From Candidatus Taenariivivens baikalensis (GTDB taxonomy: Bacteria > Omnitrophota > Omnitrophia > Omnitrophales > Aquincolibacteriaceae), in the NCBI GenBank assembly GCA_009691445.1, contig SICL01000008.1, forward strand, positions 1-63,939: a DNA stretch of 63,939 nt, written 5' to 3'. Positions 1-63,939 of the stretch are shown here, one piece after another. Positions within the stretch are counted from its first letter, which is position 1. Each line of letters starts with the position of its first letter. The position numbers and the translations under genes were made by a program. The notes beneath the pieces were generated by a model that was not told where the DNA came from, did no database searches, and worked only from the letters and a program-made list of their open reading frames with translations.

Positions 1-3000
1 ATGGATTTGCCACAGCCACACTTAACCTTACTTCGGAGCGGCGGGTGGATTTAGGATGACGATGACGAATGTTAGGGACAAGATGAATGAACCCTCCTCC
101 TTTTCGAACGACTGGGGTAACACCTAAGCTTGGTTTTGGTGAACGGTGAAAAAGCTGAAAGATAAAACCAGAAATGTTATACCAATAAAACCAGATCCCG
201 TAGAAAATCGGCACCAGGAAGGCCCACGCAAATACAAACATACCGACTTTCAATAAAGTAAAATGCGGCTGAAAAAGATTGTCTTCAAGCCTCTCAGCCA
301 GAATCGCTCCATTCTGCGGAACAACCTTCAGGGCTCTTAGATACTCGTGTGCAAAAGGATAGGATCCCTTCCAAAGATTTCTTACCCAGTGAAAAAAATT
401 ACCGGCGGGAGCATCCCAAAGCACATTTCCCAAGGCAGTTTCTGAAGGAAGAGAATACTGATCAATGATGTCGGCACACGCAGCAAGCAGCAGCCCCTTC
501 AATCCGGAGAATTCAGCGTCACTACGAATCACAATCACGAACCGGCCGCCTATTTCAAGAGGCCCTTCTCCATAAATCTTGACGATTTTCGTCCCATCGA
601 TTAACGCTTTCTGATCTTCTTCTGAAACAGAAAAACGAGCGCGATTCTCAAGAATGGTAAAGGCCCGGGGAACAAGCTGCCTCAGGGTTTCCAGGGACAA
701 TCGATACTGGAGAGGACTTTCCAATATATAAGGATCCAAATCCTGGGGAGGACTTTTTCCCCACGCGGCTTGCAAAGCATCTTCAAAACGTCTGAACCGA
801 TTCAACATTTCCGGATCATGAAAAATCCACTGGGCATAAAAATCACTTTCCGGAGATCTCTGATACCGGTTACTTGAAGACGGCTTTGCTTTCCAAACAT
901 ACGTATCCTGAAAAACAGAAGGGACCTTAAAAGGCGCTTGCTGAACTGCCGGAGTTACACTTTCCGGTTTCACCGCCGCGGGAAGATTGGTTTTCAGCAA
1001 TGATTGAGGAATGGGCAGAGTTGCACTTTTTTGAGGAACAGCTGCAGAGCTTGAAACCACTGCAATCGCAAGAATAAGCATTTTGATCAATGAAGGATTT
1101 CGCAGTTCGGATCTTGGAACAAGCAACTCCGCGTTAACCATCGTTGGAGTGGTTGAAGGTTTCAGGAGGTTTAAAATATTCTGTTCGGTGAGTTGATTGC
1201 GCGAATGAAGAAGCTTGAGGCCTGCAACGAACTGCTCAGCCTGGCGAAGCATAGTGCTAAGAGCATAGGGCATAGAGTTTTCAGACCCTTTGCTCCCCGC
1301 CTGCCGCTTCGCTTCGGCGGGCAGGTCTGCGCTTTGCTCTATGCTCAGCTCGTCAATGAATCTCGTGTATTCGTGGGCGTGAGTGAGTTCGTTCTTTGCG
1401 GCGAGGTCGCGGATGATTTGGTCTCTCCAGAGCTTCGCCAGTTGGAAGTTCGAAGTTGGAAGTTGGACGAGTTGATCTCCGTCTATCTCTTCTAACTTCG
1501 AACTTCTAACATCTAACTTCAGGAGTTGGTCGCGTGTTGCTCTCACAAACGCATCATAAAGATTCACTTTCCCGTCCTTCACCTCAAAATAATTCTTCCA
1601 CGACACATTGCCTTTCATGTGTTCACGGTAATTCGTTTGCTCCGGAATCGTCGTCATCTTCGGCGTAATGATTGCGTACGAGATTCCCTGGGCTTTGAGT
1701 TTTGCCGCGAGGCCCTGGGTGTGGAAACCGCCAGCTACAATAACCGTAGGCAGGAGGCCGTCGGCAGAAAGCAGTAAAGAAAATGCCTTTTCTCTGGATT
1801 CGGCATTACGGTAAAATGCTAAATGATCCTGGAAAGCAGAAAAATGAAAGCTGCTTACTGCCTTCTGCATACTGCTTACTGCTTTCACCTCTTCCCACTC
1901 TTCCCTCGTCAGCTCAAGCTTCACCAGTTTAGTGAGTAGCTGAAGCTGATGCGTTTGACGGTCAAGCTCGCGCTGTCCGGCATTTTCAAACAGCGATTCT
2001 TTGACGTCCTTGATATAAATTTCAAGTTCCCGGAATAATTCTGTCCCTTCAATCTGATTAAGCGTCTCTTCATGACTGACCCGTTTCAGGAGTTGATCCG
2101 ATACCTTCATGGAGAATCTCTGCTTCATATATAAAGCAAACGCTTGCGGGGTGATCTCGGAGGTGTTGAATTGCTGGAGTTTGGCGTGGAACTCCTGCAA
2201 GTCCATAGTCGACGGTCCATGGTCCACAGTTACAAGATCTTTGTTTTTTCTGCCGACTGTCGACTGCCGACTGTGGACTAAGCGCAAAGCGCGTTCTGCT
2301 TCCTTCGCAAGCTTTCTCACTTCAATAACAATTGCCGGACGGCTTTTCCCCTCTTCCTGCATTTCTTCCAAAAGAACCTGGAGCTGGGTTCCTTTTTCCG
2401 GCTCTCGAATTTTGGACAGAAGAAAAAGAACATCTTTCAGGTTCGCGTGATTTTCATGGAATGCTTCAAGGCCTTCATCTATGACAAGCAATGACTTGGG
2501 GTAGGCACTTTTCTTCTCTTCCCTCAGTGCTTCCTGCATACTGCTTACTGCCTTCTGAAGTTCTTCTTCCTTCCCCATCGCTTCTTGATAAAATCCCAAA
2601 CCAGCTTCGTAGAGAGGCCAGTCTTCCATACCTGAAAATTCAGCATGGTGCATGGGGCTCGGGGCATGGGAATTGACTCCTTGCTCCTTGCTCCCTGCTC
2701 CTTGCCTAAAAATCGCTGCCCCAGTCCCGCCCGTTAATTCCCCGCGATCGTAATATGCCTCAAACACTTCTCGCAATCTCTTTTGATTCGGAAAGCTCTG
2801 GAAGATTTGAGAATCCAGTTTCGAACTTGCCCCTTCCAGCTTCACACTCCGTACCCCGTACTCTGCGCTCAGGTACTCAATCAATTTCTCAATATTTCTC
2901 TGAGCCTCAGGGATTTCGTGTGCGTCTTGGATGAGGAAAATAGGAGCCCCTTCCTTACCATGGAAAATGTCCTGGATATGGCCCAAATTTTTCGGAACCT

Positions 3001-3151
3001 GAACCGTGGTAAGATTTGTAAGTATTTGGGTCCTGGAATTAAGGGACTCTGGAGATGCCTTTGCTGCGTAAAGAGACGGAAGTGTATTCTGGGAAAATGA
3101 AAGAGTGAATACAATCGCCCAGGCCGTTATTTTTTTGATAGGATTTTTCAT
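1..3151 (-). CDS. Large secreted/membrane protein with its 3' end beyond the window. It is absent from the supplied ORF track because it has no in-window stop. Tentative TIKI/ChaN/TraB-like domain.
   Basis: Manual minus-strand translation from the ATG at 3151-3149 stays open for 1050 codons to the window edge. It starts with a signal-like MKNPIKKITAWAIVFTLSFS. Two His motifs, IFLIQDAHEIPEAQRNIEKLIEYL and TVIVAGGFHTQGLAAKLKAQGISYAIITP, resemble the ChaN/TraB/TIKI superfamily. Hydrophobic segments LIKMLILAIAVVSS and VGMFVFAWAFLVPIFYGIWFYWY follow. The + strand here has only short shadow ORFs. Confidence 0.75.
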   Translation of the reverse strand, partial: MKNPIKKITAWAIVFTLSFSQNTLPSLYAAKASPESLNSRTQILTNLTTVQVPKNLGHIQDIFHGKEGAPIFLIQDAHEIPEAQRNIEKLIEYLSAEYGVRSVKLEGASSKLDSQIFQSFPNQKRLREVFEAYYDRGELTGGTGAAIFRQGAGSKEQGVNSHAPSPMHHAEFSGMEDWPLYEAGLGFYQEAMGKEEELQKAVSSMQEALREEKKSAYPKSLLVIDEGLEAFHENHANLKDVLFLLSKIREPEKGTQLQVLLEEMQEEGKSRPAIVIEVRKLAKEAERALRLVHSRQSTVGRKNKDLVTVDHGPSTMDLQEFHAKLQQFNTSEITPQAFALYMKQRFSMKVSDQLLKRVSHEETLNQIEGTELFRELEIYIKDVKESLFENAGQRELDRQTHQLQLLTKLVKLELTREEWEEVKAVSSMQKAVSSFHFSAFQDHLAFYRNAESREKAFSLLLSADGLLPTVIVAGGFHTQGLAAKLKAQGISYAIITPKMTTIPEQTNYREHMKGNVSWKNYFEVKDGKVNLYDAFVRATRDQLLKLDVRSSKLEEIDGDQLVQLPTSNFQLAKLWRDQIIRDLAAKNELTHAHEYTRFIDELSIEQSADLPAEAKRQAGSKGSENSMPYALSTMLRQAEQFVAGLKLLHSRNQLTEQNILNLLKPSTTPTMVNAELLVPRSELRNPSLIKMLILAIAVVSSSAAVPQKSATLPIPQSLLKTNLPAAVKPESVTPAVQQAPFKVPSVFQDTYVWKAKPSSSNRYQRSPESDFYAQWIFHDPEMLNRFRRFEDALQAAWGKSPPQDLDPYILESPLQYRLSLETLRQLVPRAFTILENRARFSVSEEDQKALIDGTKIVKIYGEGPLEIGGRFVIVIRSDAEFSGLKGLLLAACADIIDQYSLPSETALGNVLWDAPAGNFFHWVRNLWKGSYPFAHEYLRALKVVPQNGAILAERLEDNLFQPHFTLLKVGMFVFAWAFLVPIFYGIWFYWYNISGFIFQLFHRSPKPSLGVTPVVRKGGGFIHLVPNIRHRHPKSTRRSEVRLSVAVANP

Positions 3152-3294
3152 AGGTTATATTGCCTTATTATAATACTTAATAAAAGTATTAAGTCTATAG
3201 TTTAAACGACCAATTCTATTCTTGCAAATTCACCCCGCTCGCCATGATGAAATGGACGTTAAAAACGATTAACTTATGGCAATTTATAACTTCC

Positions 3295-3359
3295 GGACAA
3301 GTGTCCGTGCCGGGCACATTAGAAAAAGATTTTACACTGCCTGGCACGGACACTTGTCC
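3295..3359. repeat. 21-bp inverted repeat (20/21 match) with a 23-nt loop, just upstream of the aminotransferase start
   Basis: ggacaagtgtccgtgccgggc (3295-3315) pairs with gcctggcacggacacttgtcc (3339-3359); the reverse complement differs at one base. Confidence 0.8.
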
Positions 3360-3391
3360 AAAACCCGTAGAACCTTTATGATCCGCAGCAT

Positions 3392-4573
3392 ATGAAATCA
3401 CCCGACTTTGCAAACCGAGCCAACTGGGAACAAACGGCTAATCTTTTTCACCGCAAGTGCACGGAACTTCGTCAAAAAGGTACGGAGCTTCTTGATCTGA
3501 CCGTTTCTAATCCCACTCAATGCGGTTTTGAATATTTGAATCCAGCTCTGCTGGCTCCGCTCCAAAATCAAAGCAATCTTGAATACACTCCAGATCCACG
3601 AGGACTTTTATCCTGCCGCGCGGCGATTGCTTCTTATTACAAGGTAAAAGGAATTCAGGTTGAACCCAGCCAGATTTTTGTCACGGCCAATACCAGCGAG
3701 GCCTACTCCTTTGTTTTTAAACTTCTTCTGGATCCCGGAGATTCTATGCTGGCTCCGGAGCCCAGTTATCCGCTCATCGACTACCTAGCATCCCTGAATG
3801 ACATTGAAATCGCCAGATACTCCCTAGATCCCGCTCAAAAATGGAAAATGAAACTGGAAGGCCTCCAAAAGGAAATTTCCAAAGCGGATAAAGCCCTTCT
3901 GCTTGTTCATCCCAATAATCCCACAGGAAATTATGTGTCGGATGAAGAAAGGCAGGCCGTCAACAAACTTGCCCGAGAAAATGGCTGGAGTTTGATCGTG
4001 GATGAGGTCTTTTTGGATTATTCTTTGAAAGATTCCACGCTAAAAAATGGAAGCTTCGCGGGAAATAAAGAAGCGCTGACCTTTACCTTAAGCGGGATTT
4101 CAAAAATCCTGGGACTTCCTCAAATGAAACTCTCCTGGATTGTCGTAAGCGGTCCCGAAAAAGAAAGCCTGGAAGCCTTGAGCCGGCTTGAAATCCTGGC
4201 GGACACGTATCTTTCTGCGAGCACGCCGTCCCAAAATGCACTACCCGCCTGGCTAGAACGAACGGATGAAATTCAAAAGGAAATTCTTACCCGTGTTCAG
4301 AATAATTACGAATGGTTTGAGAAAGAATATCAAAATAGCCGCTTCCCTGGGAATCCGCCGGAAATCGAGGGTGGCTGGTGCCTGCCCATCAAACTGCCTT
4401 CCACCCTTTCGGATGAAGCCTGGGCCCTGCATTTTCTCGAAGAGAGCCACGCAATTGTTCATCCAGGATATCTCTATGATTTTTCCGAAGGATCATGGAT
4501 CGTGGTGAGTCTGCTCGTACCGCCAAGAATTTTTCAGGAAGGCATCGGACGAATTTTTAAAACGATTCGTTAA
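3392..4573 (+). CDS. PLP-dependent aminotransferase, class I/II
   Basis: 393-aa ORF with HPNNPTGNY and SGISKILGLPQMKLSW (candidate PLP lysine); length and layout are typical of AlaC/AspC-like enzymes. Confidence 0.8.
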   Translation: MKSPDFANRANWEQTANLFHRKCTELRQKGTELLDLTVSNPTQCGFEYLNPALLAPLQNQSNLEYTPDPRGLLSCRAAIASYYKVKGIQVEPSQIFVTANTSEAYSFVFKLLLDPGDSMLAPEPSYPLIDYLASLNDIEIARYSLDPAQKWKMKLEGLQKEISKADKALLLVHPNNPTGNYVSDEERQAVNKLARENGWSLIVDEVFLDYSLKDSTLKNGSFAGNKEALTFTLSGISKILGLPQMKLSWIVVSGPEKESLEALSRLEILADTYLSASTPSQNALPAWLERTDEIQKEILTRVQNNYEWFEKEYQNSRFPGNPPEIEGGWCLPIKLPSTLSDEAWALHFLEESHAIVHPGYLYDFSEGSWIVVSLLVPPRIFQEGIGRIFKTIR

Positions 4574-4608
4574 GAGTTCAAAGAGAACCGTCCCTTGCCT
4601 CATCCCGA

Positions 4609-5931
4609 TTAAATCCAGCTCTTGAACCACATATGCTGGTTGAAAAAAGATTCGGAAATGGGAAAACCGGTCAGCAGTGGATACCAATAAAGGAACATTC
4701 CAAAAACGCAAAGAAGATAAATCAAAACTAATCGCGGGCCTTGGGGCTTCCACTCCCAAAGACGGTCCAAAAGCACAGCAATGGCCATCACGGCAAAGGG
4801 CAGTGCGGTATAAAAATAATGGAAGAAGGTCACACGCCGGACCGGAACCCACTGCAGCCACTCAGAAAAAAATCCAACCAGGATAAACGCAAAAAAACAG
4901 AACTGCGATTCTAGAGAAGGCCACCGACTTCTTTTTTTGAAAAATTGCACTCCGACAAATCCTATCCCCGCCGGGATCCCCCAGAAGATCAAAGGATTCC
5001 CAATGGAAAGAATCCCCTGCACCAGTTTTGGACCTGCCGTAGAAGCAGCCTCGTAATAATACCAAATCGGTCTTAGAAGAAACGGCCAGCCCCACCACTT
5101 CGAGGCATAAGTGTGTCCCGCCGTTAAATGTAGATGATAATCCACAAAATGCTTTTGCATCGCCCACAGGGATGAAAAGCCGTATCCCCGGATCGAAGGC
5201 AGAATCAGGAAAGGAATCCAATAAATAAGAAATGCCGGCAGGAATAAATAAAGAAATGTGTCCGTCAGAATGGGTCCCCTTTTGGCTGGCTGGCGCCACG
5301 CGAGAAGATAAGGCACAAGGAGCAGCGCAGGTGTGCTAAGCGCCACAATCCTTGTGGCAACGCCAAGCCCAAAACAAATCCCGGACCAGAAAAAAGCCCG
5401 GCGCCTTGTCCACACATCCAAAACCGAGTGTTGAAGGAGACAGTAAACTGAAAGCAGCATCCAGAAAAGCATGAAGGCATTGAGCATTCCGATCCTGGCC
5501 TGACTCATGGCCAGCCCGTCCAAAAAAAATAAAACTGCCGCAAAAAATGCGACGCGAGTCCGACGCCCCTCACCCTCCCCTCTCCCCGTGGGAGAGAGAC
5601 AGGGTGAGGGGACAAAAGCTTCTGTAATCTTGTAAATTAATGCAAGGCATCCGAATCCTGAAAAAAGAGACACGAGCCGCCAAACCCAGGAGAGATTGCC
5701 GAATAAAAAAATGAAAAGCGACATCAGCAGCATCGCAAGCGGGGGATGGGAAGTTTCTGTGTAGCCGCTTAATTGCAAAATTTGTTGCGCGGTTTTGACC
5801 TGATAGACTTCGTCGTAATGCATAGTAGGGGGGAATCCCAAGCGCGCCCCGTAAATGAGGAGATAAACTCCGCCAGCCAAAACCCAGCCCATGCAGGGAT
5901 ATTGTTTGAAAATTTTTACGATTAGACTCAC
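4609..5931 (-). CDS. Polytopic glycosyltransferase family 39 (PMT/ArnT-like, lipid-carrier dependent)
   Basis: 440-aa multi-TM ORF. The N-terminal HYDEVYQVKTAQQIL...ETSHPPLAMLL matches the DE...HPPL loop of PMT-family enzymes. It contains an in-frame GC-rich hairpin at 5566-5611. Confidence 0.7.
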   Translation of the reverse strand: MSLIVKIFKQYPCMGWVLAGGVYLLIYGARLGFPPTMHYDEVYQVKTAQQILQLSGYTETSHPPLAMLLMSLFIFLFGNLSWVWRLVSLFSGFGCLALIYKITEAFVPSPCLSPTGRGEGEGRRTRVAFFAAVLFFLDGLAMSQARIGMLNAFMLFWMLLSVYCLLQHSVLDVWTRRRAFFWSGICFGLGVATRIVALSTPALLLVPYLLAWRQPAKRGPILTDTFLYLFLPAFLIYWIPFLILPSIRGYGFSSLWAMQKHFVDYHLHLTAGHTYASKWWGWPFLLRPIWYYYEAASTAGPKLVQGILSIGNPLIFWGIPAGIGFVGVQFFKKRSRWPSLESQFCFFAFILVGFFSEWLQWVPVRRVTFFHYFYTALPFAVMAIAVLLDRLWEWKPQGPRLVLIYLLCVFGMFLYWYPLLTGFPISESFFNQHMWFKSWI

Positions 5932-5961
5932 GATATTATGTTCACATCAGCGATCATCGGG

Positions 5962-6669
5962 TTAAGCTTGATTCATAAGTTGCTGGGCCAAACGATGGAG
6001 TTCGTCACTGGCTAGAGCCCTTAACCTTTTTTTAAGCACGCGAGAAAAATACTCGCGTTCGGTTTTGGTCAAAGACTCTTGCCCAAGACGTTTTCTCAAA
6101 AGCAATTTTTGCCGCGGTGTAAAAACCTCTGAAAGAAGCAGTTCAAATTCCAAATCATGTTTCTTTTTTTCCAGATCGGCATCCTTTGGGGATGTCTTCA
6201 TTTGTACCCAGTACGTATGAAAAGTATTTTTAAATCTCTCCACGGAAAACGTCTCACTTCCAACTTTCAGTGCTTCCGATTCTGCAAACAGCGCCTGAAC
6301 ATTTTCCAAAACCTGCTCGCCGTCTGGGAATTTAAAAAGCATTTCCAAAACACGGGATTTACAGCCCTGGGTCAACCCTTCGGTTTGAAACAAGAGATAA
6401 CTCAGCGCGAGGAAATGGAGCAGTCTCTTTTGCGCTTTCCCGGATAAACTCCCTAACCCCTGAGCGGATGTTCCCCAGTCGAATGTCTCTTGCTCTTGCA
6501 GCATATGAGCCAAAACCACAGGAAATCCTTCCAATAAGCGGAAATCATCCTGTTCCAAAAGACTTTTTATCACCAATTCAGGTTGCGTTGGAGGCTTGAG
6601 CAATGGATAGCCATACGCCGCCAAGCTTTCACACAACTGATCTTTTGTCATTTCTCCGTTAGGCGCCAT
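5962..6669 (-). CDS. Hypothetical protein with an HTH-like C-terminus, partner of the upstream nucleotidyltransferase
   Basis: 235-aa ORF 20 nt downstream of the 6690-7265 gene. The C-terminal FTPRQKLLLRKRLGQESLTKTEREYFSRVLKKRL resembles sigma-region-4/LuxR-type HTH. An RFKNTFH (R-x5-H) stretch is present. Confidence 0.5.
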   Translation of the reverse strand: MAPNGEMTKDQLCESLAAYGYPLLKPPTQPELVIKSLLEQDDFRLLEGFPVVLAHMLQEQETFDWGTSAQGLGSLSGKAQKRLLHFLALSYLLFQTEGLTQGCKSRVLEMLFKFPDGEQVLENVQALFAESEALKVGSETFSVERFKNTFHTYWVQMKTSPKDADLEKKKHDLEFELLLSEVFTPRQKLLLRKRLGQESLTKTEREYFSRVLKKRLRALASDELHRLAQQLMNQA

Positions 6670-6689
6670 TTTCCCATCTCCTCTGACTC

Positions 6690-7265
6690 TCAGGCCTGGA
6701 TTCGCTGTAAGAACAACTCTAAATTTCTTAGCACCTTGGCTTCGCCTGTCTCATACTTTGCAGTTTCCTGATACCGATCTACGAGCGCCTTCGTATCAAC
6801 CAGCTCCTTTTGAACTAGCAGCTGACAATCCTGAAAATCTACCTCGTGGCCACGAAATAATTTTGTGATAATTAAATCAATCGAATTCAGGACACCTAAA
6901 TATATTTTTTTGAACTCCCTGACCATTCTATTTAGTCCGGGTTTTAAAGGAGAATCCAAAAGGCTAGTGGTGTAAACTGAACTCCCCGGAAACAGATCAA
7001 ACAAAATCACTTCTCCCTGCCGTTTCCAGCGATGCGCACTGAGCTGTTCATAGCCCGCCTGCCTCAAAAAATAAACCAGCCGCTGGTACTCACTCTCTTC
7101 GGGAATAATAAAATCAACATCCACGGTCGAAGCTTTGTGTCCCAGCAAAGTTAAGGCAGTGCCACCGCAGGCTATTAAATGAATTTTGCCCCGTCCCGTC
7201 ATCAGCTCATCCCAGGCCATGAGAGTTCTTATTAATTCGTCAGCATTAATCCGGTATTCAAACAC
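6690..7265 (-). CDS. Pol-beta-fold nucleotidyltransferase domain protein (MNT/DUF6036-like)
   Basis: IHLIACGGTALTLLGHKASTVDVDFIIP fits the hG[GS]x9-13DxD nucleotidyltransferase signature. Confidence 0.6.
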   Translation of the reverse strand: MFEYRINADELIRTLMAWDELMTGRGKIHLIACGGTALTLLGHKASTVDVDFIIPEESEYQRLVYFLRQAGYEQLSAHRWKRQGEVILFDLFPGSSVYTTSLLDSPLKPGLNRMVREFKKIYLGVLNSIDLIITKLFRGHEVDFQDCQLLVQKELVDTKALVDRYQETAKYETGEAKVLRNLELFLQRIQA

Positions 7266-7332
7266 CTTGAACCCCTCTTCTCTATTACAAAGGTACCCTT
7301 AAATATCGGATTTGTCAATTTTTTTGTATTTT

Positions 7333-7354
7333 TTAATACAATAAATTGTATTAA
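7333..7354. promoter_or_regulatory. Perfect 10-nt inverted repeat with a 2-nt spacer in an AT-rich divergent intergenic region; candidate operator
   Basis: ttaatacaat-aa-attgtattaa lies between the divergent starts at 7265 (-) and 7574 (+). Confidence 0.4.
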
Positions 7355-7573
7355 TTAGACATATTATTTGCACTAATAAATACAAACGCTGACTTACTGG
7401 CCTACGTTGCTGAGATGAGCCCCTTCATAATACTCATGATCTGATCCGTCAAAAAGACTGCCGGATCAAATGAACACAGTTTGCTGTGCTCATTTGACAA
7501 AGCTATGGAGCTGTGGCATCTATTAACTTAGGGAATCATAAGCGCTAAGGACTTACCAGAAAGGATTAATAAG

Positions 7574-9838
7574 TTGCACTCACTGCCAAGACGGACACTC
7601 GCAGGCATTACCTCATTTCTTTTAGTTTTTCATTTTACTTTGGGAGGAATCCCGGCGCTTTCAGCGGCCCAGCCTGTCCTGAACCAAAATCAGAATCAAT
7701 ATTCACCCGAGAACAGTGTCTCTCCCTCTCCGGCTCCGGCGAGTCCGCAGCCCAAAGCGAGTTCCAACCCTTATCAAAATCCGGCTCAGGGGTTTGAGAA
7801 TCAGTCAGGAAAGGCCCTTTCCAAAGCCACCCCTGAACTCTCCCCCTTACCTTCTCCGAATCCGTCGCCAAGCGCAACACCAAGTTCTTCGGAAACGCCG
7901 GAGCCGGGGCCTTCGGTTAGCCCAAGTCCCGAATCTTCAGACGAAATAAAAATTCCAGCTCCTGTCAATATTGAGCCCTTGAATTTTGCACCGCCTCTTG
8001 CAGATTCAGTAAGCAGCACTGACTCATCAGCGTTAGCGATCGCAAAAGAAAATAATTCGTTGCAGGAAGCCGCTACTTCGTTATCTGTAATCTCACCAGC
8101 ACCCGTTCCCAGGGCTGCACCTCAAGTCGATTCCTCTGTTGCCGAGCTGAATGTATCGCCTGAAACACTGCCGTCGTTTGCAAAGAATCCTGATGATGTA
8201 AACACTTCGAGCCCGTTGCCGGAAAACGTGATTTCCCCAGATCCAGCTGGAAACCTGGATAAAAATTTGAATGTACCGGCGCCTCAAAGCAACCAAGGCT
8301 CCGCCGATCTTCCGGCTGAAGTACTTACGGCTTCTGCACCGCAAATACAGCAAACCGCGCAGAAAGCCGCAGCAGCCACAGTTGCAAAAATAGCAGCCTC
8401 CCCTGCTGAAGAGCCGGTGCCGTCGCTCAACCTGGCGCAAAAGGCACTCGACATTTTTTCTCCGAACACGATAAACAGCATAGCCGAAAATAAAACAGCC
8501 GCGGTTTCAGCAGAACAACAAAACCTCCAACCCTCCGCGAATCTTCCCGCGGAAGTACTCACGGCTTCTGCACCGCAGATGCAGCAGACCGCGCCTTACG
8601 AAGGGAAGGAGGCTGCGAACGCTGGAGCATTGAAGGTGAGCGCAGTGCCGCCACGCACCCTGAACGAGCCTGTTCCTTCATCGGGAGTTATTAGAAACAA
8701 TCAGGTAACCCAAGTAACCGCACCTTACACAGGGACGATCCCATTTTCACTTTTAAATATTGCTAAAGTTGACGTGGACTTAGCTAAGGCAAGAGAGAAG
8801 TTTAACGAATGGAAAAAAAATCAACCCAAAGAGAAACCCTCTCCAAAACCATCGCCGAATCCTTCACCATCACCGGATTCTTCACCTTCCCCTAGCACCA
8901 CACAACCCACGAAAGTGAAGGCTCTTGAGGGGGTAATCGGGGCACTCGTAAAGTGGGTTTTTAACAAATGGGAGTCATGGCATTCAACCATTCCACCTGA
9001 AAATAGATCGGATCCGCTGGATGACCTGGATTTGATAAGCGAAATTTATGCCCAGCTGCTTATTTCAAAAGAAGAAAATCGAGAGCGTAATTTCTGGATT
9101 GTTCAAGATCCAGACACTGGAAAACTGAGTTTGGTGGATGCGATGTCGGCGAGGACAGAAAACGAAGCCGAGTTTGATTTTTTTGATCTTCCGCCTAATA
9201 CGATTGCAGCCATCCACACTCATCCAGGAATAGGAGAAACTAGACCTAGAGGATCCAGTTTTTTGGATACAAATGCAAGTGTGTTGCATCCGTTTTTTCG
9301 TCAATACAGCGTTGATGAATTTGGGCTCAACTGGGTCAACGACGACGGAACCACCTGGAGCAGGGCTGAATTTGACAAGCTGAATCAGCCAGTGGACGAA
9401 CAAAGGGCAACACAAATTGCAGCACAATTTATTTCCAGTGATGAAAACAAGTCTGCCTTTAAAGCGAACGGCATTGTATCAGGGCAAGTGTCCACTTATA
9501 CCTCTCCGGATCAAGCGATTTTCAATTCTCTAAAAAACAAAAAAGTGCTCCCGGATAACCTGGTGAAAGCACTTGATGGGAAAAGTTTTAACACGGTTTA
9601 CTTTGAGCAGTATCCCGACTATTCAAAAATTGAAAAAAACGCTCCTGGTAAACCGGATGAACGGACGTTTGGAAGCGCTTGGATTTTTGTCGAAAAAGAC
9701 ACAGGGGAAATTCTGGGGAATTATTCGGGCATTTTTTACATGTTGTTCGGCAATTTCAACAACGGGCATGGTGGAGCGCCATATAAAAGCTCCACCAAGC
9801 CTGGTCTGATCCCAGAATCTTCGTCACCTTCACCGTAG
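7574..9838 (+). CDS. Secreted protein with a long Pro/Ser/Ala-rich region and a C-terminal JAB/MPN-like (DUF4329-like) HTHP domain
   Basis: The N-terminus LAGITSFLLVFHFTLGGIPALSAAQP is signal-like. Low-complexity PSP tracts follow, with an internal repeat ADLPAEVLTASAPQIQQTA / ANLPAEVLTASAPQMQQTA. The C-terminal AAIHTHPGIGETRPRGSSFLD resembles a JAMM HxH...SxxD motif. The start is a TTG, so it is uncertain. Confidence 0.6.
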   Translation: MHSLPRRTLAGITSFLLVFHFTLGGIPALSAAQPVLNQNQNQYSPENSVSPSPAPASPQPKASSNPYQNPAQGFENQSGKALSKATPELSPLPSPNPSPSATPSSSETPEPGPSVSPSPESSDEIKIPAPVNIEPLNFAPPLADSVSSTDSSALAIAKENNSLQEAATSLSVISPAPVPRAAPQVDSSVAELNVSPETLPSFAKNPDDVNTSSPLPENVISPDPAGNLDKNLNVPAPQSNQGSADLPAEVLTASAPQIQQTAQKAAAATVAKIAASPAEEPVPSLNLAQKALDIFSPNTINSIAENKTAAVSAEQQNLQPSANLPAEVLTASAPQMQQTAPYEGKEAANAGALKVSAVPPRTLNEPVPSSGVIRNNQVTQVTAPYTGTIPFSLLNIAKVDVDLAKAREKFNEWKKNQPKEKPSPKPSPNPSPSPDSSPSPSTTQPTKVKALEGVIGALVKWVFNKWESWHSTIPPENRSDPLDDLDLISEIYAQLLISKEENRERNFWIVQDPDTGKLSLVDAMSARTENEAEFDFFDLPPNTIAAIHTHPGIGETRPRGSSFLDTNASVLHPFFRQYSVDEFGLNWVNDDGTTWSRAEFDKLNQPVDEQRATQIAAQFISSDENKSAFKANGIVSGQVSTYTSPDQAIFNSLKNKKVLPDNLVKALDGKSFNTVYFEQYPDYSKIEKNAPGKPDERTFGSAWIFVEKDTGEILGNYSGIFYMLFGNFNNGHGGAPYKSSTKPGLIPESSSPSP

Positions 9839-9858
9839 AAATCCCCTCTTTCTGAAAA

Positions 9859-10407
9859 TTATTGATAAAGTTCAGCATTCTTGAGGCGGGGATACTTCTG
9901 ATCTTTCTGCGAGAGGGTATAAGGGATTTTCAAATCCGGCCACGCGATCTTGAGATCAGGGTCATTCCATAAAACGCCGCGCTCGTGCTGAGGGGAATAA
10001 AGTTCGTTCACTTTATAGAGCACCTCGGTTCCGTCCTCCATCGTGCAGAAGCCGTGGGCAAACCCGGCTGGCACATAAAGCATTTTCTTATCTTGGGCAT
10101 TGAGCACGACACTGACCTGTTTTCCGAACGTGGGAGAACTTTTTCGGACATCCACCACCACGTCAAAAATTTCGCCGCGGACCACACGGATAAGTTTGGA
10201 TTGGGCCTTGGGAGGAAGCTGATAATGGAGCCCCCGGAGTACTCCCTTGGAGGAACAGCTGTGGTTATCCTGGATGAAACGTTCGGGAATCCCGTTTTGG
10301 TGAAAAAGGTCTTCGCGGTAACTTTCATAGAAAAATCCCCTCGGGTCGTCGAAAACTCGAGGTTCGATTAATATCACATCAGGAATTGATAGTCGTGTGA
10401 ATTTCAT
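9859..10407 (-). CDS. rfbC: dTDP-4-dehydrorhamnose 3,5-epimerase
   Basis: Contains RGFFYESY, RGLHYQ and YVPAGFAHGF; 182 aa. Confidence 0.93.
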   Translation of the reverse strand: MKFTRLSIPDVILIEPRVFDDPRGFFYESYREDLFHQNGIPERFIQDNHSCSSKGVLRGLHYQLPPKAQSKLIRVVRGEIFDVVVDVRKSSPTFGKQVSVVLNAQDKKMLYVPAGFAHGFCTMEDGTEVLYKVNELYSPQHERGVLWNDPDLKIAWPDLKIPYTLSQKDQKYPRLKNAELYQ

Positions 10408-10413
10408 ATTAAA

Positions 10414-10492
10414 TTGTCATCGCGAGTCCCGCCCAAAAGCGGGAAGTGGCGATCTGGGTTTTTAGATTGCTTCGCTTCGCTCGCAATGACAA
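10414..10492 (-). repeat. Miniature inverted-repeat element, GTCATTGCGAG family (sibling at 29254-29345)
   Basis: Termini ttgtcatcgcgag ... ctcgcaatgacaa. The internal gattgcttcgcttcgctcgcaatgac and gcgggactcgcg modules are shared with the 29254 copy. Confidence 0.75.
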
Positions 10493-10572
10493 GAGACGAA
10501 GGAGCCTCAGAATAACACTTCGTGTTACAAATCATTTCTTAAAAATCCAAGCTTCAGTATAATACACAACCC

Positions 10573-10974
10573 ATGAACGAAACAACCATCCAGCTTTTAC
10601 AATTTATGATCTGCCGGAACTTTCAAGGCACGGAGAAAGACGTGTATACGGCCGAGGGCATTCACAGCAATCTCTACGCCCCATTGTTCCCCCACCGCTT
10701 TGATACCGCACATGTGGTCACCTGCTGGCGCAAGGATCAACGCTTTCATAAGGAAGTGATTGAATACTGCACGGACTACGGAGAAACCATCCGCACCGCA
10801 CCCATGGACGTGGAACCTGTCACGAACTCCGTGCTGTTCCGCTGGCACAAGCACCACTTTCCTTCTGAACTCGTGATTGAAAAGCCCTGTCTTTTGACCA
10901 TCCGGGTGGTGCTGGACTGGAAAGTCCATTTCGAAAGCTATATCATGATTGAGGCGGCCCCGGAGTCTGCCTGA
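10573..10974 (+). CDS. Hypothetical protein
   Basis: 133-aa ORF of non-repetitive composition, and the only long + strand ORF in this region. Its 3' end overlaps the convergent response regulator by 32 nt. Confidence 0.45.
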   Translation: MNETTIQLLQFMICRNFQGTEKDVYTAEGIHSNLYAPLFPHRFDTAHVVTCWRKDQRFHKEVIEYCTDYGETIRTAPMDVEPVTNSVLFRWHKHHFPSELVIEKPCLLTIRVVLDWKVHFESYIMIEAAPESA

Positions 10975-11323
10975 AAAGTTTGTCCACTTCTTCCCAAAGC
11001 ACCATCAGATCAAACGGCTTTTGTAAAAAAACGTCTCGCCCCATTTTTGCGGCTTCATCAATAATAGCCTGATCGACATAGCCTGTATTGACAATCACTT
11101 TTGTGGCAGGAGAAATAGCCTTAGCGATCTGAAGAACATTCAGGCCGGACATATCAGGAAGTTTCATATCCAAAAGGAGCACATCGGGTCTGACTTGGCT
11201 GACAATCTGAATTCCTTCTTTGGCCGTATCCGCGGTAAAAACCTGATACCCTTCTTCCTCAAAAAATGATTTCACCTCGTCCGTGATACCGATTTCGTCA
11301 TCGACAATAAGAAGCGTTCTCAT
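10943..11323 (-). CDS. Single-domain response regulator (CheY-like receiver)
   Basis: Contains LLIVDDE, DVLLLDMKLPDMSG and KVIVNTGY; 126 aa. Confidence 0.9.
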   Translation of the reverse strand: MRTLLIVDDEIGITDEVKSFFEEEGYQVFTADTAKEGIQIVSQVRPDVLLLDMKLPDMSGLNVLQIAKAISPATKVIVNTGYVDQAIIDEAAKMGRDVFLQKPFDLMVLWEEVDKLFRQTPGPPQS

Positions 11324-11377
11324 TTATTTGTCCGCTGTTCTAGTTCGTCGCTCGTTGTTAAGTCCCAGTGATAATTT

Positions 11378-11461
11378 GAGATTGCTTCGCTCCACTCGCA
11401 ATGACGTCATTGTCCGCCACAATTCGTCGGATGGATCCGTCCTTCGGCGGAGAAGCAATCT
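11378..11461 (+). mobile_element. MITE-like element with GAGATTGCTTCG terminal inverted repeats (copy 1)
   Basis: gagattgcttcg...cgcaatgacgtcattg...tccgtccttcggcgga...gaagcaatct; siblings at 14278-14382 (inverted) and 33836-33907. Confidence 0.75.
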
Positions 11462-11490
11462 TCAGCTGTTTGAATTGATCAAACAAAGTT

Positions 11491-13023
11491 CTAATCCTGT
11501 TTTTGAAGAAGATGTTTGGCAACCGGCTCCGCATGAATCGGCAGAGTTAAAATAAACGTCGTTCCAACTCCTAAGGTGCTATTGACTCTAATCGTTCCGC
11601 CATGAAGCTCAATGATGTATTTACACATATAAAGCCCCATCCCTGATCCCTTACCTGGAGGCTTCGTCGTATAAGCGTAATTAAAAATCTTTTTCTGAAT
11701 CTCTTCCGTCATTCCCATCCCATTATCGGAAAAATGAACCGCAACAAACCCTTCTTCATCACTCGCCCGCTCAGCTTTAACTGTAATCTGCCGGTTACGC
11801 TTCCCCACCATCGCGTGGTAGGCGTTGATAAAGAGATTCAAAAAAACTTCCTGAAGCCGTTCCAGATCCCCGCGCACCAGAGGGATAGACTGCGGAATCT
11901 CAAACGCCACTTCGGTTCCGGTCAAGTTTTCCAGGTAAGTTTGAAACTGCACAAGCGGAAGAGTTTCTTCAAGCACCAGTTTGAGAGAAAGCGGCTCAAA
12001 CTTTCCCTTTTCTGATTTTTTGAGAAGACCCGTCAACGTATTCACCACGGCCTTGATACGCGAAATGTTTTGTTCCATTTTCTGGAACACATCCATAATG
12101 TCCGCCACTTTAAGGGTGGGATCCTTACGGAATTTCAAAATCGCCCGAGAGACATTCATAGAAAGAATCGTGAGCGGATTATTCACCTCATGCCCCACCG
12201 AAGCCGCGAGTCTGCCCAGGGTTGCCATTTTCTGCTCATGAATCAACTGTGCCTGCGCATCCTGAAGCTGCTTGTTGGCACGCTCGGTCTCCTGAAGAGC
12301 CTTGATAAGTTTGCTTTTGGAATACTCCAACTGATCATTGATGATCTTTAATTCATTTTTCTTTTGTTTAGTTTCATCAAACAAGTTAGCATTTTCAATG
12401 GCGACCGCGGCTTCCTGGGCCAAGTTATAAAAAAGCTCCCAATCATCCCGAGTATAACGCTGTTCTGATTTTTTCCTACCGAGGAAGAGAATGTTTTTAA
12501 GTTCGCTTCCAAAAAAACTGGGGATGGCGCAGACCGCGTCAAAGTCTTTCATGGTTTCAATCATGGTCCGGATTTTCGAGGCCCGCATATCCAGCTGTTT
12601 GGAAGGTGTGAGCTTCTGGTCGGCGACAAGTTGAACATCGAGAATCTGTTTTTTTTCATGGAGCCACTGAACCAACGGATGGTTGTCATCCATCTGATAT
12701 TCGAGAAAATTTTTCTCGTAGCCCCGCTGATTCGCAAGCCAGAAACCTTCCGCATCCTTGCGCCGCGTGAAAATCGCCACCTGCCGGATACCCACCCGAA
12801 AGGTCAGGAAATGCACCACCAGACTGAAAAGATGGGCAAGGTTTTCAATTTTAGACATACTACGGGACGCATCTTTGAGAAGCTTTTGGTAATCGGCATG
12901 TTTTTTCCTGGAAACGCGGGTCAGAATGGGCGTTAGCCATCGCCGGAGGAGCTCATAAACAGGAATCGTCAGAACAATTCCAAAGATAAAGGCCAGCATC
13001 TGAGAAAAACTCAACATGGTCAT
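11491..13023 (-). CDS. Sensor histidine kinase
   Basis: N-terminal TM, DHp box LAASVGHEVNNPL, and ATPase boxes DNGMGM and GSGMGLYMCKYIIELHGG. Confidence 0.9.
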   Translation of the reverse strand: MTMLSFSQMLAFIFGIVLTIPVYELLRRWLTPILTRVSRKKHADYQKLLKDASRSMSKIENLAHLFSLVVHFLTFRVGIRQVAIFTRRKDAEGFWLANQRGYEKNFLEYQMDDNHPLVQWLHEKKQILDVQLVADQKLTPSKQLDMRASKIRTMIETMKDFDAVCAIPSFFGSELKNILFLGRKKSEQRYTRDDWELFYNLAQEAAVAIENANLFDETKQKKNELKIINDQLEYSKSKLIKALQETERANKQLQDAQAQLIHEQKMATLGRLAASVGHEVNNPLTILSMNVSRAILKFRKDPTLKVADIMDVFQKMEQNISRIKAVVNTLTGLLKKSEKGKFEPLSLKLVLEETLPLVQFQTYLENLTGTEVAFEIPQSIPLVRGDLERLQEVFLNLFINAYHAMVGKRNRQITVKAERASDEEGFVAVHFSDNGMGMTEEIQKKIFNYAYTTKPPGKGSGMGLYMCKYIIELHGGTIRVNSTLGVGTTFILTLPIHAEPVAKHLLQKQD

Positions 13024-13040
13024 AGATTAAATCATGGCTC

Positions 13041-16000
13041 TTAAAGGATCAAGACGTTTTCTGATAAGGTAAACCGTAAAGTAAATACTGATCCCATTCC
13101 TTCTTCGGATCGAACCTCAACCTTGGCCTGGTGTTTCTGTAAAATGCTGTGACTGACGGCAAGTCCCAGCCCCGTTCCAGAGCCAACGTCTTTGGTTGTA
13201 AAAAAAGGATCGAAAATCCGGGTCAAATTTTCCTTTTTGATGCCGATTCCGTTATCCATAACATCGGCTTCAACCTCGTGATTCTTTCTTCTTAAAATAA
13301 TTTGTATTTGTCCGGCCCGTTTGGCAGATTTGACCGCATCCCGGGCATTCAAAATCAAATTGGTGAAAACCTGCTCCAATTCATTGGAAATCCCGTGAAT
13401 CGGATACGTTCCTTCCGAAGAAATCTGGACCTGAATATCATCTTGCGCCAGCTGATACTGCAACATCGAGACGGTACTCCGAACAACCTGGCCCAGATCA
13501 ACTTCTGTGAGCCCCTGCTCCTCTCCGGGCTGGCGGGCATACTTAAGCAGCTTCTGGATGATCACCTGGCATCGCTTGGCACCCTCTTCGATGAGGGAAA
13601 GCGTTTCAAGATCGTCCTCGGAACAGGGAGACATCTTGAGAATTTGAGCATTGGTCAAAACCGCCGTGAGCGGATTATTAATTTCATGAGCAACGCCTCC
13701 GGCAAGTGTACCGATGGTTGCCAGCTTTTCCGCCTGGATGAGCTGATCCTGGGTTTTGGCGAGTTCCTTGGTCCTCGTATCAACGATTTGCTCAAGCTCC
13801 TCATTCCAACGCTTGAGTTCGCGCGTCATTTTCCGGATCTTGATCAAGATCCCCACCCGCGCAATCAGTTCATCCTTATTGAACGGCTTGGAGATATAGT
13901 CATTGGCTCCGAGACTGAGACCGTGAATCTTGTCTCCCATATCCGTTTTAGCCGTCAGCATAATGACGGGAAGCTGATCCGAAGAGCGGCTCGCGCGTAC
14001 CTTTCGGCAAAATTCATAACCGGACATGCGGGGCATCATCAGATCAAGAATCACAAGATCCGGCTCACCCAATTTCATTTTTTCAAGCGCATCAATACCA
14101 TCCACCGCCTCAATCACCTCATATTGATGCATTTGAAGGCGCGTTTTTACCACTTCCCGGTTGATCGCATTGTCATCAACGATGAGGATTTTCTCTCCGT
14201 GACCCCGGACCGCTTCCTGAAATTCCGGATCTTTTTCCAAAGGAAGATGAGATTGAATCTGGACCGAAGTATTTGAAGAGATTGCTTCGTCGTCCTCTGG
14301 ACTCCTCGTCCGCCGGAGGACGGAGCCGTCCGACGAATTGTGGCTCGCAATGGCGTCATTGCGAGCGGAGCGAAGCAATCTCGAATTATCAGCAGGAATC
14401 CCCTCAGGATGCTTGGGCAGAAAAAAAGAAAAAGCGCTCCCCTTCTGAGGCGTACTCTGAACTTCAATCGAGCTCCCGTGAAGCTGAGCAATTTCCCGGG
14501 CAATGGAAAGTCCGAGCCCTGTGCCTTCATAGGTCCGGGTGGCACTTCCATCCGCCTGACGAAAACGCTCAAAGACAATTTTCTGATCCTCGGGAGAAAT
14601 TCCAATGCCGGTATCCGCCACACTGATCTTGAGCCGCGCTTCGTCCTCCTCCACTTTGATCGTCACACTTCCTTCGTGCGTAAACTTGATCGAATTTCCC
14701 GCAAGATTGATGAGGACCCGCTGGATTTTTTCCGGATCACCGTAAACATCCGAAAGCTGCGGCGGAGCAATCTTCTCGAACCGAAGTCCCTTTTTCTGCG
14801 CCACCCCGCCAAGCAGAGCTCTTACGGCATCAATCACATTCATGATGTTGAAGGCTTTGACTTTCAGCTCCATCTGGCCGGATTCCATCCGGGAAAGCTC
14901 AAGCAGGTTATTGATGAGTTCCTTGAGATTAGCTCCGCTTTCGATAATCATTTCAAGATGCTTTTTCTGAGATTCATTGACTGGTCCATCAGCTCCATCA
15001 ATCACCGATTCCACAAGGCCGAGGATTCCGTTCAGCGGTGTGCGAAGCTCGTGCGAGGTGTTGGCCAAAAACTCCGTCTTGAGACGATCCAGCTCTTTCA
15101 AGCGGTCGTTTTGAACCTGGACCTGCTCATAAAGTTTGTTTACATTTTCAAACTGGATGGAATTGGAAAATGCAATAGCAACCGGGAATTGGAGTTCCTT
15201 AAGAAATTGAATGTCGACCGGAGCATACCGCTTCAGATTCTCTTTTTTTCCCAAGTGAATCATTCCAATCATTTTTCCGCCAATGATCAAAGGCACGGCC
15301 ACTTGAGCCTCTTTCCCTAAAAAATACGCAAGAAACTCGTGTTTAAAAGCTTGGATTTCAGGATCTCCATCGGCCAGATCCGCCACAATCACTTCATTGC
15401 GCAATTCCGCCCACCGGACAACCGGATGATCTGCCGGGATGGGCTGAAGTCCTCGAATTCCCTTGGCGATTGCGGGGACAAACTGGCCGCTCGCCTCATC
15501 CCTGAGATAAATAGAAACCTTTCTCACATAAAGGGATTTCCTCAGCAGTCGGGGCAAGCGCTGCAAAAGACTGCGCAGGTCTTTCAGATAAACCAATTCC
15601 TGCGAAAATTCCGAAAGGGTATTTTTTAAATTAGCGCTTTGCCTTTGAAAAAAATAATCCAGGTACGGCTGGAGCACCTTGAAGTAAAAATAAAAGGCTA
15701 GGAGAAGCGATAAACTGTACGCGGTGGAAAAAAATCCGGGAAGCGTAGCCGTCCATCGCTGGGTTCCATAAATCAACCATGCAAAAGGCAGGACGGCAAT
15801 CACCGCAGTCATAAACCACATCAAGGTTTTATGGACTGCGGTCTCGATATCCATGGTCTTATATTTAATGATGGAATAGGCAACCACCGCAATCCAGAAG
15901 AAAACGTAGAGAAATCCCAAAGGATACAGCTCAAAACGGATGATCTTGGGCAGATAATCCAGCGAGGATAAAAAGGAAACAAGAAAAGCGATCGAGATCA

Positions 16001-16547
16001 GCTTGATTTGAGCCTGGGGAATCTTATGGGTTTGACTGCGGTAAGCGCGGATGAAATTATAAAAAGCAGCGAGAAAATAGCCGAAAAAGAAAACGAGGAA
16101 TACCTGATTGTAAACACCGTAAATCGGATAATACCCCCAAAAATATTTCTGCATTCCCGGAAAACTCCGGTCGGAAAAAAGACCCAGAAAATAAAAAAAG
16201 GCCGCACCTGCAAACCCGGCTCCAATTATCTTTTTCCTCACGGCCCCCAACTCCAGCCAAACTTCGGAAAAGAAATACACCAGAGGCGAAATCAATACTA
16301 CGCCCAAAAAAGCGACCCTGCGGTAAATGACGAGGGCTAACTCCGGATTTTTGACCGAATAGACTCCAAACAAGCCAAAAAGCCAGAAAAGGATTGCTAC
16401 GCAAAGAAGAAAAAATGAAAGATTGACGATGGACTTACGGTTCTGGAGATAGATGTAAAATCCGGTCAAAAAAATCAGAACAGCAACGGGGAGAAGGGGT
16501 AAGGCGTAGATATTCAGCGAAATGAAACTTAAGACATTATCCGCCAT
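13041..16547 (-). CDS. Hybrid sensor histidine kinase with an N-terminal polytopic domain, two kinase cores and an internal receiver
   Basis: About 7 N-terminal TM helices. First core: HisKA SHELRTPLNGILG plus HATPase GTGLGLSIAREIAQLHGS. Receiver: ILIVDDNAINRE...DLVILDLMMPRMSG...MLTAK. Second core: DHp LAGGVAHEINNPL plus HATPase DNGIGI...GTGLGLAVSHSIL. Confidence 0.9.
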   Translation of the reverse strand: MADNVLSFISLNIYALPLLPVAVLIFLTGFYIYLQNRKSIVNLSFFLLCVAILFWLFGLFGVYSVKNPELALVIYRRVAFLGVVLISPLVYFFSEVWLELGAVRKKIIGAGFAGAAFFYFLGLFSDRSFPGMQKYFWGYYPIYGVYNQVFLVFFFGYFLAAFYNFIRAYRSQTHKIPQAQIKLISIAFLVSFLSSLDYLPKIIRFELYPLGFLYVFFWIAVVAYSIIKYKTMDIETAVHKTLMWFMTAVIAVLPFAWLIYGTQRWTATLPGFFSTAYSLSLLLAFYFYFKVLQPYLDYFFQRQSANLKNTLSEFSQELVYLKDLRSLLQRLPRLLRKSLYVRKVSIYLRDEASGQFVPAIAKGIRGLQPIPADHPVVRWAELRNEVIVADLADGDPEIQAFKHEFLAYFLGKEAQVAVPLIIGGKMIGMIHLGKKENLKRYAPVDIQFLKELQFPVAIAFSNSIQFENVNKLYEQVQVQNDRLKELDRLKTEFLANTSHELRTPLNGILGLVESVIDGADGPVNESQKKHLEMIIESGANLKELINNLLELSRMESGQMELKVKAFNIMNVIDAVRALLGGVAQKKGLRFEKIAPPQLSDVYGDPEKIQRVLINLAGNSIKFTHEGSVTIKVEEDEARLKISVADTGIGISPEDQKIVFERFRQADGSATRTYEGTGLGLSIAREIAQLHGSSIEVQSTPQKGSAFSFFLPKHPEGIPADNSRLLRSARNDAIASHNSSDGSVLRRTRSPEDDEAISSNTSVQIQSHLPLEKDPEFQEAVRGHGEKILIVDDNAINREVVKTRLQMHQYEVIEAVDGIDALEKMKLGEPDLVILDLMMPRMSGYEFCRKVRASRSSDQLPVIMLTAKTDMGDKIHGLSLGANDYISKPFNKDELIARVGILIKIRKMTRELKRWNEELEQIVDTRTKELAKTQDQLIQAEKLATIGTLAGGVAHEINNPLTAVLTNAQILKMSPCSEDDLETLSLIEEGAKRCQVIIQKLLKYARQPGEEQGLTEVDLGQVVRSTVSMLQYQLAQDDIQVQISSEGTYPIHGISNELEQVFTNLILNARDAVKSAKRAGQIQIILRRKNHEVEADVMDNGIGIKKENLTRIFDPFFTTKDVGSGTGLGLAVSHSILQKHQAKVEVRSEEGMGSVFTLRFTLSENVLIL
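14278..14382 (-). mobile_element. MITE-like element (copy 2) inserted in frame inside the hybrid kinase CDS
   Basis: 105 nt (35 codons) bounded by gagattgcttcg / cgaagcaatctc. It translates as RLLRSARNDAIASHNSSDGSVLRRTRSPEDDEAIS between the first HATPase domain and the receiver. Confidence 0.8.
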
Positions 16548-18138
16548 GTTTCAGAACGGTTTCTTGACGGGCTTCCCTGAGTTCCTGGATATCTTTTTCT
16601 GTGAGCAGCTTTTCTCCCCAGAAAAAAGGGGCCAATCCAAATCCGTGCTTTTGCGCCATTTCGGAAATCTCGTGGACTTTTTCCTTAGTGATATTCCCCT
16701 TCCCCTCTGAGAAATTCTGGTAACGCTCTTCCAGATCCAGGATGATGGCTTCGGCGTAGCATCCGTACAAGGTCAAGGTGGAGGGAAGACCCACATCAAA
16801 ACCGAAATCAAACTCGTAAGGCAGAGAACAAATCCCTCCTGAAAAAACAAAAATATCTTTCCGGTCAGATTTGGAATGTGAAATGTTTTTGGGGTATCCG
16901 ATGTCACAGACAATCGCGCCGCATTTAAAATCATCCACGCCAACGATGGCTTCCGTGCTGCTGGCGGCCGCAATCACAATATCCGCATCTTTTACAGCCT
17001 CGCGGTTATCGGAGCTGGTTCGGATCTTGGCCCGCCCGCCATACGCCAGGCTGCGTTCGGCATCCACCAGATTTCTCGGGTTACGGCTCGTAATCGTGAT
17101 CTCTTTCACCTCTTCGGTCAAAATCTTGGCGCAGCCTCCTCCGATATCCCCCGCTCCTCCGATAATCGTCACCTTGGCCTGCGAAAAATCCATCCCCATC
17201 AGCTGGGCGGCCTTCCGGACTCCTTGAAGCGCCAGCGCCACGGTATAAGTATTTCCCGTCGTCACCGGAATATTGACCATCTGCCGAATACTTTTATTAT
17301 TCATCTCGCCGGCAATCGAAGTAAATCCTCCTAAAGCCATGATTCCCAGCCCCAAGCGCTCCGCCTGCTTGCATCCTTCCACCACTTTCTTGACCACCGC
17401 CTTCAGATCCGTTTTCAGCATATCGGGAACAAAAGGGCACATAATAAAATTACCGTGCGTTACTTTTCCCGTTTTGGATTTGAAGGTCTTCAATTCATAA
17501 GACACATAGGCGGGTATCGACTCAAAAATCTTGGATAAGAATTCACGGGAAGGAAGTTTTAGGTCTTTTTTGAAATACTGAATATATTTGACCAAATGAT
17601 TATAATTATAAGGATGGCACATCACGGCAAAACCGCTGATATCACTTTGTTTCCGGTCCGCAATACGCCGGTAACGCTGCATCGCAATCATCTCTTCAAA
17701 CGCGTCGAACATTGCACTGAAATTCTTGTGGATTTTTTCGACCAGCATTTTTTTTACAAATTCTTCAAGCTGGGGAATACCGATTTTAATGCTTAAAACG
17801 ACCTCCACTTCCGTTTGATTTTCTCCGGCAGGTTTAAGCGTCCACTCCCCTTTCAGTTCTTCCAAATCTCCTTCCGTGCTGCGAAAGGAGATAGCAAAAT
17901 TTTTAAAATCAAAGGTTTCTTCCTGTTTCCACGAAAGGGGGATTCCATCCATATCGATCTGCCAGGCGGTTTGAATCACCCTTCCAGTTCTGGACAGAAC
18001 CTGGCATTTTTTGACATTGGGCATAATGCGGGAAAATTCTTCCACGCGAGTGATCAGTCTGAGGACTTTCCATCGTTTGGCAGGAAGGATCCGCTTGATC
18101 CGGATAACTGGAGCTTCACTTTCAGACATAAGCGACAA
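16537..18138 (-). CDS. SRPBCC (START/cyclase-like) domain fused to a long-chain acyl-ACP reductase (AAR)-family NAD(P) oxidoreductase
   Basis: The C-terminal roughly 340 aa carries ALGGFTSI, TTGNTYT, IIGGAGDIGG, DIGYPKN, GCYAEAIILDLEE and GKGNITKEKVHEISEMAQKHGF, collinear with motifs I recall from cyanobacterial AAR. The N-terminal roughly 150 aa looks SRPBCC-like. Its stop overlaps the start of the hybrid kinase by 11 nt. Confidence 0.65.
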   Translation of the reverse strand: MSLMSESEAPVIRIKRILPAKRWKVLRLITRVEEFSRIMPNVKKCQVLSRTGRVIQTAWQIDMDGIPLSWKQEETFDFKNFAISFRSTEGDLEELKGEWTLKPAGENQTEVEVVLSIKIGIPQLEEFVKKMLVEKIHKNFSAMFDAFEEMIAMQRYRRIADRKQSDISGFAVMCHPYNYNHLVKYIQYFKKDLKLPSREFLSKIFESIPAYVSYELKTFKSKTGKVTHGNFIMCPFVPDMLKTDLKAVVKKVVEGCKQAERLGLGIMALGGFTSIAGEMNNKSIRQMVNIPVTTGNTYTVALALQGVRKAAQLMGMDFSQAKVTIIGGAGDIGGGCAKILTEEVKEITITSRNPRNLVDAERSLAYGGRAKIRTSSDNREAVKDADIVIAAASSTEAIVGVDDFKCGAIVCDIGYPKNISHSKSDRKDIFVFSGGICSLPYEFDFGFDVGLPSTLTLYGCYAEAIILDLEERYQNFSEGKGNITKEKVHEISEMAQKHGFGLAPFFWGEKLLTEKDIQELREARQETVLKHGG

Positions 18139-18254
18139 GCCTTTTAAGCATCACACATAACTAGTTTTTTCCGCGAAAGACACTACCATCGTATAACAAC
18201 GGCAGAAATTGATCTTTTTTTAGTCCTTCATCAGGACTTCACTGGCTGGATTTT

Positions 18255-18767
18255 TCAGCGGAACTGAGCCAATTCTTCTTTTAACTCTTCTGAAGATCCC
18301 CCGCCGCTCCGAACTTGGCCTTGGGGGTCAATCAGGATAAAAGAAGGCGTCGCCTCAATCCCGTAAAGTTGGACAATCTTGTTTTCCCAGCCTTCACCCT
18401 CAAAAATTACCGGGTAAGGAACATGATGCTCATTCACAAACTTTTGGAGTTTGGCAAGATCCTGATCGAGGCTCACGGAAATAAACTCAACCCCTTTAGG
18501 GTGGTAGGTCTTAAAAACTTCAATCATGGCTTTGGTGTCTTTGCGGCACCAGGAGCACCAAGTGGCCCAAAAATAAAGCACCACGAATTTTCCGCGGTAT
18601 TGTTCTAAAGATTGACGGTTGCCCTGAATATCGACTTCGGAGAAGCCCGGTGCTTGAACGAACTCAGCTCCTGCTGGATAAGGAAACGAGAGCGCAAAAA
18701 GGACGAGAAAAAAAATTGAAAAGATCCGACTAAGCTTTAACTTCCTGCTTTTTGCGTGCTTCATCAA
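18255..18767 (-). CDS. TlpA/ResA-like thiol:disulfide oxidoreductase (thioredoxin fold)
   Basis: Signal/TM N-terminus and the WATWCSWC CXXC motif. Confidence 0.88.
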   Translation of the reverse strand: MMKHAKSRKLKLSRIFSIFFLVLFALSFPYPAGAEFVQAPGFSEVDIQGNRQSLEQYRGKFVVLYFWATWCSWCRKDTKAMIEVFKTYHPKGVEFISVSLDQDLAKLQKFVNEHHVPYPVIFEGEGWENKIVQLYGIEATPSFILIDPQGQVRSGGGSSEELKEELAQFR

Positions 18768-19371
18768 TCACCTTGTAGTATTTAAGTTGATTACGGACTT
18801 CGGGTGAGGCAATGATCGCATCCTGCATCTGTTCCACCGCATGATGCATGGCATCCGTTAAGGCATCCTGCGGACCCAGATTCGTTCCAAATTCATTATT
18901 CACCTTCACATACCCTTTACCCAGAAATGCTTTCTGCCAAAAGATATGCTCCCGAGGGCTTTTCATCGCCACCGCAAGAGTAACTTCGCCTCGATATTCA
19001 TCCGCGGACCGAAAAGCCGTATCATTAGCCGCATCGATCATCTTAACCTCAAAAATGGCGGGACTATCCGAACGTTCAGTCTCAATCTGCGGAGTTCCTT
19101 CCTCAAACGTTTTGACTTCTCCAAATATTTCTCTGAAGGCGTCTTCCACCACGACAGGCAAAGTGTGCTGGGCATGAAAATTAGCCAAGTCTCCGACATC
19201 ATAACCCGAAAGAGGCGCCTGATGCATGTGATACTCGTCCGAAACATGTAAAAGAACCTTTTGCTGAAATTCAGGAGGCGTAACCAGCTTGTGAGTTCCC
19301 AAAAGAGATTCAGTCGAAGCACAGCCAGTCAGCAGAAGAAAGACGTAAAGATAATAGCCGGATGCTTTCAT
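18730..19371 (-). CDS. Lipoprotein, function unknown
   Basis: Lipobox LLLTGCAS; 213 aa. Confidence 0.7.
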   Translation of the reverse strand: MKASGYYLYVFLLLTGCASTESLLGTHKLVTPPEFQQKVLLHVSDEYHMHQAPLSGYDVGDLANFHAQHTLPVVVEDAFREIFGEVKTFEEGTPQIETERSDSPAIFEVKMIDAANDTAFRSADEYRGEVTLAVAMKSPREHIFWQKAFLGKGYVKVNNEFGTNLGPQDALTDAMHHAVEQMQDAIIASPEVRNQLKYYKVIDEARKKQEVKA

Positions 19372-19474
19372 GGGGACAAATTCTATGCGAGAGATCTGGA
19401 AGCGTCAATGGAAAGAAAAGCAATAAAATGGGGACAGGTTGCGGCAACCTGTCCCCATTTTATGGACGTTTTAC

Positions 19475-20137
19475 TTAGTCTTTAGCGAAGGTAATCTGAT
19501 CAACGTAAACCGTTCCGGTTTTTGGATTCGAGCTGATGTCATCAAACACCATAACAAACTCATTCATGCTCTTCCAATCCGTGATACGGCGAAATTTCTC
19601 AAGCGGAATCGAATACTGTTTCCATTCATCGGTAATTCCCGAAAGAATGTACGGAGACGGCTTGTTACTCATATCTTTGAGTTCAAGCTTAATCCGCTTC
19701 GTATAGCCAGCTTTGGCATCGCCCTTAAGATAAAACTTGAGCGTGTTGTACTGGGAAACATCTTCTCCATTGAGTTTCATCCAGAAACCATTATAGGCAG
19801 GATTCGGAGAATCTACGTCATAATCAAGACGGATACAATATCCAGCGGGATCTCCCAAAGCATCATTGGGTTCAAATGACATTTTCGTACCTTGAGTTTC
19901 GTCATTTGGATCTTTATCCCAACCGCCAAAATCGCCGCCAATATTATTGGGCTTGTCCCCTGTATCAAAATCAGCAAACACCAATGAATTCGGATCCTTG
20001 ATCTTTGGAGCTACATTCGATTCAGCGGGAGTATCTGTTGTGGGTTCTTCAGCTAAAACCGGACGCCCCCAGAAAGCTGTGACAGAAAGCACGAGCATGA
20101 CCAGGAAGGCACTTTGACTTAAACGTTTAGACGACAT
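19475..20137 (-). CDS. Secreted beta-sandwich (CBM11/CIA30-like) protein, tentative
   Basis: Signal peptide LVMLVLSVTAFWGRPVLA, then YNGFWMKLNGEDVSQYNTLKFYLKGD ... GTVYVDQITF. Confidence 0.5.
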   Translation of the reverse strand: MSSKRLSQSAFLVMLVLSVTAFWGRPVLAEEPTTDTPAESNVAPKIKDPNSLVFADFDTGDKPNNIGGDFGGWDKDPNDETQGTKMSFEPNDALGDPAGYCIRLDYDVDSPNPAYNGFWMKLNGEDVSQYNTLKFYLKGDAKAGYTKRIKLELKDMSNKPSPYILSGITDEWKQYSIPLEKFRRITDWKSMNEFVMVFDDISSNPKTGTVYVDQITFAKD

Positions 20138-20247
20138 TGATAAGTCTCCTTTCGGATATTGAAATTAAATTTGTGTACCCCAATAACCCACAGAACGGAT
20201 TACTAAGACGTGCCACTCTGACGCAACAAGCTCTTATTTTATTCATT

Positions 20248-20697
20248 TTAAAAGCCTGTCTCAAGAACTATTACCAAAACACCATCTTTTACATTCGGCC
20301 CCCCGACAAAAACCACCCCGGGATTTTGAATGGAAAGAAGCGTATATACATACTGAGTTGTATTCTTGCGAACCAACGCCTGAACCATCACCCGTTCGCC
20401 TTCAACTCCCTGGTAAGTCAAAACCAACTCATAGCCTTCGGGGAGGCTAATGATGGAGCGATCCGCCTTTTGAAGCTCTGCTGCTTTCACATCCAATTGA
20501 TGATAAGACTTATAGGAAAAAAGCTTTACCAGCTCATCCCGGTAGGCATCATTGTCAAAATCAAAGTCCGAACCTTCATTTGAAGCGCGAAGGACTGTGA
20601 CCTTTACTCTGATGGAATCATCTGCGGCAAGAGTCGGAAAAGAACCGGCTAAAAAAGATGCGATGAGACAAAACAAGATCAGGTGATTTTTTCTCAA
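20248..20697 (-). CDS. Secreted hypothetical protein
   Basis: 149 aa, signal peptide LILFCLIASFLAGSFPTLAA; same operon as the ECF sigma gene. Confidence 0.6.
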   Translation of the reverse strand: MRKNHLILFCLIASFLAGSFPTLAADDSIRVKVTVLRASNEGSDFDFDNDAYRDELVKLFSYKSYHQLDVKAAELQKADRSIISLPEGYELVLTYQGVEGERVMVQALVRKNTTQYVYTLLSIQNPGVVFVGGPNVKDGVLVIVLETGF

Positions 20698-20701
20698 GAG
20701 A

Positions 20702-21187
20702 CTATCCTCCTACAAAAACCCATACAATAGTGACTGGAATATTATCGCGGTTGGTTTGAAAAACCATGGTAGGACCTACTTGGCTATTAATTCTCTCAAC
20801 CCTGATGGGTAATCCCTGATTAAATTCGTCATTGCGAAGGGGCTCAGCGACCGACGCAATCCCGGACTGAGATTGTCCGCCACTAAATCTTCGGACGAAT
20901 CCGCCGTGCTCTTTGGTGGACTGCGTTTCACTCGCAATGACATTTTTTAAAGGTTGAGGATAAATATAAGCTAAACGAGGCGGCACCAAGGATTGAAACA
21001 AGAAAAAGATAGCGGCCAGCATTATCGCGGGTAACAAAAAAACAGGTTGGAATCCCCAAAATGGCTCCGGACGGAAATGGGCGGCAAGAAAATCTTTTTT
21101 TCTACTGCGGACCACAGAATCATGAACGGCTTCGTCCAGATAACCCCGGTAAGATTTCAGTACATCGTCGATGCGGCGGTTTTTCAT
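20702..21187 (-). CDS. Putative anti-sigma factor (single-pass membrane protein)
   Basis: 4-nt overlap with the upstream ECF sigma gene and one TM (FLLPAIMLAAIFFLF). It contains a partial ctcgcaatgac repeat translated as VIASETQS. Confidence 0.55.
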   Translation of the reverse strand: MKNRRIDDVLKSYRGYLDEAVHDSVVRSRKKDFLAAHFRPEPFWGFQPVFLLPAIMLAAIFFLFQSLVPPRLAYIYPQPLKNVIASETQSTKEHGGFVRRFSGGQSQSGIASVAEPLRNDEFNQGLPIRVERINSQVGPTMVFQTNRDNIPVTIVWVFVGG

Positions 21188-21789
21188 AAGACTTCTTCCT
21201 TATATCTCACGCCTAGAACTTCCGCTAAACGCCTGCGGGCATAAAAAAGGCGGGACATAACTGTTCCTATTTCAATATGGAGCGCTTCAGCAATCTCTTC
21301 GTAACTGAAACCCTGCCATTCCCGAAGCGTCAGAACTGCCCGCTGATCGGGAGAAAGCTGGTTCAGAGCCTTCTCAATCCCGTCCCGCATTTCGGATTGA
21401 GCGGCTGACTCCAGAGGATCCTGTTTAGGATCCGGAATCACAAGAGGCGCTCTGTCCTCATCATCACTGACATCGGTAAGATCAATGGAGTCTGTATACC
21501 GAATCCGGCGCCGGCAATCGATCGCCGCATTCACGGCAACCCGGTAAAGCCAAGTCTTGAATTTGGAACGGCCCTGATACTTTTCAAGATCGGCAAAGAC
21601 CTTGAGAAAAACTTCCTGGGTCACATCCAGCGATGATTCTCGGTGATTCAAAACTCCGTAGCTGAGTCCGTAAACCATTTCATAATGCCGATCGACCAGC
21701 TTGCCGTAAGCTTCTTTAGAACCCGCCTTGGCCTGCGCAACTAAAAGTTCATCCGAATCATCAGCCATTTTATGACGTGTCAACTCCAC
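21184..21789 (-). CDS. ECF-type RNA polymerase sigma factor
   Basis: Region 2 FLKVFADLEKYQGRSKFKTWLYRVAVNAAIDCRR; region 4 LREWQGFSYEEIAEALHIEIGTVMSRLFYARRRL. Confidence 0.9.
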   Translation of the reverse strand: MELTRHKMADDSDELLVAQAKAGSKEAYGKLVDRHYEMVYGLSYGVLNHRESSLDVTQEVFLKVFADLEKYQGRSKFKTWLYRVAVNAAIDCRRRIRYTDSIDLTDVSDDEDRAPLVIPDPKQDPLESAAQSEMRDGIEKALNQLSPDQRAVLTLREWQGFSYEEIAEALHIEIGTVMSRLFYARRRLAEVLGVRYKEEVL

Positions 21790-21804
21790 AAAATATTCAT
21801 TTTT

Positions 21805-23730
21805 TCACAGAATTTCTTCCCAGGAACTTCGATAACCGTGAATGGATTCCGCATACTCAATCAGCGCCCGGTAAAAAGGAATTTGCCCCAGCGTCGCGCT
21901 ATCGCCGATCAAAATCAGTTTTCTTTTCGCGCGAGTCATTGCCACATTCATCCGGCGGACATCATTTAAAAATCCCAAGTCCCCTTCCACATTAGACCTT
22001 ACGAGCGACACAAGGATCACTTCCTTTTCCCGCCCCTGAAACCCGTCGATGCTGTCGACTTCAATTTCAGGCTGGGGGATTTGACTTGAAAGTAATCTCA
22101 CTTGAGCACTGTAAGGACTGATCACCGCAATTTGATCAGGGGGAACCCCCCACCCAAGAAGCTGGGAAAGTTTATGGATCAAAAGAGTTGATTCTTCGGG
22201 ATTGGTGCGGCTTTGACTTCCCGGTTCCAGTTTTTCTTCAAAACCTCGGCCTGCCGTATCCAAAAACAAAAAGGGCTCCTCGGTCGCAGGATTTCGTTCA
22301 ACGCCGGGAAGATCCGCAAGGCATTGATTTTTGACGGAAGGATCCGCGAGAAGCTCCTGACTATAAAATTGACGGGAAGAAAAATTCATAATCTTTTCAT
22401 TCATCCGGTACTGAACTTTTAAAAGAGTTTTCCATTCCTCTCCCACCAAACCGTGCAGTCTTTCAAAAAGGGTTTTTGCAAGCCCCTGCTTTTCCGCTTC
22501 TTTGGAACGGACTGTGGGCGGAAGCTGGAAATGATCTCCGGCCAGAATCACTTTCTCGGCACGGATTATCGGAATCCAGGCCATCGGTTCCGAGGCTTGA
22601 CTGGCCTCATCCATCACCAGTAGATCAATCTTCCTTTTGCGAAGAAAAGGATCTTCGGAGCCTCCGTGAGTTCCGACCACCACAAGAGCTTCCCGATTCA
22701 CTTCTTCCCAGATGGTGGATGCGAGTTGTTTGATCTCCGCCTTGAGCTTTGCAATAGCTTCGTGGTATTCAGAACGCTCTTCCCTTGAAAGATTCCCGCG
22801 GTCAAAGCGTCTTTCCTTTTGGAGGATCTTCTGATGAAGCTCTTGTTCAAGTTCTCTGACGGTCATATTAACCGGATGATTCTCGATTTTGAAGTCCAGA
22901 GTATGGTCGCGTAAATGTTCCATAATCCGGGCTGGATGTCCGAGACGCAGGGCCGGGATGCCCGCCTTACACAGGCACTCCAGAAGCTGATCACAGGCGG
23001 TATTGCTTGGAGCGGTCGCGAACACAAACTGACCCTGGGCAATCGCTTGCTGGATAATTTCAACCAGAACGGTTGTCTTTCCCGTTCCCGGAGGGCCATG
23101 AACAAGCGCGATCTCTTTGGCCGCAAGGGCTTTGGCTGTAGCCTTTTTTTGCCACTCATTAAGATGGGAGTTAAAGAAAGTCATTTTGTCCCAGGCGATT
23201 TCATCATACGACTCTGGCTTCTTGATGCCAAAGCTCAGATCCCGCAAATAGGAAAGCCGGGAATCCTTGGCTCCTTTGACCCGGTGCAGAGCGTCATACA
23301 TTTTTTTGAAGGTGCCGCGGCTGGTGGAAATATTCAGATCGTAAATGCCTTCCTCATTAATCCCTTCTTCCTGGCCGTCTCTTAAAGCAAGCGTAATGGT
23401 ATCGCGGGTTTTGTCATAGACGGTTCCGGAAGTAGAATCCGCCCAGGCACTGCTGGAAGGTGTGATGCTGACCATATCTCCGATATCCGGGGAATAAATA
23501 GGAATGGGTTTGGCCTGGGCATACTGAAACGTGATCAGCGGATGTCCTCCGCCGCTATAATGAAACTCCACCGGTTTCAATCGAAGAAGGGCCTTACCGA
23601 TTTTTTCACGTTGATCGGCCGTAAGCTGTTCAAACCAGCCCCGGAACTGCTGAAGTTCTTCGGCCTCTTCCATCTCCACAAGCTTGCGCAGACGATCTAA
23701 ATGAGCAGAGGGATCCACAGAATGAGTCAT
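21805..23730 (-). CDS. Superfamily I helicase, Upf1/IGHMBP2-like (AAA_11/AAA_12)
   Basis: Contains VHGPPGTGKTT, DEASQ, AGDHFQLPPTV, DGFQGREKEVILVS and NVAMTRAKRKLILIGD. Confidence 0.88.
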   Translation of the reverse strand: MTHSVDPSAHLDRLRKLVEMEEAEELQQFRGWFEQLTADQREKIGKALLRLKPVEFHYSGGGHPLITFQYAQAKPIPIYSPDIGDMVSITPSSSAWADSTSGTVYDKTRDTITLALRDGQEEGINEEGIYDLNISTSRGTFKKMYDALHRVKGAKDSRLSYLRDLSFGIKKPESYDEIAWDKMTFFNSHLNEWQKKATAKALAAKEIALVHGPPGTGKTTVLVEIIQQAIAQGQFVFATAPSNTACDQLLECLCKAGIPALRLGHPARIMEHLRDHTLDFKIENHPVNMTVRELEQELHQKILQKERRFDRGNLSREERSEYHEAIAKLKAEIKQLASTIWEEVNREALVVVGTHGGSEDPFLRKRKIDLLVMDEASQASEPMAWIPIIRAEKVILAGDHFQLPPTVRSKEAEKQGLAKTLFERLHGLVGEEWKTLLKVQYRMNEKIMNFSSRQFYSQELLADPSVKNQCLADLPGVERNPATEEPFLFLDTAGRGFEEKLEPGSQSRTNPEESTLLIHKLSQLLGWGVPPDQIAVISPYSAQVRLLSSQIPQPEIEVDSIDGFQGREKEVILVSLVRSNVEGDLGFLNDVRRMNVAMTRAKRKLILIGDSATLGQIPFYRALIEYAESIHGYRSSWEEIL

Positions 23731-23779
23731 AGATGGATGATTCTAAGGCTTTTCCTGAAGCTGGCTAGAGGTTTTTGAA

Positions 23780-24868
23780 CTAAAACAGCTCCGCCTGCCG
23801 GGGCCGAAGGGAGGTGAAGTCCTGGATAGTTTCAAGGTTGGATAGACCGAGCCCCAGCAGACGAACGGCTTTTGTTCCAGCCTTGGTTTTATTCCTGAGC
23901 AGACGGCTTGCAATTTGGTGGACTGTTTCCGGATTGGCCGGAAAATCCTCAAGCGTGCAGGATCGCGTAATCAATTCAAAATCAAAATATTTCACTTTAA
24001 GGACAATCGTCTTTCCCATTCTTCCTTCTACCTTCAGCTGCTGATAGATATTCTTGGAAAATTCTCCCAGTTTATATTCCAGAAGCTGAAGGCTTTTCGT
24101 ATCCTTTTGGAAGGTCTCCTCGATGCTAAGCTGCTTGCTCTCTCCTTCCGGCTCTACCTCGCGATCATCACGTCCCTGCGATCGCTCATAAAGCGCGGCG
24201 CCTCCTTTTCCGAAATGCTTACGGAGAAATTCCGGGCCGGCCTTTTCGAGGTCCAAGCAGGTATAGATATTCTCTTCTTGAAGTTCCTTTTCCGTGACCG
24301 GACCCACGCCCGGAATCTTGCGGACGGAAAGATCCTTCAAAAATTCTTTTTCCTGTCCCGGAAAAACGACTGTGAGTCCGTTGGGCTTTTGAAAATCAGA
24401 AGCGATTTTGGCGAGAAAAAGATTCGGAGCAACTCCGGCTGAGGCGGTGATCTGCGTCACGGCCGCGATATTCTGCTTGATCAGTGTGGCGATCATCACT
24501 GGATCCTGAATGCCAAAACGGTGCTGGGTCACATCCAAATAAGCTTCATCCAGCGAAGCGGGTTCCACGAGCGTGGTGTGCTGTCTTAAAATCGCCATCA
24601 CCTGACGGGAAACCAGGCTGTACTTTTCAAATTGAGGACGGATAAAAATCCCCTGAGGACAAAGTTTTTTCGCCTGAGCTGCCGGCATCGCCGAATGCAC
24701 CCCGTATTTCCGGGCTTCATAAGAACAGGTGCTGACCACGCCGCGGCTCGCAGGATCCCCTCCGACAATCAAAGGCTTGCCCCGGTAAGGCGGATGGTCC
24801 CGCTGCTCAATCGCAGCAAAGAACGCGTCCATATCAATATGAATGATTTTTCGCGGCCAAGTCATCAT
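23780..24868 (-). CDS. dinB: DNA polymerase IV
   Basis: IIHIDMDAFFAAIEQRD and a Y-family layout. The track ORF starts at a TTG at 24901; the ATG at 24868 or 24865 is more plausible. Confidence 0.9.
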   Translation of the reverse strand: MMTWPRKIIHIDMDAFFAAIEQRDHPPYRGKPLIVGGDPASRGVVSTCSYEARKYGVHSAMPAAQAKKLCPQGIFIRPQFEKYSLVSRQVMAILRQHTTLVEPASLDEAYLDVTQHRFGIQDPVMIATLIKQNIAAVTQITASAGVAPNLFLAKIASDFQKPNGLTVVFPGQEKEFLKDLSVRKIPGVGPVTEKELQEENIYTCLDLEKAGPEFLRKHFGKGGAALYERSQGRDDREVEPEGESKQLSIEETFQKDTKSLQLLEYKLGEFSKNIYQQLKVEGRMGKTIVLKVKYFDFELITRSCTLEDFPANPETVHQIASRLLRNKTKAGTKAVRLLGLGLSNLETIQDFTSLRPRQAELF

Positions 24869-24924
24869 GTGGTTTGAACTCTTCTGAGATTCCCTGTACA
24901 ATACCCCAAACTTGGAGAAAATGC

Positions 24925-25182
24925 ATGGCGGAAAATAAGGTTTCGATTAATTTTGGCGGACGTCAGGTTCAGGCCACTCCCGTTGAGATCACCCAGAACG
25001 CGGAGCGGTGGAATGAGTACCTTCTGGAAGACGGAACGGTTTTAAAGATGAAACTGGTCTTAAAGAAGGTTCTGCGGGTTGACGGAGAATTTGACGCCGA
25101 GGGAAATCCCATTTATATCATGCAATCCACGAACGTCTCTTCGACTTCTTCCCCAGATGGTCTCAGAAAAAAGACAGAATAA
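24925..25182 (+). CDS. Small hypothetical protein
   Basis: ATG at 24925 preceded by ggag at 24914-24917; 85 aa, MAENKVSINFGGRQVQATPVEI... Confidence 0.45.
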   Translation: MAENKVSINFGGRQVQATPVEITQNAERWNEYLLEDGTVLKMKLVLKKVLRVDGEFDAEGNPIYIMQSTNVSSTSSPDGLRKKTE

Positions 25183-25223
25183 CGAATTCGAAATTTGAAT
25201 TCTTAATATCGGATTTAACTCTT

Positions 25224-26930
25224 TTAGCGCATCGAGAAAAGATGCCCGATGAGAGCCTGCGTCAACGCTTCAACCGGAACTTTTTTGGATTCTCCGGTCA
25301 GGCGGGATTTGATCTCGACCATTCCTTCTTTGAGATTGCGCTCGCCGATAATCACCTGCGTCGGGATTCCGATTAAGTCTGCGTCTGCAAACTTGACGCC
25401 TGCCCGTTCATCACGGTCGTCATAGAAAACCTCATAACGCTGCGCGTCCAAAGAATCGTGGATTTTCTCCGCAACCTCGGCGCTTTGCTTATCTTTTTGA
25501 TTGACCGTGATTACCGTGACTTCGAACGGAGCAATGCCTGGCGGCCACTTGATACCGCGTTCGTCATGATGTTCTTCAATGGCCGCCGCCAAAATTCGGT
25601 TCACGCCAATGCCGTAACATCCCATAATCGCGGGTTTGCGTTTCCCGTCTTCATCTAAAAAGTTGGCGCCGATGGACTCGGAGTACCGTGTCCCCAATTT
25701 GAACACGTGGCCGATTTCCATCGTTGTCGTCAAACGGAGTTTTCCGGATCCGTCCGGAGCCGCGTCGCCGTCTTTGACGGCGCGGATATCACCGAACACC
25801 GTCACATTGAAATCACGCCCGAGATTTACATTCTTATAGTGTTTGTCCTTCGTGTTGGCGCCGGTCACAAAGTCGGCCATGCCTTGAATATCCCAATCCG
25901 CATAAACAGGAATTTTAATCCCAAGAGGTCCAGCAAAACCCACAGGCGCGCCCGTTGCTTCTTCGATTTGCTGGGGACTGGCCAGTGACAACATTTTTAT
26001 TTTAAGCAGACGTCGCAGTTTTGATTCATTCACTTCGCTGTCACCGGAAACAAGCACCGCGATAAGATTTCCCTCCGCCGCGTAAATAAGCGTCTTCACC
26101 ATCTCCGAGGGTTTGATCTTGAATTTTTTGGCGAGTTCATCGATCGTACGAAGTTCCGGTGTATCAAAAATCACCGGCTTGCTTGATTTTGGAGGCGGCG
26201 TCTGTAAATTAGGATTGCCCCGCTCCGCGACATCCGTGCTGGCCAGGTATCCATTTTCAGATTTGGCAACGCGGTCTTCCCCGTACGGACATTCCACCAT
26301 AAATTCCTGGCTCATATTTCCGCCCATCATTCCCGAATCGGCTTTGACGATTTCGAATTTCAGGCCGCAGCGCGTAAAAATTTTTCGGTAAGCTTCGGAC
26401 ATTTTGTCATAGCTGATATCAAGACCCCGCAAGTCGCGGTCAAAGCTGTAGGCATCCTTCATAATAAATTCCTTGGTGCGGATCACTCCGAAACGCGGAC
26501 GCGCTTCATCGCGGAACTTGGTCTGGATTTGATAAAGTGTGACCGGGAGGTCGCGGAAGGAATTAATGCACGTCCCAACAAGATCCGTGATCACCTCTTC
26601 GTGCGTGGGGCCCAAAACAAATTCGTGGCCGGACCGGTTCTTGAAAGAGATCTTGTCGTCTCCGAGCGTTTCAAAGCGTCCAGATTTTTTCCAAAGATCC
26701 GCGGGATGAAGCGCGGGAAGCAGGACTTCTTCGGCCCCGGCACGGCTCATCTCTTCACGGATGATCTCAATGATCTTATGAAGAACCCGAAAACCCATCG
26801 GTAGATAACTATAGACGCCAGAGGCAAGCTGACGAACGAGGCCCGCACGAAGCGCCAGAATGTGACTGACCGCTTCTGCATCTTTGGGCGGATTTCTTAA
26901 GGTCGGTATAAGTGTTTGTGTCCAGCGCAT
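25224..26930 (-). CDS. proS: Proline--tRNA ligase
   Basis: 568 aa with class II motifs (FRDEARPRFGVIRTKEFIMKDAYSF), a bacterial-type insertion domain and a C-terminal anticodon-binding domain. Confidence 0.93.
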   Translation of the reverse strand: MRWTQTLIPTLRNPPKDAEAVSHILALRAGLVRQLASGVYSYLPMGFRVLHKIIEIIREEMSRAGAEEVLLPALHPADLWKKSGRFETLGDDKISFKNRSGHEFVLGPTHEEVITDLVGTCINSFRDLPVTLYQIQTKFRDEARPRFGVIRTKEFIMKDAYSFDRDLRGLDISYDKMSEAYRKIFTRCGLKFEIVKADSGMMGGNMSQEFMVECPYGEDRVAKSENGYLASTDVAERGNPNLQTPPPKSSKPVIFDTPELRTIDELAKKFKIKPSEMVKTLIYAAEGNLIAVLVSGDSEVNESKLRRLLKIKMLSLASPQQIEEATGAPVGFAGPLGIKIPVYADWDIQGMADFVTGANTKDKHYKNVNLGRDFNVTVFGDIRAVKDGDAAPDGSGKLRLTTTMEIGHVFKLGTRYSESIGANFLDEDGKRKPAIMGCYGIGVNRILAAAIEEHHDERGIKWPPGIAPFEVTVITVNQKDKQSAEVAEKIHDSLDAQRYEVFYDDRDERAGVKFADADLIGIPTQVIIGERNLKEGMVEIKSRLTGESKKVPVEALTQALIGHLFSMR

Positions 26931-26933
26931 AAG

Positions 26934-27006
26934 GGCTCAGCTTTCGGCTCTCAGCCTTCAGCAATCAGTTTTCATTTTTTCTGAAAGCTGACAGCTGAAA
27001 GCTCCT
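26934..27006. repeat. Heptamer-word hairpin between rseP and proS
   Basis: Left arm words gcTCAGC ttTCGGC tcTCAGC ctTCAGC. Right arm words GCTGAAA GCTGACA GCTGAAA. The arms are about 20/24 complementary. Confidence 0.7.
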
Positions 27007-28102
27007 AAAAAAGGTGTTTGATTCTCGCGATTACATCCAGATTAACGACATCATTATAAATAATAAAAACCATAAGCGCCAGAAGGAGTGCAAAGCCCAC
27101 CTGGGTTGCCTTATCCTGAACCTCCAGGCTCACAGTCTTGCGGCGGAAAGCTTCCACCAAAAGAAACATCAAATGACCGCCGTCCAGCGCCGGAATGGGA
27201 AGCAGATTGATCACTGCCAAAGAAACACTCAGCGTCGCCATCAGCTGAAGCACATAAGGAAGCCCCATCCGCGCAGCATCTCCGGTCATGGAAATAATCC
27301 CGATCGGTCCGGACATGGATTTAAAGGACATCTTTCCCGTCGCCACAAGAAAAAGTGCCCGATAGGTATTCACGGCAAGCTGGATCACCGTCTGTGCCGC
27401 ATGCTTGAGCGAAACCTGTAAACTGTAGCGTTCAAAAATCGCCGAGGCGGGATAAGGCGAAATACCAAGGCGCTTCACGCGAATGGATGTTCCAAAAGGA
27501 TCTTTGACCTCTTCGGATTTCAAATTGATTTCAATCGGCAGAAGCTCTCCGGAACGCTCAATCGTAAGCTTTGCCGCATCCTGAGGCGAGGCGTCCAGCG
27601 CCCGCGTGAGATCAAAAAAAGTCTGAACTTTTTTTCCGTTCACTTCCACGATTTTATCTTTTTTCATCAGGCCGCTTGTTTCCGCGGGATACCCTTTCAC
27701 AAATCCGCCGATGACCGTGCCCGGAACAGGACGGCCCATCATGAAAAGAAAAGAGAAAAGGAAGAATGCCAGAATATAATTCATAATCACGCCGGCACTC
27801 ACGATGAAAATGCGCGCACCCAGCGAAGCCGCCAGATAATCGCCAGGTTTAAGGCCTTCCTTGGAATCGACTTCACTGATGGATTCTCCGGCCGGCTTCA
27901 CAAAACCTCCCAGAGGAAAAAGAGAAATCGTGTAACGGGTTTCCTTTCCTTGCCAGTGGAGAATCTCAGGCCCGAATCCAATCGAGAACTTTTCCACCCT
28001 CACCTTAAAAAGACGGCAGGCCAGAAAATGGCCGAACTCGTGGATCACAATCAGCACTCCCAGCACAATCATGGTGGGGAAAATCGAATAAAAAAAACTC
28101 AT
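27005..28102 (-). CDS. rseP: RIP zinc metalloprotease RseP (site-2 protease, M50)
   Basis: HEFGHFL, a PDZ-like middle region and NLLPIPALDGGH. The ATG at 28102 forms an ATGA overlap with the dxr stop. Confidence 0.9.
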   Translation of the reverse strand: MSFFYSIFPTMIVLGVLIVIHEFGHFLACRLFKVRVEKFSIGFGPEILHWQGKETRYTISLFPLGGFVKPAGESISEVDSKEGLKPGDYLAASLGARIFIVSAGVIMNYILAFFLFSFLFMMGRPVPGTVIGGFVKGYPAETSGLMKKDKIVEVNGKKVQTFFDLTRALDASPQDAAKLTIERSGELLPIEINLKSEEVKDPFGTSIRVKRLGISPYPASAIFERYSLQVSLKHAAQTVIQLAVNTYRALFLVATGKMSFKSMSGPIGIISMTGDAARMGLPYVLQLMATLSVSLAVINLLPIPALDGGHLMFLLVEAFRRKTVSLEVQDKATQVGFALLLALMVFIIYNDVVNLDVIARIKHLF

Positions 28103-29241
28103 AACTGCTCCTTGGCTTGTTCCCGGGCCCAAAGATCACTCTGGATCAAATCCTGAAGTCCGGGATTAGAAATAAGTCGGTGTTTTTTCATCACATTTTC
28201 AATGATGCTCGGGATCTTCAAAAAAGAGATCTCTTCTTTTAAAAAAGCTTCGACCGCTACTTCATTCGCGGCATTGAGCACCGCCGGAAGGCTTCCACCC
28301 TTTTGGCTTGCCTCATACCCGAGATCAAGACAGGGAAAACGTTTCCGGTCAGGTCGTTCAAAATGAAAGCGGTGAAGCGCAACAAGATCCAGCGTAGGAA
28401 GATGGTTCATCAAACGCGCAGGATAAGTGAGCGCATACTGGATGGGAAGACGCATATCGGTGATCGCGAGATTCGCAAGATGTGTTCCGTCGACAAATTC
28501 CACCATCGCGTGAATGACCGCTTCGGGATGCACCAGCACTTCGATTTTGTCCGGATGAAACCCAAATAGATTGGCGGCTTCAATCACTTCCAAACCTTTG
28601 TTCATTAATGTTGCGGAGTCAATCGTAATCTTAGCACCCATTTTCCACTTCGGATGATTCAAGGCCTGCTTGGGCGTCACGCGAGTGAGCGATCCTTTCT
28701 TTTTATGGAAAGGGCCGCCGGAAGAAGTCAGAATCAGTTTCTTGACCATATCCACGCGCTGTCCTTCAAGGCACTGCCATAATCCCGAATGCTCGCTGTC
28801 AATTGGAAGAATCTTGACTCCTGTTTTTTTCGCTTCTTCGACCAAAAGCTTCCCTGCAATCACGAGAGGCTCTTTGTTCGCGATTGCCAAATCCTTTTTA
28901 GCTTTGAGCGCCGCAAAAATCGGAGCAAGGCCAACGGCACCGACGAGAGCGAAAACAACCTTCTGAACACCGGCAAGCGTACTGACTTCGCAAAGCCCTT
29001 CATCACCCGTGACCACCCGGATCTTTAAAGAGCGGAGTTCTTTTTGGACTTTAGCCGCGCTTTCAGGGTTATAAATACAAACGACTTCGGGACGAAATTC
29101 CCGCGCCTGAGCGATCAAATCATCGATGCTTTTTTTTGCCGCAAGCGCCAAAACACGGAATTTGTCAGGATGAGTTCTGACAATCCGTAATGTATTGATC
29201 CCGATCGAACCCGTGGATCCTAATATTGAAATGTTGATCAT
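28099..29241 (-). CDS. dxr: 1-deoxy-D-xylulose 5-phosphate reductoisomerase
   Basis: MINISILGSTGSIG, IDSEHS and NKGLEVIEA. The track's N-terminal extension (MLCSLRSLAMT) is a translated repeat element. Confidence 0.93.
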   Translation of the reverse strand: MINISILGSTGSIGINTLRIVRTHPDKFRVLALAAKKSIDDLIAQAREFRPEVVCIYNPESAAKVQKELRSLKIRVVTGDEGLCEVSTLAGVQKVVFALVGAVGLAPIFAALKAKKDLAIANKEPLVIAGKLLVEEAKKTGVKILPIDSEHSGLWQCLEGQRVDMVKKLILTSSGGPFHKKKGSLTRVTPKQALNHPKWKMGAKITIDSATLMNKGLEVIEAANLFGFHPDKIEVLVHPEAVIHAMVEFVDGTHLANLAITDMRLPIQYALTYPARLMNHLPTLDLVALHRFHFERPDRKRFPCLDLGYEASQKGGSLPAVLNAANEVAVEAFLKEEISFLKIPSIIENVMKKHRLISNPGLQDLIQSDLWAREQAKEQL

Positions 29242-29253
29242 AGTTTGTTTGAC

Positions 29254-29345
29254 CGTCATTGCGAGCGACCGGAGGGAGCAAAGCAATCTCGGGTTATGCC
29301 CCGGGATTGCCGCGTCTCCGCCAAAGCGCGGGACTCGCAGTGATA
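29254..29345 (+). repeat. Miniature inverted-repeat element, GTCATTGCGAG family
   Basis: cgtcattgcgagcga...gcaatctc...gcgggactcgcagtgataa is collinear with the reverse complement of 10414-10492. Confidence 0.75.
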
Positions 29346-29354
29346 ACGTACCAA

Positions 29355-30158
29355 TTAATGAGCCGACTGAAATCCAAGAAAAAATACGACGTAATAATAC
29401 ACAAAAGGGACCGTCAAGAGGAGACTATCCATAATATCAAGCACCCCGCCCAGACCGGGAATCACCCCTGAGTCCTTCACGCCCACGTCCCGCTTCATCA
29501 AGCTCTCCACCAGATCTCCGATCTGGGCAATCACGCTCACCAGAATGCCTAGAATAAAAAGATGCCCCCAGAAAACATTCTTGAGATAAAAACCCGAAAG
29601 CAGAGAAAGCACCAAGGTTGTGGCTAGACCGCCCCAGGCTCCTTCGATCGATTTATTGGGGCTAATATGCTTAGCAAGTTTTGAAGTTCCGTATTTCGTA
29701 CCCACAAAATAGGCGCCCGCATCTCCGGCCTTTACCAACAGAATCGTATAAAAAACCCACGACGATCCGTGAATGAGGTCGTGCATTTTAATGAGATGGG
29801 AAAAAAACCAGACCACGTAGACCAGGCCAAAGGTCATCATAGAGACCGAACCAAACACCTGTGAATTCAAATCCTCACGAAAATAAAGCACAAAGACAAG
29901 CAGAATGCCCAGCACAAAAAGCACCGGCTCCGCGCCCCAATTCGTCAAAATCGGAATCAGGACAGCCAGCGTCATCGCAAGAAGCTTGTGAACCACCACT
30001 CCTTTTTTCTCGATCAGAGCCAGAAACTCATGAAAGCCAACCAGACAAAAGGCCTCAACCACGAGAATAAAAATCCAGCGGGGTGCGGCAAAGATAGTCA
30101 AGAGAGCCAGCGCCACAAACAAGGAAGAAAATGTGAGTCGTTTAACCAGAGTCGTCAT
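29355..30158 (-). CDS. cdsA: Phosphatidate cytidylyltransferase
   Basis: Polytopic, with C-terminal SLMKRDVGVKDSGVIPGLGGVLD; conserved uppS-cdsA-dxr-rseP order. Confidence 0.9.
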   Translation of the reverse strand: MTTLVKRLTFSSLFVALALLTIFAAPRWIFILVVEAFCLVGFHEFLALIEKKGVVVHKLLAMTLAVLIPILTNWGAEPVLFVLGILLVFVLYFREDLNSQVFGSVSMMTFGLVYVVWFFSHLIKMHDLIHGSSWVFYTILLVKAGDAGAYFVGTKYGTSKLAKHISPNKSIEGAWGGLATTLVLSLLSGFYLKNVFWGHLFILGILVSVIAQIGDLVESLMKRDVGVKDSGVIPGLGGVLDIMDSLLLTVPFVYYYVVFFLGFQSAH

Positions 30159-30892
30159 GAGGCTGGATTCACCGTAGTCAGACCAAAACGGCGCTCTCGT
30201 TTTTGATAGTTTTGAATCGCCTTAGCAAATTCTTCTTCCGTAAATTCCGGCCAGAATTTATCCGTCAGGTAAAGTTCAGCATAAGAAATTTGCCAAAGCA
30301 AAAAATTACTGATACGCATTTCGCCGCTGGTTCGGATCAGAAGGTCCGGATCCGGCAAATTGGCCGTATAAAGATGCTGAGAAATCATCTCTTCCGTAAT
30401 GTCCCCGGGGGTTAATACTCCCTGAGCCACTTTCTCAGCAATCTTCCGGCAGGCCTGCAGAAGCTCAAGACGCGAGGAGTAGCTGATCGCAAAAGTCACC
30501 ACCAGCCCGGTATTCTTTTTTGTTTCTTCAATGTTGCGTTTCATTTTTTCCTGAATCAGACTCGGAAGATCGTTCAGGTTCCCGATAAAATTAAAAATCA
30601 CATTGTGTTCGTGGAATTTTTTAAGCTTGAGATCCAGATACGTGGAAAGAAGATTCATCAGAAAAGAAACTTCCAGCTTGGGCCGGTTCCAGTTTTCCTT
30701 GGAAAAAGCATACAGCGTCAGGTATTTGACGCCGTAATCCGGGACAACTTCAATGAGCTCTTCCAGACGGTTCACACCCTCCTGGTGCCCTTGAATCCGA
30801 AGCAATCCCTTTTTCTGGGCCCAACGCCCGTTCCCATCCATAATAATTGCGACATGATGCGGAAGATTTTGGGGTTCAACTTTAAGCGGCAT
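30155..30892 (-). CDS. uppS: Isoprenyl transferase (undecaprenyl diphosphate synthase)
   Basis: Contains HVAIIMDGNGRWA, LTLYAFSKENWNRP and IRTSGEMRISNFLLWQ. Confidence 0.93.
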   Translation of the reverse strand: MPLKVEPQNLPHHVAIIMDGNGRWAQKKGLLRIQGHQEGVNRLEELIEVVPDYGVKYLTLYAFSKENWNRPKLEVSFLMNLLSTYLDLKLKKFHEHNVIFNFIGNLNDLPSLIQEKMKRNIEETKKNTGLVVTFAISYSSRLELLQACRKIAEKVAQGVLTPGDITEEMISQHLYTANLPDPDLLIRTSGEMRISNFLLWQISYAELYLTDKFWPEFTEEEFAKAIQNYQKRERRFGLTTVNPAS

Positions 30893-30896
30893 TCTT

Positions 30897-32171
30897 TTAT
30901 AGGAAGATCGTCTGGGAGCGTTTGCTCCCTACGGAAACGATTTTGATTGGGGTTTCGAGAAGTCGTTCAAGCCGTTGCAGGTACCGGCGCGCATTCACCG
31001 GAAGATCTTTCCAGCGAGTGGCACTTGAGATATCCTCTTTCCATCCCGGCATGGATTCATAAATGGGCTTGCATCGGGAGAACTCATCCGTGGAGGTAGG
31101 ATAATCTTTCAGGATTTTTCCACCCAAACGGTAACCCGTCGCGATTTTCACTTCCGGAAGTCCGGAAAGAACATCAAGCTTCATCACCACCATTTCATTA
31201 AGTCCATTAATACGGACTGCGTGTTTGGTAATCACGCCGTCAAACCATCCACAGCGGCGCGGACGGCCGGTCGTGGAGCCGTATTCGTTTCCCTGTTTTT
31301 GAATCTGTTCCATCAGCTTGGGAGGAAACTGGGTGGGAAAAGGACCTTCGCCGACACGAGTCGTGTAGGCTTTCACCACACCAATGACGCGGTCAATTAA
31401 GGTCGGGCTTACTCCAGAGCCGGTGATCGCTCCTCCCACAGAGGCATTGGATGAAGTCACAAAGGGATAGGTTCCGTGATCCACATCCAGCATGGTTCCC
31501 TGAGCTCCTTCAAAGAGAAGATTTTTTTTCTTTTTGGACGCTTCATAAAGATAATTGGAAGTGCTGATGGAGAACTGAAGAAGCCGCTTGCGGATTTTCA
31601 GAAGGCCGGAATAAATTTCATCAAAGGAAAGGCCGGGATGATTATAGAGTTTACGAAGCGCCTGATTCTTTTCCTCCAGAACAACCCCTAAACGGACTTT
31701 GAGAGAATTCACATTTCTTAAATCCGCCACCCGGATTCCAAGCCGCGCCATTTTATCCGCATAACAGGGACCGATTCCCCGCTTCGTGGTTCCGATTTTG
31801 TGGTCCTGATGCGAATTTTCTTCCTTCAATTGATCGAGCAGGCGGTGATAAGGAAGCAAAAGATGCGCAGCATCGGAAACGAAAAGTCTTCCGTCTACTT
31901 TAATGCCTTTTCCGTGAAGCATTTTAACTTCCTCAAAAAAGGCTTCGGGATCCAGCACCACGCCGTTTCCGATCACACAGATTTTCTTCGGATGAAGAAT
32001 GCCGGAGGGAATCAGATGAAGGACATAAGTTTGATTTTCAATCTTGACGGTGTGACCGGCATTATTGCCGCCCTGATAGCGGACAATGATATCGCTTTTC
32101 TCCGCCAGAATATCAATGATCTTCCCTTTGCCTTCATCTCCCCAGTGCGCTCCGATAATAATATGGTTCAT
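30897..32171 (-). CDS. purA: Adenylosuccinate synthase
   Basis: Contains GAHWGDEGKGKIID, GGNNAGHT, TTKRGIGPCY and GTTGRPRRCGW. Confidence 0.95.
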   Translation of the reverse strand: MNHIIIGAHWGDEGKGKIIDILAEKSDIIVRYQGGNNAGHTVKIENQTYVLHLIPSGILHPKKICVIGNGVVLDPEAFFEEVKMLHGKGIKVDGRLFVSDAAHLLLPYHRLLDQLKEENSHQDHKIGTTKRGIGPCYADKMARLGIRVADLRNVNSLKVRLGVVLEEKNQALRKLYNHPGLSFDEIYSGLLKIRKRLLQFSISTSNYLYEASKKKKNLLFEGAQGTMLDVDHGTYPFVTSSNASVGGAITGSGVSPTLIDRVIGVVKAYTTRVGEGPFPTQFPPKLMEQIQKQGNEYGSTTGRPRRCGWFDGVITKHAVRINGLNEMVVMKLDVLSGLPEVKIATGYRLGGKILKDYPTSTDEFSRCKPIYESMPGWKEDISSATRWKDLPVNARRYLQRLERLLETPIKIVSVGSKRSQTIFL

Positions 32172-33766
32172 AATTTCACGACTTTGGCATCAAGAATTGG
32201 AGAAAATTTCTTGATCTCCTTAAGCACTGACGCGGAAACATCGTTATCCGTCATGATCACCGTCATCGCCATCGTCTTGGATCCTTTTTTGATGCGGCCC
32301 AAAGACATTTCAGCGATATTGATGTGATTGTCGCCAAGAATCCTTCCGAGATTACCAACCACACCGGGCCTGTCCTCATTATGGATGAAAAGAGCAATGC
32401 CTTCCGGAGCCATCTCCAAGCGAAACTCGTTCACTCGCACAATGCGTGGAAACTGTTCACCAAAAAGCGCGCCCATAATCCGGTTGGGTCCGGACTTGGA
32501 CGACTTCTCATCATTAACAATCACTTCGATATAATTAGTGAAATCTTCTTTTTCCGTGCTTCGATTTTCATTCACAGCCATTCCGCGTTCCTGGGCAATG
32601 GCCGGGGCATTCACAAAGTTAACCGTCTCTCCGCAAATGGGCGTCAAAAGGCCCTTGAGCATCGCAATGGTAAGCGGTTTGAGATTGTATTTCGTGAGCA
32701 CGCCCCCGTAACGCACGGTGACAGTTTGAATTCCGCCGCCGAAAAGTTGGGAATAAAGCATCCCAATTTTTTCCGAAAGCGTAATCCAGGGCTTAAGAAC
32801 ACTATAAGTTTCAGGATCCAGATTCGGAAGATTAACCGCGTTTTTGATCGCACGTTCATGAAGGGCATCGAGCACCTGCTTGACGACATCGATGGCCACA
32901 TTTTCTTGGGCTTCCTGAGTGGCCGCTCCCAAATGTGGAGTGGAAATTACCTGTGGAAGTTCCAAGAGAGGATTATTCACGGGCGGTTCGTCTTCAAACA
33001 CATCGAGCGCCGCGCCGGAAACTTTCCCGGATTTAATAGCTTCGTAAAGCGCCTTCTCTTCAATAATACCGCCACGAGCACAGTTAATAACCTTAACACC
33101 CGTTTTACACAGCTTGAATGTTTCAGCGTTTAAAATATATTTAGTTTCAGGCGTAAGCGGGGTGTGGACCGTAATAAAGTCCGCAATCTTGAGCAATGAT
33201 TTAAGTTCCAGAAAATCCACTGGGAAATCCTTAATACTGTCCTTGGTCACAAAAGGATCAAAGATCACTACTTTCATCCCAAAAGCAATGGCTCGCTTCA
33301 TAACTTCGCGGCCAATGCGGCCAAAACCAATTACGGCAAGCGTTTTTCCGTGGAGTTCTGTTCCAAGAAATTTATGGCGATCCCATTCCCCCTGGCGCAT
33401 GGATTGATTAGCCTGAGGAATATTACGAGCCAGCGACATCAGCATCGAAAACGTGTGCTCAGCCGTAGAGATCGTATTGCCTTCGGGCGTATTCATCACA
33501 ATAATACCCTTGGCCGTGGCCGTCTCAAGATGCACATTGTCCACACCGACGCCCGCGCGCCCAATCACGCGCAGTTTTTTAGCTGCGGTCAAAATATCTT
33601 TGGTCAGTTTAGTGCCGCTTCGAATAATAATGGCCTCATAATCACCAATAATCTTCTTCAGCTGCTCCGGAGGAAGCCCTGTTTTTTCCTCCACAACGAA
33701 ATCTTTTTCTTTTTTAAGCTCATCCATTCCGGCTTTACCCAGAGGATCGCTCACAAGAATTTTCAT
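32168..33766 (-). CDS. serA: D-3-phosphoglycerate dehydrogenase with a C-terminal ACT domain
   Basis: MKILVSDPL..., GFGRIGREV, and a C-terminal ACT-like region. The ATG at 33766 is preferred; the upstream extension runs toward a repeat element. Confidence 0.9.
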   Translation of the reverse strand: MKILVSDPLGKAGMDELKKEKDFVVEEKTGLPPEQLKKIIGDYEAIIIRSGTKLTKDILTAAKKLRVIGRAGVGVDNVHLETATAKGIIVMNTPEGNTISTAEHTFSMLMSLARNIPQANQSMRQGEWDRHKFLGTELHGKTLAVIGFGRIGREVMKRAIAFGMKVVIFDPFVTKDSIKDFPVDFLELKSLLKIADFITVHTPLTPETKYILNAETFKLCKTGVKVINCARGGIIEEKALYEAIKSGKVSGAALDVFEDEPPVNNPLLELPQVISTPHLGAATQEAQENVAIDVVKQVLDALHERAIKNAVNLPNLDPETYSVLKPWITLSEKIGMLYSQLFGGGIQTVTVRYGGVLTKYNLKPLTIAMLKGLLTPICGETVNFVNAPAIAQERGMAVNENRSTEKEDFTNYIEVIVNDEKSSKSGPNRIMGALFGEQFPRIVRVNEFRLEMAPEGIALFIHNEDRPGVVGNLGRILGDNHINIAEMSLGRIKKGSKTMAMTVIMTDNDVSASVLKEIKKFSPILDAKVVKL

Positions 33767-33835
33767 TTTCTTTGCTTTTTTTTCCACAAAAAACCTTTTT
33801 GACTTGGCTTTAGATAATACTTCTAAGGATTGGCC

Positions 33836-33907
33836 GAGATTGCTTAGCTTCGCCCGCAATGACATCATTGCGAGGAACCCACCGAAGGTAGGAGACGAAT
33901 CAATCTC
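33836..33907 (+). mobile_element. MITE-like element with GAGATTGCTT terminal inverted repeats (copy 3)
   Basis: gagattgcttagcttcgcccgcaatgacatcattgcgag...gacgaatcaatctc lies between clpP and serA. Confidence 0.7.
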
Positions 33908-33915
33908 AGAGCAAG

Positions 33916-34515
33916 TTATTTCTTGATATCGCCGCGACTGGCAACGACATGATCAACGATACCATAAGCCCGCGCTTCTTCTGCGCTCATAAAGTAGTCA
34001 CGGTCCGTGTCTTTTTTGACTTTCTCCAGCGGCTGGCCCGTATGCTTGGCAATCATCCCGTTCAGCTGGTCTTTCATTTTCAAAATTTCCTGAGCCTGAA
34101 TCTGGATATCAGAAGCCGTCCCCTGAGCGCCGCCCCAAGGTTGATGAATCATCACCCTGGAATTCGGAAGAGAGTAGCGTTTCCCCTTGGTTCCCACCAT
34201 CAGCAGCATCGCCCCCATACTGGCCGCCTGTCCCACGCAGTAAGTGGCAATGTCGCATTTCACGAACTGCAGCGTGTCATAAATAGCAAGCCCGGCCGTC
34301 ACCGAACCACCTGGAGAGTTCACGTAGACATTAATATCTTTGGCTGAATCTTCCATTTGAAGAAAGAGAATCTGCGCAATAATGATATTGGCAATCTGAT
34401 CATCAATCGGCGTTCCGATAAAAACAATCCGGTCCTTCATTAAACGGGAATAAATATCGTAGGATCTTTCACCTCTTCCTGTCTGCTCAACCACAATCGG
34501 AACTAAGTAACTCAT
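33916..34515 (-). CDS. clpP: ATP-dependent Clp protease proteolytic subunit
   Basis: [33 protein letters not shown] and MIHQP. The ATG at 34515 follows agggggtttt; the longer track ORF overlaps tig. Confidence 0.93.
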
Positions 34516-34531
34516 AAAACCCCCTGCTTTT

Positions 34532-35800
34532 TCATTTTGTTTTTGCGTTCGTTTTAAGATATTGAATGGCTTTTTCGCTTCGAATCTGTTCTTCCAGTGA
34601 ATGACGGGCGTCGTGATTTTCGGTGTAATATTTACGAACCAGATCCGCTTCCTGATGGACCTGGGCCGCCACATCCTGATAGCGCTTCTCGAAATCCTCT
34701 TCCAAAGCTGCCAGGTTTTCTTTTGTCGAGATTTCATCTAAAAGAAAAGCAATATGCACCTGACGCTTGGCTTCGTCTTCCAGATCCTTTCGCAGCTCCT
34801 TGGTCATCTCTTCCAATTTTTCTTTGGGAAATCCACTGCGTTCATAGTGCGCCAAGGCATCCTTCACCAGGTATTCAAGCCGGCGTGCCACCATGCCTTC
34901 GGGAAGCGAGATCTTGTTTTGTTTGATCAGTTCATCCAGAAGCGCTTTTTCATAGGACGCTTCGGCCTGCTTTTCTTTGGCAGCCAGAATTTCATGACGG
35001 ATCTTTTCCTTAAGCGCCGCAAGCGAATCAAAATTTCCGGCTCCTTTGGCAAGATCATCATTCATTTCAGGAAGGATTTCTTCTTTGAGTTCCTTCACCT
35101 TGACGGAAAAAACTGCGGGCTTTCCCGCGTATTCCTTTTTCCAGAAATTTTCCGGCAGTGTCACCGAAATGTCTTTTTCATCGCCGGATTTTGCGCCGGT
35201 CAGGCTTTTTGCAAAACCTTTGATGTATTCCTCTTCCTTTACCTGCACCCAGTCTTCGTCGCGCTGATCCACGACGGCTTCACCGGATTTGCAGACATAC
35301 TCAATGACCACATAGTCATTTTCGCGCGCCTCGCGGTCCTCAATAGTTTTGTACTGGGCCTGGGCTTTTTGAACACGTTTCAGGGATTCCTCGATTTCCT
35401 CCGGCTTGACCACCGTCGGCTCTTTTTTAACCTGCAGTCCCGTTACTTTGGAGAGCTTGATCTTGGGACGGACTTCAATCTGAGCGCGGTAAACAAGTTT
35501 TTCCTCAGAAAAATCCACTTCATCAATCTGGGGATATCCGATCGGTTCGATGGCCTCTTCTTTGATGGCTTCGCGGTAAGAGTCGGAGATGAGCTGATTG
35601 AGGACATTTTTTTTGGCTTCATCCTGATAATGCATCATCAGGACCGAGCGCGGGGCTTTGCCCGGACGAAATCCGGGGATTTTGGCTTTAGCAGAAATCG
35701 AGCTGTAAAACGACTCATACTCCCGCTTGACATCACTAGGATCAAGTTCAATTTTGAGAATTTTTTCGCAGGCTTTTCCGTCTTTGACTTTCACTTTCAA
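34532..35800 (-). CDS. tig: Trigger factor
   Basis: 422 aa, N-terminal GFRPGKAP motif, tig-clpP synteny. Confidence 0.9.
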
Positions 35801-35819
35801 GAGGCACCACCTAAAATTT

Positions 35820-35908
35820 CGAGGAACAAGGGACGAAGGGCGAGGGACGATGAAAAAATTGCCTGCTTACTTCCGTCGCTCGTCCTTTCGTCTTTTCGTC
35901 CTTCGTGC
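35820..35908. repeat. Heptamer-word hairpin between tRNA-Gly and tig
   Basis: Left arm gaggaac aagggac gaagggc gagggac. Right arm cgtcgct cgtcctt tcgtctt ttcgtcc ttcgtgc. The arms are complementary apart from G/A transitions. Confidence 0.7.
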
Positions 35909-35911
35909 TAA

Positions 35912-35985
35912 TGGAGCGAGTGGAGGGAATCGAACCCTCCTAACTGCCTTGGCAAGGCAGCGCATTACCACTATGCTACACTCGC
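35912..35985 (-). tRNA. tRNA-Gly(GCC), CCA encoded
   Basis: Minus strand reads gcgagtg-ta-gcat...ctgcc-ttGCCaa-ggcag...gaggg-ttcgatt-ccctc-cactcgc-t-cca. Confidence 0.9.
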
Positions 35986-36057
35986 AATGAATTTAATAAA
36001 AAAACGCCAAAGCGAAGAGGTATTCTAGGCAAAGAGATAGGGTTTGTCAATAAAGCC

Positions 36058-36615
36058 TTAACCCTTTTGAGCAAAAGAAGATAACCTCTGAATAAAACCG
36101 TCGTAACGCGCGCGCGAAGGATGCGACCGAGTTATAAACAGCTGTTTATTCTTCATCTCGGAAAGAAGTCCCAGCACAAATTTCTTACGTTCCTCGAAAG
36201 GATTGGCACAGCCCCAGGCAAGAATGATCATCTCGGATTCCTTCAACGCCGCCTTGATCGCAGAATTATTTTTTGAACCAATCTCGTGCGGCAATCCTTT
36301 GAAGAGATTGGTCTGAATAAACGCAAACTGATTCACCACAATCAAGCGGCTCACATTTTTAAATTCCGGAAGGCTTTTCTGGAAGACTACCTTTTCCATG
36401 AACTGGACGGACTTGTCCGCGAATTCCACGCACGCGTAACTTGGATTCTGCATCACCACACAAGCGGTTTTTCCTGAAGGAAAAAAATCCTTGATCATCA
36501 CTTCAAGACGGTAGCGGTAACGCAAACCGTTTTCTTCGGAGAACTGCGCTGTCACCTTGACTCCGTCAATGTGATTGTGCCGCATCACACGCGGACGGAC
36601 TTGGAGTAGTTTCAC
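36058..36615 (-). CDS. DUF1643-like protein
   Basis: RYRYRLEV...CVVMQNPS...LIVVNQFAF...MIILAWG matches the pattern I recall for DUF1643. Confidence 0.55.
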   Translation of the reverse strand: MKLLQVRPRVMRHNHIDGVKVTAQFSEENGLRYRYRLEVMIKDFFPSGKTACVVMQNPSYACVEFADKSVQFMEKVVFQKSLPEFKNVSRLIVVNQFAFIQTNLFKGLPHEIGSKNNSAIKAALKESEMIILAWGCANPFEERKKFVLGLLSEMKNKQLFITRSHPSRARYDGFIQRLSSFAQKG

Positions 36616-37118
36616 TTTCTTAAAAAAACCGCAATGCGGAGTTTGGTTTTGGAAGCGCCTTTTTGCTGCACACGCACGACGAGGTACGGCGCGCGCACTT
36701 CCACTTGCCGCAGGGCGCGGCTTTTAAACGCGTTCATCGCGGTATTGACTTCAATAATATTTTGACCGCCGCCGTCAAAACCCTTCGACACCAGCAGCGG
36801 ATATTTCGATCGTCCTTTGTTCTCTCTGATAATATTCGAATCCAGATAAAAAAAATTATTCAGGGTAAAATAAATTTCTTCTTCCGTGGATTGCACGTTG
36901 GGATCAAGTAGTTTTTCGGGCGGGCTCTTTTCAACCAGAATCATCGCGTAGCGGAAACTCGAAACATCAATCGGAGCAGAATCGTAAGCTTCTTCCGGCC
37001 CCAGCTCAAGCGCCGGTTCAATCTCAACCGTCTTACTGAAGGAAGCATCTTCGGCGTGCACACACGGGGTCATCAAAAAAATCAAAAGCAGAATAACGCC
37101 GATTTTTTTTCTCATCAA
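36612..37118 (-). CDS. Secreted hypothetical protein
   Basis: 168 aa, signal peptide IGVILLLIFLMTPCVHA, 4-nt overlap with the downstream gene. Confidence 0.6.
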   Translation of the reverse strand: MMRKKIGVILLLIFLMTPCVHAEDASFSKTVEIEPALELGPEEAYDSAPIDVSSFRYAMILVEKSPPEKLLDPNVQSTEEEIYFTLNNFFYLDSNIIRENKGRSKYPLLVSKGFDGGGQNIIEVNTAMNAFKSRALRQVEVRAPYLVVRVQQKGASKTKLRIAVFLRK

Positions 37119-37128
37119 AATCCCTTTT

Positions 37129-37214
37129 GATTTCGGAATGGGAATTGCGGATTTCGGATTTTGGTATCCCTTCGGGATGATCTAATCCGCATTCCGCAAT
37201 CTGAAATCCGCAAT
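37129..37214. repeat. AATCCGC-word hairpin, copy A, immediately 3' of tRNA-Leu
   Basis: gatttcggaatgggaattgcggatttcggatt...aatccgc attccgc aatctga aatccgc aat. The 65-nt core at 37150-37214 is about 95 percent identical to 37307-37373. Confidence 0.8.
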
Positions 37215-37220
37215 GGACAC

Positions 37221-37302
37221 TGCGGCTAGAGGGACTTGAACCCCCATTCCTTTCGGAACCAGATCCTAAGTCTGGCGCGTCTGCCAGTTTCGCCATAGCC
37301 GC
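37221..37302 (-). tRNA. tRNA-Leu(TAG)
   Basis: Minus strand reads gcggctatggcgaaactggcagacgcg-ccaga-ctTAGga-tctgg, then a long variable arm, then gggggttcaagtccctctagccgca. Confidence 0.88.
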
Positions 37303-37306
37303 GTTC

Positions 37307-37373
37307 GATTTCGGATTTTTGGTATCCCTTCGGGATAATCCTAATCCGCATTCCGCAATCTGAAATCCGCAAT
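37307..37373. repeat. AATCCGC-word hairpin, copy B, immediately 5' of tRNA-Leu
   Basis: gatttcggatttttggtatcccttcgggataatcctaatccgcattccgcaatctgaaatccgcaat. Confidence 0.8.
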
Positions 37374-37378
37374 AAAAC

Positions 37379-37422
37379 TGCGCCCTGTAGGGATCGAACC
37401 TACGACCCAGTGATTAAGAGTC
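37379..37422 (-). pseudogene. 3' fragment of tRNA-Lys, from the anticodon stem/loop to the 3' end; a perfect 44-nt copy of 37500-37543
   Basis: tgcgccctgtagggatcgaacctacgacccagtgattaagagtc is identical at both positions. There is no matching 5' half upstream. Confidence 0.85.
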
Positions 37423-37499
37423 CCCGCCCACCTGCCTCAGGTGGGACGGGTCCGTCCTTCCGCTTTGCGGAAGGCGGAACTTGCTTACCAAAAAATAGA

Positions 37500-37572
37500 T
37501 GCGCCCTGTAGGGATCGAACCTACGACCCAGTGATTAAGAGTCACTTGCTCTACCAACTGAGCTAAGGGCGC
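37500..37572 (-). tRNA. tRNA-Lys(CTT)
   Basis: Minus strand reads gcgccct-ta-gctcagttggtagagc-a-agtga-ctCTTaa-tcact-gggtc-gtagg-ttcgatc-cctac-agggcgc-a. Confidence 0.9.
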
Positions 37573-37807
37573 ACGAAACCAAATAGCGTCTGCCAGCTCC
37601 AGACTTCAAATATTTTTCCCGGTGCAGCGCTTCTTTTCTTGAAGCGAACCGTTCTGTATAAAACAAATCAAAAGGCCGATGCTTTCGCGTCCAAACATTA
37701 CAACCACGGTTGTGTTCCTCTAATCGCAGCTGGGGCGATTTGCGAGTAAACCCAACGTATCTCTTCCCATCCTTTTGACTTTTAAGGACATAAACATAAT
37801 ACGTCAT
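37535..37807 (-). CDS. GIY-YIG nuclease family protein (UPF0213-like); its 3' end overlaps tRNA-Lys by 38 nt
   Basis: MTYYVYVLKSQKDGKRYVGFTRKSPQLRLEEHNRG...REKYLKSGAGRRYL. The last roughly 13 codons and the stop lie inside the tRNA. The ATG at 37807 is preferred over the longer track ORF. Confidence 0.75.
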   Translation of the reverse strand: MTYYVYVLKSQKDGKRYVGFTRKSPQLRLEEHNRGCNVWTRKHRPFDLFYTERFASRKEALHREKYLKSGAGRRYLVSCALSSVGRASDS

Positions 37808-37964
37808 AAATCCGAGCTTCCGTCTCGCTTTTGCGAGGACGATCCCAATTCGAGCGCTTGGTGACAATTTGGTGTCAATCCAAGGATTGCTAAGGAGGTG
37901 AGAGTATATCGAAAAATGATGCGGATGGGTAGAGGGAAAAATCATTGCGGAAATTAACCTAAGA

Positions 37965-38936
37965 TTAGTTTTCCCTACCTGATGCTTTCTTTAGGAAATC
38001 AAGAAATTTAGGATGAACGGCTGATCCCATTTCTTCTACTTTATGCACATCTGCCCAAGCCTTATCATATTCTTTTGCTGCAAAATGGGCAACGCCGCGG
38101 TTCTCATAGGCCTCTGTGTAATTAGGGTTTATCTCAATGGCTTTGGTGTGGTCAGCAATGGCTTGTGCGAACTTGCCTTGCTTAGTATAAGCGAGACCAC
38201 GGCTGTAATAGAAATCTGCGTGGCCAGGATTTATTTCAATAGCCTTGTTATGATCAGCGATTGTTTGAGGAAGGTTGCCTTGTTTAAGAAAGGCAACGCC
38301 GCGATTATAGTAGGCATCTACGTAGTTAGGATTTATTTCGATAGCCTTATTATAGTCAACGATAGCTTGCATAAAGTTGCCTTGCGTAGCGTAATCAAAC
38401 CCACGGTTGTTATAGGCCACTGCATTGATAGGATTTATTTCAATGGCCTTGCCATAATCAGAAATTGCTTGAGAAAGGTTGCCCTGTTTATGAAAGATGA
38501 CGCCGCGGCTGTAATATGCATCACTATATTTAGGATTTAGTTCAATAGCCTTATTGTAGTCAACGATGGCTTGCGTGAGGCTACTTTGCTTAGAATAGGT
38601 AACGCCACGGTTGTAATAGACTTTTGCATCATTGGGTTTTATTGCGATGGCTTTAGCAAAGTCAGAGAGAGCTTGAGCGAAGTTACCCTGTTCGTCATGG
38701 ACAATCCCACGATTGTAATAAGCCTCTTCCAGGTTAGGCTTCATTTCAAGCGCCTTGGTAAAATCAGAAACGGCTTGAGCGAAGTTATGTTGTTTGGCTT
38801 CAACAACTCCGTGATTGAGATATTCTTCTGCGGTTTCAGCATAAACAAAAGAAACGCTTAAAAATAATACCCCTATTAAGGCACCCATTATTATTTTGGA
38901 ACTCTGAAATTTCATTTTTATCCTCTGAGGCTCCAT
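37965..38936 (-). CDS. Secreted tetratricopeptide-repeat protein (about 8 tandem TPRs)
   Basis: 34-aa periodicity with the pattern A..DY.KAIEINP....AY.NRG......GN..QA repeated throughout; N-terminal signal/TM. Confidence 0.88.
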   Translation of the reverse strand: MEPQRIKMKFQSSKIIMGALIGVLFLSVSFVYAETAEEYLNHGVVEAKQHNFAQAVSDFTKALEMKPNLEEAYYNRGIVHDEQGNFAQALSDFAKAIAIKPNDAKVYYNRGVTYSKQSSLTQAIVDYNKAIELNPKYSDAYYSRGVIFHKQGNLSQAISDYGKAIEINPINAVAYNNRGFDYATQGNFMQAIVDYNKAIEINPNYVDAYYNRGVAFLKQGNLPQTIADHNKAIEINPGHADFYYSRGLAYTKQGKFAQAIADHTKAIEINPNYTEAYENRGVAHFAAKEYDKAWADVHKVEEMGSAVHPKFLDFLKKASGREN

Positions 38937-39208
38937 CTAATTGAACTAAGAACACCTAAAAATTTAAAGTCCATGAATTCCACTCTAAGACAAAAATCCC
39001 TACAGTCGTGCTGTGATTCTTCAAAAAGTCGAGCGGTGCTGAATCGGACCCGCCCCGTCAGTGACGTATGCTGCGGAAAATAAGTAAAAAGTGCAAGAAA
39101 AACTAAAAGGCTCGCATCTTATGATCAGCGCTGAAGTGGTTCTATCGCGGTGTCACAGGTTAGGAACTCCTTGATAGTTCATAGGAGACGCTCTATTATG
39201 CGATCATT

Positions 39209-39961
39209 ATGAAATACGAAAATAAAATAAAAGAGATTGATGGGTTGAAAAAAGAGATCGACAAACATCGCCCTCTCTCACCCAAAGCGCTTGCACAATT
39301 ACAGGATTATTACCGGGTTGGGCTGACCTACTCCAGCAACGCACTTGAAGGTAACTCACTTACCGAGACCGAGACAAAGGTCGTGATCGAGGACGGCATC
39401 ACCATCGGCGGAAAGCCGCTTAAAGATCATTATGAAGCGATGGGTCACAGCGAAGCATTCACCCGCCTTTACCAACTCGCCAAAAAGAAAACGATCACAG
39501 AAAAAGACATCACCGGTCTGCATCATTTATTTTATTACAGGATAGATGAAGCCCGGGCCGGAAAATACCGGAAAGAGAAGGTCATTATCACGGGGTCCAG
39601 CTTTGTTCCACCGCCGCCTTCTGAGATCGCACGCCTGATGAAAAAATTCATGAACGCTCTCCCGAAACTCCGGAAAAAATATCATCCGGTCGAATTTGCA
39701 GCACGTCTGCATCAGGAACTGGTGACGATCCATCCCTTCACGGATGGCAACGGCAGGACAGCCAGACTCCTCATGAATCTCGCTCTTTTGCAAACGGGCT
39801 ATGCCATTACCATGATTCCGCCTGTCGTGCGGAGCGAGTACATCAATGCCCTCAAGAAGTCCCAGACCGGCACGAAGGATCATCAGCCCTTCATTAATTT
39901 CATTTCCAGTATGGTTTATGAATCCATGAAGGACTATAAGCGTCTCTTGAATGCTCTGTGA
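39209..39961 (+). CDS. Fic/DOC family protein
   Basis: HPFTDGNGRTARLL Fic motif; 250 aa. Confidence 0.92.
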   Translation: MKYENKIKEIDGLKKEIDKHRPLSPKALAQLQDYYRVGLTYSSNALEGNSLTETETKVVIEDGITIGGKPLKDHYEAMGHSEAFTRLYQLAKKKTITEKDITGLHHLFYYRIDEARAGKYRKEKVIITGSSFVPPPPSEIARLMKKFMNALPKLRKKYHPVEFAARLHQELVTIHPFTDGNGRTARLLMNLALLQTGYAITMIPPVVRSEYINALKKSQTGTKDHQPFINFISSMVYESMKDYKRLLNAL

Positions 39962-39974
39962 CACCCCTCGTTAG

Positions 39975-40853
39975 TTACTGCCGATAGATTTCTTTGATTC
40001 CTTTGGTCATGATCAGAAAATTTTCACGGTTGGTCGTGAAGGTCTGATTGGTGAGGGACAACCCTTCAAATTCCTTGTTCAGAAACTCCATCCGTTCCTG
40101 GGAAATCGGGCGCGACTCATAGTAATCCGTAAAATAGGGCCGGATCTCCGGCTTCGCGTTTAGGAATTTATGCTGCAGATCAATCAATCCTTGCGGATCG
40201 TATCCCGCCTTCACCATATAAGAAAGCGCGCGCTGGTCCGCTGCGGTTAATTTGTTTTCCGGGGTCGGTTCGCGGGCATCAGCCGTGGATTTGATCATGG
40301 CCAGCCCCACGATCGCCAATGCACCGAATTGCCCAAACGCCGGCGCGATCATCGCTCCCCCGTTCACAATTGACTCCAGGATTTTTTTGCCGCGCGAGAG
40401 CTTGGGATCGTGATACTGAAGCTCTCCGATCTCGTGAGCCAGTACCGCCGCAAGCTCGGATTCATTCTCCAGAAAATAAATCATTCCCGTGGTGAGATAC
40501 ACATGACCTCCGGGCGCGGAAGTCGCGTAAATCCGGTCATTATAAAGAATGAAAAATTGGTACGGGAGATCTTTGCGTTCCGCGTATCCCGCCAGATTTT
40601 TTCCGATCTTATTAATGTACTCGAGCGCTTGAGGTTCCGTGTAAGGACGGAACGAGCTCAGGATTTCATCATGAATTTTCTGGCCAATGACGGCTTCTTC
40701 CGAAGAAACTTTTGGGACGGTTCCCCAAGCAGGGACTTGAGCACTCTTTTCAACAGATTTGGAAGGAGAGGCACAGCCGGAAAAAAAGATTAAGAAGGAT
40801 AAAAAGCAGCAGAAAAACCTGAAGAGAAAATCATTCGATCTTGATTTCACCAA
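39975..40853 (-). CDS. M48-like lipoprotein with a degenerate zinc motif (HEIGE instead of HExxH)
   Basis: Lipobox FFSGCAS. LAAVLAHEIGELQYHD sits where M48 has HExxH, and MVKAGYDPQGL where M48 has AGYDP, but the upstream Glu ligand is not evident. Confidence 0.55.
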   Translation of the reverse strand: MVKSRSNDFLFRFFCCFLSFLIFFSGCASPSKSVEKSAQVPAWGTVPKVSSEEAVIGQKIHDEILSSFRPYTEPQALEYINKIGKNLAGYAERKDLPYQFFILYNDRIYATSAPGGHVYLTTGMIYFLENESELAAVLAHEIGELQYHDPKLSRGKKILESIVNGGAMIAPAFGQFGALAIVGLAMIKSTADAREPTPENKLTAADQRALSYMVKAGYDPQGLIDLQHKFLNAKPEIRPYFTDYYESRPISQERMEFLNKEFEGLSLTNQTFTTNRENFLIMTKGIKEIYRQ

Positions 40854-40865
40854 GGGGTGACCTCC

Positions 40866-41225
40866 TTAAGCCGCAAGACTGGCTTTGATCAGGTGAGATT
40901 CTGGATCAAAATCTACCAAGCATTTCATCGAAGTCACAAATTCTCCGATAGCCTGCTCGGAAAAACTTTCCATCGGATAAAAATGTCCCAGCCATTCGCG
41001 GAAAACCAAAAGTTCCCGAAGCAAAGAAGTTTCGCCCTGAGCTTCGATCGTTAAGTCGATCAGTTCATAAGCGCGGTCGAGAGAATCCTTCACGGCAGCC
41101 GCGTCGCCTTGTTTCATCCAGTTTTTAGCGCGGTTCATTTCGGATGCAATATTCAGCACCTGATGAGCAAAAGAGAATTGCTTCCAGTCTTCGAAGCTCA
41201 TTCCCTTATGAAAGCGGATCTTCAT
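40866..41225 (-). CDS. Small helical hypothetical protein
   Basis: 119 aa; 4-nt overlap with the upstream 115-aa gene. Confidence 0.5.
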   Translation of the reverse strand: MKIRFHKGMSFEDWKQFSFAHQVLNIASEMNRAKNWMKQGDAAAVKDSLDRAYELIDLTIEAQGETSLLRELLVFREWLGHFYPMESFSEQAIGEFVTSMKCLVDFDPESHLIKASLAA

Positions 41226-41566
41226 GCGAGCAGTTTCTCCGCAATCGCTTTTACTTTTTGGCGCAAAGCAGGATCCTGGATTTCCATAGCCATATTCTTT
41301 AATCGAGGACGGATATTAATCATTGACGTATATTCGATTCTTAAATCTCCCTCTTTATCCGGATACCAGTTTCCTCCCCACAAATTTTCCTGAAGCGAGC
41401 CTTTTCCCAAAAGAAGTTTTTCTCCGTCCGCGTGCAGTTTTCCTCCCAAGGCCATCGCGCCTGTATGGATATCGACGACGAACTTGATCATCTGGTCAAA
41501 AGGCCAGCCAAGATGTTTTCTCATCTCTTCCTGGGAGATTTTTTTATCAATAATTTGAATCATCAT
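41222..41566 (-). CDS. Small hypothetical protein
   Basis: Start at the ATG at 41566 (MMIQIIDKK...). The track's longer N-terminus is a translation of tRNA-Arg. Confidence 0.5.
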   Translation of the reverse strand: MMIQIIDKKISQEEMRKHLGWPFDQMIKFVVDIHTGAMALGGKLHADGEKLLLGKGSLQENLWGGNWYPDKEGDLRIEYTSMINIRPRLKNMAMEIQDPALRQKVKAIAEKLLA

Positions 41567-41579
41567 TTGTTCCTTAAAA

Positions 41580-41653
41580 TGCGCCCGGTAGGACTTGAAC
41601 CTACAACCCTTTGCTCCGAAGGCAAATGCTCTATCCAATTGAGCTACGGGCGC
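41580..41653 (-). tRNA. tRNA-Arg(TCG)
   Basis: Minus strand reads gcgcccg-ta-gctcaattggatagagc-a-tttgc-ctTCGga-gcaaa-gggtt-gtagg-ttcaagt-cctac-cgggcgc-a. Confidence 0.88.
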
Positions 41654-41796
41654 GAAATATTATCCAACTTCAAAAGTAATAAACGGCAAAAACATTTCTG
41701 CCTATCTTCCGCAGACTGTCCAGCGGACAGCTCCTTCGCCAGAGGCGAATCCGTCCATCAGCGGATTCGCCTCGCGGACGAATCCGCCTCAGGCGG

Positions 41797-41833
41797 AGAA
41801 GGCAGATGCTCTATCCAGTTGAGCTACAAGCGC
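41797..41833 (-). pseudogene. 5' fragment of a tRNA-Arg(TCT)-like gene, broken in the anticodon loop
   Basis: Minus strand reads gcgcttgtagctcaactggatagagcatctgcc-ttct, then unrelated hairpin-rich sequence. It differs at several bases from the adjacent tRNA-Arg(TCG). Confidence 0.7.
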
Positions 41834-41840
41834 ATAATTT

Positions 41841-42794
41841 TTATTTTTTATTTTCAAACACAAGCGCCAGAGCGCCGGTGTGGCCTTTTAACTTGGTGCG
41901 GACAATCTTGACCGCGCGGAATGCTTCGGGCCAGGCGTGAGCTCGAACACTCGTCATCATTTTTTTAAAAAACAAAGGAGGCGCGGAACTAAAAACGCCG
42001 CCGCCCAGAATGAGCTTTTCAGGATTCAAAATATTGAGAAGATTCGCCAGTCCGATTCCAAGATAATAGCCTCCCCGGGCATAAGCTTCAAGGGCCAAAA
42101 CATCTCCTGCTTTTGCCGCTTTTCCTAAAACGCGGGCTGTAAGAGTTTCTCCGGGTGAAAGTAAACCCGTGACCTTGGAATATTTTCCTTTTTTAATTTC
42201 GGCAGCGGCAAATTTGGCCATCGCCGTTCCGGAAGCGTAAGCTTCAAGGCAACCTTTGTTTCCGCAAAGACAAGGATCTCCTCCGGAAACAATGACCATG
42301 TGACCAGATTCCCCTGCTGAAAAACTCGCGCCCTCCAAAAGTTTCCCCCGAGAAAAAATTCCGGAACCAATTCCCGTACTTACCGTGAGATAAATGAAAT
42401 TTTGAAGGCCCTTCCCTTGTCCAAAAACATTTTCCGCCACAGCCACAGCCTTGGCATCATTCGCCATTCGAACCGGAAGATGAAACTTTGATTCTAGGAT
42501 TTTTTTGAGTGGAATTCCTTCCCAACCCGGCAGGTTAGGAGAATGAGGGACCGTCCCCTTAACAGGATCCACCGCTCCGGGAATACAAACGCCGATGCCT
42601 CGGAGTTTTGTTTTTTTTTGGCGGGCAATTTCGATAAATTTTGCCGTAACAACTTTGATTTGATCGACACTCGTTCCAGCTAACCTTCCGGTGTGAGTGG
42701 GGATTTCTAACGAGGCAATCTGTTTACCCGAAGGAAGTCCGAGACCAACAGCAATCTTGGTTCCACCGACATCAATACCAATAGCTGAATTCAT
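41841..42794 (-). CDS. ROK family sugar kinase (glucokinase-like)
   Basis: GIDVGGTKIAVGL and the zinc motif CLCGNKGCLEAYASG. Confidence 0.88.
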   Translation of the reverse strand: MNSAIGIDVGGTKIAVGLGLPSGKQIASLEIPTHTGRLAGTSVDQIKVVTAKFIEIARQKKTKLRGIGVCIPGAVDPVKGTVPHSPNLPGWEGIPLKKILESKFHLPVRMANDAKAVAVAENVFGQGKGLQNFIYLTVSTGIGSGIFSRGKLLEGASFSAGESGHMVIVSGGDPCLCGNKGCLEAYASGTAMAKFAAAEIKKGKYSKVTGLLSPGETLTARVLGKAAKAGDVLALEAYARGGYYLGIGLANLLNILNPEKLILGGGVFSSAPPLFFKKMMTSVRAHAWPEAFRAVKIVRTKLKGHTGALALVFENKK

Positions 42795-42821
42795 GGATGG
42801 TTATCAGAGTGTCCTAAAAAA

Positions 42822-42894
42822 TGGGCAGGGAGGGAATTGAACCCCCGACACAGGGATTTTCAGTCCCTTGCTCTACCGACTGAGCTACCTGCCC
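42822..42894 (-). tRNA. tRNA-Phe(GAA)
   Basis: Minus strand reads gggcagg-ta-gctcagtcggtagagc-a-aggga-ctGAAaa-tccct-gtgtc-ggggg-ttcaatt-ccctc-cctgccc-a. Confidence 0.9.
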
Positions 42895-43499
42895 GGAATT
42901 TGCTTACTGATGCCCACCACAAATCGTCGGCGGGTCCGTCCAAAGATCTCGGCGATTTGTGGACGGGTCCGCCTCGCTCTTTGGCGGAAACGGAGTTAGG
43001 TCAAGCACTTCAACCTCGCTCGATTCCTCGTGGGGCAACTGTGCCCTCTTTGTGCCCCGGCTGGAGGCCACACGATACAAGTTGGAATGTAAAATGTCAA
43101 GAACCTCATGACATTTCTGGGGGCTTAAATACGAATACCGTTTGGGGAGGGTGAGTTTTTTGGGTGGAGGGCCCTCAGGCCCGGCATTGCTCGGCAAGGA
43201 AGCGCTTGAAAGACTTGGAGTTACAACAAGAGGTATTGAATCTACCTCTACCGCGGGGGATTATTCTTGCGTAGAGGGTTGGAAATTATGCAACTTGCTG
43301 GATACGCTGTTCAGACCGGTAGGACTGAATAATAGCTTCGATGACTTGACCATTTAGATTGGGCCGTGGTTAAACAGATTGTGTAAATTAATGCCGTGAG
43401 AAAACAAGACAGGGCCAAGATTCTTGAATCAAAGCAGCACGGCAGGAAGGTATTGGAAGAAGTGATAGATAGAGCGGGCCTGAAGTATTGTGATTTTTT

Positions 43500-46400
43500 C
43501 TAAACAGGAATTCCAGTCCAGTCATCAAAAATGTACTCTCGATGATTCTTCGATGAGGGCGGTTCTAAACTTACATTATTCCATGTGTGAATGATAGTGC
43601 CATTAGAACGTTGAGTTGCAGTTCCCTTTTCAATAAAAAAAACTTTCCCGTATGAGAGCACATAGTATTCTCTCTTATAAATAGCTCCGTAAGGATCATA
43701 AAAAAAACTGAAATAAGTAGTGACACGATTGTTTATTTCAAAGAAACGATCCAAACGATAGCTTCCATCTTGCGGAGAAAAAATGATTTTTCCAGAGAAA
43801 TCCGGGCCATCAGAAAAAATCAAGGGATGATCTATGAGCGTATCCGGTGAACCCGAAAACTCGATTTGAGTGTAACTGGAATTATAAATAAATAAATTCG
43901 TATCGGTCTTTTGACCTGAATTCAGGTCAAAATGTTCGAGGCTTGTTTTACGAGAAATAGGGTAGGGTGTCAGTGAAATATCTCTATTAAGCTGTTCTAT
44001 CAATTGATAGCTTATCTTTTCGGTGAGTTTACCTGATGATTGGTAGTGATAAAAATCGTACCGGATCATTTTACCTGAAGAATCGAAGTGTTCTGTTTTG
44101 ATTTTTAGTCCGGCTACAAAATAATCCTTCGATATTATAACCCCTTGTCCATCATAATGATCCAGTTTCGTCAGACTCTTATTTAATTCAGCCCCGTGCA
44201 AAATGCCAAAATTATTTTCAATGATTTGTTGTTCACCGGTGGCGATAGTTTCTATAGTCACAGTTGTGATAAGAAGGTCATCTGCAGTGTAAGTGAAATG
44301 ATAGCGAAGACTTCGAGACGTCCATTCCATCATGGTGATATTTTTATGTGCATCCATCTGAATGGGAATCTCCCCCACTTTTTGATACCCTTTATAGATA
44401 GGCATAGACAAGTCGCTTTGAGCCCCATTATGACTGGCAAGAATTTCCATCATAGAAAGCAAGGTCCTGAGGCCAATAAACTGACTTTGAGTTATTGCTT
44501 TTTGCAACCAACCATTAAATGCGGCCTCCGTATTAGCCATAAACTGTCTGCCACCAAACTCTGCCACGCTCTCAGTATAGAAACTATTTGCGTAGTCGGT
44601 AGGCCGATCCTCAGGATTGCCTAAACTAAAAAGCTGACTTTGAATTCCACCGAAAGTGGCAAAATTCTTCTGATAAAGATATTGAAATTCTCCCCAGGTA
44701 CGAACAATGGTCAAGATATGCCACATTTCATGATGAAAACGGTCTGCAGACATCGTGTCTATGCCATTATAAATAGTAATTGAACCTGGTCGACCAACCA
44801 CGGCTGTGCCTTCGCCACAACAGGAAGACGCCTCGACGATAATACCAAATTCGGATACCAGATCAGCCGGGTAGAGACTAAGGTAATTATAGATTTTATT
44901 TGCTTCTTCAGCCGTTACATTTCCAGAGCCAGAGGACCATAGCAATATTCCAAAATCATCAAATATTTCTCTGCGTTTATCATTCGCGGGCATTTTCAAT
45001 TCAGACATAACCGTTTGAACATCCTTGTCATTACGGGCAATTCCTCGAATCATAGTTATAAGAGAATAATAATTTTTAAACTTATCCGGATAAATCATGT
45101 CTGGCCGAGAAAAAATTCTATCGTAATGGAAATCATAATCAAAGAAATCGGCCCATTGCTTGACAATCCATGATCTTTCAGGCCCATTGTCAGGAAGCGT
45201 ATTCTTTAATCTCTGCAAAATAACATAAAGATCCTTAATATAGGCAGCGCCTAAGTATGGCGCCTCAATGCTACAAACAAAAGAGCAAAATTGATCCCAA
45301 TCATTCTCTTTAAGCACATTGAAAATATTTTGGGCCATTTTTTGCGGATCAACATTCACAAGGGCAGGATGAAATAAAAAAGAGGCATAAAGATCGGATA
45401 AATCATACGTTGTCTTTCTATCTCTGGAACCAGATTTCGGCAAGATGCTATAATAAGAGTCCCAATTTCGAAAAACAGGCGAAAGTAATTTGGCGAGAAC
45501 ACTCATTACTTCTTTCGAGTAATTCACTTTCCAACTTGCGCCTATTTGTTTTTTTTCCCATAAGTCGATATCATGATCCAAAGAAAGCAAAGTATCTTTT
45601 GCTGGTTTTTCGGGATGAATAACTAATTCTCGGAGGGTCTTCATAAATTGAGACTGCCCTGCTGGATCCGTCAGGTCATTAGCACCTACTACATCCGAAA
45701 ATTTAATTGTTTTTTCGGTTTTGGAATAAAGACCGATTGACATCAAACTGTTATGCTCTAGCGTAATGGTAAAATAACTATCTTCTGATGATAGAAAAGT
45801 AGGCGATAAAGTTCCTTGCATCTTTCTTCCATCAGAGAGGAGCACGTTAAAATTAGTCGCCACTGAGACTTTGCCTAGCAATGATTTCATTTCGGAAGAA
45901 TTGACCAATTGCATCCACTGTGCAGAACTCAATTCATAAACACGGCTATCGATCTTCTTTAAAACCTGTTCAATGCTTACTTTGCCCTGATCATCAATCA
46001 TGGTTTGACGGTCCACGCGGATCGTTTCAGAAGCCGTGGTGATGACAATTTCAGAATCAGTGTTTTGAATATTTCTGAGTTCATCGTGTGGAATGGGAAG
46101 TTTGGCTTTCGCACCACTTTCCCAGTTCACAAGATAAAGATAGGACGCAGATTCGGCTGCCGTTTGCTGGACAACTTCCGCCACGACCGTTTTTGCATCT
46201 TTGGAAACATAGACACGCGCGGCACTTTGCACTCCGGGCTTATTCGATAAACTTTCCGGATCCCAGGAAATAAGACTCTGGGCTTTGATGCCTTTTCCTG
46301 TTACCTGGTAAACCATGACATCGCGGGATGTGGTCTGGACATAAAAAACCTGACCTGCGGGACCTCCCGGAACAAAAACCGCATCTTCCGGAATACTGAT

Positions 46401-46769
46401 TTGCTGTTCAGGGGTACGTCTCAACACTGAGACTGTCGCAGGATCCACGACGATGGGTACATTCAAAGGTTTAGACGTAGTAGACTGCGCAGTGGTAATG
46501 GATTTTCTAACCGGTGATCTGGGAGGATCCAAGGATGAAGGTAAAGAACCGGGTAAGGATTCCAACGGTTTTTCTGCTGTCATCCGGCTTACTGCTTCTT
46601 CAACGGGCGTTGCAGGAATTTGACGATTAACCGGTGAATCTAAACTATCTGTAGGGTCGGCGTACAAAACCGGAGAGGACGGCATCCATCCAGAACATAA
46701 AAAAAGAACGGCCGTAAAAGCAGCTGTTTTTAATTTTAATTTTTTTGTGTTCATATAAGTGAAACTCAC
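43500..46769 (-). CDS. Large secreted protein with an HExxH (HEMWH) motif and YD-like C-terminal repeats; low-GC island cargo
   Basis: 1089 aa. Signal-like N-terminus KTAAFTAVLFLCSGWMPSSPVLYA, then DRFHHEMWHILTI. C-terminal stretches HYDGQGVIISKDYF and GKMIRYDFYHYQSSGKLTEKISY resemble YD repeats. Confidence 0.7.
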   Translation of the reverse strand: MSFTYMNTKKLKLKTAAFTAVLFLCSGWMPSSPVLYADPTDSLDSPVNRQIPATPVEEAVSRMTAEKPLESLPGSLPSSLDPPRSPVRKSITTAQSTTSKPLNVPIVVDPATVSVLRRTPEQQISIPEDAVFVPGGPAGQVFYVQTTSRDVMVYQVTGKGIKAQSLISWDPESLSNKPGVQSAARVYVSKDAKTVVAEVVQQTAAESASYLYLVNWESGAKAKLPIPHDELRNIQNTDSEIVITTASETIRVDRQTMIDDQGKVSIEQVLKKIDSRVYELSSAQWMQLVNSSEMKSLLGKVSVATNFNVLLSDGRKMQGTLSPTFLSSEDSYFTITLEHNSLMSIGLYSKTEKTIKFSDVVGANDLTDPAGQSQFMKTLRELVIHPEKPAKDTLLSLDHDIDLWEKKQIGASWKVNYSKEVMSVLAKLLSPVFRNWDSYYSILPKSGSRDRKTTYDLSDLYASFLFHPALVNVDPQKMAQNIFNVLKENDWDQFCSFVCSIEAPYLGAAYIKDLYVILQRLKNTLPDNGPERSWIVKQWADFFDYDFHYDRIFSRPDMIYPDKFKNYYSLITMIRGIARNDKDVQTVMSELKMPANDKRREIFDDFGILLWSSGSGNVTAEEANKIYNYLSLYPADLVSEFGIIVEASSCCGEGTAVVGRPGSITIYNGIDTMSADRFHHEMWHILTIVRTWGEFQYLYQKNFATFGGIQSQLFSLGNPEDRPTDYANSFYTESVAEFGGRQFMANTEAAFNGWLQKAITQSQFIGLRTLLSMMEILASHNGAQSDLSMPIYKGYQKVGEIPIQMDAHKNITMMEWTSRSLRYHFTYTADDLLITTVTIETIATGEQQIIENNFGILHGAELNKSLTKLDHYDGQGVIISKDYFVAGLKIKTEHFDSSGKMIRYDFYHYQSSGKLTEKISYQLIEQLNRDISLTPYPISRKTSLEHFDLNSGQKTDTNLFIYNSSYTQIEFSGSPDTLIDHPLIFSDGPDFSGKIIFSPQDGSYRLDRFFEINNRVTTYFSFFYDPYGAIYKREYYVLSYGKVFFIEKGTATQRSNGTIIHTWNNVSLEPPSSKNHREYIFDDWTGIPV

Positions 46770-47534
46770 CTTTGTGCCTGAAAAATAACCATAAGGAAGT
46801 GTAGCTCGATCACAGCGGTCTTACAAGGGTACGCACCAAAATTTTAAAATAAAGAATACACGGCTCGCAAAAATTACGCAGGAATGTTTTAAACCAGTTG
46901 CACGTGTTTGAACTTGATGGGAGTTGCTAGAATCCAATCGACCCAGGGTTCCTGAATTCGGGCTCAGACAAATTTTCTATATAGCAATCAATAGCAACTC
47001 TATTCTTTTTCGGACAAAATTTATACGTTTTCAATGAATCTAAGAATAAGAAGAGAGAGCTAAATCAGAACTTCCATTTTTCACGGCGCATTTGAAGGCT
47101 GATTAAATGTGGAACTTGCTTCTTAACAGGCGAGAACTTTTTCGAGGGTTTGCTCGATCTGAGATTCTCTATTTCGAAGATCAGCAGGAAATCTCTTATT
47201 CACTTCATTCATAACTTTCCGCATTTTTTTGACAAGAATATGAACGATTTCGATCTTATTTTTTCGGAAATTTAAAATTCGAAAACCAGTTGGCATATTG
47301 GTGAACATCCCGCCTTCCAAAAGCAAGACATCCTCCAATTCCCTGACGTAGGAAGGCTCGCCGGTCTTGTTCGAATGACCGGAAAAAAAGTGTGCCAGCC
47401 TTGTGCCCTTTTAGATACCAAAATCGACCATTCTGGACCAAACGGTCTTCATACAAAAATTTTCGCAACTCATTACTCACAAAAGAATTTGTAACACTGG
47501 TAAGAATTTAGGAGATTTTGTTCGGAGGGGGGCG

Positions 47535-47572
47535 CAGTCCCTTGCTCTACCGACTGAGCTACCTGCCCGGAA
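47535..47572 (-). pseudogene. 5' fragment of tRNA-Phe; a 38-nt perfect copy of 42861-42898 ending in the anticodon loop
   Basis: cagtcccttgctctaccgactgagctacctgcccggaa is identical at both positions. Confidence 0.85.
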
Positions 47573-47577
47573 AGATT

Positions 47578-47655
47578 ACGGATTGGGGATTTCGGATTGC
47601 GGAATGAGCGCGGTAAAATCCGCAATCAGCAACCCGCATTCTGAAGTCGGAATCA
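47578..47655. repeat. AATCCGC-word hairpin, third locus, adjoining the tRNA-Phe fragment
   Basis: Left arm acggatt ggggatt tcggatt gcggaat; right arm aatccgc aatcagc aacccgc attctga agtcgga. Confidence 0.7.
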
Positions 47656-47689
47656 TACTGGACAGGCTGAGGAGTGTCAAGAAGGGTCT

Positions 47690-48157
47690 CTAGCGTTTGG
47701 AGAAAAAAGCATCCAGAGTCCACGGATGTTTTTTGGCGAAAAATAGGCGGAGGCTGAGCAGGGCATTGGCGGAATCCATCATCAGCACCTGCTTACCGCT
47801 CAGATGAATCAGACTCCCCTCGCCGAAACATCCGCAGTCGGCAGGAAATTTTCCAGTTTTGAAAAAGTAAACTCCAAGAAGCGTCACAAAGCTCAAACAA
47901 AGTCCGGAAGTCACAAGCGCGCTGAAACGCGTCATATAACCGGTGAGGAGAAAAAAACCAAAAATAAGTTCCAGCCACGGAAGCACCGCCGCAATAACCG
48001 GAACAAAAAAATAAGGAATGACTTCGTACTGCGCAATCACACCGCGGAAATTTTCCAGAGGCGCCGTCACCTTGGTCCAGCCAGAATAAACAAAGACAAT
48101 GCCGATAAAAATCCGGACGATCAGCCAAAAACTTTCAAAATAGAATTTAGACTTCAT
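47690..48157 (-). CDS. MauE/DoxX family membrane protein
   Basis: Four TM helices and the PADCGCFGEG motif. Confidence 0.8.
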   Translation of the reverse strand: MKSKFYFESFWLIVRIFIGIVFVYSGWTKVTAPLENFRGVIAQYEVIPYFFVPVIAAVLPWLELIFGFFLLTGYMTRFSALVTSGLCLSFVTLLGVYFFKTGKFPADCGCFGEGSLIHLSGKQVLMMDSANALLSLRLFFAKKHPWTLDAFFSKR

Positions 48158-48162
48158 GGACT

Positions 48163-48903
48163 CTAATGGGAAGGTGTCCCCTGGGGTGAGGAGGCGTTTG
48201 CCGCGGGTGTTGAAGCTTGGGTCGGGGTTTGAACCGCTACCGGAGTCGAGGGAGCAAGAGCAGGAGCAGGAAGCGGAGGAAGACCCAAAAATTTGCGGAT
48301 CAATCCCTCCCCTTTTATTTTTAGCTCCACGGGACCCACAACCCGATCTCCATTGATAAAAAATGTTGGCGTGGATTCAACCTTAAGCCTGTCGCCGTGA
48401 TAACGATCTTCTTTCACCGCATCAGTGACGCTTTGATCCGTGAGACATGCGGCAAATTGATCAAGATTCAGATTAAGTCCCTTCGCGAATTCCAGAAATC
48501 TGTCCGTAGGATTCGCGGGAGTTGACCATTCCTTTTGCGTCTGAAAAATCTTATCGTGAAATTCCCAGAATTTTCCTTTGCGGTGGGCGCACTCGGCTGC
48601 CTGATGTGCCACGCTCGACCATAAGTGCATCGGAAGTGGAAAATGCCGGAACACAAGCCGAATATCTTTGGGATACTTGGCCATGAATTCTGTGAGAATT
48701 GGCTCAGCTGCCTGGCAGGAAGGACACTGAAAATCGCTGTAACCCACAATGACAACCTTAGCGCTCCCGAGCCCTTTTGACTTGAGCTGACCCGTGAAAT
48801 TGACTTCTGAAGCGGACTGAAGCCGGTGAGTTTTTTGATAGATAAACACGCTGCCGGCAATCCCGGCAAGAAGAATGACTCCCACGGCCCATTTTTGATT
48901 CAT
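48163..48903 (-). CDS. DsbA-family thioredoxin-fold protein, membrane anchored
   Basis: N-terminal TM and the FQCPSC CXXC motif; adjacent to the MauE/DoxX gene. Confidence 0.85.
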   Translation of the reverse strand: MNQKWAVGVILLAGIAGSVFIYQKTHRLQSASEVNFTGQLKSKGLGSAKVVIVGYSDFQCPSCQAAEPILTEFMAKYPKDIRLVFRHFPLPMHLWSSVAHQAAECAHRKGKFWEFHDKIFQTQKEWSTPANPTDRFLEFAKGLNLNLDQFAACLTDQSVTDAVKEDRYHGDRLKVESTPTFFINGDRVVGPVELKIKGEGLIRKFLGLPPLPAPALAPSTPVAVQTPTQASTPAANASSPQGTPSH

Positions 48904-49011
48904 TTTTTTCCCCTCTGTGTACTCGGATTATCGGCTAAGTTCACGAAAATTCAAGGCGGTTAATCCTAATAAGAAGGCGCTCCACCCGCAATGACTTATT
49001 TTTTAGATGCC

Positions 49012-50841
49012 TTAAATTCTATCGGTGGATTCCACAAGTTTTCGGATCGTGCGATTGACTTTCAGGGTCTTCATCTGTTCAAGCGAAAAGGAAATCCTTA
49101 AATGCCAATTTTTTAAATGAAGCGTCCCCGGCACATTAATTCGGTAGGCCGGATCATCCACCACCTGAAATTTCGGATCAACGCTCAACCAGTCCTGGAG
49201 AAGCTGGATTGAAAAAATAGAATTCGATTCCAGACTCTTTTCGAGCAGCGCCTGCTCCAAAAGCTTGGGGGAAATTTTATTCGTCCCGAGAAGCCGAAGA
49301 AATTGTTCCCTCTCATGAATCGTGGATTCATAAAGCAAAACCAGTTTAGGGATTTTGGAAGCTGCCTTTGAAACCATTCTTAAAAAACAGGACCGGTCTT
49401 TCAAAGCCTCTTTCCAGCGCAACCTTCCAGGAGCAGAGGCCCTCAGATCAAACAAGGATCCCCGAAGCGCCGCAAGGTTAACACCGTAAACCCGGCACCA
49501 GTGTTCAAACGTTTTCGCATTGACGGTTCCCGCTTCATCCTTCCACCAGGTGCGCAGCACACTGGTATCATGCGTCGAAATCCAGGAAACCGATAACGGT
49601 CGATAACTTTCAGGACTTCGAAACTCATAGCTAGTTTCCCAATCACGCGCCCATCGCTGAACCTCCATCCCTGGAATACCCAATTCCTCCATGACCCGGC
49701 GCGCGCAGTCCGGAACCGAGCCAAGATCTTCCGCGCACGGAAGCATTGAGGTACTCTTAAGCATTTGTCTCAGGAGTTTTCTCCCCTGCGCTTCCCATTT
49801 TGTTTCGTCTTCGGGATCAAAAAAACCAAAGAGTCCTTCATCCTGAGACGGCTGCTTATGAAAGATCGTCCAGACGCGAAAGACTCCCGCCAAATGATCC
49901 ACGCGGTAAAGATGGTAGAAATTTTCCGCATATTTCAGTTTGGCGTTTAGATAATCATAACGGCGGTCGGCCATTTTCTCCCAATGATAAGGCGGCATTC
50001 CCCAGCGCTGGCCTTTGGCAAAATCAAGATCCGGAGGAGATCCCGCCAGCAAATCGAGCTTGAAATAATCCTGATGCGCCCACACATAGTCGCTGTTACG
50101 AGCCGCAAGAAACGGCATATCGCCCACAATCAGAACGCCCCGCTTTCCCGCATATTTTTTGACGAAAGAAAGCTGTTCAAAAAGCTGCCACTGAAGCCAG
50201 CGGTAAAATTCCAGATCATGGGCATGCTGTTTGGCTAGCAGAGAGAGGATTTTGGCATCGCGCTTCCGGAATACTTCGGGCCAGGATTCCCAAGACTGTT
50301 GGGCGAAGCGTTCCTGAATCACCTTAAAAAGAACGTAATCCTCCAGCCAGAATTTATTTTTTCGGACAAACTGATAAAACGCAGCCGGAAGCCGCTCGTG
50401 GACGGATTCGTAAATTTCTCCCAATAAAAAAAGCTTAGCCTTCTTGATCCGGTCATCGAAGTAAGACTTCCGGCAAGGATGATTGAGGCGGAGTTCCCGA
50501 ATTTTTAACTGAAAGGGTTTTAAAGAAACACCTCGCAGTTCTTCCAGCGATAAATACATCGGATCCAGAGCAATCACGCTTTGCGCGTCATAAGGACGAA
50601 AATCATACCCGATCTCATTTAAGGGAAGAAGCTGAAGCAGTGTCAGACCCGTTTGTTTGCACCAGTCAATCATGAGTTGGAGATCCGGAATTTCTCCTAC
50701 CCCGATGCTTTTTTTGGAATGGAGCGCAAAAAGAGGCACGCAAACTCCGGCCCTTCTTTGAACGCCTGTTTTTTCCCAGTGCCTTCCAGCTTCAGTCTTA
50801 AGGAATACGGAGTAGGGATTTTTAGAAGATTTTTTTATCAT
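49012..50841 (-). CDS. malQ: 4-alpha-glucanotransferase (GH77)
   Basis: Contains GVCVPLFALHS, LLQLLPLNE, YRVDHLAGVFRVW and CAEDLG. Confidence 0.88.
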   Translation of the reverse strand: MIKKSSKNPYSVFLKTEAGRHWEKTGVQRRAGVCVPLFALHSKKSIGVGEIPDLQLMIDWCKQTGLTLLQLLPLNEIGYDFRPYDAQSVIALDPMYLSLEELRGVSLKPFQLKIRELRLNHPCRKSYFDDRIKKAKLFLLGEIYESVHERLPAAFYQFVRKNKFWLEDYVLFKVIQERFAQQSWESWPEVFRKRDAKILSLLAKQHAHDLEFYRWLQWQLFEQLSFVKKYAGKRGVLIVGDMPFLAARNSDYVWAHQDYFKLDLLAGSPPDLDFAKGQRWGMPPYHWEKMADRRYDYLNAKLKYAENFYHLYRVDHLAGVFRVWTIFHKQPSQDEGLFGFFDPEDETKWEAQGRKLLRQMLKSTSMLPCAEDLGSVPDCARRVMEELGIPGMEVQRWARDWETSYEFRSPESYRPLSVSWISTHDTSVLRTWWKDEAGTVNAKTFEHWCRVYGVNLAALRGSLFDLRASAPGRLRWKEALKDRSCFLRMVSKAASKIPKLVLLYESTIHEREQFLRLLGTNKISPKLLEQALLEKSLESNSIFSIQLLQDWLSVDPKFQVVDDPAYRINVPGTLHLKNWHLRISFSLEQMKTLKVNRTIRKLVESTDRI

Positions 50842-50855
50842 TCATCACGCGTTAT

Positions 50856-50927
50856 GAGGGAAGAAAAAGGAATAAAACGGAAGAATACGGGAAAATCTAA
50901 GTGTGGGTTTTTCCTTTTCCTTCCCTC
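50856..50927. repeat. Purine-rich heptamer-word hairpin upstream of malQ
   Basis: gagggaagaaaaagga (50856-50871) pairs with tccttttccttccctc (50912-50927), 15/16 complementary, with a 40-nt loop. Confidence 0.7.
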
Positions 50928-50937
50928 TTTTTCCTTA

Positions 50938-51480
50938 TTATTCCATATTTTTTCTACGGTAATCATCCATCAATTTGCGGATATCACTATCCGCGGAGCG
51001 CTGAACCTGCATGCAGATAAAAATAAGAACAGAAAACTGCCAGCAGTCCTCTGGGCCCACAATTAAACCGGTGGAGATATTTTCTTCCTGATGAAGTTCC
51101 CGGCTATAGCGGTCAATCGCGCCCTTTAAACGTCCTTCAAAGAGATCCAGCGATTCCGTCTTGTTCTGATATTTAAACGAAGGAAAACGCACGCCGCGCA
51201 CCAGGAGAAATGTCGTAAGCAGATCCTGATTAAGTTTGGATTCTCTTTCAAAATCAAATCCTTCGAGCTGCGGCAGATCCGAGGGAAGATGGATCGATGG
51301 CTTATCTACCGCCACGGCCCCCTTGCGGACAACGGTGTCTCCCAAATTGACGGAGGACTCCGCCAAAAAAATATAGGGCAACTTCGTGGTTTCAAACGCA
51401 TGAAGCGGCTGCAAACGGAATCGAACAATTTCTGTTTGTTTAAGTGCCTTGGACCAAGCGGAGTGAATATCCATCGTCAT
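50938..51480 (-). CDS. Hypothetical protein
   Basis: 180-aa ORF of ordinary composition; I recognise no motif. Confidence 0.5.
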   Translation of the reverse strand: MTMDIHSAWSKALKQTEIVRFRLQPLHAFETTKLPYIFLAESSVNLGDTVVRKGAVAVDKPSIHLPSDLPQLEGFDFERESKLNQDLLTTFLLVRGVRFPSFKYQNKTESLDLFEGRLKGAIDRYSRELHQEENISTGLIVGPEDCWQFSVLIFICMQVQRSADSDIRKLMDDYRRKNME

Positions 51481-51562
51481 TAAATCCGAAATCCGAATAT
51501 CGAAATCCGAAAGATTCTCAAATAATTAGAGTTTTGAATTTTGAAATTAGTAAAACTGTCCA

Positions 51563-52432
51563 CTAGCATCTTCTAACTTGCTTAATGATAACCGGCAAAT
51601 AATCCAAGAGGTCACTTGCCATCAGACTCGCTTCGCCTGTTTTCCGGATCGCTTGATCGGCCACAAGGCCGTGGAGGAAAACCCCGAAACGGGCGCTGTC
51701 CCAAAGCGAAAATCCCTGCGCAGCAAGGGCAGCAATCATTCCCGTCAGGACATCACCAAATCCACCCTTTGCCATCCCCGGATTTCCTGTCATGTTAACA
51801 TAAAGTTTATTTTTTTTCGCGACAATCGTGTGCCAACCCTTAAGAACAATCACCCAGGGCCCTTGCTGAGCAATTTCAAACGCACATTTTTTTCGATCCG
51901 ATTCCCCCGCGGAGAGTTTGCCTCCGAAAAGCCTCTTAAATTCTCCGGGATGCGGAGTTAAAACAGCGCGCCCTGACAAATCCTGGAGTTCGCGTTTATG
52001 TCCAGCAAAGGCATTCAGTCCATCCGCGTCCAGCACGACAGGGATCGGGGTTTCCCGGATGAGCTTCCGGACAAGTTTCTGAGTTTCGGGATGCTGGGAA
52101 AGTCCGGGGCCAAGCGCAAGAATCGTTTGAGCGGAAATCATTTTTTTAAGCGGCTTCAGACATTTTAAGGAAAATGTTCCGGCTGAGGTGCTCGCAAAGG
52201 GATGAACCATCACGTCCGCGCGCACGCGGCGGGCGACGATAGAATAAACTGCTTCCGGAACCGCAAGGCTGACAAGTCCCGCGCCGGTGCGGAGAGCTGC
52301 AAGGCTCGCCAACTCCGCCGCTCCGGTCATCCCCTGGGAACCGGCCACAATCAACACGCGGCCAAAATCACCTTTGTGAGATTTTTTTTTTCGCGGCGGC
52401 CATTTTTTGAAGATTTCTTGAATAATATCCAT
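51563..52432 (-). CDS. nnrD: ADP-dependent NAD(P)H-hydrate dehydratase (YjeF C-terminal domain type)
   Basis: Contains KGDFGRVLIVAGSQGMTGAAELA and GNPGMAKGGFGDVLTG. The ATG at 52432 is preferred; the longer track N-terminus translates the repeat arm. Confidence 0.85.
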   Translation of the reverse strand: MDIIQEIFKKWPPRKKKSHKGDFGRVLIVAGSQGMTGAAELASLAALRTGAGLVSLAVPEAVYSIVARRVRADVMVHPFASTSAGTFSLKCLKPLKKMISAQTILALGPGLSQHPETQKLVRKLIRETPIPVVLDADGLNAFAGHKRELQDLSGRAVLTPHPGEFKRLFGGKLSAGESDRKKCAFEIAQQGPWVIVLKGWHTIVAKKNKLYVNMTGNPGMAKGGFGDVLTGMIAALAAQGFSLWDSARFGVFLHGLVADQAIRKTGEASLMASDLLDYLPVIIKQVRRC

Positions 52433-52438
52433 CAACAA

Positions 52439-52572
52439 AATAACCAAGAAACAAGAGACAATAACCAAATAAATTCAAAAATAATAAATTTCAATCTTTT
52501 CAAATCGCTCATTTCTTGGATCTTAGGGGCTTGATTATTCGTTTGTATCTTGCATCTTGTTTCTTGGTTATT
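52439..52572. repeat. Heptamer-word inverted repeat with an 18/18 perfect stem and a 98-nt spacer
   Basis: aataaccaagaaacaaga (52439-52456) pairs with tcttgtttcttggttatt (52555-52572). Words are taaccaa gaaacaa gagacaa taaccaa. The right arm contains the pdxJ stop codon. Confidence 0.8.
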
Positions 52573-53287
52573 TACTCTTTAGATTGATTAAACCCTTCAT
52601 TTCTTCCACGCTTTTGCGCAGTCCCCAAAAAACAGCGTGCGAAACAATGGAATGCCCGATATTGAGCTCTTCGATTTCGGAAATTCCGCAAATTGGCTGG
52701 ACATTGTCATAATCCAGACCGTGGCCGGCGTGCACCTTCATCCCCAAACGCACCGCAAGTGCCGAGCCTTGACGGATTTTATCCAGCTCCAGACGCCGGT
52801 GTTTTCCTTTGGCAAGACTGTACGCGCCCGTATGAATTTCAATGGCATCTGCACCCACTAAAGAAGCTTTCAAAATCTGTTCGGGAGAGGGATCTATAAA
52901 TAAACTGACTTCAATGTGCAGGGCCTTAAAAAGTGGGATGGTTTTCTTTAAGGCCTTTTCCTTGGCAATCACATTCAAACCGCCTTCGGTGGTCACTTCC
53001 AGGCGGCGCTCGGGAACAATGCAGACTTTTTCGGGCTTTAACGCCAAGGCAATACGGATAATTTCCGGGACCAGTGCAAGCTCCAGATTGATGGGAATGC
53101 GGCAACTGCGTTTTAAGGCCGGGAGATCCGTGTCCTGAATGTGGCGGCGGTCTTCGCGTAAATGAACGGTGATACTGTCCGCCCCGCCCGCTTCTGCTTC
53201 CTTAGCCGCAAGGATCACGTCCGGCTGAGTTCCACGCCGCGCTTGGCGCAGAGTCGCCACATGATCAATATTAACGCCGAGTTTCAT
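52568..53287 (-). CDS. pdxJ: Pyridoxine 5'-phosphate synthase
   Basis: Contains MKLGVNIDHVATLRQARRG, HLREDRRHI and HAGHGL. Confidence 0.93.
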   Translation of the reverse strand: MKLGVNIDHVATLRQARRGTQPDVILAAKEAEAGGADSITVHLREDRRHIQDTDLPALKRSCRIPINLELALVPEIIRIALALKPEKVCIVPERRLEVTTEGGLNVIAKEKALKKTIPLFKALHIEVSLFIDPSPEQILKASLVGADAIEIHTGAYSLAKGKHRRLELDKIRQGSALAVRLGMKVHAGHGLDYDNVQPICGISEIEELNIGHSIVSHAVFWGLRKSVEEMKGLINLKSK

Positions 53288-53306
53288 GATTCAATCTCTA
53301 GAAATC

Positions 53307-53371
53307 AGTTGCCAGTAACCAGTAACCTGACATTCTGAGCTCTGGTTACTAGCAACGGGTTACTGGTTACT
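53307..53371. repeat. AGTAACC-word hairpin between cdaR and pdxJ
   Basis: agtaaccagtaacc (53314-53327) pairs perfectly with ggttactggttact (53358-53371). Extra words agttgcc and agcaacg are present. A T7 run follows on the + strand. Confidence 0.8.
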
Positions 53372-53375
53372 TTTT

Positions 53376-54305
53376 TTATTTCTTCTTCACCGACACATGC
53401 ACCACGGGGATTTTATCCTTCATCGTCACGTCTTCAGGAAGAGCCACGATCACCGGCACCTCATGATCGCCTTCGCTAAGGCTCGCGAGATCGACATAGG
53501 CAAGAATATTTTGCGGCGTTAATTTTTCAAGCTGGCGTTTAGAACCGCTTACCACAAATGATACCTTGAGGGGCTTGATTTCAATCACGTCATTTTTTTC
53601 CGGCGAACGCAAGACCTTAAAAGCAACATCCAAAAATTTCTTTTCTTCAAATTCTTCATTAATCGGAATATGCGCATCGATCAAACTTTCGCTGACCGCT
53701 TTTAAATTAGACGGCAGAGCTATTGAAAGCGTCCGGCGGAAAGAACGGATACGCCCCACCAGATCAATCGGCTCCGTCGAAACCGCATCTAGTTTTTCTA
53801 GCTCCCCCTTGGGTCCCTGAACCAAAATAGCATTCGGATCAAGCTGGATCTGACTTGTTGCCACCTTATAGCCAAAAGCTGGTTCTCCCACAAACTTGGG
53901 TTTGACCGGAAGCTTAACCACAATCAATTCATCCAAAGTCATGCGGATAATTTCCGGCTGAATACTGGTCACCTGGATCTGAGGCTTAGGCAGCTTGATC
54001 TCACGAGCTTCAATCTGGAAAGTGTACTCGCCCGCTTTGGCCATTTCTTTTCCGATTTCATGCACCGCAATAATTTCCACGGACGCAAGATCCGAAAGAA
54101 GATTACGTTGAGAAACCAGCGTAACCTGCAGGGTTTCGGAGGAAAGCTTAAGCACGCTCACATTCGGATTCTGGACATGAATTTTAAGCGGTACCGTTCG
54201 CGTAACCTCCACGCTTTCCTCGCCCACGGCGTAGTTCCAAAGTCCAATCGCCAACACAAGGGAAATCAGCTTCAATCCCCAATCTTTCGTCACCCAGCGG
54301 ATCAT
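53376..54305 (-). CDS. cdaR: YbbR-domain protein (CdaR-like regulator of diadenylate cyclase)
   Basis: N-terminal TM, repeated YbbR-like beta modules, and a 4-nt overlap with cdaA. Confidence 0.7.
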   Translation of the reverse strand: MIRWVTKDWGLKLISLVLAIGLWNYAVGEESVEVTRTVPLKIHVQNPNVSVLKLSSETLQVTLVSQRNLLSDLASVEIIAVHEIGKEMAKAGEYTFQIEAREIKLPKPQIQVTSIQPEIIRMTLDELIVVKLPVKPKFVGEPAFGYKVATSQIQLDPNAILVQGPKGELEKLDAVSTEPIDLVGRIRSFRRTLSIALPSNLKAVSESLIDAHIPINEEFEEKKFLDVAFKVLRSPEKNDVIEIKPLKVSFVVSGSKRQLEKLTPQNILAYVDLASLSEGDHEVPVIVALPEDVTMKDKIPVVHVSVKKK

Positions 54306-55126
54306 TCGGTTTTCATGCCCTTCTTGAAGGTTTGCAGATTTGCCCGGAGAAGGTCCTTTAAGGTTTTTTTGGGTTCATCCTCTTTGAATATTTCCGTTAA
54401 AACCTTGCGCAGCTCCTCCGGATTCAAATCGCGCTTAAGTTCTCCGTAAACGGCAACAGAAATCATTCCCGTTTCTTCCGAGACAATCACGCAAACAGCA
54501 TCGCTTTCTTCCGTCAACCCAATGGCTGCTCGATGCCGAGTCCCCAGTGATTTAGAAAGATCCGTATTCTGGCTTAAAGGAAAAAGGCAGCCGCAGGAAG
54601 CCAAGCGGCCCCCTTCGATAACAATGCCGCCGTCATGAGTAGGATTATTCGGAAAAAAAAGTGTAATCAAAAGATCAGCGCTCACACGGGCGTCCAAAAT
54701 AATACCGTTTTCAATATAATTTTTAAGACCCACTTCTCTTTCAATCGCAATCAACGCGCCAATCTTGTTCCGGGAAAGATGCTCGCAGGCCTGGATCAAT
54801 TCATCGACCGTGCCGCCCTTTTTTAGGAAATTTCCGAAGATGGTCTGCTGGCCAATACGCGCCAGCGCACGGCGAAGTTCAGGCTGGAAGATGATCAGGA
54901 TCGCCACGACGCCGACCGCGAAGAGTTTGGTCAACACCCAATTAATAATATGAAGCTGGAAGATCTTGGCGATATTGAAGATCACGGCCAGCATGATGAG
55001 GCCCATCAAGACCTGCATCGCACGCGTGCCCTGAAAAAAACGGATGAGATAATAGATCAGGACCCAAATGAACAGAACCTCAACCAGAGGCCGCCAGAAG
55101 GAGAGAAGATACCCAAGACTCATCAT
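54302..55126 (-). CDS. cdaA: Diadenylate cyclase CdaA
   Basis: Three N-terminal TM helices and DAC-domain motifs HDGGIVI, GTRHRAAIGLTEESDAVCVIVSEETG. Confidence 0.9.
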   Translation of the reverse strand: MMSLGYLLSFWRPLVEVLFIWVLIYYLIRFFQGTRAMQVLMGLIMLAVIFNIAKIFQLHIINWVLTKLFAVGVVAILIIFQPELRRALARIGQQTIFGNFLKKGGTVDELIQACEHLSRNKIGALIAIEREVGLKNYIENGIILDARVSADLLITLFFPNNPTHDGGIVIEGGRLASCGCLFPLSQNTDLSKSLGTRHRAAIGLTEESDAVCVIVSEETGMISVAVYGELKRDLNPEELRKVLTEIFKEDEPKKTLKDLLRANLQTFKKGMKTE

Positions 55127-55242
55127 TTATTTTTTCCAAAAAGCGAAAATAGGACGGTTAAAATCAGACTGATTCAATGAATGTGTATCATAACACACGA
55201 CGCGAGGCCGAGGCAATGCACGCGGCACGGTTCAGTACCCTT

Positions 55243-56163
55243 CTACCGATTGAGATGCTCAAAGCTCTCCAAAATACTGTCACAAATAAAATCTTCCAGC
55301 CGCGAAAAATCATTTTGAAGCTGTGATTGATTCAAATAAAGAATATAAAACCGTCTTTTTTCCTGACGAATCATGGCCGGCGGAAGATCCCGGGAAAGCA
55401 GCATTCCGTGCAATAAAAGCCTTCCGATTCTTCCATTCCCATCGGAAAAAGGATGGATCTGTTCAAAAATGCTGTGGATGAAGGCCGCATGAGCAATCAC
55501 ATCTTTTCTTTTTTCAGAAATCTTCACAAATAAGTCTTTCATGAGCGCGGGAACTTTTTCTGGGTTGGCCGTCGGAACATTGGCCCCCGTAATCCGTACT
55601 CCATGATTGCGGTATCGTCCCGCATCGTGCTGAATGCTATTCAGTAAAATTCCGTGAAGTTTAAGAACAAGTTCCTCGTCAACCTTTTCCTTTCCTTCCA
55701 GATGATGAAATAAATAGTGGAGAGCTGTTTGATGATTTTTTGCTTCCAATTGTTCCGTCAATGTTTTATCCGGTAAAGCCGCCCCTTCAAATAAAATAGC
55801 GGCGGTTTCAGGTTCCGTAAGCGTGCTCCCCTCAATACGGTTTGTGTGAAAAGTCAGCGAAAGCACAAACTGGTCATAAATATCTTTTTGATTCAGAATC
55901 GTTCTCAGAACTCCCGAATATTTTTTCGATAGCCTTTCGATCTCCTGCTTCTTGGCTTCCAGGACGTTTGAAGGAATAACGTTTTGCCCCGTACACCTGA
56001 GAAAAGTTTCATCGATTTTCTCCCGCGCTTTTTTCCGGGGCAAAGAGCGCCCGTTGATCCAGCTATTTAAGGTAGGGAAAGACACACCCAGCTCCGCCGC
56101 CAGTTTTTCCTGGCTTTTACCCCGGAACTTTTGAATGAGTCTGAGCTTCTCCTGGAGGGTCAC
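55243..56163 (-). CDS. XRE-type HTH fused to a Fic domain
   Basis: The N-terminal QEKLAAELGVSFPTLNSWINGRSLP is an HTH; HPFSDGNGRIGRLL is the Fic motif. Confidence 0.9.
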   Translation of the reverse strand: MTLQEKLRLIQKFRGKSQEKLAAELGVSFPTLNSWINGRSLPRKKAREKIDETFLRCTGQNVIPSNVLEAKKQEIERLSKKYSGVLRTILNQKDIYDQFVLSLTFHTNRIEGSTLTEPETAAILFEGAALPDKTLTEQLEAKNHQTALHYLFHHLEGKEKVDEELVLKLHGILLNSIQHDAGRYRNHGVRITGANVPTANPEKVPALMKDLFVKISEKRKDVIAHAAFIHSIFEQIHPFSDGNGRIGRLLLHGMLLSRDLPPAMIRQEKRRFYILYLNQSQLQNDFSRLEDFICDSILESFEHLNR

Positions 56164-56200
56164 AAAAGAAGGATAGCTAACTTTATAAAGTTTGTCAATT

Positions 56201-56226
56201 ATTAGTAACTTTATAAAGTTACTAAT
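56201..56226. promoter_or_regulatory. Perfect 26-nt palindrome; its 14-nt core is repeated at 56179-56192. Candidate operator of the HTH-Fic gene.
   Basis: attagtaactttataaagttactaat equals its own reverse complement. aactttataaagtt also occurs at 56179-56192, and a half-site ataaagtt near 56241. Confidence 0.55.
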
Positions 56227-56255
56227 AACTCAAAAATACTATAAAGTTAGAAGAA

Positions 56256-59200
56256 TTACGCAGCGGAGGAAGTCTGAAGGGTGGAGTTGAAGAGGGTTTG
56301 CAGAGTTTCGGCCAAGCCTTGAAGCGCGGGAGTATTCAGATACATTAAATTACCCATTTGCTGAAGCACGGGGCCGTATTGTTCTGTCAGTTTTTCTGCT
56401 TTCATTTCGCGCGAATACGCGGCCGTAATCCAGTGCCCTGCTCTCATAATCCTGGAACTTGGATAAGAGGGGCGAACCACCAGAGCTGCAGAAAGATTAA
56501 GACTCTGAAGAATCGTCTCGCGGCCGGTCACCACAAAATAACGGGAAAGATCAGGTTCATTGCCGGATGCTTTGTTCCATAATTTCATTTGTCCAAGCAC
56601 CTGGGCGGAAAGTTTTTGGATTTCGTGATTGATGTTCGCGGTTCTCAGAATCACGCGAATCGTAAAACGATTCTTGAGATTGATTTGATTTTGCGTGGCC
56701 CACTGGGCTTCCTGTCTCACGATTTCCACCGCACGCGCTTGAAGTTCTTTGAGTTTCGCAGAATCCGCCAGTACAACAATTGTTTTCCCTTGGTGCGCGC
56801 TCGCCCAAATCGCACGATTGGCTTGAATCTCTTCCGGTGAAGGCAGGGCATCTTCATAAATATCCGCCACCCAGCCGGGAGTATCCGAAACCAGATCCTT
56901 CTTCTGAAGACTCTGGATCCAGTCCGGCGTCTCGGATTTGTTCAAGGCCTGAACCTGATCCAGTAATGCTCGCTGGTTTTCGTATCCCGTAATCCGGACA
57001 TCAATAAACCTTCCCGCCACCTCCACCACCTGGATCACAGGAAACGCATTCTCCGCGTTTTTAAGCGAATCCAAATCAAAACCAAGCTTTGCCGTGAGCC
57101 TTACGTGGTTTGGATGAGCGGATGACCCGCGTCCTTGTGTGCCGGTTAACTCATCCCGCCTCATCTCGGAACGGGCGGCTTCAAAAGCAATCCGTTTTTC
57201 CGAAACTTCCGTGGCAAAATAATCACGATACTCGGTGTGTGTTTTTAAAGCGATGGCCAAGATGTCTCTTACCTGCGTCCATCGAGAAAGAATCACGCTC
57301 TTGCTCTCTAAAATTTCATGGAGGCTTGTTGCGTAAGCAAATAGGGTATCGAGATCGTCAACGTTCGTGATTCCTCCAGGATATTGGGTAAGATAGATCA
57401 CGGAACTCAAAAGCGTTTCTGGTTTACTCGATCGGTCTGCAGTTAAAAGATAAAGCGTTTCATCCATCGAAGAACCCTCAATAATTCCTTTCATGTAGCG
57501 CTTCAAATAATCCGCATTCTGCCAATTTCGTGTGCGCTCCTCCAAGTCTTGCTGCGCTTCCGTGCCTCTCACCTCGGAGCGAGTCATGGATTCAATTCTT
57601 CTGAGACTTTCAGCCAGCACGGTCGACATCGGCGCCTTGGAATCTTGATGAAGATCAAACTGCCATTGGCCAAGGCCTTGAATACTTTTGCTTACTTCCC
57701 GTTTTAAAGATTCGTACTGGGATAGCGCCAGAGGAATCGATTGATAAAATTCAGCAAAAATAAATTGAAGTCCTTTTTTCGCCTCTTCAATCGAGCCTGT
57801 ATTCACCGACACAGATCGCAAGGCTGGAAGCACCGTCTGAAGAATGCGGCCCGTTTCGTTCAACCGCAGTTGATGACCCAGATAGTTGTAACGACGTTTA
57901 ATCCCGCCCCGCTTCAAAGCAATTTGCTTGAGGCGTTCATCCAAAAATGATTTCACTTCATTCATCTGCTGACGAGCGCCCTCAAGCTGTCCGCTCTTGA
58001 TTTGCGCCAGTGCAAGATCGAGCGACGCACGCGCTTTTGTTTTCTGAGACGTCTTTCCCCACCGCATCCCGCCTTTAGAATTTTGAATCTGCTCCAGGTG
58101 ATAAACAATCTGGTCGCGGCGATAATCTGAAAGCGTGCTCTCTTTGGAACCCAGCATCTCTTCAATAAAATCGAGCGCATTGCGGTGAAATGCAACCGTA
58201 CCGTAATCTTCTTCCTGACTCACTAAAATATGAACTTGCTGCCTGACGGCCGTAGGTAAATCAGCCAGCTTCATTTCCTTCTGTCTCAGGACGTAACCGC
58301 GAATGCTGGCGTCTTTGACCCAAAAGTTTTGCTGGATCGTGACTTGTTTTTTCTCGCCAATTTGCGTCGGGGCCTTGACCTTGATCCGGAAAAGCGAATA
58401 GTCGTAAATTTTCTCAGTGACACCATCCAAACTGGTTACGGGAATTTTCTTCACGCCCGCTTCTTCAATTCTCCGCCGCCAGCTCCAGGCATATTCTTCC
58501 CCGAGCCGCTGATAGAGCTTCCCCGCTGAAACAAGAACAGCCAGAAGCTGATTCCGGGTGAAATCGCTTTTCTGAACTTTGTCCCCATTTTCAATCGCCG
58601 CCAGCATCTTCGAGGCTTTTAGCAGCTGGGCTTTTAAACGCGCCTTGATGAAAAATACCGTGCCTCGGTTTAAGAATTCCAACCGATCCGTGTTTTTCTC
58701 CAAATACGCCTTCTCGAGCTTGGGAATCAGCGCGTGATATTCTTTTTCATAATCAGCGGATTTTTTTTGCAACTCTTCTGCGGAAAGACCCTCTGAACTC
58801 TTGAAGGTCCTATTTTGCTTGGCTTGAATAGCCTCTGAGAGATTGGGATCGGACTTGATGAGTTGGGCAAACCGTTTGATCTGGGGAAGATATTCCTGCG
58901 TCACACTTTGATCAATCTTCGCTGCATCATCGTCGCTTAATTCACCGCTCGCCTTCTGTTGTTTTCGGTAAGTAAACGCGGTATTGATATCGCGATTCCA
59001 CCTGTGAAGCGTTGTCGAGCGTGCCCGTGCTGTTTCCATCCGTTTGAAATAAGCGCGGATCTGACTCTGAATTACCGCAGCCGCTGCACCCGGCGCTGTG
59101 CGAAGTTCCGAGCGAGTGGGTTTACTCTGAGAAACACGGCTGGACAAATTCCTGACTTCCGCGCGAGGCCTGGGATCTGCCCCCCGCAATTCGGGACGGA

Positions 59201-62200
59201 ACCGAACAATTTTGAGCGAATCTATGGGAGTCCTAAGCACATCACGAATCGATGTTCCGCTCTCTATTTTTCTCACCTCGGAACGGCTCCGCCGCCCAAG
59301 GGCTGCCAGCTGAGCTGCTCGAACCACTCTTAGCGTTTCCGCTAATTCCCTATCCCTCCCGTGAACCTGGTTCATTTCTGAAATTTTATCCCTTTCCTCT
59401 TTAATATTCCAAAGGAACTTCTGAATGATCATCGAGGTTTCTCCCGCTGATCGGGAACGCTTGTTATAACGTTTTAAAGATGCCTGAGCTTGTCTAAAAT
59501 AAGTTTCTGCCTTCCGATAGAAATCGAGTTTGTCCGTGTCACTCGGTGACTTTCTGGCCGCATATAAATAACGGGAGGCGATCGACTTTTGAACAAACCC
59601 TTCCCGGATTTGATATTTGTCATAAAACGGATTTGACTGGGGTAAATGCTGCAGGGCCTGTTCGTAGAAGGATAATGCTTTTTGATAAGAGTCAATCAGC
59701 CCATTTCTAATTAAATCAAGCAACGCTCCCGGAGCAGCGCTGCGAGAAACAGCATTAGCTTCTTTGAAATGGATTCTCCCCATCTCCCCCTCAATCATGC
59801 CCTGGGCTGCCCTTCCGGTTTCGGATTTCGAAAAAATATTTTGAGAGCGCATTAAATCCAAGGCCTGAGTTAAAAATTCTGGCTCTACGCTGGGAAAATT
59901 TGCTCTTTCTTCGAGTGAAACATGAGCCTCGAGTTTCGCGGCATGATCTTCTACTTGAGTAAGCTGGTCCGCCGGAATTTTGGATTTTGCAAGCAGATCC
60001 AGAACCTGAGTCACCGTCCCGGAAACAGTTCCTCCGATTTCTGAGACTTGAAAAGCTCTCAGCAAATCAATGGCCGCCTGAATATCCGCCCCCTTTCTCA
60101 CCTCGGAACGAACATGACGGGAAATAATGATCGTTTCCAGAGCCTTCGAGTGCGATCCTGCAGAACGAAGCAGCTTTTTTCCCTGGGGAAGCTGTATCAC
60201 AACATCTTTGCCATTTCCCCAGAGAAACACATTTTTCGCCCCGCGCTCAATGAGATCAGCAATCAAATCACGAAGTACAGCACCACGGTAATGTGTTTTT
60301 CCCGGAACGATGCCAGCAAGGATTTTTCCCTTGGTCGTGAAACCAAAAAAAGTGTGTGGATGAATGCCGGGAAGCAGTTTAATAACCATCTTTTTTTCTG
60401 CTTCACGAATGAAGTATTGGCCGGGCTTGAGGACATTACCGGATTTCGCATCAGCCAGTTTCTGATATTCCCAATTTTCGAAAACCCTGTCGCGCTCTTC
60501 GGGAGTGATCCCAAATGTATCCAGAGGACTTAAATCCAGTTCAATCGCTTCTCCGCGCAAAGATTTTTGAACCAGCTCATGATTACGGTAAATCTCGCCC
60601 TTTCGGTCACTCACTCCCAAATGAATCTGTTTGGTTCCCCGCTCAAACATGGGCAAACGAAAAAGATGGCGAAGATCATCAAATTGCTTCGCGACTTTAT
60701 TCAAATTGTCCCGTCCATTTTTAACAATGTGCTGGCCGTAAATGGCATATCTAATTTTTTTAGCAATATTTTTTCCCGATTCGTCAAAAACTCCTATTTT
60801 GCCTTTCTTGTTTTTGAACCAAAGTTTTTGGATGCTCATCGTGCCGTCGGTCCAAATCACCAGCATATCCCGCGGCTTTAAAGCATCTCTTTGATAATGG
60901 AATAGTTTTCCATCCACAACACCCGCAAACCAATCATTGAATCCAAGATTGCCGTTGGGAAGCACGGCAAGAATTTCCTCATCCGGATGAAGCCGCTTAT
61001 GCCGTTTTAAAAATTCTCTACGGCTGATTCTCACATTGGCAATCTGGGGCGATGCGAAATTGATAGACTCATGATCCCAGTAAATCTTATTATTCACGCG
61101 ATCAAAATGAATCCGTCCGACACCGTCACGAAAAGCTTCTTCGACAACCTGCAAACTAACGCGGACCTGATCCGATTTAAAAATCCTCACCACCGGTTTC
61201 TCGATTTTGAATTCTAATTCCGTCTCACGCTTCATCCTCATCTCCGAACGAATGGTCTCCGTGTTTACCGCCCAAGAATCTTTATCTGTCATCTTCGCCA
61301 TTTCTTTTAAATCAAACGGAACTTTCTGAACCCGGATTTCTGAGCGGGGTTTGCGTTGAAAAGGTCCGGAATCGCCACTGTCGCCATCTCTCGTCGAGCG
61401 GTTCATTTCCTTCCATAATTCATAAACCTCGGGGTCGTCGGTCGTAGAATTTTGAATGGTGGTTCGATTGATAAGCGCTTTCGGATCTTGACTGACACCC
61501 TCCTGGGCATAAATACTACTAGTGATCTTGGCAAGTGGACCCAAGTGCATCCAGGAAGCTGTAACAAGGGGCGCCATGCTTGCCGCACCCAGCGCAATGA
61601 TCGGACCTTTTGAAGCAAAGCCTTTATGATTGTTATAAGCTGGACCAAGAATCACAATGAGATCAGGATTCCTGTTCACAAAACGCTTTGCGAGCATCCC
61701 TGTCAAATTTTGATTGGCTAAAAGATAGCGAAAATGTTTCGGCGCTTTTGTCACTCCATGCTCCGTCAATGCCTGTTGAATGACAAACCACGCATTCGGT
61801 AAAATCGTTTCCAGCTTGCGAAGAGAAATGGGCACCAAAACTGATTCGGGTTTTGCGCTTTCAGAAGGCCTCTTCAAAACTTCATCTTGAAGTCCATTGA
61901 GTGTGTCTAATAATGCTCTTTGGATCTCTGCGCTGGCATCTTGAATCTTGCTGCCCGTATAAGTCGTTTTCGTGCTCAATCTTGCCTGATCTTCCGCCAC
62001 AATCTTATTTTGCGCATAAAGGAACCAACCCGGATTTGCTCCCTTCTCCAGATAAATTTCCGCATTCGATATAATACCGCCGCTTATCTGCTGGCTGCCG
62101 CTCAGCATAATCACGGGCCCATAGGAAATAACGCTGTCTTGATTTCGATAATTAGGTCCCAAAATAACAACCGTCGTAGGATCGGTGTTGATAATGCTGC

Positions 62201-63939
62201 GAGAATTGCTTCCCACGAATCCTTGGTTGAAGAGGACGTATTGATACTTCATCGAATCTGCTTTTAGAAACTTCTCTTTTACTGTCTTCAGAGGGTCTCT
62301 CAAACCCAACATCTTTGCCGCAATCTTATAAGGCCTTCCACTCACATTGTTTTTGATTTTTATACGGAGACTTAAATTTCCAATCCTGAGCGGCATCGCT
62401 TCCTCTGAACCTGGTATCCGTGATCCATCCCCCCTCACTTCTGAGCGGTGCTTTGATGCCCGGCCACCTTTCGGGTGCCTGTCACCTACTTCTTTGGATC
62501 GTTTTTTTTCGTTAGCAAGACGTCTTTGGGCCTTAAGCGCTTTCACTTCTTCCGTCAAATTAAACTCTTTGACCCAATTCGAGACAGAAGCCACGGTAAC
62601 CGACTTACCCTTATAAATAATCTGCTTGGCCGTTTCCGTCAGGCTTCCCCAATTCGATCTGAGCAAGTCTAGGAGCCGCTTTTTGGTGGGATTTTTTCTG
62701 GGCTGTCCCGTCCAACCCCGGAAGCCCTTCGTAGCAGCACGAATCTCTTTTGCTTCTTTTAGTAATCCTGCCTTCTTAATGCGCCGCGAGGCTGTGCTCT
62801 TATCCACGCCAAGTTCGTCCGCAATTTTCTGCACAATCGCGTGATGTTTAACCAGTAAGCCTTCAAGCCGCGCGCGTTCTTTATCTCCAAAATCTTTCGT
62901 TGTTTCACTCCTCACTTCCGAGCGCGAGACAGGCGTAAAAAGAAAAATATTTTCCAGGGCATCGGGTGTCATCTGGATCCGCTCAAAACCCAGATCCTGC
63001 ATCAGTAAAATAAATAGCGGCATAAAATGCGCCGCAATAAATAACTGATTAACAACGGCTTGAAGACTTATTTTTTCGGAGGATTCTTTCGAGGCATATC
63101 GTGCCAACCCATCCACCAAGGCTGATTCGCTCCCCGATAAATTACTGTTGAGTAATTCCGGCAGATGGTGATAGGAGCCCACCTCAATCCATTCGATCGG
63201 GATATTCCTATTTTTGACTGTTGGTCCTCTAAGCATCGCCATATTTTCTCCTCGTCTTTCGAACCGGAAAAAAGCAGAATCATTAATTTGGACATAAACA
63301 AAATCTTGAGTGTAATCCAGATGAACGGCAACATGGATGGGCAAAAACGGCTGCGTTTTTTGTTTTTCGATCACCCAATCTCTCGGCGGATATTGACTAA
63401 AAAATTGGCGAGAAAATATGATGTACCCCATCACCATCTGATACTCCATAGAATCTACTCCGGCTTGATCCAACCTTTTGCGGGCCCCGTCCTGTTGAAT
63501 GCGATCCATAGGATCACCCGATTGATTGGAGACATAGTAACGATCCTTCGCATTTTTATCATCCATCACCCAGACCCGGGTTCCCTTAACCTTAGAAGAA
63601 TCACCCGACGGTGGATCGGCCGCGACTTCAATAGCCGCATCATGGGTGAAAATAATTTCCTGGGGTTTCGGCCAAGGAATATCAAAATGCCGGCGCGGCT
63701 TAGGATCAAGCAAGCCCCTCACCTCCGAGCGGTTAAATTGCTTGATGGTAGGTGAAAAAATCCCTGGAGAGGCCTTCTCGTATTGAGCGTATTTTGCTTG
63801 AACCATCGCGGTTAATTTTCCGCGGTGTTCAGAATTCTGAAGATCAAAATGATTTTCAAGGACGGCTTCTTCGATCATCTTTCCAAAACCAAGCAGCCAG
63901 CCCTTCACATCATTTTGATCAAGAATGTGATTCAAATCG
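56256..63939 (-). CDS. Giant multi-module protein (at least 2559 aa, frame open to the window edge) punctuated by R-S-E-V-R-type motifs
   Basis: Single uninterrupted minus-strand frame. The first in-window start candidate is a TTG at 63935, but the upstream codon is sense. It contains HTH-like stretches, an internal duplication and 12 RxE[VILM]R motifs. Confidence 0.8.
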   Translation of the reverse strand, partial: DLNHILDQNDVKGWLLGFGKMIEEAVLENHFDLQNSEHRGKLTAMVQAKYAQYEKASPGIFSPTIKQFNRSEVRGLLDPKPRRHFDIPWPKPQEIIFTHDAAIEVAADPPSGDSSKVKGTRVWVMDDKNAKDRYYVSNQSGDPMDRIQQDGARKRLDQAGVDSMEYQMVMGYIIFSRQFFSQYPPRDWVIEKQKTQPFLPIHVAVHLDYTQDFVYVQINDSAFFRFERRGENMAMLRGPTVKNRNIPIEWIEVGSYHHLPELLNSNLSGSESALVDGLARYASKESSEKISLQAVVNQLFIAAHFMPLFILLMQDLGFERIQMTPDALENIFLFTPVSRSEVRSETTKDFGDKERARLEGLLVKHHAIVQKIADELGVDKSTASRRIKKAGLLKEAKEIRAATKGFRGWTGQPRKNPTKKRLLDLLRSNWGSLTETAKQIIYKGKSVTVASVSNWVKEFNLTEEVKALKAQRRLANEKKRSKEVGDRHPKGGRASKHRSEVRGDGSRIPGSEEAMPLRIGNLSLRIKIKNNVSGRPYKIAAKMLGLRDPLKTVKEKFLKADSMKYQYVLFNQGFVGSNSRSIINTDPTTVVILGPNYRNQDSVISYGPVIMLSGSQQISGGIISNAEIYLEKGANPGWFLYAQNKIVAEDQARLSTKTTYTGSKIQDASAEIQRALLDTLNGLQDEVLKRPSESAKPESVLVPISLRKLETILPNAWFVIQQALTEHGVTKAPKHFRYLLANQNLTGMLAKRFVNRNPDLIVILGPAYNNHKGFASKGPIIALGAASMAPLVTASWMHLGPLAKITSSIYAQEGVSQDPKALINRTTIQNSTTDDPEVYELWKEMNRSTRDGDSGDSGPFQRKPRSEIRVQKVPFDLKEMAKMTDKDSWAVNTETIRSEMRMKRETELEFKIEKPVVRIFKSDQVRVSLQVVEEAFRDGVGRIHFDRVNNKIYWDHESINFASPQIANVRISRREFLKRHKRLHPDEEILAVLPNGNLGFNDWFAGVVDGKLFHYQRDALKPRDMLVIWTDGTMSIQKLWFKNKKGKIGVFDESGKNIAKKIRYAIYGQHIVKNGRDNLNKVAKQFDDLRHLFRLPMFERGTKQIHLGVSDRKGEIYRNHELVQKSLRGEAIELDLSPLDTFGITPEERDRVFENWEYQKLADAKSGNVLKPGQYFIREAEKKMVIKLLPGIHPHTFFGFTTKGKILAGIVPGKTHYRGAVLRDLIADLIERGAKNVFLWGNGKDVVIQLPQGKKLLRSAGSHSKALETIIISRHVRSEVRKGADIQAAIDLLRAFQVSEIGGTVSGTVTQVLDLLAKSKIPADQLTQVEDHAAKLEAHVSLEERANFPSVEPEFLTQALDLMRSQNIFSKSETGRAAQGMIEGEMGRIHFKEANAVSRSAAPGALLDLIRNGLIDSYQKALSFYEQALQHLPQSNPFYDKYQIREGFVQKSIASRYLYAARKSPSDTDKLDFYRKAETYFRQAQASLKRYNKRSRSAGETSMIIQKFLWNIKEERDKISEMNQVHGRDRELAETLRVVRAAQLAALGRRSRSEVRKIESGTSIRDVLRTPIDSLKIVRFRPELRGADPRPRAEVRNLSSRVSQSKPTRSELRTAPGAAAAVIQSQIRAYFKRMETARARSTTLHRWNRDINTAFTYRKQQKASGELSDDDAAKIDQSVTQEYLPQIKRFAQLIKSDPNLSEAIQAKQNRTFKSSEGLSAEELQKKSADYEKEYHALIPKLEKAYLEKNTDRLEFLNRGTVFFIKARLKAQLLKASKMLAAIENGDKVQKSDFTRNQLLAVLVSAGKLYQRLGEEYAWSWRRRIEEAGVKKIPVTSLDGVTEKIYDYSLFRIKVKAPTQIGEKKQVTIQQNFWVKDASIRGYVLRQKEMKLADLPTAVRQQVHILVSQEEDYGTVAFHRNALDFIEEMLGSKESTLSDYRRDQIVYHLEQIQNSKGGMRWGKTSQKTKARASLDLALAQIKSGQLEGARQQMNEVKSFLDERLKQIALKRGGIKRRYNYLGHQLRLNETGRILQTVLPALRSVSVNTGSIEEAKKGLQFIFAEFYQSIPLALSQYESLKREVSKSIQGLGQWQFDLHQDSKAPMSTVLAESLRRIESMTRSEVRGTEAQQDLEERTRNWQNADYLKRYMKGIIEGSSMDETLYLLTADRSSKPETLLSSVIYLTQYPGGITNVDDLDTLFAYATSLHEILESKSVILSRWTQVRDILAIALKTHTEYRDYFATEVSEKRIAFEAARSEMRRDELTGTQGRGSSAHPNHVRLTAKLGFDLDSLKNAENAFPVIQVVEVAGRFIDVRITGYENQRALLDQVQALNKSETPDWIQSLQKKDLVSDTPGWVADIYEDALPSPEEIQANRAIWASAHQGKTIVVLADSAKLKELQARAVEIVRQEAQWATQNQINLKNRFTIRVILRTANINHEIQKLSAQVLGQMKLWNKASGNEPDLSRYFVVTGRETILQSLNLSAALVVRPSYPSSRIMRAGHWITAAYSREMKAEKLTEQYGPVLQQMGNLMYLNTPALQGLAETLQTLFNSTLQTSSAA

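Follow-up and report, generated by a model that had tools for sequence, protein, structure and literature searches.

The question raised by this locus is why one five-residue peptide should recur between unrelated, protein-sized parts of a single reading frame. The window, i.e., the whole 63,939-nt stretch of DNA that was analysed, is cellular chromosome, most likely of an Omnitrophota genome; with one genome per GTDB species compared, in a set that lacks the species itself, its PdxJ had its best match (64% identity) in a Candidatus Omnitrophota MAG, and several more Omnitrophota were among the top matches. A giant ORF overruns the right end of the window. Its visible 2560 aa, at the contig end, constitute a partial protein, the full size and class of which lie beyond the visible part. 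An earlier note on this DNA had counted 12 copies of R-[SAP]-E-[VILM]-R here, and a sequence scan recovered every copy at the nucleotide positions given by that note; its residue numbers, however, were each one lower than those used below because they were counted from a TTG at 63935. The tally of six RSEVR, two RSEMR, one RSEIR and a tight cluster of RPELR, RAEVR and RSELR was also reproduced. The features of the giant ORF were as follows:

56256..63938, minus strand: giant modular protein, C-terminal 2560 aa; open for 2560 codons, N-terminus beyond the window.
63717..63731, minus strand: motif 1, RSEVR (aa 70), CGCTCGGAGGTGAGG; left breakpoint of the module absent from Logan contig L001.
62925..63716, minus strand: module 2 (aa 75-338), no assigned function; hydrophobic stretch at aa 295-313; absent from L001.
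62910..62924, minus strand: motif 2, RSEVR (aa 339); right breakpoint of the L001 variant.
62448..62909, minus strand: module 3 (aa 344-497); weak helix-turn-helix (HTH) matches.
62433..62447, minus strand: motif 3, RSEVR (aa 498); the alignment with P0040 begins exactly here in both proteins.
61347..62432, minus strand: module 4 (aa 503-864), no assigned function; homologous to P0040 residues 2807-3145.
61332..61346, minus strand: motif 4, RSEIR (aa 865); pLDDT below 50.
61236..61250, minus strand: motif 5, RSEMR (aa 897); 27 aa past motif 4, low pLDDT.
60111..61235, minus strand: module 5 (aa 902-1276), phosphodiester glycosidase (NAGPA/DUF2233) fold; Pfam NAGPA, E = 5.5e-4.
60096..60110, minus strand: motif 6, RSEVR (aa 1277); immediately past the last strand of module 5.
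59286..60095, minus strand: module 6 (aa 1282-1551), no assigned function; from the ORF translation.
59100..59285, minus strand: cluster of four motif copies with spacers of 24, 6 and 12 aa, i.e., RSEVR (59271-59285), RPELR (59184-59198), RAEVR (59151-59165) and RSELR (59100-59114).
57582..59099, minus strand: module 7 (aa 1614-2119), no assigned function; a single weak TPR match.
57567..57581, minus strand: motif 11, RSEVR (aa 2120); from the sequence scan.
57174..57566, minus strand: module 8 (aa 2125-2255), no assigned function; from the ORF translation.
57159..57173, minus strand: motif 12, RSEMR (aa 2256); from the sequence scan.
56259..57158, minus strand: C-terminal module (aa 2261-2560); tail ...SSAA, typical of the family.
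56256-56258, minus strand: stop codon; the protein ends ...TLQTSSAA.

The segments between motifs showed no mutual similarity by BLASTP, and the flanks of the motif were unrelated, as the earlier note had described. Module 5 was the clearest case of a recognisable unit: its AlphaFold model had a mean pLDDT of 86.9, with values above 90 across aa 909-1275, it matched NAGPA structures by Foldseek (E = 1.6e-7, probability 1.00), and it had 134 homologues, many of them embedded in giants. Module 4 was homologous to several short stand-alone proteins, as well as to the region of P0040, which is likewise flanked by motifs. The proposal of HTH-like stretches in module 3 was borne out weakly, by HTH_23 (E = 4e-4), HTH_20 (E = 7e-4) and ArsR-like (E = 0.02) matches that all fell below the curated cut-offs, which for the first two are those of Pfam. 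Besides the NAGPA-fold enzyme and the weak HTH module, at least six more unrelated modules tile the visible ORF. With the whole ORF as query, a word-indexed homologue search and a search of PDB sequences each gave zero matches; relatives of its N-terminal 800 aa were not found in a scan of genome collections, nor relatives of its first 500 aa in a metagenome scan. When metagenomes were scanned with a narrower alignment (A4), six loci were recovered, of which only one was motif-bearing.

The motif was far more frequent than composition would predict. Its 12 copies in the giant ORF compare with 0.044 expected, and six copies of RSEVR with 0.004 expected; across 5000 shuffles of the ORF, the maximum was two copies. 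The other long ORFs of the window (approximately 40) contained zero copies. RSE[VMLIAT]R was found 117 times in 141 related large proteins, where 1.6 copies were expected, with a concentration in some 20 of these proteins, and RSExR was the commonest 4- or 5-mer in motif-rich giants such as P0022, P0096, P0074 and P0040. Related motif-bearing proteins reached 7560 aa, and units between motifs had a median length of 301 aa; short spacings (40 aa or less) accounted for 15 of 143 family-wide. The second position was Ser 117 times and Ala 18 times in the homologue set, and the Pro and Ala variants of the giant ORF belong to a class that recurs elsewhere, a point that the earlier note had missed. 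The fourth residue was Ala or Thr in 37 of 120 RSExR copies, each protein having its own preference.

The motif-bearing proteins with a source name were labelled Omnitrophota, and nearly all source-named homologues of both large proteins in the window bore the label Candidatus Omnitrophica/Omnitrophota; the family that carries the delimiter is one of multi-module giant proteins in part of this phylum. The pdxJ loci of seven other Omnitrophota MAGs contained no giant gene, and motif density there was at background (0.02 per 1000 aa). Giants of the same family without any motif were also found (P0012, P0014, P0015, which has SSLG repeats, P0071 and others). Since there are many of these, the architecture does not in general depend on processing at the motif.

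A second member of the family, P2, lies at the other end of the window:

2..3151, minus strand: P2; signal-peptide-like start, overruns the left end of the window.
1100..1114, minus strand: RSELR (aa 680), at the end of the conserved N-terminal domain; pLDDT about 30.
26..40, minus strand: RSEVR (about aa 1038), CGCTCCGAAGTAAGG; from the sequence scan.

These two copies had been missed by the earlier note. P2 consists of a conserved N-terminal domain of about 660 aa, then RSELR, then unrelated sequence, and the same layout was observed in 18 orthologues with 21-45% identity: a consensus RSExR closed the shared domain at the same alignment column, and unrelated sequence followed. Arg680 was conserved in at least 90% of the 18. 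Because the motif has been kept at such divergence with different codons, the peptide itself must be under selection. The domain has an H...E...R...GGxH pattern, and was compared with Tiki/TraB/erythromycin-esterase-like hydrolases, but Foldseek matches were non-significant (E ≥ 0.17 overall, E ≥ 0.58 for esterase-like structures). A signal-peptide-like segment after the motif, as in P2, did not prove to be a general rule (5 of 168 vs. 2% at random, P = 0.13). At the left end of the window, exact-protein matches were confined to short contigs stopping at the start of P2.

Several comparisons placed the motif at the edges of modules. The AlphaFold models covered four motifs in two models (865, 897 and 1277 in the giant, 680 in P2), and all four had pLDDT below about 55, while adjoining domains exceeded 90. 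None of 53 motifs fell inside a Pfam domain. The C-terminal edge of the NAGPA-like module had a motif at -1 to +16 aa in 10 of 14 motif-bearing homologues, and the N-terminal edge had one within 13 aa in five of the 14. Homologues of a module that stand alone stop at the position of the motif in giants. BLAST alignments between different giants crossed a motif 39 times, against 206 expected when motifs were placed at random (500 trials, minimum 118 crossings), and 34% of such alignments ended within 30 aa of a motif (15% expected). The same module was found with different neighbours in different giants, and domains recognised among homologues included GT1, APH, CMP kinase, PRK, methyltransferase, GDPD, HD, HAD, GNAT and HEAT. 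These observations showed that the stretches between motifs are self-contained folding units, with relatives that stand alone or within other giants. Conservation did not extend into the flanks, which were rich in Ser, Thr, Pro and Gly; after the last Arg, Pro was depleted (one observed vs. seven expected) and small residues were enriched. A few copies, for example in P0005, seemed to lie in likely helices near C-termini when sequences were read by eye. The earlier note had offered a processing site, a modification site or an inter-module linker. What these options share is a selected peptide at module edges, and the AlphaFold models, the Pfam survey, the edges of the NAGPA-like module and the orthologues strongly support a selected peptide marking module boundaries; the choice among them is weighed below. 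A recombinational role was absent from that list.

The claim that conservation resides in the peptide and not in the DNA was upheld in one respect and proved wrong in another. Synonymous and third-position variation was present among copies within the gene, and codons differed between species while R, S, E and R stayed; these features reflect selection on the peptide. However, copies within a gene were more alike than the peptide requires. All 12 copies in the giant ORF had CGY for the first Arg (background 0.47), nine of the 12 had AGR for the last Arg (background 0.20), and six of seven Val codons were GTG. With one mismatch or fewer, CGYTCNGARRTGAGR accounted for eight copies in the giant ORF and one in the second protein, where 0.34 were expected. 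The mean pairwise nucleotide identity of the giant ORF copies was 0.727, compared with 0.614 ± 0.02 when they were rewritten with the gene's own codon usage, and none of 20,000 simulations reached the observed value. P0147 behaved likewise (0.81 vs. 0.628 expected; 0 of 20,000 simulations), as did the L089 gene (P = 0.018). The codons of the four invariant residues agreed more often within genes (identity 0.495) than between genes (0.374; permutation, P = 0.0016). These gene-specific DNA versions suggest how giant genes grow and are reshuffled. In Logan contig L001, a possible instance, the missing stretch was precisely the module that separates motifs 1 and 2, with one motif copy retained at the junction; rather than a deletion allele, L001 could be a paralogue that the assembler merged in. 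Among cluster members with at least 90% identity no module indels were found, truncation being the only difference.

Four other explanations of the motif were considered alongside the one that is preferred below. A chance or compositional effect, or an ORF created by assembly, is a negligible prospect. The ORF is cut at the contig end, and its three assemblies all end within about 80 nt of one another inside the giant gene; yet the same ORF was present in ENA ERZ1305449 and Logan SRR8561390, agreeing at 99.9% identity across three independent assemblies, and the same punctuation was found in many unrelated contigs. These data, together with the enrichment statistics, contradict the artefact that the earlier note had allowed for. 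A role as a signal in RNA or translation is also very improbable; in this reading, GGAGGTGA within CGCTCGGAGGTGAGG would cause a Shine-Dalgarno-like pause or provide an internal start. That string occurs in three copies of the window, and the fourth codon is GTG, ATG or TTG in nine of 12 copies, but the spacing from GGAG to the putative start is zero, the Ala and Thr codons noted above at the fourth position are not start codons, and the string is missing from other copies and species (P0147 has CGC TCC GAA GTG CGG and P0003 has ...GAA CTT CGC). The codon data of other species contradict this reading. A purely recombinational origin, with the motif serving as 15-nt microhomology or the site of an unknown recombinase and the peptide as a by-product, would predict the within-gene DNA uniformity and gene-specific codon patterns, the preferred fourth residue of each protein, the motif-to-motif difference between L001 and the window, and the occurrence of one module in different neighbourhoods. 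It is nonetheless improbable, given that the constancy of R, S, E and R through changes of codon between species is the signature of peptide selection and that third codon positions vary within the gene. Moreover, RecA-dependent recombination usually needs homology longer than 15 nt, all copies lie on a single strand, the motif sequences had no inverted-repeat structure when read by eye, and no integrase or recombinase was present among about 20 window proteins scanned.

The closest competitor to cleavage is a docking or modification site in the linkers, with the motif displayed to a partner (e.g., a chaperone, a secretion or assembly factor, or a scaffold) or its Ser phosphorylated or AMPylated, and the giant remaining in one piece. 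The positional evidence, i.e., disordered linkers and selection at the peptide level, suits it equally, tandem copies 6-30 aa apart would allow multivalent binding, and related giants contain kinase-like modules. Directly downstream of the giant gene is an HTH-Fic (AMPylase-type) gene, followed by genes for a 481-aa protein without assigned function, a hexapeptide transferase and a ZIP transporter; however, the Fic neighbour is not kept beside homologues of the giant gene. Of about 160 copies, 18 have Ala in place of Ser, and one copy in the giant ORF has Pro there; such replacements would abolish a Ser modification, and docking would not need a site at nearly every module edge. We regard this explanation as rather unlikely, although it carries some weight.

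The explanation that is preferred, tentatively and at slightly under an even chance, is that R-S-E-(V/M/L/I/A/T)-R delimits modules, that it does so most likely as a protease site, and that its coding sequence also serves as an in-frame seam. A sequence-specific endopeptidase, the gene for which probably lies elsewhere in the genome, would recognise RSExR and cut the precursor into separate proteins; the giant would then be a polyprotein, and its gene would resemble an operon from which the stop codons are missing. The 15 nt that encode the motif probably double as a seam for deletion, duplication and exchange of modules, and such events would distribute a single gene-specific form of the motif through the gene. 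Features typical of polyproteins are present, in that one short site is repeated between units and lies in unstructured linkers. Pfam and NCBIfam scans found no protease domain in the visible giant ORF or in P2. No module specific to motif-bearing proteins was found as a candidate protease; the N-terminal domain and the NAGPA-like module were the only modules common to most of these, and both also occur in motif-less members. Nor was a protease or modifying enzyme tied to the motif found in the giant ORF, P2 and the modules of the family. It is conceivable, but not probable, that some Omnitrophota use RSE-x-R as the cleavage code in a full polyprotein system of the cell, whereby dozens of ordinary enzymes would be made as one translation product and released by a dedicated putative protease, the motif DNA being a cassette joint through which modules could move in frame between giant genes.

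Known systems resemble parts of this arrangement. Giant genes of Omnitrophota reach about 147,000 codons. Their multi-enzyme products include the 'Archaeovorin' type of more than 30,000 aa (West-Roberts et al. 2023, bioRxiv 10.1101/2023.11.21.568195) and a 'multi-enzyme metabolic cluster' class of more than 10,000 aa (Nielsen & Lui 2026, bioRxiv 10.64898/2026.06.07.730766). Both papers raise or leave open cleavage of the product and neither mentions a recurring delimiter motif (10.1101/2023.11.21.568195; 10.64898/2026.06.07.730766); West-Roberts et al. state that the cleavage points are unknown (10.1101/2023.11.21.568195). The present giant and its relatives share with these the phylum, long ORFs stringing together unrelated enzymes, assemblies that break inside the gene, and kinds of enzyme (glycosyltransferases, methyltransferases, kinases, HD domains and radical SAM domains), but C39, S8 and SecA-like domains were not found in the visible 2560 aa.

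Among bacterial giants, MARTX toxins also have interchangeable modules in one giant ORF and unstructured linkers with cut sites; an internal cysteine protease domain (CPD) releases the effector modules by cutting at Leu in the linkers, and the module set varies between strains by recombination. In the giant ORF, by contrast, Pfam and NCBIfam found neither a CPD nor glycine-rich repeats in the visible 2560 aa, the N-terminal part being unseen; the motif is a strict five residues rather than a single Leu, and in place of effectors directed at eukaryotes the modules are ordinary enzymes of metabolism or regulation. Viral polyproteins (cut by picornavirus 3C, potyvirus NIa or coronavirus Mpro) have a short conserved site between unrelated mature proteins, prefer small residues after it, and sometimes part the protein-sized pieces by small spacer peptides. 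The repeated short site, the small residues that follow and the short spacers between some copies are all paralleled here, but on a cellular chromosome, and with both cleavage and cognate protease putative. In polymorphic toxins, VENN in CdiA and PxxxxDPxGL in Rhs delimit conserved N-terminal from variable C-terminal modules, and the delimiter coding sequence is thought to aid module exchange. The P2 family has exactly this order of conserved N-terminal region, motif and variable sequence; the differences are that proteins here carry many delimiters rather than one, that the modules are enzymes and not toxins, and that no immunity-type small gene was seen among the downstream genes inspected. 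Integron arrays with species-specific attC offer an evolutionary analogy only, in that unrelated cassettes are joined by a repeat more uniform within than between genomes; attC is palindromic and about 60-140 bp, whereas the present repeat has no such palindrome and is 15 nt long, in frame, translated and on one strand, and no IntI integrase was present among the approximately 20 window proteins scanned.

Giant multi-enzyme proteins of Omnitrophota are already known, but RSExR punctuation is not described in the searchable literature, where the motif retrieved only unrelated matches (e.g., alginate lyase sequences and acronyms); the earlier note's statement that it knew of no such family holds to that extent. 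RSExR is a first concrete candidate for where these giants might be cut, and it turns the question of whether they persist as one chain or are cut into a testable experiment. Giant proteins of this lineage can also be divided at the motif into pieces of a size that structure prediction and annotation can handle, which has worked for the NAGPA-fold module.

All twelve copies of R-[SAP]-E-[VILM]-R that the earlier note had placed in the giant open reading frame (ORF) were recovered at their positions. Composition predicted only 0.044 copies and the maximum in 5000 shuffles was two; the probability that the motif is due to chance or artefact was considered negligible. As had been claimed, the segments between motifs bore no relation to one another. 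An assembly artefact was excluded, since the giant ORF was present in both an ENA contig and a Logan contig at 99.9% identity. The three assemblies all broke off close to window position 63939 (within ~80 nt), a pattern suggesting repeated modules upstream. When the entire window was scanned in six frames, the motif turned up in one other real ORF only, P2, and in none of the remaining ~40 long ORFs. The features concerned were as follows:

56256-63938, minus strand: giant ORF, 2560 open codons, extending past the right end of the window, with its N-terminus outside
3151-2, minus strand: P2, the second large protein, carrying RSELR and RSEVR and extending past the left end of the window
1082-3151, minus strand: N-terminal domain of P2
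1040-1099, minus strand: signal-peptide-like stretch NPSLIKMLILAIAVVSSSAAV, immediately after the RSELR of P2
55243-56163, minus strand: gene with HTH_3 and Fic/DOC domains, 93 nt downstream of the giant ORF
7574-9838, plus strand: 754-aa protein with a signal peptide and long Pro/Ser-rich low-complexity regions
43500-46769: 1089-aa unknown protein

The neighbouring genes were ordinary bacterial chromosomal genes (cdaA, ybbR, pdxJ, proS, a serA-type dehydrogenase and histidine kinases). The top match to PdxJ was a Candidatus Omnitrophota MAG with 64% identity (one genome being taken per GTDB species), and several more Omnitrophota were among the other high-ranking matches. Homologues of the giant ORF and P2 with a named source were nearly all labelled Omnitrophica or Omnitrophota. 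The 754-aa protein was weakly similar to the 1089-aa protein and had no Pfam match; a JAMM-like HTHPG...SSFLD motif was seen by eye near its C-terminus.

No close homologue of the complete giant ORF was found. A full HMMER scan with residues 498-1697 returned 134 proteins, almost all of which matched a single module, the stretch from RSEMR-897 to RSEVR-1277, placed arbitrarily within host proteins of up to 7768 aa. A set of 141 sequences contained 117 copies of RSE[VMLIAT]R, where 1.6 would be expected; these were concentrated in some 20 proteins, which carried 1.5-3.5 per 1000 aa, and in motif-rich giants (e.g., P0022, P0096, P0074 and P0040) an RSExR-type motif was the commonest 4- or 5-mer. 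In this set the second residue was Ser (117) or Ala (18), and the fourth was Met (32), Val (23), Ala (23), Leu (21), Thr (14) or Ile (4). Conservation was limited to the five residues; the flanks were only enriched in Ser, Thr, Pro, Gly and Gln. The spacing between motifs had a median of 301 aa (interquartile range 186-415), while 15 of 143 spacings were 40 aa or less. P0074 also contained decayed copies, ARSEMP and ARSEMH, adjoining an intact RSEMR.

RSExR is widespread in one part of Omnitrophota; many family members lack it (e.g., P0012, P0014, P0015 and P0071). In other lineages the delimiter may be a different one: P0015, a 3370-aa protein from Candidatus Omnitrophica, had four copies of SSLG[R/H/E], two of them directly after the NAGPA-like module. 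The motif-less P0014 (5912 aa) and P0012 (7768 aa) had repeated transmembrane modules (e.g., ...SQLVLPLWNWV... and ...GGIMxWLR...), besides repeated units of several hundred residues. P0014 is labelled Chlamydiota by NCBI, and so either the module family extends past Omnitrophota or the bin is mislabelled.

The earlier note would have been refuted by motifs buried inside continuous domains; structural models, Pfam domains and alignment edges all placed them outside. With an alignment of 24 sequences, AlphaFold modelled residues 909-1275 of the giant ORF at pLDDT >90 (mean for the whole model 86.9, pTM 0.82), and Foldseek matched the model to NAGPA phosphodiester glycosidases (E = 1.6e-7). Motifs 865, 897 and 1277 lay in the low-confidence regions that flank this domain. 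In seven proteins, none of 53 motifs fell inside a Pfam domain. The C-terminal edge of the NAGPA-like module was extrapolated in 14 motif-bearing homologues; in 10 of them a motif lay -1 to +16 aa from it, and in five a motif lay within 13 aa of the N-terminal edge. Stand-alone homologues of 400-460 aa terminated at the motif position of the giants. Similarly, when the second module (residues 498-864) was aligned with P0040, the match began precisely at the motif on both sides. When different motif-bearing giants were compared by BLAST, the alignments crossed a motif 39 times; random placement predicted 206 (lowest value in 500 trials, 118). Of these alignments, 34% ended within 30 aa of a motif (15% expected). 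The analysis showed a five-residue peptide under selection, lying in flexible linkers; the units that these join occur elsewhere as separate proteins.

The claim that the peptide and not the DNA is conserved held between species, where codons varied: the last Arg was encoded by AGR in the window but by CGN in P0003 and P0147. Because codons differ while the amino acids are constant, the peptide is taken to be under selection, and a pure recombination seam is unlikely for the same reason. A Shine-Dalgarno-like or internal-start signal is highly improbable, being contradicted by the codons of other species and by Ala or Thr as fourth residue. Within genes the claim did not hold in full, as the resemblance among copies exceeded what a shared peptide demands. 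Mean pairwise nucleotide identity was 0.727 in the giant ORF and 0.81 in P0147, against 0.614 ± 0.02 and 0.628 ± 0.023 after re-coding with each gene's own codon usage; none of 20000 re-codings reached the observed values. A third gene, at motif-bearing locus L089, gave P = 0.018. Codon identity at the four invariant residues was 0.495 within genes and 0.374 between them (permutation P = 0.0016), and each protein favoured one fourth residue (RSEMR in P0096, RSEAR in P0022, RSEVR in the giant ORF and P0147). Together, these patterns indicate common ancestry or homogenisation of the copies.

L001, a Logan contig from SRR8561390, lacked the module between motifs 1 and 2 (807 nt, 269 aa) and retained a single motif at the junction, where homology covered 15 nt with one mismatch. 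An assembler with k = 31 could presumably not have created this join itself, given so short a shared junction. Positions 1-340 differed from window 62860-63939 by nine substitutions, which clustered around the junction motif (from ~90 nt before to 65 nt beyond it); the remaining 10.8 kb was identical. The clustered differences mark L001 as either an allele that has diverged or a paralogous copy from upstream, and in both cases a module boundary coincides with the motif.

The P2 family shared a conserved N-terminal domain of ~500-660 aa, also found at the N-terminus of many giants. In 18 P2 orthologues (21-45% identity), a consensus RSExR followed this domain, with Arg680 kept in at least 90%, and the sequences beyond were unrelated to one another. 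His78, Glu106, Arg453 and Gly474-Gly475-x-His477 were invariant. The AlphaFold model of the domain had pLDDT 77, with the motif in a tail at ~30, and Foldseek returned nothing significant, its weak matches including the erythromycin-esterase-like 3b55, 2rad and 6xcs. The domain may belong to that superfamily as a hydrolase or protease. The module after RSELR looks as if it was formerly a separate secreted protein; a signal-peptide-like stretch after the motif was not a general rule (5 of 168 motifs). Among 88 related proteins >800 aa (homologue set P0002-P0152), 54 ended in Ala and 30 in Ala-Ala (...SSAA, ...ARAA, ...LASA), in most cases preceded by a tail that is hydrophobic and helix-like; the giant ORF likewise ends in ...SSAA (56256-56300). 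Such endings resemble a C-terminal signal common to the family, which could be an ssrA/ClpX-like degron or could serve secretion or sorting. P0022, P0005 and P0003 had a delimiter-like motif 10-20 aa before the C-terminal end.

A selected peptide carried by linkers resembles, by analogy, a polyprotein with protease sites. Cleavage by a sequence-specific protease, combined with a role for the motif as a seam, is the best reading, if a tentative one; the giant would be a polyprotein and the motif the predicted protease site. After the last Arg, small residues were preferred and Pro was rare (1 observed, 7 expected), which fits cleavage without proving it. Against cleavage, no protease was found in the giant ORF or P2, nor any module specific to motif-bearing proteins, and the structural matches of the H/E/R/GGxH pattern in P2 were non-significant. 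That the motif serves for docking or modification, uncleaved, is more doubtful: the HTH-Fic gene adjoins the giant gene, but it was not conserved beside homologues in other contigs, and the motif Ser is sometimes Ala.

In function, the system comes closest to MARTX toxins, viral polyproteins and polymorphic-toxin delimiters. Searches found no CPD domain, as in MARTX, in the giant ORF or P2, no immunity gene downstream, as in polymorphic toxins, and no attC or, among the window proteins scanned, integrase, as in integrons; these likenesses concern a possible working mode and not family membership. Multi-enzyme giant proteins of Omnitrophota, which the present proteins fit, have been described in a pair of preprints (West-Roberts et al. 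2023, bioRxiv 10.1101/2023.11.21.568195; Nielsen & Lui 2026, bioRxiv 10.64898/2026.06.07.730766), neither of which mentions the delimiter. Modular giant proteins and polyprotein-like architecture are already known, and punctuation by the motif is a variant of these that, as far as searched, is undescribed in the literature; it is real, strongly non-random and under selection. West-Roberts et al. noted that, lacking information on cleavage points, the proteins could not be split for structure prediction. The main value of the motif is that the question of cleavage becomes directly testable.
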